A DNA stretch of 63,218 bases, the filler included, from Octopus bimaculoides (Eukaryota), in NCBI RefSeq assembly GCF_001194135.2. It is 4 parts of 4 records of this genome, joined end to end, with 100 filler letters (N's around TTAATTAATTAA, not from the genome) between each part and the next. Parts side by side here need not be neighbours in the genome. Positions count along the whole stretch, not along the records: positions 1 to 26,125 come from NC_069009.1; 3 more parts are not named here. One strand, given 5' to 3'. A program made the translations under genes and the position numbers. How positions within the stretch are numbered: position 1 is the first letter of the stretch; each line of letters starts with the position of its first letter. Below, piece by piece: positions 1 to 63,218 of the stretch. Below the pieces are notes generated by a model. That model saw nothing but the letters and a program-made list of their open reading frames with translations. It was not told the DNA's origin and made no database searches.

Positions 1-39
1 AAGATGTTAGTAAGTAAAAGTGTTTTAAAAAAGATTGTT

Positions 40-139
40 AAATTTTCAGATTAACACCTGTACGATTTTCACTACAGTGTTAGGGTTAGGGTTTGTTAGG
101 GTTAGGTAGGTAATGATGCGGGTGTTAATCTCAAGATTT
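40..139. repeat. Short inverted-repeat element enclosing TTAGGG repeats
   Basis: Arms 40-62 and 117-139 (19/23 complementary) flank about four TTAGGG units at 80-106. Confidence 0.6.
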
Positions 140-780
140 ACGAAAAGATTTTTTTAAAAACTCACAGTTTATAGTGAATAAATGTTTGTTGATCGTATTT
201 GAGAAAGATGTCTCGATGGTGAAGGACGGTGTTAGAAATGGAAAGTAAACTTACAATTCCCACCAAATTGGAATGAGGTCATTGGTAACCATAGGTACAT
301 ATATATGTGTGTATTTACGTATGATTGGTAGTGTGTCTGTTTATTTGACTCTCACTCTCCTTCGTTTCTCTGTCTATTTTCTTGGATCGTTCATAAACGT
401 TCATAAGAGAAAGTAGCAACTGAAACGATGTGTAAGAGGAATAGAAATAGTTAATTTTAGAGGGGCAAAGTAATTTAGTATGTAGTTTTAGTATCTGTCA
501 TTACAGTGTCGAAATGTGATTGTTTCAGTTTTGATCTTTTTGTATTTGTTGTTGGATTGTTGGTAAAGGTTCATAAGAGAAAGTAGGAGTTGAAAGGATT
601 TGTATTAGAAAGAGGAAATTAGATTTTATTAGGGAGAAAATGTTTACTGCTGTAGTTTTATGGATTTTATTCATTATTAGGAAATTTTTGGAGTAAATAA
701 ATGACACAGTGACCTAACAAATTGTATTTAGAATATTAATTGCGATTGTTTAATCCAAGAAATTTGCCTTTTATAGTATA

Positions 781-1427
781 GATACACAGATAAGGAAATA
801 ATTTTATTCTCAAACACAGGATAATGCTAATAATATAGCATGAACAGGATAATCTAGCCATATTTTGCTGAAAAATCTGTCAGCAGCCAGCTGCAAGACT
901 CAAACTCATATCCCTGTGATTACACGTCAAGTGCCTTACCATTAAGCTAAGCTGACCCAACAAATTCCTCTGCAAATGTAGGATATATAAATCTAGCTTT
1001 ATAAGACACTATTGGAAAGCACTTGACACGTAAACAGGGATGTGAGTTCAAGTCTCATGGCTGGCCGCTGACAGATTTTTCTGCAAAATATAGATAGTTT
1101 ATCTTGTTTATTCTATATTATTAGCATTATTCTGTGTTTAAGAATAAAATTATTTCCTTATCTGTGTATCTTTCAATACACTTCTAAAGCAAACTTTGTT
1201 TACTTTCAATGTAAGTTGAATTTAACGTATGATAGCATCTTTTAAATCTAGATTTATTTATCCTACATTTGAAGAGGAATTTGTCGGGTCAGTTTAGCTT
1301 AATGGTAAAGCATTTGATGTGTAATCACAGGGATGTGAGTTCAAGTCTCATGGCTGGCCACCAACAGACTTTTCTGCAAAATATGGATAGTTTATCCTGT
1401 TTATGCTATATTATTAGCATTATCCTG
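781..1427. repeat. Triplicated, inverted unit containing a tRNA-like sequence
   Basis: 781-934 is the reverse complement of 1019-1170, and 817-996 is the reverse complement of 1248-1427. Confidence 0.9.
1287..1360 (+). pseudogene. tRNA-like cloverleaf (Thr(UGU)-like); tRNA pseudogene or SINE head
   Basis: Acceptor GTCAGTT/GGCTGGC, D-stem GCTT/AAGC, T-arm GTGAG-TTCAAGT-CTCAT, A- and B-box-like motifs, and a T4 run ~10 nt downstream. The anticodon stem is only 3/5 paired and position 33 is G. A second copy lies on the minus strand at ~885-957. Confidence 0.6.
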
Positions 1428-1443
1428 CTACATATATTATACA

Positions 1444-1760
1444 TCTAATATAATAAATGTGAAAACTAATTTCTGTGTGTCAGTGTGTCACACTTTGACC
1501 CCCCCCCCTCTCTCACTTTTCATTGACACTCCTACTATTGTTCATGTTGGAGTGAGAGTGATAGTAGGCATAGAGACGGTAGTAGATTGACGTTGTGATG
1601 GCAATGGGATAATAGTAATAGTACGAGCTGTAGTTCTGATGGAGGCGATGGTGATGGTGATAGTGGTGGTGGTGGTAGCTGAAGCAGTCAGGGGCAACGG
1701 TGATAGTAAGCGATGTGAAACACAGAGGTGATGGTGATGGAGGGGAAGGCATAGGTTTGA
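1444..1760 (+). mobile_element. Helitron-like non-autonomous element, 5' end
   Basis: Begins A|TCTAATATAATAAATGTGAAAACTAATTTCTG (TC terminus after A). The same end recurs on the minus strand at 19918 and 20388, the former attached to a RepHel-like fragment. Confidence 0.55.
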
Positions 1761-2451
1761 AACATTAAAGACTTTTTCACTTCCCAAGCATTAAACCAAT
1801 ACATCTGTTTGTTTTCTACACCACCTGTCTTCGTCTTTTGTCTTTTTTTGTGAATTCTCCTTATATATGTATGTGTATATATATATATATAAGAAACAAG
1901 AAGAGAAAATAAAGAATGTATAGTGGCTAGCAATCTTTCATGGCGAATGCCAGACAGAGGGGTCTCACCGAGAGCTGGCAAACCAGAAGTCTACACGAGC
2001 CTTTGCTGTCTGTTTTGGGATGGTTTCTACAGCTGGATGCCTTTCCTAAGAACAACCACCTCACAGAGTGGACTGAGTGCTTTTTATGTGCTACCAGCTC
2101 TGGCGAAGTCTGTTTTGGCATGGTTCTTATGGCTGGATGCCCTTCCAATACCAACCGTTTTACAGAGTGGCATACTTGTATATATTTATAATTAATGCAC
2201 AATATATGGATTTAACTATTGAATTGATGGATGGGCATAACCATAATATTCTTTGATCTGAAGAGCAAGCCTTCTTTACCTGTATTACTTTATAAATTGT
2301 ACAATACTACTATATAATTTGTAACATATACACTAATACAAACATTTAAAATAATTTATTATACACTAAAATAAATATATTCATCTCATACTTGCTCTCT
2401 TTCTTTATATTTTATATATATATTTTCTTTTTTTTTTTTTTTTTTTTGTAG

Positions 2452-2561
2452 GTTCTCCAGAATTTCGAAGAAGAATCAAATTTGGCAGCAAATCATTTTG
2501 TCCGCCATTTGAAGGACCTTCCAGTTGACAAGTCCACCTATCAACACATACCTGTCCCCTG
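2452..2561 (+). CDS. Probable upstream coding exon of the TIFA-like gene (VLQNFEEESNLAANHFVRHLKDLPVDKSTYQHIPVP)
   Basis: Long poly-T tract + TAG acceptor ending at 2451, open frame from 2452, donor TG|GTATGT at 2561/2562. A 76-nt intron to the acceptor CTCTCTGAAG|T (2637/2638) joins it in frame to ATG 2639, which otherwise has an in-frame stop just upstream (2633-2635). Confidence 0.5.
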
Positions 2562-2637
2562 GTATGTGTGTGTAGTTGTGCTTTTTTGGTAGACTCAATT
2601 AACAGAGAACAGCCAGGGGTAGGACATCTCTCTGAAG

Positions 2638-4295
2638 TATGGTGAATGTAATACCCTGTATCGAAGCACATCAAGAAAACCAGGATGAAGTTGTGATTAG
2701 TGTTCAGGGTAGAGTGGGCATTAGACTTCATGGTACAGTGATCAGTGAGGAGGTAGACATAGGGGACAGACAGATCGTGAACAACAGCAACGGAGTCAAC
2801 TATGGTGAAGGGTCAGATATTTGGAACCAAAGCGTAGAGTTAGATTCCAGGGTGCGGAATGTTGTAAATGATGAAGAGGAAATGACAGAAAGTGTCAGGA
2901 TGGATGCTGGGGTGGAGTATCTCACTGAAGAAAGGGGTAACCAGGTAGATGTTGAGGGCATGATGAGGGAAAGAGATCGGGTGGATGCTGAGGGTGAGAC
3001 AAAAGAGAGAGACCGGGTTGATGCTGAGGGTGTGACGAAGGAGAGAGATCGGGTGGATGCTGAGGGTGTAACAAAGGAGAGGGATCGAGTGGATGCTGAG
3101 GGTGTGACGAAGGAGAGAGATCAGGTGGATGCTGAGGGTGTGACGAAGGAGAGAGATCGGGTGGATGCTGAAGGTGTGACGAAGGAGAGAGATCGGGTGG
3201 ATGCTGAGGGTGTGATGAAGGAGANNNNNNNNNNNNNNNNNNNNNNNNNNNNNNNNNNNNNNNNNNNNNNNNNNNNNNNNNNNNNNNNNNNNNNNNNNNN
3301 NNNNNNNNNNNNNNNNNNNNNNNNNNNNNNNNNNNNNNNNNNNNNNNNNNNNNNNNNNNNNNNNNNNNNNNNNNNNNNNNNNNNNNNNNNNNNNNNNNNN
3401 NNNNNNNNNNNNNNNNNNNNNNAGAGAGAGACCGGGTTGATGCTGAGGGTGTGACGAAGGAGAGAGATCGGGTGGATGCTGAGGGTGTAACAAAGGAGAG
3501 GGATCGAGTGGATGCTGAGGGTGTGACGAAGGAGAGAGATCAGGTGGATGCTGAGGGTGTGACGAAGGAGAGAGATCGGGTGGATGCTGAAGGTGTGACG
3601 AAGGAGAGAGATCGGGTGGATGCTGAGGGTGTGATGAAGGAGAGAGATCGGGTGGATAGCGAAGTAGTAACCAAAGAGAGAAGCTCTGGGGACACAAATG
3701 GTGTGAGTGCCAAAGTATTAACTGAACAAAACAGCAAACTGGAACAAAAAGCCTCAAACTACAGCAACAACAGTTGCAGCTGTAATCAACTCCAACACTA
3801 TCAGAGTATGGATGAGACGGGGTTATCAAACAATAGAAGACATTTATCTAGTGTGACCCCACACACTCCGACTCATCTAACACTCTTCTACAAGCCATCA
3901 ATGCTTTCACCCCAGGTGATGAAGTACTTTCCGAAGGAGGTGATTGTCCGTGAGAAAGGCAAACATGTGTCTTTTGGACGGAACCTCAGTTCTGACGTCC
4001 AGCTCAATGACGATTGTATGTCAAGGAACTATGCTCTTCTGTGGTTGCCCGTCAACGACTGTGGGACATTTAAACTGCGCAACATCAGCTCATCAAAGGA
4101 AGTGGTTGTAGATGATGTCCTCCTCTATCCTAACTGCAACAGTGAGATGATCGTCAACAACAACAGTAAAATTGTGCTTGATAACATTGAACTAACAGCA
4201 GTGGTGAGAGCAGGAAGCCCTTCAGCAACACATTATGAAGTGAAAATTGAACCTACAATCTCACGAAGTACTTCGTTACAGCAAGAACCAACTTG
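2638..4295 (+). CDS. TIFA: Main coding exon of a TIFA-like (TRAF-interacting, FHA-domain) protein with an acidic repeat-containing N-terminal extension
   Basis: ORFs 2639-3454 and 3451-4299 are one reading frame split by the N-gap at 3224-3422. The C-terminal part (TPHTPTHLTLFYKP...VSFGRN...DDCMSRNYALL...FKLRNISSSKEVVVDD...AGSPSATHYEVKIE) aligns by eye to human TIFA as recalled (TEETVTCLQMTVYHP...VKFGRN...DKQVSRVQFSL...FEIKNMSKKTNLIVDS...DGESLEFFETQF). The exon ends at a consensus donor TG|GTGAGT (4295/4296). Confidence 0.85.
2967..3678 (+). repeat. Coding minisatellite, 36-bp unit encoding ERDRVDAEGVTK
   Basis: Unit GAGAGAGATCGGGTGGATGCTGAGGGTGTGACGAAG. Seven units before and seven after the N-gap, with six of them identical on both sides. 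Confidence 0.95.
3856..4251 (+). other. TIFA-type Thr motif plus FHA domain
   Basis: FHA signature G-R (3976-3981), S-R (4021-4026) and R-N (4078-4083), equivalent to TIFA G50/R51, S66/R67 and K88/N89. Preceded by T-P-H-T-P-T-H-L, matching TIFA T9-E-E-T12-V-T14-C-L16 with one gap. Confidence 0.8.
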
Positions 4296-4407
4296 GTGAG
4301 TTGTTTTAATGGCTTTTGATGATTTTTAAATGCTTTGAAAATGAAAAAAAAAAAAGAATTCAAAACTATTTTTTTAAAAACTGTAAATTGAAAAGAGGAA
4401 CTAATTA

Positions 4408-4568
4408 GGTGCAGGAGTGGCTGTGTGCTAAGAAGCTTTCTTCTCAACCACATGGTTCCAGGTTCAGTCTCACTGTGTGGCACCTTGAGCAAGTGTCTTC
4501 TGCTATAGCCACAGGCCAACCAAAGCCTTGTGAGTGGATTCAGTAGACGGAAACTGAAAGAAGCCCGT

Positions 4569-4570
<2 letters not shown>
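4408..4570 (+). mobile_element. SINE family A (tRNA-derived, CORE-like), 5' half
   Basis: GCAGGAGTGGCTGTG...GGTTCAGTC...GGCACCTTGAGCAAGTG...GACGGAAACTGAAAGAAGCCCG; many copies in the window. Confidence 0.8.
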
Positions 4571-4621
<51 letters not shown>

Positions 4622-6735
4622 TATACATATACATATGATGGACTCTCCTGTTGTTAGATAACGTATGAAGGTTTGACAATTTCTTACCGAACAACCACAC
4701 AGATGATTTGTTTATAGTGATCAAATGTTTGTGTACATATAAGCTCACTCCCTCCATCAAATTGACATTACCTGTACAGGTGCAACTAGGTTACACATGT
4801 CAGATGTTGAAATGATCGCAGAGTAACGTGAAATGAAATGCTTTGTGCAAGAACACAACACAACGTCCAGCTGGGTGGACTGGAGCACTGTGAAATAAAG
4901 TGTCTTGCTCAGGGATACAACGCGCCACTGGGAATTGAACTCGTGACCTATGATTGCAAGCCAAATACCCTAACCACTAAACCTTCACTATACACATACA
5001 TACAGTCAAAACTATTGAAAAGGTTGCAAGACGCAACAAAAATTTCTCTCCCCAGACACAACCAAATATGCTTCAATACATCCACTCACATGAAGAATCT
5101 TGCAAACCAAATCCAAAAATGAAACAAATATATATGTGCCCCTGGACTGGCTCTTGTGCGGGTGGCACATGAGATGCACCATTTTGAGCGTGGCCGTTGC
5201 CAGTACCGCCTGACTGGCTCCCGTAGGATTTTCGAGTGAGATCGTTGCCAGTGCCCCTGGACTGGCTTGTGCGGGTGGCACATGAGATGCACCATTTTGA
5301 GCGTGGCCGTTGCCAGTACCGCCTGACTGGCTCCCGTANNNNNNNNNNNNNNNNNNNNNNNNNNNNNNNNNNNNNNNNNNNNNNNNNNNNNNNNNNNNNN
5401 NNNNNNNNNNNNNNNNNNNNNNNNNNNNNNNNNNNNNNNNNNNNNNNNNNNNNNNNNNNNNNNNNNNNNNNNNNNNNNNNNNNNNNNNNNNNNNNNNNNN
5501 NNNNNNNNNNNNNNNNNNNNNNNNNNNNNNNNNNNNNNNNNNNNNNNNNNNNNNNNNNNNNNNNNNNNNNNNNNNNNNNNNNNNNNNNNNNNNNNNNNNN
5601 NNNNNNNNNNNNNNNNNNNNNNNNNNNNNNNNNNNNNNNNNNNNNNNNNNNNNNNNNNNNNNNNNNNNNNNNNNNNNNNNNNNNNNNNNNNNNNNNNNNN
5701 NNNNNNNNNNNNNNNNNNNNNNNNNNNNNNNNNNNNNNNNNNNNNNNNNNNNNNNNNNNNNNNNNNNNNNNNNNNNNNNNNNNNNNNNNNNNNNNNNNNN
5801 NNNNNNNNNNNNNNNNNNNNNNNNNNNNNNNNNNNNNNNNNNNNNNNNNNNNNNNNNNNNNNNNNNNNNNNNNNNNNNNNNNNNNNNNNNNNNNNNNNNN
5901 NNNNNNNNNNNNNNNNNNNNNNNNNNNNNNNNNNNNNNNNNNNNNNNNNNNNNNNNNNNNNNNNNNNNNNNNNNNNNNNNNNNNNNNNNNNNNNNNNNNN
6001 NNNNNNNNNNNNNNNNNNNNNNNNNNNNNNNNNNNNNNNNNNNNNNNNNNNNNNNNNNNNNNNNNNNNNNNNNNNNNNNNNNNNNNNNNNNNNNNNNNNN
6101 NNNNNNNNNNNNNNNNNNNNNNNNNNNNNNNNNNNNNNNNNNNNNNNNNNNNNNNNNNNNNNNNNNNNNNNNNNNNNNNNNNNNNNNNNNNNNNNNNNNN
6201 NNNNNNNNNNNNNNNNNNNNNNNNNNNNNNNNNNNNNNNNNNNNNNNNNTATATATATATATATATATATGAATGATGTATATCCATACATATGTATATG
6301 TGTGTGTGTCTGCATATGTGTATGTATATATATGTGTGCATGCATGTGTGTCCATGTATAAATTTACTACAATGAATAAAAATATGTAATGACCATTATT
6401 TATATTTTGTCTTGTATATCACCCTGCGCTAAAAAAAAAAAAACTCAGAATAATTGGGAACACAACCATGGGTTTACAATATAGAATGGTGATGAACTAT
6501 ATAACCTTGGACCCTGCCACAAGAATACTTGGAGTTCTTTGCTAAGCTAAATAATATTGCTAGCCTGGTGTACTAACAGGAAGCTTGTAAAGTACTTTGT
6601 CTGGATTGATAATCCCTCACTAACAATGTGTGTGTGTGTGTGTGGGGGGGTGCATGTGTGTATGTATATATGTGTGTGCATGTGTGTGTGTGTGTGTGTG
6701 TATATATACACATATATATATTATACATACATATT

Positions 6736-6951
6736 GTAGAGGTTCATGGCTTAGTGATTAGGGTGTTGGACTCATGATCATAAGATTGTGGTTTCAATTC
6801 CTGGACCAGGTGACATGTGTTCTTGAGCAAAACCCTTCATTTCACTCATCTGGCAAACATAAGTAATCCTGCAAGGGGCCAGTGTCCCACCCAGGGAAGA
6901 ATATATATATGGTAGAGAGACCAGGAAACCAGCCCTATACACCTTTCAGAG
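6736..6951 (+). mobile_element. SINE family F (tRNA head + CTTGAGCAAxAC core)
   Basis: TGGCTTAGTGATTAGGGTG...GGTTTCAATTCC...TTCTTGAGCAAAAC. Related copies at 4858-4990(-), 7505-7625(-), 51915-52150(+), 53155-53330(+) and 60255-60390(-). Confidence 0.7.
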
Positions 6952-7680
6952 TNNNNNNNNNNNNNNNNNNNNNNNNNNNNNNNNNNNNNNNNNNNNNNNN
7001 NNNNNNNNNNNNNNNNNNNNNNNNNNNNNNNNNNNNNNNNNNNNNNNNNNNNNNNNNNNNNNNNNNNNNNNNNNNNNNNNNNNNNNNNNNNNNNNNNNNN
7101 NNNNNNNNNNNNNNNNNNNNNNNNNNNNNNNNNNNNNNNNNNNNNNNNNNNNNNNNNNNNNNNNNNNNNNNNNNNNNNNNNNNNNNNNNNNNNNNNNNNN
7201 NNNNNNNNNNNNNNNNNNNNNNNNNNNNNNNNNNNNNNNNNNNNNNNNNNNNNNNNNNNNNNNNNNNNNNNNNNNNNNNNNNNNNNNNNNNNNNNNNNNN
7301 NNNNNNNNNNNNNNNNNNNNNNNNNNNNNNNNNNNNNNNNNNNNNNNNNNNNNNNNNNNNNNNNNNNNNNNNNNNNNNNNNNNNNNNNNNNNNATATATG
7401 TCTATATATATGTCTATATATATAGTAAAGTCTATTTGCCAACCCAATGTGGCAGTCCTACATAGGACAATGTTACTACAGTGTATAGAGATGGTTTCCT
7501 GGTCTCTCTAGTATATATATATATTCTTCCCAGGGTGGGATACTGGTCCCTTGCAGGATTACTTAGGTTTGCCAGATGAGTGGACTGGAGCAATGTGAAA
7601 TGAAGGGTTTCCAGCTGGCTACCAACACATGGTCTGTGTCCGTATACTATGAGCAAGGGAGTTTATTGCTCCCTTTGTAG

Positions 7681-7944
7681 CAGGGCTGTGGAGTCTGAGT
7701 TGGAAACAATTAAGAAGTAGCTGGAGTCGGAGTCTGTAAAACTATACTGACTCATAATGTCTTTATTCTTTAATATAATCCAGTTATAACATATAGGCCT
7801 ACTCAAAGTACAAGCATATGCATATGCTTCATGAGATATGTAGATCACAATCACTTAATTACATGAAGAGGAGTCAGAGTCGGAATTGGAGTCAGAGGTG
7901 CCAGAGTTGGAGTCGAAGTTTTTTGTTTTGACTCCACAGCCCTA
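7681..7944. mobile_element. hAT-type MITE
   Basis: 15-bp TIRs CAGGGCTGTGGAGTC / GACTCCACAGCCCTA, 8-bp TSD CTTTGTAG / CTTTCTAG (7/8), and internal GGAGTC sub-repeats. Confidence 0.8.
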
Positions 7945-8704
7945 CTTTCTAGCCTTAGCAATACCTGTAGACCAATAGTTTCTGAGTTATTTCCCTTCCT
8001 CAGCACAGGACAAATCATTGGCTAGAGATGGTAGCCACTTGACCTTGCTCATAGTATATACTTTTAAAGTGACATACAGTCGCTGATCTCGTAAAGAGCA
8101 AAACAACTAGTTTTTAATCTCTGAGCGAGAAATATGTAATAACAGTACTGAACAATAAAGTCTATTTGCCAACACAATGTGATATGTCCTTGCACAGGGG
8201 CCATTCGGACTCCTGTCTTTGCCGTGAACAGGGATTAATCTTCTCTCTTCGCTCCTATGCGCCACATGGGCTCAACTCTCCTCCCCTCTTCATCTAACCC
8301 TCCTCCTNNNNNNNNNNNNNNNNNNNNNNNNNNNNNNNNNNNNNNNNNNNNNNNNNNNNNNNNNNNNNNNNNNNNNNNNNNNNNNNNNNNNNNNNNNNNN
8401 NNNNNNNGACCGATAGAATAAGTACTAGGCTTACAAAGAATAAGTCCTGGGGTCAAAACAAGTAAAAGAGTAAAAGAGTAAATAAGAACTGATAGAAAGG
8501 AAGGGGAGAACCAAAGCTGTAACGTTTGTTTTTCTCAAAGCGTGCCTTCCATAGTTATTTTATCAAGATAAAGAATCTTATAAGCATTGACTTAACAGAT
8601 AGGCTGGAGAGAAATGAGAGTCATTGGACGATAGGAAGAGCCAGCAAGGCCACAGTCTAATCACCAAAACAAGTGAAAAAAATATATATACTGCCTATAT
8701 ATTG

Positions 8705-9647
8705 GTTTCCAATGTTAGCACAAGGCCAGGTAAGTTTGGGGGAGGGGGTAAGTTGATGACATCAACCCCAGTACTCAACTGGTACTTATTTTATTGATCC
8801 CAATTGGATGAAAGGCAAAGTCAATCTTGGCATAATTTGAACTCAGAACATAAAGACGGATGAAATACCACAAAGTATTTTGTCCGGTGTGCTAACGATT
8901 CTGCCAGCTCACCACCTTAATAATATTGATAATCCTTTGTACTAAAGGCATGCGGCCTGAAATTTGTGAGGAGGGGACTAGGACTAGCGAGCTACATTGA
9001 CCTCAGTGTTTCAATGGTACTTTATCAACCCCAAAAGGATGAAAGACAAAGTTGACCTCAGTGGAATTTGAACTCAGAACGTAAAGACGGAAGAAATGCC
9101 ACTCGGCATTTCACCCGGCATGCTAACAATTCTGCCAGCTCACCACCTTAATAATGATAATGATAATAATGATAATGATGATGATAATAATAATANNNNN
9201 NNNNNNNNNNNNNNNNNNNNNNNNNNNNNNNNNNNNNNNNNNNNNNNNNNNNNNNNNNNNNNNNNNNNNNNNNNNNNNNNNNNNNNNNNNNNNNNNNNNN
9301 NNNNNNNNNNNNNNNNNNNNNNNNNNNNNNNNNNNNNNNNNNNNNNNNNNNNNNNNNNNNNNNNNNNNNNNNNNNNNNNNNNNNNNNNNNNNNNNNNNNN
9401 NNNNNNNNNNNNNNNNNNNNNNNNNNNNNNNNTTTTTCTTTCTTTCTGCTTATTAAAAAACTGACAAAATCTGATGATGTCATTCTATCAACGTATGGAC
9501 GCTGATTACTCACGTTCATAGTTTACGTTTGGTTTCTGAAATTTTGAATTTTCAATCACCTTTTGGTTTGAACTTGAGAAAGACAGACGTTCTGTCGAAA
9601 TGTTGTTCAAAGAATAAAACATCTAAAATCGCACTCTTCGTCTTGAC

Positions 9648-9699
<52 letters not shown>

Positions 9700-9917
9700 C
9701 CTTTGTACTCTAGGCACAAGGCCTGAAATTTGGGGGAGGAGATAGTCAATTACATCGACCCTCCCCCCACACCACCACCACCAATATTCAAATGGTACTT
9801 ATTTTATCGACCCTGAAAGGATGAAAGGCGAAGTTGACCTCAACAGAATTTGAACTCAGAGGAAATACTGCTAAGCACTTTGCCCAGTGTGCTAATGATT
9901 CTGCCAGCTTACTGCCT
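8705..9917 (-). mobile_element. Three SINE family C copies (8705-8918, ~8935-9149, 9700-9917)
   Basis: Reverse complements of 10755-10920, interleaved with (TAA)n. Further minus copies at ~36980-37080, 54417-54582, 55165-55335 and ~56330-56430. Confidence 0.8.
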
Positions 9918-10639
9918 TTGTAGTTCATACATATTCCATTGTGCAAAACTACGTTGCAAACAAATAACAATAAACTTGTCAAAGCTGATGACTTTAACCC
10001 GGACTTGGATACACATCCGGAAGTATGAGGCCCATCGTAAATTCTGCAATGCACCAATTACCACCTCAACTTTTGTAAAACAATTTTCCAAAAGTACATT
10101 AGCGATCTATCTCTTACTATTTAAGCAAACATGCTTGTTATATACACTTCCTTCTCAACAGGAACTGAGAGAAACAGTTATTATGAATATAAAGTGTTTC
10201 ACTTAGTGAACAATCAGTGTAACACTTGTCGTAGATTAAAGATTGTTGACATTAAGATAAGCGATACTTGTATTCATTAATTGGAAATATGCTGGAGAAG
10301 GTAGGAGTGGGATATACAAGATCCTTATAGTTTTGAAAGAGTACTACATGACTCGTCATCATGACTCGTCATCATGACTCGTCTGCCACACCTCTCACTC
10401 CAACACAACTGCCCCAATGTCCTGGATACATTCCAGGCCAATGTCTGCAATCAAGTTGTCGATGTAAGTGTGACAACATTTTCCTCTTCTTACATCACCA
10501 TGAAGGTGGCTCCACAAAACTAATTTGGATGCTTCCGATTCAGGGTGGCACACACAGTGACCAGATAGCCACAGTCGTCTTTGCTCGATCTTTTCGCTAA
10601 CTTAGCAGGTCTCCGTAAAGGCATTCATTAGTCATATGT

Positions 10640-11110
10640 TGGTGCCATTTCACATTTAGAGCCATTCATAGCTTAGGTGGTTGGGTGAGCAGTTCAGAAG
10701 CAGACATCAAGATGTGGAAGGCACAAACATGGACAGAAACTGCCTGTCACAAAAGGCGGTGAACTGGTAGAAACGTTAGCACGCCAGGCAAAATACTTAA
10801 TGGTATTTCACCTGCCGTAACGTTCTGAGTTCAAATTCCGCCGAGGTCGACTTTGCTTTTCATCCTTTCGGGGTCGATAAATTAAGTACCAGTTATGCAC
10901 TGGGGTTGATGTAATTGACTTAAATCCATTTGTCTGTCCTTGTTTGTCCCCTCTATGTTTGGCCCCTTGTGGGCAGTGAAGAAATAAGAAACAACCTGTC
11001 ACAAACTAAAGAAGCCTGAAACTCCAAATTGGTCAGACAAATCAAAATCAAACTCTAGCCGTGAGATATGGTCACTGACCAAGGAATTATCAAACAGGCT
11101 GAATTGTTAC
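10640..11110 (+). mobile_element. Degenerate RTE-clade LINE fragment interrupted by a SINE
   Basis: Translates LGGWVSSSEADIKMWKAQTW-ACHKLKK...SKLVRQIKIKL...CEIWSLTKELSNRLNCY, resembling the RTE post-RT region (YLGS..SSExDIK.RK..AW.A..KL; LYGCETWTLTK.L..RLDGCY). Confidence 0.65.
10755..10990 (+). mobile_element. SINE family C (tRNA-derived; central box resembling the MetaSINE-type domain), full length with TSD
   Basis: GGCGGTGAACTGG...GAGTTCAAATTCCGCCGAGGTCGACTTTGCTTTTCATCCTTTCGGGGTCGATAAATTAAGTACC; TSD CCTGTCACAAA at 10743-10753 and 10995-11005. Confidence 0.85.
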
Positions 11111-11464
11111 GACACTAAGTTTCTTCTTTCCTTTATAGTGATAGCGTTGATGACTAATTAGACCAGTTCTTGCATAGAAGAGAGTCAACAACATGGAGGA
11201 CGAGATTGATTTTCTCAAGCCTTTCTCTCCTGTCATTTGATTTCTTCCTTTTCTGGTAATTTTGTTTTTGGTTCCAGTGGTGATGGAACACTGCCACCTG
11301 GTATGGTCTCGGGCTTGTTTCAAATGATTCTATGACTAAAATTACTATGATTATGGATCGAAACCATACATTTAGTCTTTTATCTTACACTTGTTATCTT
11401 ACCAAGCTGGAGCACTGCCTTGAAGTGTTTAGTTTAGTTTTTTCAACCATCATGTGTGTGTGTG

Positions 11465-11497
<33 letters not shown>

Positions 11498-11502
11498 ATA
11501 TA

Positions 11503-11535
<33 letters not shown>

Positions 11536-11911
11536 GTATATATATATATATANNNNNNNNNNNNNNNNNNNNNNNNNNNNNNNNNNNNNNNNNNNNNNNN
11601 NNNNNNNNNNNNNNNNNNNNNNNNNNNNNNNNNNNNNNNNNNNNNNNNNNNNNNNNNNNNNNNNNNNNNNNNNNNNNNNNNNNNNNNNNNNNNNNNNNNN
11701 NNNNNNNNNNNNNNNNNNNNNNNNNNNNNNNNNNNNNNNNNNNNNNNNNNNNNNNNNNNNNNNNNNNNNNNNNNNNNNNNNNNNNNNNNNNNNNNNNNNN
11801 NNNNNNNNNNNNNNNNNNNNNNNNNNNNNNNNNNNNNNNNNNNNNNNNNNNNNNNNNNNNNNNNNNNNNNNNNNNNNNNNNNNNNNNNNNNNNNNNNNNN
11901 NNNNNNNNNNN

Positions 11912-12180
11912 AGACGGAAACTGAAAGAAGCCCGTCGTATATATGTATATATGTGTGTGTGTCTGTGTTTGCGTGTCTGTGTTTGTCCCCCTACCATTGC
12001 TTGACAACCGATGGTGGTGTGTTTGCGTGTCTGTAACTTAGCGGTTCGGCAAAAGAGACCGATAGAATAAGTACTAGGCTTCCAAAGAATAAGTCCTGGG
12101 GTCGATTTGCTCGACTAAATGCAGTGCTCCAGCATGGCCGCAGTCAAATGACTGAAACAAGTAAAAGAGTAAAAAGAGTA
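11912..12180 (+). mobile_element. SINE family A, 3' two-thirds
   Basis: Body with internal (TG)n, GTAACTTAGCGGTTCGGC, and GACTGAAACAAGTAAAAGAG tail. Similar pieces at 8408-8480, 18540-18735, 20515-20740 and 47165-47310. Confidence 0.8.
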
Positions 12181-12559
12181 TATATATATATATATACACA
12201 TGCATATAGATTCAAAATAAGGAACAACATTCTCTTCCCAATTCAACTAACTCATATATATATAAAAGGCATAATCATTCATGATGAATCTCTCACGGAA
12301 AGATGAAAGCACTAGATAAATAATGATCCAGAATCCTGACTACTTTTAGTATATAAAATCTGTACACTACTTCAGACAATCTACAGAGAGAGAGAGAGAG
12401 AGAGAGATCAGTGATAGGATTCTTTAGAATCTAGGTATATCAGCATGTAAGGTGCCAGAAGGTATTAGTTACAGCCTACATAAGTATATCATGTAATGTA
12501 ACAATAATATAGTATATGACCTCACTATTTTACTAAATATTATTATTTTACTCTTTTTA

Positions 12560-12861
12560 ATATAATTATATAATTATATATAATTATATTACCTCTTGTT
12601 AAATGGCACTGTAGTTGCGTGTGAAAATATAATTTGTTGTATATCATGGATGCATAATGAAATACCATATCCGTACCATCTAAGGAGATGTAAACCGTAA
12701 TGATAGACACCAATTACAATCAATTTGTAGTAGTAGAAATACTTATGATACAGCTAGCACGGTAACAACGCCGGTTAATGAAGTCAGGAGTGCCTTATAT
12801 ACAAATAAAAATGATAAATGCTCATGCAAAGAAAAATCAAAATGTCCTTTGATGAATCTCT
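12560..12861 (+). mobile_element. Penelope-like element fragment (partial duplicate of 13632-13864)
   Basis: ~233-bp near-identical direct repeat ending in the K-C-S-C-(K/R)-E-K-S-K-C-P-L-M-N-L zinc-knuckle-like segment that precedes the PLE GIY-YIG domain. Confidence 0.65.
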
Positions 12862-13003
12862 CTATATTCGTATATGTGTGTATGTTAATTTGACATAGAT
12901 TTTTGCGATTCTTTATGTATGCTTATGAGTGATGTGGATGTATGTGTATATGGAGATATATACACACACATATATGTGTGTATTTGTATATATGTATGTA
13001 TGC

Positions 13004-13480
13004 ATCATCATCGTCATCATCGTCGTTTAATGTCCACTTTCTATGCTGGCATGGGTTGGACAGTTTGACTGAGGACTGGCAAACCAGTAGGCTGCACCAG
13101 GCTCCAATCTGATCTGGTAAGGTTTCTACAGCTGGATGCCCTTCCTAACGCCAATCACTCCAAGAGTGTAGTGGGTGCTTTTACATGCCGCCGGCACAAG
13201 GCCCAATCAGGCGGTACTGGCAACAACCACGCTTAAAGGTGTTCTTTACGTGCCACCTGCACAGGAGCCAGTCTGGCAACGACCATGCTCGAATGTTGTT
13301 TTTCACATGTCACCAGTACATGTGACAGTAAGGTGACACTGGCAACGATCACACTTGAGTGGTGATTTTTATGTGCCACCGGCATGGAAGCCAGTCAGTG
13401 GCCCTGGCAACGATCATGCTCAGATGGTGTTTTTTATGTTCCACTGGCACAAGTGCCAATCAGGCGGTACTGTCATCGGC
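13004..13480 (-). mobile_element. Short retroposon with (GAT)n tail and internal sub-repeats (family R; 3' end resembles RTE-type LINE tails)
   Basis: Plus strand reads (CAT)n-CGTTTAATGTCC...CATGGGTTGGAC...TTTCTACAGCTGGATGCCCTTCCTAACGCC. Other copies at 1960-2170(-), 5130-5337(+), 14995-15185(+), 21349-21452(-), 22140-22530(+), 23165-23370(+) and 62722-63120(-). Confidence 0.75.
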
Positions 13481-13631
13481 TGCATCAGCGATATACGTGT
13501 GTATGTGTGTATATATATATATTGGATACGAAACATAAGAAAATCAGTGCTGGTTGTAATTTCTATAGAAAATCTGTAGGGATCACTGCTAACACAGTAG
13601 AATGCAGTTTTGACTTATAAAAACGTTTAAC

Positions 13632-14400
13632 ATAATTTGTTGTATATCATGGATGCATAATGAAATACCATATCCGTACCATCTAAGGAGATGTAAACCG
13701 TAATGATAGACACCAATTACAATCAATTTGTAGTAGTAGAAATACTTATGATACAGCTAGCACGGTAACAACGCCGTTTAATGAAGTCAGGAGTGCCTTA
13801 TATACAAATAAAAATGATAAATGCTCATGCAGAGAAAAATCAAAATGTCCTTTGATGAATCTCTGTATGAGTACAAATCTTGTATATAAATGTACTGTGC
13901 ACACAAGGAAGAGCCATATGTTTACATTGGGCAGTCAGCTGATTCATTTAAGAATCATTATCGTAACCATGTTGCCAGTTTTAAGTCAATCAATAAGAGA
14001 ACATTTAACATCTTTGGCAGATTTTGTATGGCAACTGAAGGAGGATAGGATGAAGTACAGCATTAATTGGTCCATAGTAAGGTATGCAAAACTATACAAT
14101 ATAATTTCCAGATCCATATCTGTTAACGGTTATTTTCAATACTTTTCTCGCTGGATTGTTTGTTCATTTCTCTTTTTGTCATCCACGATTTTATTTTCAA
14201 TCTTCTATATAAAGATATTTCCTCCATCTGGCTGCTTTCTATAAAACAGGCAGTTACATTGTGGAACAGTTATTTTAACGAGTTGTATTTATTTATTTAT
14301 GAGATACATCTGCACCACTGGATGCTCCTGAACCAGTTGTTGAGTGTCCCACCCATGAGGAATCAATGCTACATGTGTCGAAACAATTGTCGTGATTAAT
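13632..14400 (+). mobile_element. Penelope-like element, GIY-YIG/C-terminal relic
   Basis: CPLMNLCMSTNLVYKCTV...TSLADFVWQLKEDRMKYSINWSIVRYAKLYN matches the PLE C-terminal pattern CPL..CL...VYKATV...T.LS..IW.LK....Y.I.WSI. Confidence 0.75.
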
Positions 14401-14458
14401 AATAAATTCTAGTATATTCCATCTTCCATCTTTCATTTGCCTTATCTGTCTATCTATC

Positions 14459-14491
<33 letters not shown>

Positions 14492-15234
14492 TAAAAATGG
14501 GGAAGGCTAGTTTATGTGATTACCTTAGGTTTCTCGTCCATAAAGGGTTTAGCTTTATGGTGTATTGTCAGATCCCAAAACCTGTTGACCCAAGAGCTCT
14601 TAAAGATATGAAGTAGGAATATATACTGTTCTATATCCAAGAGTGTGCTTCTCCTTTCAGATTTATATTTTTTACAGACGATTGCCAATATCTATATCTC
14701 TTTCTTCCTTTACTCAACCATCTCATTTATACTCTGATCCCCATTCCTTGTGAGTATGCCCAGCATTTTGCCACCATCTCTATCCTGTGGTTTCCCACTC
14801 TCTTTCTCTCTCTTTCTCCTGCACTTCCCTCGGGTTGGGCAACCATGTATTTTCATTGCAGTAGCACACCTGTTTCTGTCTTCATTCCTAATCTTTTGCT
14901 CTCCTGCCGGGTAACCTTGTACTTCCTCTTCAGCAAGACACCTATATCTGTCTCACTATAACCTTTTTCATCATCACCCCCTCCAATGCTTCTCCCCCTC
15001 TTAAAAGTTTTTGTCTTGCATGTATTTGGTGACCCTGTCAGTGCAGGTGCCACTTAAAAGCACCCAGTCCACACTGTAAAGTGGTTGGTGTTTGGAAGGG
15101 CATCCAGCTGTAAAAATCCTGGTGCCATCCCACCTATGCTAGCATGAAACACAGATGTTAAATGATGATGATGATGATGATGTTGATATATATAATATGT
15201 ATATATATATTATATATCTATCTATCTATCTATC

Positions 15235-15274
<40 letters not shown>

Positions 15275-15750
15275 TTGAATAACCACCTTATCAGATGCAC
15301 ATACACAAGGTATGTGTATGTAAATTTGTGCATGTGTCTATATATGCATCTGAGTGAATGTGTGTATAACCTTCTTGGTTCCCTGGTTGTGCTTTCAATT
15401 TAGTTCATATTACCTTTATTACACCCCATCTTAACTCTACTTACAATCTTTCCTTTCCCTTGCTTCTCTTGATGCCACCAAATAATGGCTGACCATCTCG
15501 TCCCATTGACTGTTAGTCTATAAAACCCTCTGATATCCTCAGAGGTTCTCAACCATTTTTTTTATCTCTGGACTCTTTTGATTACTATAGTATTTTATTC
15601 TGGTGGACTCCCATAGCCATTCTATGTTTAAAACAGTTTTATAGAAACAGCTTTCAAAATTCCTATTTTGTTATTAACACATTAACTTGTGTAGGTTGAA
15701 CTATGTTAGAGAGAGAAACCTAGCTGTTTCTTGCAATATATACCAATACA

Positions 15751-16135
15751 GTGGAGGTACAATGGCCCAGTGGTTAGGGCAGCGGACTCGCAGTCATAGG
15801 ATCGCGGTTTTGATTTCCAGACCGGGTGTTGTGAGTGTTTATTGAGCGAAAACACCTAAAGCTCCACGAGGCTCCGGCAGGGGATGGTGGCGGACCCTGC
15901 TGTACTCTTCCACCACAACTTTCTCTCACTCTTTCTTCCTGTTTCTGTTGTGCCTGTAATTCAAAGGGCCAGCCTTGTCACACTGTGTCACGCTGAATAT
16001 CTCCGAGAACTACGTTAAGGGTACATGTGTCTGTGGAGTGCTCAGCCACTTGCACGTTAATTTCACGAGCAGGCTGTTCCGTTGATCAGATCAACTGGAA
16101 CCCTCGCCGTCGTAAGCGAAGGAGTGCCAACAACA
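15751..16135 (+). mobile_element. SINE family B (tRNA-derived), full length with TSD
   Basis: A-box TGGCCCAGTGG, B-box-like GGTTTTGATTTCC, (CAA)n tail, 11-bp TSD ATACCAATACA at 15740-15750 and 16136-16146. Confidence 0.85.
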
Positions 16136-16734
16136 ATACCAATACATCCAAAGCAAAATCTTTTCAGGAGCCCTTAAAATATTGTTGTGGATCCCCAATT
16201 TACAATTTTGTTGCATGGACTGCACCCCCCCCCCAACCTTATATGAACTCTCAGGGGCCATTGGACTCTAGTTGAGAACCTCTGCTGTAAGTGAATGAGA
16301 ATTTTTTCTTTTTCTCTTTTTCACCTTTTTTCTTTTTCTTTTCTTCCTGTATTTCAATCCCTTAAACAAATTCATTTATACACTTTCAAATATATACATT
16401 ATACACTTATATATAATACACAAATATATACATTTATACACTTTCAAATTCATTTATACACTTTGAAATAGCATTCACTATTCATTCTCTCAACTGTAAC
16501 CTAGATGGTGGTGGGACTAAACTGGTGTCATGTTCTCTTTATGTCAACTGTTAAATTTTACTTGTAATTCACTTGATGAAGACGTATTTTATTTTTTAAC
16601 ATGATGTAATATTTTTGTTCATCAATAAAGAACATGTCTGAACATGTCTGTTGCGAACCTCAACCTATCTTATCTGTGTTATTACTTATATATACATGTA
16701 TGTGTGTATATATATGTACATACACACACACACA

Positions 16735-16771
<37 letters not shown>

Positions 16772-17140
16772 NNNNNNNNNNNNNNNNNNNNNNNNNNNNN
16801 NNNNNNNNNNNNNNNNNNNNNNNNNNNNNNNNNNNNNNNNNNNNNNNNNNNNNNNNNNNNNNNNNNNNNNNNNNNNNNNNNNNNNNNNNNNNNNNNNNNN
16901 NNNNNNNNNNNNNNNNNNNNNNNNNNNNNNNNNNNNNNNNNNNNNNNNNNNNNNNNNNNNNNNNNNNNNNNNNNNNNNNNNNNNNNNNATTAATGAGAGA
17001 GATGAAAGTTGGAATCTATGAGAATAGTTATTGATCACTACAGAGTCCCACCCTCAAGGGATTGATGCTTGATAGATTGAAACAATTATAATGATCAATA
17101 AAGATTCTTGTATCTTCCATCTTCTGTCTCTCTTATTAAC

Positions 17141-17194
<54 letters not shown>

Positions 17195-17299
17195 TTTGTG
17201 TGTGTGTATAGGCAAGAGAGAGAACGTTTGTATGTGTGTGTTTATTTATACAACTTATACATATGTGTATATTTATGTGTATTTATATGCTTCTTGCAG

Positions 17300-17468
17300 G
17301 ATGTCCAGTAGTCGTAATGTCGGCAGCACAGCTCACCAGACTGAACACATTGTCTCCTCCACGTACCGAAGAAGCTTGTATGCCCATTCCAGATATCACA
17401 GTACCGGACCAGTCGAACATGGCCTCTCCAAAGAAGTCTCCAGAAATCTCCTCCCGGAGGAAAACTGA
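17300..17468 (+). CDS. Probable last coding exon of the TIFA-like gene (W-MSSSRNVG...SRNLLPEEN*)
   Basis: Acceptor TTCTTGCAG|G at 17299/17300. Phase 2 matches the donor at 4295 (TG+G = Trp). The sequence is non-repetitive and relatively GC-rich amid microsatellites. Stop at 17466-17468, AATAAA at 17558-17563. Intervening exons hidden in N-gaps cannot be excluded. Confidence 0.55.
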
Positions 17469-17557
17469 ATATTTATCGGGGGAAAAATCTAAACCTCTGC
17501 TTATTCACATACTGGAAGGGACTCTAAGATGCATACAGACATCTTTGGTATTCACAA

Positions 17558-17563
17558 AATAAA
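17558..17563 (+). promoter_or_regulatory. Candidate polyadenylation signal
   Basis: AATAAA ~90 nt after the predicted stop, followed by a U-rich tract. Confidence 0.4.
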
Positions 17564-18867
17564 GGGACTTCAGTGGGTTATATATATATATTATTATTTT
17601 TTTTTTTTTGAAACAAACCCTCTCACAGACTTGTCCCCATCTGGGTAAAGAAAGGACATGCGTGCGTGTGTATATGAATATATCAGTGTGTGAGTATATG
17701 CATATGTGTTCATGCACATATGTGCATAAATGCTTGAAGTCTTGCGAATGGATTTGGGAAGACAGAAACTGAGAGAAATCTGTCATATATATAAATTCTT
17801 CTGAATTTATATATATATATATATATATATNNNNNNNNNNNNNNNNNNNNNNNNNNNNNNNNNNNNNNNNNNNNNNNNNNNNNNNNNNNNNNNNNNNNNN
17901 NNNNNNNNNNNNNNNNNNNNNNNNNNNNNNNNNNNNNNNNNNNNNNNNNNNNNNNNNNNNNNNNNNNNNNNNNNNNNNNNNNNNNNNNNNNNNNNNNNNN
18001 NNNNNNNNNNNNNNNNNNNNNNNNNNNNNNNNNNNNNNNNNNNNNNNNNNNNNNNNNNNNNNNNNNNNNNNNNNNNNNNNNNNNNNNNNNNNNNNNNNNN
18101 NNNNNNNNNNNNNNNNNNNNNNNNNNNNNNNNNNNNNNNNNNNNNNNNNNNNNNNNNNNNNNNNNNNNNNNNNNNNNNNNNNNNNNNNNNNNNNNNNNNN
18201 NNNNNNNNNNNNNNNNNNNNNNNNNNNNNNNNNNNNNNNNNNNNNNNNNNNNNNNNNNNNNNNNNNNNNNNNNNNNNNNNNNNNNNNNNNNNNNNNNNNN
18301 NNNNNNNNNNNNNNNNNNNNNNNNNNNNNNNNNNNNNNNNNNNNNNNNNNNNNNNNNNNNNNNNNNNNNNNNNNNNNNNNNNNNNNNNNNNNNNNNNNNN
18401 NNNNNNNNNNNNNNNNNNNNNNNNNNNNNNNNNNNNNNNNNNNNNNNNNNNNNNNNNNNNNNNNNNNNNNNNNNNNNNNNNNNNNNNNNNNNNNNNNNNN
18501 NNNNNNTATATCTACGTGTGTGTGTTTGGGTCTTTGTCACACCCCACCCTCATCACTGCTTGACAACTAGTTTTCGTGTGTTTATGCCCCTATAATTTAA
18601 CACTTTGGAAAAAGAAACTGATGGAATAAACACTAGACTTAAGAAATTAAGTTCTGGGATCAATTTGTTCAGCTAAAACCCTTCAAGGCAGTGCTTCAGC
18701 ATGGCCGCAGTCAAAAGACTGAAACAAGCAAAAGAATATATTTTATATATATATATATATTTGTGTGTGTGTGTGTGTATATATAATAGAGGATAAAAAT
18801 TTTTGAAAAAATTTTATCAGTGCCCAGCATATTAAAAAGGAAGACTAACTAAGGTGAAATTATAAGT

Positions 18868-19383
18868 ATGATTATAATAAAGGCTTAGAAAAAATTTTCT
18901 AGCCTATATGCTGAGAAATAGACGCTAAATCGTCTCACCAGAAATGTGGCAGGGAAGAAAACTTCTTACTACAGAATCACACCTCTGCCTATAATGACTG
19001 GCGTTCAAAAACTTTAAAAAATCTTAATTTGTAATTGTGTAAGTACTTCAAATTTGTTATCTGCGTACTTAGCTAAAAGTTATTTGTCTCTGTTATTTAA
19101 TTAGTCAAGAGAACAGGAAATAAGTGTGAGGGAGTGCTTTTCAGTCCGATAAATATATCAGATGCAGTTCACGTGACTATATCAAGGGAGAGGTGTGGCA
19201 CTCACACACACACAGACATACATGCAGAAATGTGCGCATATTTATTTACATACACACATATATGATTGTGTGTGCATGTATAAATATATATATGTGTGCG
19301 TGTGTGTATATATATATGATTATAATAAGGGCTTAGAAAAAATTTTCTAGCTTATATGCTGAGAAATAGACGCTAAATCGTCT
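18868..19383. repeat. 68-bp direct repeats flanking ~380 bp
   Basis: ATGATTATAATAA.GGCTTAGAAAAAATTTTCTAGC.TATATGCTGAGAAATAGACGCTAAATCGTCT at 18868-18935 and 19316-19383 (2 mismatches). Confidence 0.85.
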
Positions 19384-19609
19384 AAAAGAGTCACAAACAT
19401 GTGTTGAGTTTGATGCAACAGGCCAATTGAAATTATTAATAAAATAGATAGCCCTAGAGTAGCTAATTTCTAGATCTACCCAATGGCTTTTCCGTCTTCA
19501 GCAGAGCATACATAGAAAATAAATGAGATATTTATACATTTCCTGTGGTTGTGTATAAATTTCTCATTTATTTTCTTTTAAGCTAGTATGTAGCTTTTAA
19601 GTAACTAAC

Positions 19610-19918
19610 CCCAAATGGGAAGATCCGCAAACAGATCTCTGACTTGTTTTGGAGAATCTGTTGCAATTGCTTCCTCCAGAGTCATATCCCAATGATCATC
19701 ATATTTGTCGCAAAAAATCATGTAAAAAAATTGCTGGAAACAGTTACAGTAATGAAAACATAAGAATCCAAAATTTCAGGATTGTGGGTCTGGATTCAGC
19801 CCGGAATGTTTTTGATTTACTCACTTGATTCCAAAATGGTATGATATGTTGCGTTATGGCCTCTAGGAGTAAATATGAAAAAGTGTGACACACTGACATT
19901 CACATTTATTATATTAGA
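19610..19918 (-). mobile_element. Internally deleted Helitron with RepHel coding relic
   Basis: TC 5' end at 19918. The minus strand of ~19612-19720 translates DDHWDMTLEEAIATDSPKQVRDLFA, resembling the Helitron Rep-helicase linker motif DDxxWxxTLxEA...SPxQLRxLFA. Confidence 0.65.
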
Positions 19919-19989
19919 TATGTTTAATTTTGGAGAAACTGTATTTCAATTAAAGTGTATTTTCTATATATGTGTGTGTTTGTGTGTAT

Positions 19990-20029
<40 letters not shown>

Positions 20030-20099
20030 TTATATATTAAAGAAAGCAAAAAATAAAACAAATTTATGCTGGCCACAGGAATTTCTATCCAGGAAAGTT

Positions 20100-20127
20100 G
20101 TACATCATCTCCCTCTTTCTCTCACAT

Positions 20128-20158
<31 letters not shown>

Positions 20159-20388
20159 TATAATTACTCCCATTGCCACCACCAACACTACTACTTTAAA
20201 TAAAACATCATCAACTCTCCCTAAATTTCTGCCTCTCTCTCTCTCTCTCTCTGCCTTTGCCACTGCCCTCACCATCTCTATGCTTACTATTACTCTCACC
20301 CCAGCACGAGGAAGTGTCATTGAATAGTGAGGGGGTCAAAGTGTGACACTGACAAACAGAAATTAATTTTCGCATTTATTATATTAGA
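20100..20388 (-). mobile_element. Helitron-like non-autonomous element, 5' end
   Basis: Reverse-complement homologue of 1444-1620, including the internal GTGAGAGTxATAGTAxGCATAGAGA segment. Confidence 0.55.
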
Positions 20389-21466
20389 TATACATATGAG
20401 AATATATAAAACGATATGCAATCTATGTGGGTGTCTTTTCAGATCATTGTCTGGTTTAAAACGTCACATCAGATGCCATGATGAATCTGAGGTGTAAGTA
20501 CAAGAGGTGATGCATATGTGTGTGTCTTTGTGTCTGTTTGTCCTCCACCACTACTTGATAACTGGTGATGGTGAAACACATTCCTGTAACTTAGTGGTTC
20601 AGCAAAAGATGTTGATTGAATAAGTAACAGGCTTTAAAAAAGGGGAAAAATGTACTGGAGTCAATTCATTTGACTAGAAATTTTTCAAGGCTGTGTCCCA
20701 GCATGATGGCCACAGCATAATGACTGAAACAAGTAAAAAAAAAAAAAAAACAATAATAAAAATCATTAATTTCTACCCCTGCTCCTGTTTTACTAGACAA
20801 ACCACTTGGATATAATAAATTCTTCAAATATTTTGTGATATTTTGAAAATAAAAAACAAGACTGCCTATAGACAATGAATAGTGGCACCCCCCCCCCCAC
20901 CAAAAAAAATAACAAGAAAAACAAAATCAAAATAACAAATCAAAATAGAAATATATTTGTATTTGTAGGTCATTAATTTCCTATAGATTTGTTCACCTTC
21001 ATTAACATATTGATCGTTATGTTAACCATAACTACATCTGTACCCGTTTGATGACAACAATTTTTAGGTCATAATTATATTTCTTGCTTGCTTTAATTAA
21101 AGAAGTCTTGTTGACATTTTATTTCATTTATTTATTATTTTTTGTTTTTATTTTGAAGTAACTTTAGGTGTGGCTGTGCATCAGTCCCACTGCTTTGCAC
21201 CTTGGGCAAATGTCTTCTACTATATTCTAGGACTGACCAAAGCTTTGTCATGTGTACATATTGTACACACACACAATGTATATCTATATACATACACAAA
21301 CATACATATATATATACACACACACATATGTGTACATATATATATATATCATCATCATCATCATCGTCGTTTAACGTCCGCTTTCCATGCTAGCATGGGT
21401 TGGACGATTTGACTGAGGACTGGTGGAACCAGATGGCTACACCAGGCTCCAATATATATACATATA

Positions 21467-21795
21467 GGATGCAGTGAATAAACTGTCGTCTAAATTACAC
21501 AAAAATGAAATTAACACTGACATCTCATTTTAACAGATATATTTACCAAAATTACATAAAAATATAAAATATATAGAAATACTATAGAGTAAATTTATTC
21601 AATAAAATCGCCATTGGCTTCAACAATTGCCTCCAGACAACTTAAGAATCTCCTGTAACTCTTCTGGATGGTCTCCTTGTTTAAGTTGGTGAATGCTGCC
21701 ATAATTTTTGCCTTCAGGTCATCTTTGGTGTTACAAGGAGTTTTGTTGGTCTCTTGCTCAACTGCACTCCACACATAGTAATCAAAGAGGTTAAA
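21467..21795 (-). mobile_element. maT/DD37D-like Tc1/mariner transposase, C-terminal relic with terminus
   Basis: The minus strand reads NLFDYYVWSAVEQETNKTPCNTKDDLKAKIMAAFTNLNKETIQKSYRRF...EAIVEANGDFIE* (stop 21595-21597). Confidence 0.8.
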
Positions 21796-22620
21796 TCATA
21801 CCACTGACTTATGTTTTAATGATACATTAAAATTAATCCGGGAGGCACAATAATGTAAAATAATGTATCAATATCATCAGGGAGGAGATTATAAATAACA
21901 GTGTTCATTAATAAGCCATTTTTATAGATGTAAGAAATTATAATATATATTATATGACAAACAAAAGGTAGATAGAGAACGCTAGTAATTCTAAAATACT
22001 GTTAAGAAATTTGACGTCGCTAGGAGTTTTCCCCTTTCTTGAATAGCCCTTTAATTGTTTTACTTATTCCACTCAACTTAAATACGAGCTTCAAGTATAA
22101 ATTAGCTTCAATACTACCTTAAATGTTAAGAGTATTAAATTTCTGACACGTAAAATACACCATTTCGAGCGTGGACGTTGATCGTTACCAATGTCGCCTC
22201 CCTGGCACTTGTGCCAGTGGCACGTGAAAAGACATTCGAGCGAGATCGTTGCCAGTGCCGATGGACTGGCTCCTGTGCAGGTGGCACGTAAAATATACCA
22301 TTTCGAGCATGGCCGTCGCCAGTACCTCCTGACTGGCTCTCGTGCCGGTGGCATGTAAAACATCCACTACACTGTCGGAGTGGTTGGCATTAGCAAGGGC
22401 ATCCAGCTGTAGAAACTCTGCCAAATCAGATTGGAGCCTGGTGTCGCCTCCTGGTCCACCAGTCCTCAGTCAAATCATCCAACCCATGCTAGCATGGAAA
22501 GCAGAAGTTAAACGATGATGATGATGATGAAAAAATGTAAATTAAATTTAAGTAAAGAAGGGGAGAGAGAAAGAGAAAATAAAAAGAGTAATGGAGGAAT
22601 AAATAAAAAATGAATGACAA
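21791..22620 (-). repeat. Inverted copy of the 3' terminal region (pseudo-LTR) of the adjacent Penelope-like element
   Basis: 21791-22025 is the reverse complement of ~25135-25362, and ~22560-22617 of ~25057-25125. It is split by a SINE. Confidence 0.75.
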
Positions 22621-22719
22621 ATGGGTAGGAATGAAAGGGATGTATGGAATGAAAAGAATAAAGTAAAAGTTATGGATATTATTAGGCAAAGGGGGCAGAT
22701 ATTATTTGAAATAGCTAAA

Positions 22720-25360
22720 TGTGTGTTTTTTCCGATGTAAACACGTTCTTTATAGGTGTTAACAAGTGTGTGTTTGGAAAAAAGGATAAATAGTTGTTCA
22801 AAGAGGTGCAAAAGATTTGCCTTTATCATAAGAGAACAATCTCAACCAAAACTGTTCAAATCTAAAAGTAATCCTCCTCCGAACCCAAGATTAAAACAGT
22901 TTGAATCTGACCTCAGGTCTATTGTTAAGAATGTTAAATTCCACCATTCCCTCTTAAGGAATTGACATTAGAGATATCTACATAATATTACAAAGGAAAT
23001 TAACAACATGGAACGTCTACTTGTTCAATTAGATAAAACTGGCAACCTGTATCATTTAAACACGGATTATTACCTAAAATTACTCGGGAAGGAAATGCAA
23101 AAAATATACTGGTAAAAATGCTATCAGGAAAGCCAACCTGGAAGCTAAGAAAATTATGGAACGCCTGACTGGCCTTCATGCGGGTGGCACGTAAAAGCAC
23201 CCACTACACTCTCAGAGTGGTTGGCGTTAGGAAGGGCATCCAGCTGTAGAAACTCTGCCAAATCAAATTGGAGCCTGGTGTAGCCATCTGGTTTCACCAG
23301 TCCTCAGTCAAATCGTCCAACCCATGCTAGCATGGAAAGCAGACGTTAAACGACGATGATGATGATGAAATGAAGACTGAACCTTTAAATCCAAAGCAAC
23401 TCCGTTTTATTTCAGAGGACCACAAACCTAACTTCTTCAATAATCCAACTCTCCATCGTATCTGTCCTTCCAGCTCCAATATCGGTTTACTTAGCAAAAA
23501 ATATTCTTGATAAGTACATGCTTTCTTTAATGAACAAACTTAAACTTAACTTATGGTCTAATCCATTCCGGGTAGTAGACTGGTTCAACTCTATTGATAA
23601 TAAACTAAACGCTAAATTTATCCAGTTTGATATTTGTAGTTATTATTCCTCTATTAATCCCATAATCCTTAACAAAGCCCTGTGGTTCATGCATAATAAA
23701 TCCAGCCTCACCCTAGATGAAGTTAATGTTGTTTTAGCAGCTACAAAATATATTATCAAATTTGATAATAAATTTGGGGTTTGGAAAGATAGACCTGATT
23801 GCGTTGATATGATAATAGGAGCTAGCAACTCTGCCCAAGTTTCAGATCTGGTCGGTATTTATAATCTATCTGAAATGGCTGTCCAATTCTCATACATCCT
23901 CCATAGATTACATCGCAACGACAATCTTCTTTACCTCCAAAATATCTCTAATCAAAAATTACAAATTCTTAAAAATAATCTGGTTAAATTCTTCAGTTAT
24001 ATGCACCTAAGTTATTACCTTTGATAATAATAGAACAAAAGTTAATTTCCTCGACCTTACACTCAAATCAAATACAGCTTTGTATTTCCCATACCGTAAA
24101 CCTTCGACTAATCTAAAAGATATCAGTTTTTTTAGCAATAATCCTACTAATATAACTAAAAATCTAGTTAAAAACATTTCGCTTAGACTCTCTAAATTAT
24201 CCGCTAATGTTAATATTTTTAATAATAATATTGACTTTTATAATTTGTCTTTACCAAAGGCAGGATATAAGCAGCAAATTAAGTATTGTAACCTGCTTGA
24301 TCCTAGTTTAACCTCTAATAATCAGGTTGATAGTAGCTGTACTAATAACAATAATAATAATACTCATGGATAATAATCTGATAATTCTTTTTATCGAAAT
24401 ATTCAAAAAGCTAATCTTGGTAAATTTAAAAATAAACAGTCTAAGGGAGGTAACTATACTTATCCACTCTTCTGTAAAAATAAAAAAACTCCAGTTTTTT
24501 TTTTATTAATGAGAAATCTCCCTATAAATTGCATAACTGTAGTAAAACTATTTGGCTTGTTATTCCATATAGCAAACAAATTCCTTACCTGTTACGTGAA
24601 CCCATCAAAAGGAACTTCCCCAAAAATTTGAGGTACCACTCTATTCTCAACGCACATCATATCAGAATTGGTTTTCCCAACACTAATAACTTCCTACAAA
24701 TTATCTCTTCACATAACAACTATATTCTTAACGTTAAAAGAATTTTGATCAATAACAGTAATATTAATAATGATAATCACACCTTAAATAATAATATCAT
24801 TAGTAATATTAATTGTAATTGTGATCCGAATAAAATTTGCGTTCTCAAAATGTTGCTTATGAATGCCAAGTTTCTTCAGGAACTAAAGAATTTTTTATGT
24901 TGATATTTCCTCCATGAAATTAAAAAATGTGTAGCCCATCATCTTTCTACATTTAAATATATTAATAAACATAATACTACAGGTCTTAGTAAACTAATTT
25001 GGCATCTCAAAGACTGTAATAAAACAATTTTCTTTGGACTGGAAAATTTTGTCAAGATCATTCACTTTTTATTTGTTTATTCCTCCATTACTCCTTTTAT
25101 TTTTTCTCTCTCTCTTTCTTCTCTTTTTCTCTCATCCTATGATGTCAAATTTCTTAATGGTATTTTAAAATTACTGGCGTTCCCTATCTACCTTTTATTT
25201 TTTTATATATCATAATTTCTTACATCTATAAAAAAGTCTTATTAATGAACACTTATTTATAATCTCCTCCCTGATGAGATTGATACCTTATTCCACATTA
25301 TTTTTCCTCCTTGATTAATTTTAATGTATCCATTGAAACATATGTCAGGGATATGATTTA
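22720..25360 (+). mobile_element. Near full-length, degenerate Penelope-like retroelement
   Basis: Collinear frameshifted pieces: PRLKQFESDLRSIVKNVKF; LVQLDKTGNLY; EDHKPNFFNNPT; RT motifs FIQFDICSYYSSI and GASNSAQVSDLVGIY..HRNDNL; YFPYRKP..SNNPTNI; IWLVIPYSKQI; CNCDPNKIC; TGLSKLIWHLKD. The 3' region carries a hammerhead motif. A SINE is inserted at 23165-23370. Confidence 0.85.
25268..25351 (+). ncRNA. Hammerhead ribozyme motif (type I, PLE-associated, slightly degenerate)
   Basis: CTGATGA at 25271-25277; 9-bp stem II GATTGATAC/GTATCCATT (1 mismatch); GAAA at 25335-25338; palindromic stem III ACATATGT; GUC cleavage triplet ending 25346; imperfect stem I. Confidence 0.6.
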
Positions 25361-25554
25361 AATAACATTGTGTGCGTTTGTCTCCATTTTCCATTTCTCT
25401 TATGGTCTCCAAAACACGTCTCACTTCTCCTTGGAATTATTACCCATCTATGTGTGGTTACTAACATCTTAAAGTGGTTATGTGACATTTGGTAACTATT
25501 TCTCCAGATCTTTCCCTGTAAATTAAACACGCACACATACACATATATAAACAT

Positions 25555-25646
<92 letters not shown>

Positions 25647-25678
25647 TTATATATATATATACGCACATATATATACAG

Positions 25679-25713
<35 letters not shown>

Positions 25714-26125
25714 AACAGAAAATGGATATAATATTGATGAACAACAATTGACTTGCATCAATTATTATTTATTAATTATTTACAAAAAGACTATCCCATC
25801 TAACAGCTGTTTCTACTGCCGATGTTCTTTGGTATCACCATTATTATGCTAAAAATATACATCATAGTTGGTAATAAAACCGATTTGAATCATGGAGCTT
25901 CATCAGAGTGGAAAACAAATAAGTAATTAAAAAGAAGAGACAAGAAAAGAAGGAAAGGTTGAATATGATGAGAATCAAGTCATGTTGTGTGTGTGTCTCC
26001 CTAGAACATTGGCTTTGTGTTGTTTGTCCCTCCCACCATCGTTTATCCCTCAGGCAGTTATTTTAACCTCTAACTCAGCTAACCTTTATATATATATGTA
26101 TGTATATATATATATATATATATAT

Positions 26126-26225
26126 NNNNNNNNNNNNNNNNNNNNNNNNNNNNNNNNNNNNNNNNNNNNTTAATTAATTAANNNNNNNNNNNNNNNNNNN
26201 NNNNNNNNNNNNNNNNNNNNNNNNN
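26126..26225. other. Artificial assembly linker (44 N + TTAATTAATTAA + 44 N)
   Basis: Exactly 100 bp, with stops in all six frames; identical pads at 52155-52254 and 61457-61556. Confidence 0.95.
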
Positions 26226-26436
26226 CTAGTCATTGGTAGTCATGTATGGCGTTATTTCATCCTTATTTCAAATCGTCAGCATGGTATAATTTGAGACAAA
26301 TACATTAAGCTAAATACAACTTTTTACGAAGTTGGACATTTCTTAGAGAGAGAAAATAGTTTATAGTTTAAAAGGTATTCCTGATATTGTTCGTCCTGGA
26401 TCGTAAATTCCTCAGCAATAGAGACAAGAAGAGAAA

Positions 26437-26472
<36 letters not shown>

Positions 26473-27319
26473 TGGGAGAGGTAGAGAGAGAGGGAGAAGA
26501 ATTTCTTACTTTCGGGTTAATATTTCCAGGGCAAAGTGATATCGTCTGCTATAAAAATCGTTGTAAAACTGACAGTAGTCAGATTATAAAAGAATTGCAA
26601 AAGATGTAAAGTCATTTTTTTTCTGCTGTCGAAGCTATTGAAAAACAAAAAACAAAAAACAAAAAAACAGGAAACCAAAGAGGAATTGTACGAGAGGAGA
26701 GGGAGGTCAACGAGTGGAACTTGTCACTAGACACCATTTTTGTCTCGTCATACTATTTTAGGATGTCAAGAACTGCATCAATAACACTAGTGTCTTGTAG
26801 CAACAGGAAACTGCTACCACTACTGCTACTACTACTACTACCATTACTATTACTACTACTACCACCACCACCATTCACATTATTACTGCAACCACTTCTA
26901 CTATTATTACTCCTACTACTACCACCACCACCCCATCCCCACCACTACCGCTACTATTACTACAACCACCACCACTACTACAACCATTACTGCCACCGCT
27001 AGCAACACCACCACTATTACTATTACTACGGCTACTGTTGCTGCAGCTGCTGCCTCCGCCGCCGTTGCTGCTGTAGTATGTTAATAGTAAGAATAGATTT
27101 AGCATAATCCGAAATGATGGAAACTCGATAATCCAGATTGTAGTCTAAGTTGGTGGAGAAATAGAGTCTGTGGATGGCTGGGTGTTATTGTGTGTCTGTG
27201 TGTGCATAAGTATATACATATATGTGTGTGTATGTGCATAAGTATATGTGTGTGTGTACATACATGCGTGTTTGTGAGTGCATACGTGTGTGCGTGTGTG
27301 CGTGCGTGCGCATACACGC

Positions 27320-28010
27320 ATACAATTATTTCCAGGACCTCAATGTAGGCGGCAGAGTTAACTCTAAGCCTCATGGAAAGAAGGTAGCATCACATGTCCT
27401 TCATTGCTGACAATCCCTAAAACCATGACAGTTGCAGGAAATTTCGTATGCATAACAGAACTTCAGAAGAGTCTGCATATAACCATCTGTCATTTCTTCT
27501 GTTAACTTTTGGATCTTTGTCAAAAGTTTTTTTGTTTGAGAAAAACCAAATGAAATCTTCATCTGTTGGATTTTTCAGTTTACTTAAGAGCCTTTTAGAT
27601 CTGATGTAGTGATATAATTTTGGGGGTTTTTTTCGGACAAATTGACCTTTCCTCATTACATAAGACTCGTATCTGATCTCTTCGTGGACAACATTTCTGA
27701 CTGTTCCTTCTGACACATGGAAATCTTTTGCAATCGACCTCATGTTACTTTCTGGAATTGTAATTAATGGTCTGTTGAACTTGGTGGATAAATTCAGGTG
27801 TTCTGATGATTTCAAAGTGTTTAGAATGCATTTTATGCTTTGATACTGGTGATACATTTCCATCTTCAGTCTCTAATTCCTTACAAACTTTGTAGATGAA
27901 AGATTTGGCAACTTTTAAAAATCGAGATATCTCAAAATCGCTACACTCAGCCTTTATAACCACAATAAACAGCATCCCTCGTCATTTCTTGAGTAAGCTG
28001 AGGGTCTGCC
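27320..28010 (-). mobile_element. maT/DD37D-like Tc1/mariner transposase, N-terminal/first-D relic
   Basis: Frameshifted pieces: EISRFLKVAKSFIYKVCKELE; SMRSIAKDFHVSEGTVRNVVHE; WFFSNKKTFDKDPKVNRRNDRW; VMHTKFPATVMVLGIVSNEGHVM; LRVNSAAYIEVLE. Confidence 0.85.
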
Positions 28011-29962
28011 TTTATTATTTTCTGAAACAAATTATATTTAACTATTATTCTCCTCAGTGAATAATAGGAGAAAAATAGGTAAATATAATTGGAGACTAAT
28101 ACGTAAATATAATAGGAGAATAATAGGTAAATACAATTTACTTTAATTTCGAAAAACGTCTGTGATTAACCGAAGTCGTGTGGATGCATCATTTTTATTT
28201 TTACCTGCATAAAAAAGTGCATTATTGTCTGGGAGATTTTTATGGTAGTTGAAAAGACATTAGTGTCTATTTCTAATTCAGTACGTGGCGGGGCATTTGG
28301 CTGACCCCTGATTATAATTATGTATATAATTATAGAATATTATATATATNNNNNNNNNNNNNNNNNNNNNNNNNNNNNNNNNNNNNNNNNNNNNNNNNNN
28401 NNNNNNNNNNNNNNNNNNNNNNNNNNNNNNNNNNNNNNNNNNNNNNNNNNNNNNNNNNNNNNNNNNNNNNNNNNNNNNNNNNNNNNNNNNNNNNNNNNNN
28501 NNNNNNNNNNNNNNNNNNNNNNNNNNNNNNNNNNNNNNNNNNNNNNNNNNNNNNNNNNNNNNNNNNNNNNNNNNNNNNNNNNNNNNNNNNNNNNNNNNNN
28601 NNNNNNNNNNNNNNNNNNNNNNNNNNNNNNNNNNNNNNNNNNNNNNNNNNNNNNNNNNNNNNNNNNNNNNNNNNNNNNNNNNNNNNNNNNNNNNNNNNNN
28701 NNNNNNNNNNNNNNNNNNNNNNNNNNNNNNNNNNNNNNNNNNNNNNNNNNNNNNNNNNNNNNNNNNNNNNNNNNNNNNNNNNNNNNNNNNNNNNNNNNNN
28801 NNNNNNNNNNNNNNNNNNNNNNNNNNNNNNNNNNNNNNNNNNNNNNNNNNNNNNNNNNNNNNNNNNNNNNNNNNNNNNNNNNNNNNNNNNNNNNNNNNNN
28901 NNNNNNNNNNNNNNNNNNNNNNNNNNNNNNNNNNNNNNNNNNNNNNNNNNNNNNNNNNNNNNNNNNNNNNNNNNNNNNNNNNNNNNNNNNNNNNNNNNNN
29001 NNNNNNNNNNNNNNNNNNNNNNNNNNNNNNNNNNNNNNNNNNNNNNNNNNNNNNNNNNNNNNNNNNNNNNNTATGACAGGTCGATTACGTTTACATTTTA
29101 AGTGTGTAGGCACTTAGATTTGTATGTATGTTCATAATGTCTGAGATAGTATAAGGAATGGTATGGATTTCGCTTTCAGTGTCTTCCTCTATCTCTTCCT
29201 CCTTGTGTGTGTGTGTGTGTGTGTGGGTGTGTGTGTGTGTGGGTGTGTGTGGGTGTGTGTGTGTGTGTGTGTGTGTCTGTGTCTGTGTGTGTCTGTGTCT
29301 GTGTGCTGCTAGTGAACGTATGGAATGATGCGGAAAAATACTTCGTACAGAAGAATCAAAAAAGATATAAATGAACGAAAATGTTATCTAATTAAGCGAA
29401 CATAATGCAATTTTAGAATTCCATTAATTAACAATAATAATAATAAATGCTATTTCCGACTAACTTGGTTTTTTTTCATCATCTTTACTTAAAACAAATA
29501 TCTTAGTTACTAAGAGACCTTTTATGAGATATTACCAGAGGTTGCTTTCTAAATTAATGCAACGTGCAACGTTCACGTGTTTGTGTCGTTTCTACACACA
29601 CACAGACACACACACACACACACTTTTTCTCTTACACTCACTCACACACACATACATGCGCACACGTACGTGAACTGTATATATACATAAGTATCAAGAG
29701 AGATAATAACTGGAAAATAAATCGAACGATATTCTTTATTCCAGATCACTACAATTGTTTTCACACATCGCCAGCCCCGTAGTTCATTGGTGAGTTGAAT
29801 ATAATTACTATCAACCACCAAATGTGTAACATACGTTTCTTCAGGTGATTATTTTTCAGTAAGCCCTTCAGCAGAATCAGTCATTTTCTCCCGTATGAGA
29901 ATAAATACCCAAAGCAGCGTGCTATTTTCAGGAATTTACAAACAAAACTCTCTCTGTGTGTC

Positions 29963-30009
<47 letters not shown>

Positions 30010-30888
30010 ATATATACATATATATATATTTACACACACACATAATTGTGTTAAAGAGGACAACAAGCGTTAAGGCAAGACAAATATCTCAGGTCATATA
30101 CGTTATTATTATTGGAAAAATTCTTAGTCCAAACGAGGGAAAAATAAGTGAAATATATAAACAACGAGAGAGAAAATGGAAAACAGGACAAGTAAACACA
30201 GAGAAACGACCTTTCATCAGTCGTCGGCTGTCTGTCTACTCCGAATCCTGAATAACATACTCTCTCTGATGAAGGAGGCAGTATCCAATTTTGGGAATGA
30301 AAATACCCTTAAAATCTATGGATTACTGTGCTCCTGAATCGGATGGTGTGTGCAAGGTACCTCGATAGCTGACACCCGATTTAAAGAGAGAAGGGTGGAT
30401 GTAGGTTCTGATCTGCTGGAAGCATCTGAAGCTAATGAAGGCACATTGATCCCCCTTCTGGGGGTAGTGGATAAAACGTGGGACTAGTTTTATGAAAGGA
30501 ACCCACTGTCAGTAGACTGATATTACGCTTCGTCTCCAAGGCAGTTGGAAACGAGAAGTTCAAGACATAGCATTCGGCACTGAAATTCATGAAAAGGAAA
30601 GGATATCATTCTTCTTGATTTTCTGAAAGTTGGCCGAACAAAAGTTACAGAAACCATTACCACAGAGAGACTGGTCAATAATCTCAAAACTATCCATATT
30701 CAGCTAAACAATGCTTGACCACACACACACATCTTTAAAAACAAACCAGGCAATCGATATATAAGTCTGGTCAGTGATTTCGCCCCTCCCATCTATTGCG
30801 TAGCCGGACCTGGCGGCTTTCGAATTTCCCGTTTCATTCAATGAATCAACTAGGAAAGCGATTACATCGAAGTGATGAAAGTGTTAGT

Positions 30889-31161
30889 ATGGAGGCACAA
30901 TGGCCCAGTGGTTAGGGCAGCGGACTCGCAGTCATAGGATCGCGGTTTCGATTCCCAGACAGGGTGTTGTGAGTGTTTATTGAGCGAAAACACCTAAAGC
31001 TCCACGAGGCTCCGGCAGGGGATGGTGGCGAACCCTGCTGTACTCTTCCACCACAACTTTCTCTCACTCTTTCTTCCTGCTTCTGTTGTACCTGTAATTC
31101 AAAGGGTCAGCCTTGTCATACTCTGTGTCACGCTGAATATCCCCCGAGAACTACGTTAAGG
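30889..31161 (+). mobile_element. SINE family B, truncated by gap
   Basis: Near-identical to 15751-16020. Confidence 0.85.
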
Positions 31162-32096
31162 NNNNNNNNNNNNNNNNNNNNNNNNNNNNNNNNNNNNNNN
31201 NNNNNNNNNNNNNNNNNNNNNNNNNNNNNNNNNNNNNNNNNNNNNNNNNNNNNNNNNNNNNNNNNNNNNNNNNNNNNNNNNNNNNNNNNNNNNNNNNNNN
31301 NNNNNNNNNNNNNNNNNNNNNNNNNNNNNNNNNNNNNNNNNNNNNNNNNNNNNNNNNNNNNNNNNNNNNNNNNNNNNNNNNNNNNNNNNNNNNNNNNNNN
31401 NNNNNNNNNNNNNNNNNNNNNNNNNNNNNNNNNNNNNNNNNNNNNNNNNNNNNNNNNNNNNNNNNNNNNNNNNNNNNNNNNNNNNNNNNNNNNNNNNNNN
31501 NNNNNNNNNNNNNNNNNNNNNNNNNNNNNNNNNNNNNNNNNNNNNNNNNNNNNNNNNNNNNNNNNNNNNNNNNNNNNNNNNNNNNNNNNNNNNNNNNNNN
31601 NNNNNNNNNNNNNNNNNNNNNNNNNNNNNNNNNNNNNNNNNNNNNNNNNNNNNNNNNNNNNNNNNNNNNNNNNNNNNNNNNNNNNNNNNNNNNNNNNNNN
31701 NNNNNNNNNNNNNNNNNNNNNNNNNNNNNNNNNNNNNNNNNNNNNNNNNNNNNNNNNNNNNNNNNNNNNNNNNNNNNNNNNNNNNNNNNNNNNNNNNNNN
31801 NNNNNNNNNNNNNNNNNNNNNNNNNNNNNNNNNNNNNNNNNNNNNNNNNNNNNNNNNNNNNNNNNNNNNNNNNNNNNNNNNNNNNNNNNNNNNNNNNNNN
31901 NNNNNNNNNNNNNNNNNNNNNNNNNNNNNNNNNNNNNNNNNNNNNNNNNNNNNNNNNNNNNNNNNNNNNNNNNNNNNNNNNNNNNNNNNNNNNNNNNNNN
32001 NNNNNNNNNNNNNNNNNNNNNNNNNNNNNNNNNNNNNNNNNNNNNNNNNNNNNNNNNNNNNNNNNNNNNNNNNNNNNNNNNNNNNNNNNNNNNNNN

Positions 32097-32131
<35 letters not shown>

Positions 32132-32569
32132 TGGGTTATTCAGTGTACGTTTATCTGATGCACGCACCTGAGCTTGTGTGAGTATGCCTATGTATGACTG
32201 TGTTTGTCTGTATGACTGTGTTTGTCTGTATGACTGTGTGTGTTTGTGTTTGTGCATGTGTGCATGTTGCGTCCTTTGTTACTTTTTTCCCCTGTCATAG
32301 ATGTAAACTAGGTTTCATCGTTCTCTACAACCATAAATATATCAATAATTACATTTGTTGTACATCACTAGTTTAGTGAAGACAAAATTAAATTTGCATA
32401 TATGCATACTGTTACTCACTTGCACCTACATATACATATATACATCCACATACATGCATACACACACACACACATATATATAAATGAAGAGAAGAACAAA
32501 CATTTCTAATAGACACACATAAATACATACATACGTACATGCATACATATATAAATGTATTATATGTTC

Positions 32570-32601
<32 letters not shown>

Positions 32602-32872
32602 GTGTGTGTATGGATATCTATCTATTTATCTATATATATATGTGTGCGAGTATATATATATATATATACGTACACTGTAAAAGAGAAAAAATAGTCGGTG
32701 GCGTTTATTGGAAATAAAGTGGAAGAAAGATAGTATGAAATATGGAATAATGAAAAAATAGAATTTTGGAATGGAATAGAAATTGGTATGCACCGAAAAA
32801 CCTTGATTCTACTTATTTTCGAACTAATTTACAAATGAAGATATATAGGTGTACACACACGCACACACACAA

Positions 32873-32919
<47 letters not shown>

Positions 32920-33930
32920 NNNNNNNNNNNNNNNNNNNNNNNNNNNNNNNNNNNNNNNNNNNNNNNNNNNNNNNNNNNNNNNNNNNNNNNNNNNNNNNNN
33001 NNNNNNNNNNNNNNNNNNNNNNNNNNNNNNNNNNNNNNNNNNNNNNNNNNNNNNNNNNNNNNNNNNNNNNNNNNNNNNNNNNNNNNNNNNNNNNNNNNNN
33101 NNNNNNNNNNNNNNNNNNNNNNNNNNNNNNNNNNNNNNNNNNNNNNNNNNNNNNNNNNNNNNNNNNNNNNNNNNNNNNNNNNNNNNNNNNNNNNNNNNNN
33201 NNNNNNNNNNNNNNNNNNNNNNNNNNNNNNNNNNNNNNNNNNNNNNNNNNNNNNNNNNNNNNNNNNNNNNNNNNNNNNNNNNNNNNNNNNNNNNNNNNNN
33301 NNNNNNNNNNNNNNNNNNNNNNNNNNNNNNNNNNNNNNNNNNNNNNNNNNNNNNNNNNNNNNNNNNNNNNNNNNNNNNNNNNNNNNNNNATATATATATA
33401 AAACAGAGCAGGAGGATGCTTGAAATTGTTCGAGGACGTTTAATGGTAGGTCATCTCTATCCACGCTCACTGCTAATCGAAGCAGGTCGAGTGCTTATAC
33501 CTAGCTACAGTCTATCAAACGTTATAAACAAGTTCTTTTAGGTTTTAGGTTTTTCCAGTTTTTATTATTATTATCATTATTATTATTTTCTTAGATCACG
33601 GTCAGGTGTACTTTTAATGGAAGTTTCTTTCCCCTTTTCTACCTGCTCGGGCGACGGCGATGCGAGAAGTTTGTTGGTACATTTGTCACTGGCAGCTTTT
33701 GTCAGAATTAATACAGACACACACGCGCACACAAACACGCACACAATCTCACAGACACGTGCGCTAGCGCACACATACACAGGCTTACATATATTCACAG
33801 ACACATACAGACCAGAAAGAAACGCACAAACCCAAATATACCTAAAAATATACGTACACACATACGCAATGCACATGCACATACACTGGGGCGGAAAGAT
33901 GTGCTCGTACTTTGTATACGCATGCATATG

Positions 33931-33993
<63 letters not shown>

Positions 33994-33996
33994 AAT

Positions 33997-34371
33997 GTGG
34001 AGGCACAATGGCCCAGTGGTGAGGGCAGCGGACTTGCGATCGTAGTATCATGGTTTCGATTCCCAGACAGGGCGTTGTGAGTGCTTATTAAGTGTAAACA
34101 CGAGGTTCCGGCAGGGGATGGTGGCGAACCCTGCTGTACTCTTCCACCACAACTTTCTCTCACTCTTACTTCCTGTTTCTGTTGTGCCTGTAATTCAAAG
34201 GGTCAGCCTTGTCACACTGTGTCACGCTAAATATCCCCCCCCACCCCGAGAACTACGTTAAGGGTTCTCGCGTCTGTGGAGTGCTCAGCCACTTGCACGT
34301 TAATTTCACGAGCAGGCTGTTCCATCGATCGGATCAACTGGAACCTTCGACGTCGTAACCGACGGAGTGCC
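33997..34371 (+). mobile_element. SINE family B, full length
   Basis: Collinear with 15751-16128. Confidence 0.85.
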
Positions 34372-36057
34372 GCGAATATGTGTAATACATGTTCCTGCGC
34401 TCCGAGTTCAAACCCTTCGAAGTTAACTCTATCTTTCCTACTTCCAAGGTCGTCAAATGAAATATTGACGCCCATTCTTTTCTCTCTCGTTTAATTTTGA
34501 ATCGGCCATTAAGAGAAAATTAAGACTCAATTAAAACAAATTTTATAGCTTTACACGCACACACACGCACAAACACACACACATACATATATTAGAAAAA
34601 TATATATCATACGAAATATGCATATAACATAATGCAATATATATGCGTGTCTGTATCATATAACATTCAATGTGCAAAATATGTAATGTGTGCACGTGTC
34701 ATAACATAATATGAAACAAAATACATAAAATATAAAAACACAGCAAAAAATGATTTTAAAAATGGTAGACTCGTCTAAAATATTCGATATTTAGAAATTC
34801 AACGAAAACACTTTAAAACCAACCGAATTCGTGACTGTTCAAAGGAAATCTTAAAACACAGTCTTCGACATGATTGCATTGCTAGGTTCACTTAGTAGTA
34901 GTGGTGGTGATGATGGTAGTAGTAGTAGTAGTAGTAGCATGAAAGGTATTTTGCAACCGTTGTAATTATTTCATTATAATTATAAACACTCTCTCTCTCT
35001 CATACACACACACACACACACACACACACANNNNNNNNNNNNNNNNNNNNNNNNNNNNNNNNNNNNNNNNNNNNNNNNNNNNNNNNNNNNNNNNNNNNNN
35101 NNNNNNNNNNNNNNNNNNNNNNNNNNNNNNNNNNNNNNNNNNNNNNNNNNNNNNNNNNNATATATATATATATATATATATATACGACAGGCTTCTTTCA
35201 GTTCCCGTCTACCAAATCCACTCAATAATAGAAGACACTTGCCCAAGGTGCTACGCAGTGGGACTGAACCCCGGGACCATGTGGTTGGAAAGCAAGCTTC
35301 TCACCACACAGCCACGCCTGCGCCTACTGTTTAATATACATGTGAAAATTCGTTTTCAAAACTTTAGTGAGGGCGTATCCACCGCAGGCACCTTCGTAGC
35401 GAGCACTTCAATCCGATATCTGGAAATTGACCATACTGAACAGCTAATAACCAAATGAAAATATATGTTTCGTAAAACAAGGAGTCGCTGTCCTTTGTCG
35501 CACATCTCTCTTCCGTATTTTTTTTTCCTCGAGCTTACACATGTCCAGCGCCAGCGATGCCGGGTCTAGGGACTCAATTATGACTTATGTATAATATAGT
35601 CAACTTTCAATAAATACATTCATTTGCCTAGAGCCGTACGAAGCTTGTATATCAGCTCTGCCCGGTGCTTCTTCCTTGTTCGTGACGCTAGAAAAACTAT
35701 TCCAAATGCTTTTGCTATTAAAGGCGATTCAATAAGTTTTAAAATATCTATTTTAAGTTTCAATGTTTAAACCTAGAAGTGTATCTGCTTTATTTGAACA
35801 TTTAAAAAAAAATTCTGTCTAGCATTTCTTAAAATTAAATCTGTGCTTTTTCTTACAAAACTTGCAAAATTTGATTAAAAATATTTTTGGACGTGTTTCT
35901 GACGTACCTCTTTCCATTGCTGCTGACGAAGTCGTATCAAAACACAGACAAACAATTACAAGAATAGATTGAAATATGGAAACAAACAAACAATCAAACA
36001 AACACACACACATACACACTTATGTTTGTATGTGTGTGCGTGTATATACATATATAC

Positions 36058-36122
<65 letters not shown>

Positions 36123-37220
36123 NNNNNNNNNNNNNNNNNNNNNNNNNNNNNNNNNNNNNNNNNNNNNNNNNNNNNNNNNNNNNNNNNNNNNNNNNNNNNN
36201 NNNNNNNNNNNNNNNNNNNNNNNNNNNNNNNNNNNNNNNNNNNNNNNNNNNNNNNNNNNNNNNNNNNNNNNNNNNNNNNNNNNNNNNNNNNNNNNNNNNN
36301 NNNNNNNNNNNNNNNNNNNNNNNNNNNNNNNNNNNNNNNNNNNNNNNNNNNNNNNNNNNNNNNNNNNNNNNNNNNNNNNNNNNNNNNNNNNNNNNNNNNN
36401 NNNNNNNNNNNNNNNNNNNNNNNNNNNNNNNNNNNNNNNNNNNNNNNNNNNNNNNNNNNNNNNNNNNNNNNNNNNNNNNNNNNNNNNNNNNNNNNNNATA
36501 TATATATATATATATATACATGCATACATATATACATATGTATATGAATGTATATACATACATTCATATGTGTATATTTGTAGGTATGTACACAAACATT
36601 TTTACGAACTATTTTTGAGCTCACCTTAGTGAAGTGTGAAAGACATTTTGTTGGCAACATGAAGCAGACAAACACACATGGAATAGCATTCCATCAAAGT
36701 AAATTTGGTAAATCACCCAATCCTTACCCGAAAAAGTACCAGGTTCGTTCCCGGCAAACAACGACAATAAAGAAAAAACAATAACAACAATATTGGCTTC
36801 AGTTATTATTGATGGCCTCTTTTCATTTCAGTGCCCAGGTGTCGAAACTATAGTAATATCCGCCTGACTGCTGATGAAGGGAATCTGTATGCCGTATGCT
36901 TGTTTCCGCATTTTTTTGTCTTGGGGTCTCGTTATTCTGAGTTTTCTTCATTCTCATACTTCATCTAGAACGTACTTTTATCGATCCAGATAAAATGAAA
37001 GGCAAAGTTGAGCTCGGCCGGAAGTAGTTCTGTTAAGCGCTTTGTCAGACGTGCTAGAGATTCTGCCAGTTGGCCGCCTCAAAAGCTTTGGGCTATAGGA
37101 ATAGATGATTGTTGGATATGTGACGCAGTGAGACTGAACCCGAAGCGATGTGGTTGCAAGGAAAGCTTTTTAACCACATAAACATTCTTGCATTTGTGTG
37201 TGTGTGTGAGAGAGAGAAAG

Positions 37221-37277
<57 letters not shown>

Positions 37278-37909
37278 TACACACACATACTGCTTTCAGA
37301 GTGTCTGTCAGCAGAACCCGCTCACTGTACATTAGTCAGCCTAGGGCTATCGTAAAAAGATCAAACGCTTGCCTAACGTGCCACGAAGTGAGACTGAATT
37401 TTAAAACATGGTTGCGAAATGAATTTCTCAACTAGTCATACCTCCACATATCCACACACACACACATAGATACACATGCACACACTCACGCGCATCATGT
37501 CTTCAAGACGTTTCTAGTGTCTACTGACTTCGGTTAAATTAAATTTTAGACTTAGTTTGGTGTTAAGCTTAATTCAATAAAACTTCTATTTTATTCACTT
37601 CATTCACTAAAGCTTGAGAGGAGCAAACTTTAACAGCAATAATAACATGTGATATGGATGGTGTGAATGTGTTCATGTTTGTGGTAAACAACATCTATAC
37701 TCCAGCGATTTGTAAGCTGAAGCAAGCTACACACACACGCACGCACACAAATCTTTTTGAGCTTAATGATAAACACTATACAGATAGCTGTCGTAAAGTA
37801 TAGAGTTTCTTTTAGCTGTGCAGCCAGTGTTACGAAAATCTTAGTAGGTCGACCGTGAAATAGAAATAGGGTACTCAAGCAGAGACGACACCACATTTTA
37901 CCTCATGGG

Positions 37910-38148
37910 TCACTGAATTACGGAAATCGTCCTGTAAGTGACAGGGTTGTTGTCAAACGACTCCGACGGGCAGTCAATCATGTGGAAGTATTTGGGCATG
38001 ACAGAAGGTTCTTTTAGGACCACATTTGGTTTAAGCTTATTGTTCGATCCCCATATACCGCATTTATATTTCTCGCTCTTTCCGTTGCCTTTCTTGAACT
38101 CATAAGGCAAAATATGCTGAATATGCTCCTTTGCTACTTCCAGTATAG
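37910..38148 (-). CDS. Candidate exon of an unidentified gene
   Basis: Acceptor TTATTATTTTCAAAG|C and a single open frame of ~80 codons (AILEVAKEHIQHILPYEFKKGNGKSEKYKCGIWG...FDNNPVTYRTISVIQ*) in non-repetitive sequence. No family recognised. Confidence 0.3.
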
Positions 38149-39071
38149 CTTTGAAAATAATAACTGTTAAAATCGAACTGCACTCTTCAAAACTTGCACT
38201 AAGAATATGGACAAGAAGTTGCAGGATAAAGTACCTGCTTTTATAGCAAGTTGGTGCAGATAGTTTATCCTGCCCCACCACCTCCGACTTTTAGTTCATG
38301 CAATTGAAAAACCGTATTATCTATGAGATGATCCAATAGATAGGAGAGCAATTTTGACACAATGTCTTGAAAATCTCTCGTTTACATCAGAAAATACCCA
38401 AGAGACAGAACCTGGTAGGTTCCATTATTTATTATTGTGCTAAATGACATGTGAAGTCGGTGAAGTTTTCAACTGAAAGTCGTATCAGCAAACGCATATT
38501 AATCACAAGACGTTGTATTCAGAGAGCTATCCTCAAGTAGCTGCTTATTGTCCACATTAGCTGTCGGAAACGTACTTCATAGGTTTGTCTTAATAGTTTC
38601 CTTATTTAATTGTTGAACGTTAATGAGAAATATTTTTGTACTACAACTGTCCACATTTCAGATGTGTATTTGAAATTTGTCTCTGCACGATTTGACATCT
38701 CTCTGGACAATGAATGTTCTTCTACGAGGTTTTTGCCATGCTGGAGATACCAATTAATCATCCTCCATACATCTGAACTTCCTCTTCACCTCCACCTTCC
38801 TTCTTTATCTACTCTCTCACTTGTACCTTTTCTTCCTCACTTCTCTCTATTTCTCTCTTTCTTCCTCTCGACATAGTTCAGAAATTTCATTTTCCCAATC
38901 TACAATCATTTTGCAAAAACATCTTAAGAACTGAGTTTCTCCTTGGAAACGTAGAGAAATGTGGCACAAAATGAATTACTCCCTTCCCTCCCTCTTCACA
39001 TCTTTGTGTTTAATACACCCCCACACACACACATACGTGCGTATGCATGCATGTGTGTATGTGTGTGTGTA

Positions 39072-40044
39072 TACAAGGGTTGAACCAAAAGTAAATGCGA
39101 TGATGTCTATAACACTTTTCTATTAACTGACGCAAGTTCAAATCACTCAACTTAATAGAATACCTCTTCCTCCTCAATAAAAAAAAAGGTACCACACAAC
39201 ATAGACTCCATTACAATTGATTTATTCCCGCCATCGTTGACCCCCGCTCCCGACTCTCGAACCTTCTTTGAGAAACATTCTGACGTACATTGTTCTCCTC
39301 ATTTCTTCGCAAACACTTCCGCCTCTTTCTGTTATCGTCAAATCATTGTCCCCAAAGGCTGTTTTTCCTTGGACCAAACAATTGGGACTCAATGGGCGCC
39401 AGACCCCAGAAATACAAGTGATTGAGAACGAGGATCACTGAGACGTCTAATTTACTGATTGCCTGATTTCTTTTTAAAGATGTTTGTGGTCGTATATTGT
39501 CGTTCGTATTCGGTGTCTTCCTCCTAACGGCTTCTCTAAGCCTTTTCTCACTGTCTCCGTTTCGGTGTTCATGGAACAGACACAGTCTAGAAAATCAAGA
39601 AGAATGAGACCCTTGTAACCCACAAAACAGCCACCAGGATTTTTTTTGTTCTTGGACTACTTAGAATTTGGAGATGAGCTATGAAGCATTCCATGAACTG
39701 AGCCTTCGTTTCCAGATCATAAAGATACGCTCATGGATCATGTTTCATAAAGATACTCTCTCATCAAATTGGTAATAATAAAACGTATCTTGATTGACTA
39801 CGTCCAGCAGATTAGAGCAGACTTTCACTTTTTTGGCCTTTAAATCGGGTGTCAACAGCCAGAGTTACTCACTTTGAACAAACTTCTGCTTAAAATCCAT
39901 TTTTCCTTGCAATGAAGAAGAACAGGAAAAAGCATTTCTACAGAGGAAGAGTTATTCTCGCAACATGCGTACTTCAAACCACCTTCGACAGTTGATAAAG
40001 AGGTTACGCATCATGTTTGTATTATTTTCGTTAGCGCTCACGTA
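39072..40044 (-). mobile_element. Degenerate mariner (DD34D-type) element
   Basis: Starts TACAAGGGTTGAACCAAAAGT with a weak reverse-complement match at the other end. The minus strand reads approximately LLTPDLKAKKVKVCSNLLD...YDLETKAQFME...KKILVAVLW (cf. WVPxxLT...YDPETKRQS.EW...KVM..VFWD). Confidence 0.65.
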
Positions 40045-40206
40045 TATACATACATACATACATACATACATACATACTTACAAACATACGTAGGTGTGTG
40101 CATATGCACGTGAGCTTGGGTGTGCTTGTGTGCTTGCATGTATGTACGTATGTATGCAACTATATATATATTTGTGTGTATGTGTGTGTGTATGTGTGTG
40201 TGTATG

Positions 40207-40239
<33 letters not shown>

Positions 40240-41277
40240 AAGTCAAAAGACACTTTTAACGTCAAGAATATATATATATATATACAAGAATAAGGACAGG
40301 GAATCGTCAATTAATAATAAAATTAATAATTAACAATTTTGCCAAGTAGTTCAGTATGAAAAAACCTTTATCGGTAAAACCATTTATCATCATAAATATA
40401 CAGGGATTAGCATTGAGTTGCTTCTCCAACATACTGAAAATTTAGAAATAGCAGTCAAAGAACTACTGATTCTAAACTACAAATTTTTCTCTAAATGGAT
40501 GGCGATATTTATGGCAAACACACACACACACACACACACANNNNNNNNNNNNNNNNNNNNNNNNNNNNNNNNNNNNNNNNNNNNNNNNNNNNNNNNNNNN
40601 NNNNNNNNNNNNNNNNNNNNNNNNNNNNNNNNNNNNNNNNNNNNNNNNNNNNNNNNNNNNNNNNNNNNNNNNNNNNNNNNNNNNNNNNNNNNNNNNNNNN
40701 NNNNNNNNNNNNNNNNNNNNNNNNNNNNNNNNNNNNNNNNNNNNNNNNNNNNNNNNNNNNNNNNNNNNNNNNNNNNNNNNNNNNNNNNNNNNNNNNNNNN
40801 NNNNNNNNNNNNNNNNNNNNNNNNNNNNNNNNNNNNNNNNNNNNNNNNNNNNNNNNNNNNNNNNNNNNNNNNNNNNNNNNNNNNNNNNNNNNNNNNNNNN
40901 NNNNNNNNNNNNNNNNNNNNNNNNNNNNNNNNNNNNNNNNNNNNNNNNNNNNNNNNNNNNNNNNNNNNNNNNNNNNNNNNNNNNNNNNNNNNNNNNNNNN
41001 NNNNNNNNNNNNNNNNNNNNNNNNNNNNNNNNNNNNNNNNNNNNNNNNNNNNNNNNNNNNNNNNNNNNNNNNNNNNNNNNNNNNNNNNNNNNNNNNNNNN
41101 NNNNNNNNNNNNNNNNNNTGGGATTTCATGCAAAGGAGAGCGGGAGAAGAGATATCAATAGAGATGGAGAGTGCCTAAGTGTGGATGTATATGTGTATGC
41201 ATGTGTGCATATTCGTAGCCGTTTTTAATGTTGAGTATGTGAGTGTGTGTCAGTTAATATTTCAGAATATGTTCGTG

Positions 41278-41316
<39 letters not shown>

Positions 41317-42776
41317 AAATGTGTGCACATGCGTGTTCGCAACTGTTTTCAGTGTTGAGTCAGTATACGTGTGTGCGTAGTTGATATTTTGGAACGTATG
41401 TGTGCGTGCGTGTTTCTGCACGTGCAAGTGTGAGTGCGTGTGTGTGTGTGTATGTGTTTATGTGTGTCTGTGTATGTATGTGTGTGCATGTATGTGTGTG
41501 TGTGTGTGTGTGTGTGTATGCATATAGATTTATTTCTACTGTAAATATGCGTGAAAGTTGAATGTGTGTGCATGCATATGTTGGTATCTGTGACAAGTGT
41601 GAATATGATTTTGTAGTGTGAATGTGTGAGTGTGTGTGTGTGTGTGTGAGTGTGTGTGTGTGTGTGTGCACCGGATGTATGCGTGTCTGTTTTTCTATGT
41701 GTGTATGTGCTTGTGCGTGTGCTTGTGCGTGTGATTCGAGAATGGGAATTTGTGCGTGCTTATACTAAGATTTTGTGTGCCTGTTGTACGTGTAATATGA
41801 GTACTTTGCTCATGTTCTTTGTATGTGTTTCTATATCATTCGTGAGTATGTATATATACGGTATACATTTATGTAATTTGTACTGTGTGCGTGTTTGCTA
41901 CATGCATGGGTATGTGCATGGTCGGTGTTTAAATATGTGTACGACGCGTGCATGTGTAAAGTGATTAGGAAAAATTTGTTCAGGAAAATTGGACTGAGAA
42001 TTGAGGCCATTGGGAGCGAAAGATTGATAATATTCCCTCCTTAACGAGGTTGCGATTTTCACTGACTTACTACGTAAATCAAGACTGAACACGGAGAGTT
42101 GGTGAGTAGAGTTATATAGAAAATTGATATGACGTGATATAGACGAAACAGCCTGTAGCCAGATACGGTGGTGGTGTCTCGGAGAATTGAACAGTAGAAG
42201 TATAGGTTATTAAAACACAAGCACACACACACACACACAAACACACGTGTATTATATATATGTATATATATATATATATATACAAATTAATATCCCTTTC
42301 TATCGTTTGAGGTGGTTATTTAACCTCTATTTAAATATATATATATATATATATATANNNNNNNNNNNNNNNNNNNNNNNNNNNNNNNNNNNNNNNNNNN
42401 NNNNNNNNNNNNNNNNNNNNNNNNNNNNNNNNNNNNNNNNNNNNNNNNNNNNNNNNNNNNNNNNNNNNNNNNNNNNNNNNNNNNNNNNNNNNNNNNNNNN
42501 NNNNNNNNNNNNNNNNNNNNNNNNNNNNNNNNNNNNNNNNNNNNNNNNNNNNNNNNNNNNNNNNNNNNNNNNNNNNNNNNNNNNNNNNNNNNNNNNNNNN
42601 NNNNNNNNNNNNNNNNNNNNNNNNNNNNNNNNNNNNNNNNNNNNNNNNNNNNNNNNNNNNNNNNNNNNNNNNNNNNNNNNNNNNNNNNNNNNNNNNNNNN
42701 NNNNNNNNNNNNNNNNNNNNNNNNNNNNNNNNNNNNNNNNNNNNNNNNNNNNNNNNNNNNNNNNNNNNNNNNNNNN

Positions 42777-42814
<38 letters not shown>

Positions 42815-42834
42815 GGACAAATTAATTACAGATT

Positions 42835-43260
42835 CAAAAATAATTTATAGCAGACGTCAAGCATCCAACCTAAAAATGTTCTTAACTCAAGCCAGATTTA
42901 CAACTAGAGAAACAACAAAGAGAGTTCGAAATGTGGTGACCCTCGTTGTGGAACATGTGATTGCATGGAAGAAGGAAGACAAATTATTTTTAAAGGCAGT
43001 AACATTTTAAAAATAAACGCAAATATGAATTGCAAATCCAGAAATCTAATTTACTATACCACATGTCCCGAATGCAAAGAATACTACATTGGTGAAACGG
43101 GCATTGGACTATGTGAGAGAGTAAGAGTACATAAACAACAAATCATGTGGTTGCAAAGCAAGTTTCTGAATAACACAGCCAGGTTGCATGTGGCTGGAAG
43201 CCATCTTTTGAAGAGGTTAACCAGAGGCCAAGTAAATTGTTCTGAAATTCGTTCTTTGTA
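42835..43260 (+). mobile_element. Penelope-like GIY-YIG endonuclease relic
   Basis: KCGDPRCGTC...NMNCKSRNLIYYTTCPECKEYYIGETGIGLCERVRVHKQQI. A short SINE fragment follows at ~43142-43180. Confidence 0.85.
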
Positions 43261-43758
43261 GGTCAAGATGGAAAAATATTAGAGTATTTTATGGCCATAA
43301 CCAATAGACAGTTGAGTAAATTGCTGAAAAGAAAAATATTTCATTATAAGTAATTATATAAATCATGTACTGTAATTTCATAAAAAGAACGGAAAGACTT
43401 TTCTCAAAATAAAGAGAAGGACAAGTAGAAGCAATTATTTAAGTTTCCATATTTATTTGGTTACTTCTTTTCCTTTCTTTCATTTTATTTCTTTATTTAC
43501 TTATTCATTTTTGAAAACTTAGGGTGAAACAATTTTCTGAATGTCTTCGATGCAGCCATTCTACCTGAATCAATACGACCGAACCAAATGAAGATTGCCA
43601 GCATTGTTTTATCGTGTTCCAGAGGTAATTTCTCTAAATTATAGAGAATTTATAACAGCATATTTATGTTCGTCATTTATACCACGAGCAATGACACATG
43701 CTGTAGTTAAGATATATATATATATATATACATGCATATAATACATACATACATACAA

Positions 43759-43819
<61 letters not shown>

Positions 43820-44441
43820 NNNNNNNNNNNNNNNNNNNNNNNNNNNNNNNNNNNNNNNNNNNNNNNNNNNNNNNNNNNNNNNNNNNNNNNNNNNNNNNNN
43901 NNNNNNNNNNNNNNNNNNNNNNNNNNNNNNNNNNNNNNNNNNNNNNNNNNNNNNNNNNNNNNNNNNNNNNNNNNNNNNNNNNNNNNNNNNNNNNNNNNNN
44001 NNNNNNNNNNNNNNNNNNNNNNNNNNNNNNNNNNNNNNNNNNNNNNNNNNNNNNNNNNNNNNNNNNNNNNNNNNNNNNNNNNNNNNNNNNNNNNNNNNNN
44101 NNNNNNNNNNNNNNNNNNNNNNNNNNNNNNNNNNNNNNNNNNNNNNNNNNNNNNNNNNNNNNNNNNNNNNNNNNNNNNNNNNNNNNNNNNNNNNNNNNNN
44201 NNNNNNNNNNNNNNNNNNNNNNNNNNNNNNNNNNNNNNNNNNNNNNNNNNNNNNNNNNNNNNNNNNNNNNNNNNNNNNNNNNNNNNNNNNNNNNNNNNNN
44301 NNNNNNNNNNNNNNNNNNNNNNNNNNNNNNNNNNNNNNNNNNNNNNNNNNNNNNNNNNNNNNNNNNNNNNNNNNNNNNNNNNNNNNNNNNNNNNNNNNNN
44401 NNNNNNNNNNNNNNNNNNNNNATATATATATATACATATAT

Positions 44442-44600
44442 ACGACGGGCTTCTTTCAGTTTCCGTCTACCAAATCCACTCACAAGGCTTTGGTCGGCCC
44501 GAGGCTATAGTAGAAACACTTGCCCAAGGTGCCACGCAGTGGGACTGAACCCGGAACCATGTGGTTGGTAAGTAAGCTACTTACCACACAGCCACTCCTG
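44442..44600 (-). mobile_element. SINE family A, 5' half
   Basis: Reverse complement of 4408-4570. Similar minus copies at 35184-35324, 47939-48082, 57545-57700 and 63170-63218. Confidence 0.8.
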
Positions 44601-44704
44601 TATTTATGTATGTTTTATTTATATATATCTTTCTATGTGTGTATGCATACATACATACATACATACATACATACATACATACATACATACATGCATACAT
44701 ACAT

Positions 44705-44830
44705 ACATACATCTATGTGGCCGACGACTACGTTTATCATCTTCAAGACTCTCGTCACCGCTACGAAATTTCTTGAACCACCATTGTTCTGTACGTTCAT
44801 TAGTGGTTTCTGAGCATACAAACATGCGTA
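44705..44830 (-). mobile_element. Mariner transposase HTH fragment
   Basis: SETTNERTEQWWFKKFRSGDESLEDDKRSRRP, the classic mariner N-terminal motif. Confidence 0.8.
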
Positions 44831-45659
44831 CAGCATACAGATACACTCATACATAGATACATGAATATAACATACTCAACCACATATATACAGACACACG
44901 TATGCCTACACATACAAATACACATCCTCATATATACACATAGCTTGGTGCTCATACATACACACACACACACAGACGTATAGACAGGCACATAAATACA
45001 TACACAGTTACATTCACGCATAAATACACACATATACACATGTACACATATACACATCCTTCCGTACACAGCTCACACTTAAGACACTGGCACATGGACA
45101 CATCATATTTCCATGACAACATGTCATACTGAAATAATGAAATTTGTCCTCACAAAATTACTCATTTATATCAGAAAATCTACCTAGGTTTTATATCATG
45201 CTTCCATTTCTTTTAATATATATATATATGTCCTGCCCGAAGCTCGTCGAAACGCCGGTGTTAAAACGTGGGTAGCTGATGAAGTAGAATGTTCTCTATG
45301 TGGCTCGTGTGTTCTCGTCTACGTTTGTTTGCAATGTCCTGTACCCAGATATGCACCTATACATACAGGTGGATGTCGGTATGCACATACCTGTACGTAT
45401 ATATGCATATACTCATTTACTTTTGTTTTTATATATATATATATATATATATATAGTATGTATTACATGTATATTTTTTTCTATATATTATTGATTCCGT
45501 TGGAGTAGATAAAAAATATGTAAAGCAAAAAGAAAACAATTAGTTCTTCCTGATTGGTTCAATGGAATTATTTCATCTTAATTCCATCGTTACCATTATC
45601 TGTCTCAGCATGGAATCTCTCAAGAACAGAAAAGACAATGATGACGAAAACAACAAGTA

Positions 45660-45763
45660 TAACAACAAGATAAAATGCTACTACTACTACAACTACTACT
45701 ACTGCTGCTACTGCTGCTACAACTACTACTTCTATACTATTACTACTACTATAACTACTACTG

Positions 45764-45795
<32 letters not shown>

Positions 45796-45924
45796 GCTGC
45801 TACCACTGTTGCTACTATAAGGAGAACATATAACGGCGACGATTTCAACAGTAGCAACGATAACGAAACCAGTTACAACTCCTGAAGCAACAAATGCACC
45901 AACAGCAGTAATCGCAACAACAGC

Positions 45925-45967
<43 letters not shown>

Positions 45968-46030
45968 GCAACAACAACAACAGCAACTACAAACAGCAGC
46001 AAGAAAATGAACAAGAAGAGCAACAACAAA
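45660..46030. repeat. Cryptic trinucleotide (ACT/AAC/AGC) microsatellite region
   Basis: Runs of ACT, CAA and GCA. Similar blocks at 26815-27080 and 60465-61200. Confidence 0.85.
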
Positions 46031-46384
46031 GACAAAAACGAGAAGACGGAAGACTACAAGATTTGCTGCGACAGTAAAGTATTAGCATTTGTTGTGTTAG
46101 CGTAGTTAAGAGCCAACAGAAGCTACTTTACTAGAAGAATGACCAACTGAGATAATTATTGACCAAAAAACGGACAGGGTAATTGACGTTGCAGAAGAGT
46201 AGTGCAGTTATCGGTCTACTTTTTACTGTGACTCTATTTGGCCTTGTTGTTGTTGTTGTCTTTTGTTGTTACTGCTGCTGTTGTATTTTGTTGTTGTTGT
46301 TGTTGTACCTGTTGGAGTTGCTAAGACTCAGTGTTTTGTGTCTAAATCCAAATCGATTCTGCCTGAAAGCGATGTGAGAAGCAC

Positions 46385-46437
<53 letters not shown>

Positions 46438-47526
46438 GCGCGAGTAAAAGATAAAAGATAAAAACTATGAAGCCGAANNNNNNNNNNNNNNNNNNNNNNN
46501 NNNNNNNNNNNNNNNNNNNNNNNNNNNNNNNNNNNNNNNNNNNNNNNNNNNNNNNNNNNNNNNNNNNNNNNNNNNNNNNNNNNNNNNNNNNNNNNNNNNN
46601 NNNNNNNNNNNNNNNNNNNNNNNNNNNNNNNNNNNNNNNNNNNNNNNNNNNNNNNNNNNNNNNNNNNNNNNNNNNNNNNNNNNNNNNNNNNNNNNNNNNN
46701 NNNNNNNNNNNNNNNNNNNNNNNNNNNNNNNNNNNNNNNNNNNNNNNNNNNNNNNNNNNNNNNNNNNNNNNNNNNNNNNNNNNNNNCACACACACACACA
46801 CACACACACACACGCGCGCGCGAGTAAAAGATAAAAGATAAAAACTATGAAGCCGAAAGAACATTCTAAAGGGTTGAAGGTGCTGACCAACCATAGTGAA
46901 AGACAATCCATCGAGAGGAAGGAAATCTTTGAAATAAAAACCGATCGGCGAACACTTGCAATCTGCTGATGCTATTTTGTACAGACAAAACTTCGGACAG
47001 GAAGACGTCATGGTTTCGTCTACATACAACTGATAAGAATATACATAAATATATCGCATACATATACATATGTGTGTGTGTGTGTGTGTGTGTGTGAATT
47101 CTTTTTTTTTTTGCCCCTTCACTGTTGGACAACTGGTGTTGGTTTATTTACGACTCCCAGCAATTGGGACCGAGAGAATAAGTATCAAACTTCTTTCTAT
47201 CTTAAAATAAAATGAATGAGTACTGGAGTGAATTTGTTCAAGTAAATCACTTCGAAGTGGTGCTCCAGCATGGCCGCTGTCCAGTGACTGAAACAAGTAA
47301 AAGAATAAAAGGGAAAATGCCGAGATAAGCCGCTCCTTCACTAAAACCTGACGAAGAGGAAATAAAATAGCATTATGAAAGCATGATTAATTTAACTGCT
47401 GGAGATTAAGGTGCTAATCTTGCTGTATTTTATCCAAGCTTTAATCCATTATTTCATCTCTCTAGATGCTGTTTGCTGTAGAAGGAATTCAACAAGATTC
47501 CCGGATGAATATAATCTGACACGACT

Positions 47527-47568
<42 letters not shown>

Positions 47569-47870
47569 CTTGAAGTATATTTGCCACCTAAATGTGGCTA
47601 ACCCTTATGGGTCGATGCTACTGTAGTTTGTAGCCCCAGGAAGACATCTCCTCCAGCTGGCTATTGACACACTTTCTGTGCCCTATCAATATTTGCAAAG
47701 GGAAGTCATCGTTCTCATCTCCAGCCTGACGTGATGCATACAGACCCAAGTTTCTGGGTTTTCACCCGTCATCAGCGTGTAACAGCCACCGGTTGGCGAT
47801 CGGAAGTGGTTCTCAACGCAAACATATATACTTTTTCCAGTGACGAAAAATCACTGATCTCGAAAAAGTG

Positions 47871-47939
<69 letters not shown>

Positions 47940-48384
47940 CGAGGGGTTTCTTTCAGTTTCCGTCTACCAAATCCGCTCGCAAGGCTTTGGTCAGAAGTCA
48001 CGTACCCAAGGTGCCACGCAATGAGACTGAACCCGGAACCGTGTGGTTGGGAAGCAAGCTTCTTACCACACAGCCACGCCTGGACGACACACACTCTTCT
48101 ACAGAGACACACACCTGCGCGCGCGCACGCACTCACTCCAGAACGAAAGTAAGAAAGACAAAGATGACAGAGATGGGAAAAGATCGAAGAAGTCGGAAAG
48201 ATGAAGATTAAAGACCATGCAATGTGGAAGCGATTGGACAGAATGATAACAAAAAACGGATTAGCGAGAGGAATTGTTGATAACATTAATTATGGTATTG
48301 TCGTGTTTTAAAATGGCCGGCAGGAACCAATGAAGATATGGCAGCAGCTACAGGAGAGAAACGAAGAAACCAGAAGCAAATCGA

Positions 48385-48571
48385 TACACTTAGATGGCCC
48401 CATGACGTTTCTTCTCTTTATCTCTATCTCTCTCTCTCTGTCTTTCTGTCTGTCTGCCTGTCTCTCTCTATCTCTGTCTTTCTCTCTGAGTCTCTGTGCC
48501 TGTCTGTCCGTCGTTCTCTCTTTCTGCCCCTCACTCTCCCCCCCTCTCTCTCTCTCTATCTATCTATCTAC

Positions 48572-48614
<43 letters not shown>

Positions 48615-49199
48615 GCTGTCTATCTAGCTATATATTTGTTGCTCTCTCACTCTCACTTGCTCTCTTTCTCTCTCTTTTCCTCTCTTTCTCTTTCCTTTTA
48701 TCACCCTCCCTCTCGACTGTCTGCTGTCTGTCCGTCGCTTTCTCCTCCTCCGCCTTTCTCTCTTTCTCTTTATCTATCTATATATCAATCTCTTGTTCTC
48801 CCCTCGTTCTCTCTTTCTTTCGTACTCTCTCCTACTCTTTCCTCTCTCATTCTCACTCGCTTTCTCTCTCTCACACACACATACAAACACACTTTCTCTC
48901 TTTTTCTCTCACTACGTTCTCATTTGCTCTCCCTTTCGTTCTATCTCTCTCTCTCTCTCTCTCTCTTTACCTCTTCCGTCTTTCCCTATCTTTCTCTCTC
49001 CCACTCTCGCCCTCTCACTCCCTCTCACTCCTCCCTTCCTCCCTCTCTCTCCTTTCCTCTCTCTCATTTTCCCTCTCTCTCCTTCCTCTCTTTCCCTCTC
49101 TCTCCCTCTCTCTCTCCTCTCCTTTCTATCCTTTCTTCTCTCTTCGTCCCTTCCTCTCCTCTTTCTTTCACGCTCTCTCTCCTTTCCTCACTCTCACTT

Positions 49200-49236
<37 letters not shown>

Positions 49237-49450
49237 TTGTCTTTCTGTCTGTCTCTCTCTCTGTCTTTCTGTCTGTGTGTCTCTGTCTGTCTCTCTTTCT
49301 ATCTCTGTCTTTCTCCCTGAGTCGCTGTGCCTGTCTGTTCGTCGTTCTCTCTTTCTCTCCCCCTCTCTTTCTCTCTCTCTTTCTCTCTCCCTTTATCACC
49401 CTCCCTCTTTCTCGACTGTCTGCTGTCTGTCCGTCGCTTTCTCCCCCTCC

Positions 49451-61556: not shown

Positions 61557-62331
61557 ATGTAGGCGAAACAGCAAGGAGCATAGGGGAGCGGGCAAATGAA
61601 CATTGGGGGGAACTTAAGGAAGAGAAGAGCTCATCTGTTCTGTACCAGCATACTGAGCAAGAACATGGAGGCTCAATCAATAACATAGAGATTAAAATCT
61701 TATCCACACATAGCAGAGACGCAGCACTTAGACAAATTACAGAAGCTACACACATAATAGAAGATAAACCTAGCCTGAATAGGAAACTNNNNNNNNNNTT
61801 ATCCACACATAGCAGATACGCAGCACTTAGACAAATTACTGAAGCTACACACATAATAGAAGAGAAACCTAGCCTGAATAGGAAACTAGAATGGAACACA
61901 AACACCCCCCCCTAACAAACCACAAACCACAACATGTGACAATACGTTCCCCATAAACCAATAACAATATGAACAAAATATAATACAATACATAGATAAA
62001 CAAATGGAATTAAACACTACATACATTAATAAAATTTAATTAAATACAAAAAAAAAAAGTAAATATAAACACACATGAACAAATAAATAAATAAAAACAA
62101 AAACAAACGAACATGTATTAACAGAGGATATAGATAATACAAGCACTCCCCATACACACACATGAACTTACAAAAACATAGACACATTGAAGGATATGCA
62201 TGCATAGACACATACAATAGGAATACAAAATACAAAATGGCTGATAGTTAGCAAGGTGAGACACACATAAGAAAGAAGAAAGCAAAGGACCACTGATGAG
62301 GTCACAGAAGTGTGACGAAAGAACTCTGGCC
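61557..62331 (+). mobile_element. 3' end of a Penelope-like element (GIY-YIG C-terminus + 3' region with hammerhead)
   Basis: From 61559 reads VGETARSIGERANEHWGELKEEKSSSVLYQHTEQEHGG...ILSTHSRDAALRQITEATHIIEDKPSLNRKLEW, stop at 61913-61915. A ~95-bp segment is duplicated across the small gap at 61789-61798. Confidence 0.85.
62287..62331 (+). ncRNA. Minimal type I hammerhead ribozyme, apparently intact
   Basis: GGACCA-CTGATGA-G-GTCACA(GAAG)TGTGAC-GAAA-G(AA)C-TC^TGGCC: all core residues, 6-bp stem II, minimal stem III, stem I CCA/TGG. Lies ~370 nt 3' of a PLE GIY-YIG ORF end. Confidence 0.75.
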
Positions 62332-62428
62332 AAAATAAGATTAATGTAATATAAACCTGAAGCAAATTAACAGTGCGTGTGTTTTTATTGGCTAAACTGG
62401 CAATATGACCATCCCCAAGTACAACAAC

Positions 62429-62460
<32 letters not shown>

Positions 62461-62502
62461 GTACATATATATAGTTATATATATATATATATATATATAT
62501 GT

Positions 62503-62712
62503 TACTCTTTACTCTTTTACTTGTTTCAGTCATTTGACTCTGGCCATGCTGGAGCACCGCCTTTAGTCAAGCAAATCGACCCCAGGACTTATTCTTTGTA
62601 AGCCTAGTACTTATTCTATCAGTCGCTTTTGCTGAACTGCTAAGTTACGGGGACTAAAACTACTAGCATTGGTTGTCAACCGATGTTGGGGTGGGGGGGA
62701 CAAACACAGACA
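62503..62712 (-). mobile_element. SINE family A, 3' half
   Basis: Reverse complement of the 11950-12180 segment. Confidence 0.75.
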
Positions 62713-63218
62713 CACACACATATATCATCATCATCATCATTTAACGTCCGCTTTCCATGCTAGCATGGGTTGGACGATTTGATTGAGGACTGGCAAGTCA
62801 GAAGGCTGTACCAGGCTCCAATCTGATCTGGCAGAGTTTCTACGGCTGGATGCCCTTCCTAACGCCAACCACTCCGAGAGTGTAGTGGGTGCCTTTTACG
62901 TGCCACCGGCATGAGGGCCAGTCACAGTACTGGCAACGGCCATGCTCAAAAAGGTGTATTTTACGTGCCACCTGCATGGGAGCCAGTCCAGCGGCATTGG
63001 CAATGACCTCACTCAAATGATTTTCTAATGTACCACCAGCACAAGTGCTAGAAGGCAACGCTGGTAACGATTATGCTCAAATGATGCTATTTACAGGCCA
63101 CTAGCACGGAAGCCAGTGAACATACTCGGACAGTGTTGTTAGTGCTCCAGTGCTGTATATATACATACATACGACCGGCTTCTTTCAGTTTCCATCTACC
63201 AAATCCATTCACAAGGCT

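What the first reader, a model, noticed from the sequence alone, without database searches (positions are those of the whole stretch)
2452..17563. A cephalopod TIFA-like adaptor with the phospho-Thr motif and FHA pocket both conserved
Seen: a spliced ORF whose C-terminal half carries FGRN, MSR and RNIS motifs and, just before them, T-P-H-T-P-T-H-L. Established: vertebrate TIFA is phosphorylated on T9 (by ALPK1 after ADP-heptose sensing); pT9 binds the FHA of another TIFA dimer via R51/K88/N89 to build TIFAsomes that recruit TRAF6 and activate NF-kB. Inference: the match of T9/T12/T14/L16 plus G50, R51, S66 and K88(R)/N89 (human sequence recalled from memory) suggests a true TIFA-family member rather than a generic FHA protein. 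That would point to a TIFAsome-like innate-immune module in an octopus, in a much longer protein (~470+ aa against ~184).
Basis: partly seen in the sequence, partly recalled or inferred. Interest (0 to 1): 0.8.

Follow-up and report, generated by a model that had tools for sequence, protein, structure and literature searches.

The report
Octopus TIFA-like FHA adaptor gene
The window holds an Octopus bimaculoides gene for a divergent relative of TIFA, an immune adaptor reported as vertebrate-only, and its relatives in molluscs, an annelid and amphioxus show the TIFA-type threonine–FHA–TRAF6-motif design is much older.

Summary
A two-exon gene (CDS 2639-4295 and 17300-17468, + strand) is RefSeq XP_052834000.1 of Octopus bimaculoides, 528 aa, misnamed "splicing regulatory glutamine/lysine-rich protein 1". 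It encodes TPHTPTHL (3856-3879) just before an FHA domain (Pfam FHA above cut-off) with FGRN, MSRN and LRNIS.

The octopus sequence alone does not hit TIFA. It belongs to an unnamed family in bivalves, gastropods, an annelid and amphioxus, and that family does. Its profile's six best Protein Data Bank hits are all TIFA (E 1e-6), with its near-invariant Thr on TIFA Thr9. hhalign against TIFA gives 96.9%, E 1.6e-10, over 128 columns. An AlphaFold model (pLDDT 90.5) matches TIFA or TIFAB in its eight best Foldseek hits (TM 0.74-0.82); other FHA domains are over 100-fold weaker.

Fifteen of 19 family members have a TRAF6-type P-x-E-x-x-[acidic/aromatic] motif in their last 45 residues (about 1.5 expected). 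Octopus has only a relaxed PVEHGL.

So homology to TIFA is supported. TIFAsome-like function is inferred, and ALPK1 could not be searched. The gap at 3225-3422 lies in a 36-nt coding repeat and does not break the frame. The other gaps are intronic.

The parts
2639..4295 (+). Coding exon 1: start codon, N-terminal acidic repeat region, Thr-rich motif and FHA domain. It ends in phase 2.
   Evidence: ORF list. In-frame TGA at 2633-2635 just upstream of the ATG. Matches XP_052834000.1.
2944..3706 (+). 36-nt (12-aa, RDRVDAEGVTKE) tandem repeat array, interrupted by the assembly gap. Each unit carries one Thr in a T-K-E context.
   Evidence: Tandem Repeats Finder: period 36, 87-92% matches on both sides of the gap. 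T[VK][ED] counts.
3225..3422 (.). Assembly gap inside the coding repeat. It is flanked by an exact 221-nt duplication (3004-3224 = 3423-3643).
   Evidence: The frame is restored by collapsing the overlap or by any period-consistent length.
3856..3879 (+). T-P-H-T-P-T-H-L (T327, T330, T332 and L334 of the 528-aa protein). This is the candidate phospho-acceptor motif, aligned to TIFA T9, T12, T14 and L16.
   Evidence: Coordinates. Family column is T in at least 90% of members. Aligned to TIFA T9 by hmmsearch and hhalign.
3871..4254 (+). TIFA-type extended FHA domain (aa 332-459). The Pfam FHA core is aa 364-432, which is 3967-4173.
   Evidence: Pfam. AlphaFold model pLDDT 90.5, strands at residues 21-148 of the 161-aa segment. 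Foldseek best hits are TIFA.
3976..3981 (+). G367-R368, equivalent to TIFA G50-R51 (phosphothreonine pocket).
   Evidence: hhalign alignment. G is in at least 90% of family members and R is invariant.
4021..4026 (+). S382-R383, equivalent to TIFA S66-R67.
4078..4083 (+). R401-N402, equivalent to TIFA K88-N89. The Asn is invariant in the family.
4296..17299 (+). 13-kb intron (donor GTGAGT, acceptor ...TTGCAG) holding six assembly gaps and interspersed repeats.
17300..17468 (+). Coding exon 2: a 55-aa C-terminal tail and the stop TGA at 17466-17468.
   Evidence: Sequence. Matches the C-terminus of XP_052834000.1.
17409..17426 (+). P-V-E-H-G-L (aa 510-515). This is a relaxed version of the family's C-terminal TRAF6-type P-x-E motif.
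   Evidence: The corresponding motifs are PQEHAM in P0022 and P0005, PQEHSM in P0012, and PVENAE or PVENSD in gastropods and a bivalve.
17558..17563 (+). AATAAA, the likely polyadenylation signal 90 nt after the stop.
   Evidence: Sequence.
2452..2562 (+). Exon-like segment: a long polypyrimidine tract plus AG before it, GTATGT after it, and 37 open codons. It may be a 5'-UTR exon. It is not in the RefSeq CDS.
   Evidence: No Pfam match.

Best explanation
This is an intact two-exon Octopus bimaculoides gene for a divergent TIFA-like adaptor protein.

Shown here:
- It belongs to an unnamed FHA family found in molluscs, an annelid and amphioxus.
- The closest relative of that family among solved structures, by sequence profile and by fold, is vertebrate TIFA.
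- The family shares TIFA's three-part layout. A conserved Thr motif (T-V-E-T-P-S-R-L; T-P-H-T-P-T-H-L in octopus) sits directly before the first strand. Then comes an extended, non-canonical FHA domain with the G-R, S-R and [KR]-N pocket residues. Most members end with a P-x-E-x-x-[acidic/aromatic] motif of the TRAF6-binding type.

Inferred:
- A kinase phosphorylates T327, and possibly T330 or T332.
- The phospho-Thr of one molecule docks in the FHA pocket (R368, S382, R401, N402) of another, giving head-to-tail oligomers as in TIFAsomes.
- The clustered C-terminal tails then recruit a TRAF-family E3 ligase and switch on NF-kB/MAPK-type signalling.

Octopus-specific features:
- A roughly 325-aa N-terminal extension is made mostly of a 12-aa acidic repeat.
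- The Thr residues sit in a T-P context, which suggests a proline-directed kinase rather than an ALPK1-type kinase.
- The TRAF motif is weakened to PVEHGL.
For: - Gene model.
- FHA domain: Pfam above cut-off.
- Family: exhaustive phmmer found 14 relatives at E <= 1e-9. The named ones are Potamilus, Haliotis, Littorina, Babylonia, Pomacea and Owenia. The query also weakly hit (E 9.4e-4) a Branchiostoma protein, P0020.
- Link to TIFA by sequence: the family profile against the Protein Data Bank gives TIFA as its six best hits (31.5 bits, E 1.1e-6), with the conserved Thr on residue 9. The best eukaryotic non-TIFA FHA has E 0.024. All 15 tetrapod TIFAs score 25.7-41.4 bits, and the best five still score 30.3-35.8 bits when the amphioxus row is removed.
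- hhalign, family against TIFA: 96.9%, E 1.6e-10, 128 columns. Controls: family against canonical bacterial FHA covers 79 columns with score 47.8, and TIFA against the same control gives 2.1%.
- Reverse direction: a TIFA HMM scores amphioxus P0020 at 29.4 bits (HMM positions 9-146) and bivalve P0002 at 21.1 bits. Its best non-TIFA FHA in the Protein Data Bank scores 17.2 bits.
- Fold: the model has pLDDT 90.5 and pTM 0.80. The eight best Foldseek hits are TIFA or TIFAB (E 6e-10 to 2e-7, target-normalised TM 0.74-0.82, 136-139 columns). The next hit has E 3e-5.
- C-terminal motif: present in 15 of 19 members and in 10 of 12 non-redundant lineages. Local shuffling gives 1.5 expected and a maximum of 6 in 5000 shuffles.
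Against: - The octopus sequence alone shows no significant similarity to TIFA: no TIFA hit at E <= 10, 4.6 bits with the TIFA HMM and 9.7 bits pairwise.
- The family-to-TIFA E-value of 1e-6 applies to a database of 177,635 sequences. It would be about 0.01 against 1.8 billion.
- The octopus tail has Leu where the TRAF6 consensus needs an acidic or aromatic residue.
- The Thr motif lies 326 residues from the N-terminus, not at it.
- Two papers state that TIFA and ALPK1 are vertebrate-only (PMC12457700, PMC11573728), so the canonical upstream kinase is probably missing.
- No transcript, phosphorylation, binding or expression data could be examined.
- My tree lacked other eukaryotic FHA families, so it does not test placement.
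Confidence: 0.7

Rival explanations
1. It is a generic phosphothreonine-binding FHA protein with some other role, for example in the nucleus or in DNA-damage or RNA processing. On this view the resemblance to TIFA is convergence, or shared loss of canonical FHA residues, and the Thr motif and P-x-E tail are coincidental.
For: The octopus protein alone is not significantly similar to TIFA. The family also aligns to canonical bacterial FHA domains at E 1e-7. The margin between TIFA (31.5 bits) and a bacterial DgcB FHA (25.3 bits) in the profile search is modest.
Against: Three independent features coincide with TIFA. The Thr motif sits at a fixed distance before strand 1 and is conserved across three phyla. 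The fold is extended to about 139 residues and matches whole TIFA chains. The terminal TRAF6-type motif is strongly enriched. TIFA itself matches this family far better than it matches canonical FHA.
Confidence: 0.2
2. It is what RefSeq calls it: a homologue of splicing regulatory glutamine/lysine-rich protein 1 (SREK1), an RNA-binding splicing factor.
For: Only the database name. The charged Arg/Asp/Glu/Lys-rich repeat may resemble the low-complexity regions of such proteins.
Against: A Pfam scan of the whole 528-aa protein finds only FHA and no RRM or other RNA-binding domain. All relatives found are FHA proteins.
Confidence: 0.02
3. It is a decaying or mis-assembled locus: a pseudogene, or an artefact of the gap in the repeat, and not a functional gene.
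For: An assembly gap lies in the CDS. The repeat number is unknown, and the literal sequence is out of frame across the gap.
Against: Both flanks carry the same 36-nt repeat, and every period-consistent join is in frame. There are no internal stops in 1,657 nt of exon 1 or in exon 2. The splice signals are canonical. All pocket residues are intact.
Confidence: 0.05

Closest known systems
TIFA (TRAF-interacting protein with FHA domain-containing protein A), vertebrates; structures 4YM4, 4ZGI, 6L9U, 8WWY
   Same: - It is the best sequence-profile and fold match.
- A Thr motif before strand 1 aligns to T9, T12 and T14.
- The G-R, S-R and [KR]-N pocket residues are shared.
- The canonical FHA His and the S-x-N-G-T signature seen in the canonical control alignment (A3) are replaced in both, by N-[MIL]-S-x-x-[KT].
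- Both have extra C-terminal strands (G-[DE]...[FY]-E-[TV]-x-F).
- In most family members a terminal P-x-E-x-x-[D/E] motif resembles TIFA's P-T-E-M-D-E.

   Different: - Identity is about 19-21%, and the similarity is detectable only with profiles.
- The octopus protein is 528 aa against 184, with a roughly 325-aa repeat-rich N-terminal extension, so the Thr motif is internal.
- The Thr residues are followed by Pro (T-P), not by acidic residues.
- The tail motif is PVEHGL, not the strict TRAF6 consensus.
- Most other family members have a disordered linker of about 100-500 residues between the FHA domain and the tail.
- ALPK1 is reported absent from invertebrates.
TIFAB (vertebrate paralogue of TIFA, negative regulator)
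   Same: It has the same extended FHA fold: 8wwy_B is Foldseek hit 5 at E 1.5e-8, and the profile hit is E 2.8e-4.
   Different: From my own knowledge, not tested here, TIFAB lacks both the Thr9 acceptor and the TRAF6 motif. The octopus protein keeps the Thr motif and a P-V-E core. Its sequence-profile score against TIFAB is lower than against TIFA.
Canonical FHA domains (for example bacterial DgcB, GarA/OdhI; eukaryotic MDC1, Dun1, kanadaptin, Ki-67)
   Same: They share the 11-strand beta-sandwich core with the G-R and S-R loops. The octopus protein passes the Pfam FHA cut-off.
   Different: They are shorter matches (79-115 columns, query-normalised TM <= 0.49). They have no aligned N-terminal Thr motif or extra C-terminal strands, and they keep the canonical His and N-G-T residues.

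Membership tests
FHA domain superfamily (Pfam PF00498) | Score above the curated Pfam gathering threshold | tested here: met
   23.7 bits on exon 1 and 22.5 bits on the full protein, against a cut-off of 20.7.
TIFA family | The FHA domain is closer to TIFA than to any other FHA family by sequence | tested here: met
   - Met at family-profile level. The six best Protein Data Bank hits are TIFA, E 1.1e-6 to 8.2e-6.
- hhalign gives 96.9%, E 1.6e-10.
- It is not detectable with the octopus sequence alone.
TIFA family | TIFA-type extended fold (about 140 residues, with extra strands beyond the FHA core) | tested here: met
   The model has pLDDT 90.5. Foldseek hits 1-8 are TIFA or TIFAB, with target-normalised TM 0.74-0.82 over 136-139 columns. 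The next hits are about 100-fold or more weaker.
TIFA family | Phospho-acceptor Thr (human T9) in a flexible segment just before strand 1 | tested here: met
   T327 aligns to T9. The family column is T in at least 90% of members. The segment has lower model confidence, pLDDT 62-79. Phosphorylation itself was not testable.
TIFA family | Phosphothreonine-pocket residues R51, S66, K88 and N89 | tested here: met
   R368, S382, R401 (a conservative K-to-R change) and N402.
TIFA family | C-terminal TRAF6-binding motif P-x-E-x-x-(acidic/aromatic), around human E178 | tested here: inconclusive
   Octopus has PVEHGL at aa 510-515 of 528. The P-x-E core is present, but the last position is Leu. Its nearest relatives have PQEHAM and PQEHSM. 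Fifteen of 19 family members meet the strict motif.
TIFA family | Orthology: reciprocal best hits over whole proteomes, or tree placement among all FHA families | tested here: inconclusive
   The TIFA HMM scores amphioxus (29.4 bits) and bivalve (21.1 bits) members above any non-TIFA FHA in the Protein Data Bank (17.2 bits), but the octopus protein scores only 4.6 bits. The tree lacked other eukaryotic FHA families.
ALPK1-TIFA pathway | An ALPK1-type alpha-kinase with a heptose-binding N-terminal domain in the same genome | not testable with these tools
   No eukaryotic genome or proteome search remained available. The literature reports ALPK1 only in vertebrates (PMC12457700, PMC11573728).
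ALPK1-TIFA pathway | Phospho-dependent oligomerisation (TIFAsomes) and TRAF6-dependent NF-kB activation | not testable with these tools
   This needs experiments.
SREK1 (the name in RefSeq) | RRM domain plus RS/KE-rich region | tested here: not met
   Pfam finds only FHA in the 528-aa protein.

The most novel reading that the evidence does not exclude
TIFA-type signalling is ancestral to bilaterians and predates ALPK1. The mechanism is a Thr motif that, once phosphorylated, polymerises the adaptor through its own FHA domain and clusters a TRAF6-binding tail.

On this reading, molluscs, annelids and amphioxus keep a long-linker version that is driven by a different kinase.

In octopus, the N-terminal array of at least 7-12 RDRVDAEGVTKE units would be an amplification of the upstream 'VD-x-x-x-x-T-V/K-E' acceptor-like units seen once or a few times in relatives. 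That would give a multivalent phospho-Thr scaffold that could seed much larger assemblies than vertebrate TIFA.
Probability: 0.3. Interest if true: 0.8.

Novelty: new variant of a known kind. Interest (0 to 1): 0.66.

Why it matters
TIFA and its kinase ALPK1 are described as vertebrate inventions for sensing bacterial ADP-heptose (PMC12457700, PMC11573728).

A conserved invertebrate family with the same Thr-motif, FHA and TRAF6-motif design would move the origin of the adaptor back to early bilaterians. It would also separate the adaptor's origin from that of ALPK1.

That raises a directly testable question: which kinase and which stimulus drive it in molluscs, annelids and amphioxus.

The family gives immunologists who work on cephalopods, oysters and snails a new candidate node upstream of TRAF6. 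It also corrects a misleading RefSeq name.

Tried and rejected
1. Word-indexed homologue searches with the octopus FHA segment and with the family alignment returned nothing, not even the protein itself. The exhaustive phmmer search was needed.
2. The single octopus sequence against the Protein Data Bank gave no TIFA hit at E <= 10, only a bacterial GGDEF-FHA at E about 1.
3. A tetrapod-only TIFA HMM does not detect the octopus protein (4.6 bits). The link is transitive, through the family.
4. Reading the CDS from 2452 is rejected. An in-frame TGA lies at 2633-2635, and the RefSeq protein starts at 2639.
5. Reading the last exon in the frame that ends at 17560-17562 is rejected. The frame that matches RefSeq stops at 17466-17468.
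6. The 12 repeats in RefSeq are not evidence of the true array length. The model is the six left repeats joined to the six right repeats across the gap.
7. The neighbour-joining tree shows only that TIFA is monophyletic and that octopus groups with P0005 and P0022. It has no other eukaryotic FHA families, so it cannot test placement.
8. Literature searches for an invertebrate TIFA or ALPK1 found none. The 'TIFA' mentions in mollusc papers that I opened were a reference-list entry or were absent from the main text.
9. The SREK1 annotation is rejected.
10. The Rfam and tRNA scans found nothing related to the gene.
Full report
**What is in the sequence**

On the + strand there is a long open reading frame from ATG 2639 to 4295.
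- An in-frame TGA at 2633-2635 lies immediately upstream of the ATG.
- The frame ends at a consensus donor, GTGAGT, at 4296-4301.
- It resumes after a consensus acceptor (…TTGCAG, AG at 17298-17299) at 17300. TG + G makes Trp, followed by MSSSRNV….
- It runs to TGA 17466-17468. An AATAAA lies 90 nt further on, at 17558-17563.

The exhaustive protein search recovered this product. The cluster look-up named it XP_052834000.1 of Octopus bimaculoides, 528 aa, labelled "splicing regulatory glutamine/lysine-rich protein 1".

The window is base-for-base identical to GCA_001194135.2 chromosome CM046629.1. The annotated gene span of 14,830 nt equals window 2639-17468, and no other gene is called within 34.8 kb.

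| Motif | Window coordinates |
|---|---|
| TPHTPTHL | 3856-3879 |
| FGRN | 3973-3984 |
| MSRN | 4018-4029 |
| LRNIS | 4075-4089 |

**The gaps**

Only the gap at 3225-3422 touches coding sequence.
- It sits in a 36-nt tandem array encoding RDRVDAEGVTKE.
- The 221 nt before it are identical to the 221 nt after it. This is the signature of two contig ends that overlap, or of a higher-order repeat.
- Read literally, the 198 N shift the frame.
- Collapsing the overlap gives a continuous 413-aa exon-1 product.
- Any gap length consistent with the 36-nt period (31 mod 36) is also in frame.
- The RefSeq protein is simply the left six repeats joined to the right six. The true repeat number is therefore unknown, but continuity of the frame is not in doubt.

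All the other gaps lie in the 13-kb intron.

**Is it an FHA domain, and which kind?**

Pfam FHA matches above its curated cut-off. Nothing else matches, so the RefSeq name is unfounded: there is no RRM.

The octopus segment alone finds no TIFA in the Protein Data Bank, even at E <= 10.

The exhaustive phmmer search against 1.84 billion representatives found 14 relatives at E <= 1e-9, with 32-40% identity. Where named, they are "uncharacterized" or "FHA domain-containing" proteins of these taxa:
- a bivalve (Potamilus);
- gastropods (Haliotis, Littorina, Babylonia, Pomacea);
- an annelid (Owenia);
- more weakly (E 9.4e-4), amphioxus (Branchiostoma lanceolatum XP_066303835.1).

In the 19-sequence alignment A1:
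- the motif T-V-E-T-P-S-R-L-x-L-F-Y lies directly before the domain, and its first Thr is present in at least 90% of members;
- R, the S-R arginine, N and a Lys are invariant, and the G of G-R is present in at least 90% of members;
- octopus S-S-V-T-P-H-T-P-T-H-L-T-L-F-Y aligns to this motif without gaps.

**Link to TIFA**

Sequence profiles:
- A profile of A1 searched against all Protein Data Bank sequences returns TIFA as its six best hits (E 1.1e-6 to 8.2e-6). Then come a bacterial DgcB FHA (8.6e-5) and TIFAB (2.8e-4).
- The best other eukaryotic FHA domains are Dun1 at 0.024 and kanadaptin at 0.039. CHFR and RNF8 do not appear.
- The printed alignment starts with the family's conserved Thr on TIFA residue 9.
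- Against 15 real tetrapod TIFAs (alignment A2), the A1 profile scores 25.7-41.4 bits. Without the amphioxus row, the best five still score 30.3-35.8 bits.

hhalign comparisons:

| Comparison | Probability | E-value | Score | Columns |
|---|---|---|---|---|
| Family (A1) vs TIFA (A2) | 96.9% | 1.6e-10 | 67.5 | 128 |
| Family (A1) vs canonical bacterial FHA (A3) | 94.3% | 1e-7 | 47.8 | 79 |
| TIFA (A2) vs canonical bacterial FHA (A3) | 2.1% | 0.023 | 19.5 | 66 |

The A1-A2 alignment gives these equivalences:

| Octopus | TIFA |
|---|---|
| T327 / T330 / T332 | T9 / T12 / T14 |
| G367-R368 | G50-R51 |
| S382-R383 | S66-R67 |
| R401-N402 | K88-N89 |

L334 = L16 follows from the ungapped family-to-TIFA alignment.

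TIFA is therefore much closer to this family than to ordinary FHA domains.

Reverse direction:
- A narrow tetrapod TIFA HMM scores amphioxus P0020 at 29.4 bits (HMM positions 9-146), bivalve P0002 at 21.1 bits and P0006 at 18.1 bits.
- Its best non-TIFA FHA in the Protein Data Bank scores 17.2 bits.
- The octopus protein scores only 4.6 bits.

The octopus protein is a divergent member. Its link to TIFA is transitive, through the family.

**Fold**

An AlphaFold2 model of the octopus segment, with A1 as the alignment, has mean pLDDT 90.5 and pTM 0.80. The 20 residues that carry the Thr motif are less confident, at 62-79.

Foldseek against the Protein Data Bank gives TIFA or TIFAB as hits 1-8 (E 6.2e-10 to 2.4e-7, target-normalised TM 0.74-0.82, 136-139 aligned columns, which is essentially whole TIFA chains). 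All other FHA domains follow at E >= 3.2e-5, with query-normalised TM <= 0.49.

**The third element**

TIFA ends in P-T-E-M-D-E, its TRAF6-binding motif (PMC12457700; alignment).
- Fifteen of the 19 family proteins have P-x-E-x-x-[DEFWY] within their last 45 residues. It is often the only such motif in the protein (for example RRSPVENAEWDTDDPNINCYM).
- Whole-sequence shuffles give 0.63 expected. Tail-only shuffles give 1.5 expected, with a maximum of 6 in 5000.
- Ten of 12 non-redundant lineages have the motif.
- Octopus has only the relaxed PVEHGL at aa 510-515. The matching position in its nearest relatives reads PQEHAM or PQEHSM. The P-x-E-H core is conserved, but the strict consensus is not met.

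**Mechanism**

Shown: homology, fold, intact pocket residues, a conserved acceptor-like Thr, and a conserved tail motif in the family.

Inferred from what is established for TIFA: phosphorylation of T327 lets the FHA domain of another molecule bind it. The resulting oligomers then concentrate the tails for a TRAF-type E3 ligase.

The octopus Thr residues are followed by Pro, unlike T-E-E in TIFA or T-V-E in the other family members. ALPK1 is reported absent from invertebrates. The kinase is therefore probably different. I could not search the octopus genome for it.

**A speculative extra**

T-[VK]-[ED] triplets are about 27 times denser before the FHA domain than after it across the family. 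This is a post hoc count.

Relatives carry one to several 'VD-x-x-x-x-T-V-E-K'-like units upstream, and the octopus 12-aa repeat (…VDAEGVTKE…) looks like an amplified version. This could make a multivalent acceptor array, but nothing here tests that.

**Novelty**

The two papers in the library that address distribution say TIFA and ALPK1 are vertebrate-only (PMC12457700, PMC11573728). Further searches found no invertebrate TIFA, and the databases call these proteins uncharacterised.

I rate this a new variant of a known kind: a distant, architecturally extended TIFA-like family, of which the octopus gene is an unusually elaborated member.

My confidence in TIFA-family homology specifically is about 0.8. 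My confidence in TIFAsome-like function is about 0.45.

Noticed in passing
window 3004-3224 and 3423-3643: The two flanks of the assembly gap are an exact 221-nt duplicate. The contig ends probably overlap, or the array has a higher-order repeat of at least 221 nt. The RefSeq protein's 12 repeats are an in-frame join across the gap, not measured sequence.
   Followed up: yes
window 4296-4299: If the intron is retained, the frame reads W then TGA at once (…QQEPTW*). This would give a product with the Thr motif and FHA domain but no P-V-E tail, a possible TIFAB-like tail-less isoform. The older 472-aa database entry P0001 ends at this exon boundary.
   Followed up: partly
window 2452-2562 (+): Exon-like segment with a very long polypyrimidine tract plus AG, 37 open codons (VLQNFEEESNLAANHFVRHLKDLPVDKSTYQHIPVPW) and a GTATGT donor. 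It is not in the RefSeq CDS and has no Pfam match. It may be a 5'-UTR or alternative exon.
   Followed up: partly
window 1287-1363 (+) and 885-956 (-): Two tRNA-like sequences (tRNA-Thr TGT by ARAGORN; Rfam tRNA at 41.6 and 29.2 bits) lie inside an inverted repeat (817-1012 / 1232-1427, 86% complementary). They look like tRNA-derived SINE copies rather than tRNA genes.
   Followed up: no
window 5153-5225, 5266-5338, 22272-22344; also 13008-13213 vs 22357-22530 and 23162-23294: Several copies of short interspersed repeats occur in both orientations, in the intron and downstream. One pair (5153-5225 and 5266-5338) is 100% identical and ends at a gap.
   Followed up: no
window 12626-12865 and 13629-13868: A 240-nt direct repeat, 98% identical, with copies 1003 nt apart inside the intron. 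It could be LTR-like or a local or assembly duplication.
   Followed up: no
window 23518-24903 (+): A run of AT-rich ORFs of 97-168 aa (for example …FIQFDICSYYSSINPIILNKAL…) with no Pfam match at E <= 1. It may be a decayed mobile-element coding region.
   Followed up: partly
P0020 (Branchiostoma lanceolatum XP_066303835.1): The amphioxus relative carries two tandem TIFA-like modules. Each is preceded by a T-V-D-x-[PS]-T-[HR]-L motif, and a strict PVEHDD motif lies between them at aa 389. Its first module is the family member that scores best with a vertebrate TIFA HMM.
   Followed up: partly
XP_052834000.1 / window 2639-17468: The RefSeq product name 'splicing regulatory glutamine/lysine-rich protein 1' is not supported by domain content. 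Only an FHA domain is found.
   Followed up: yes
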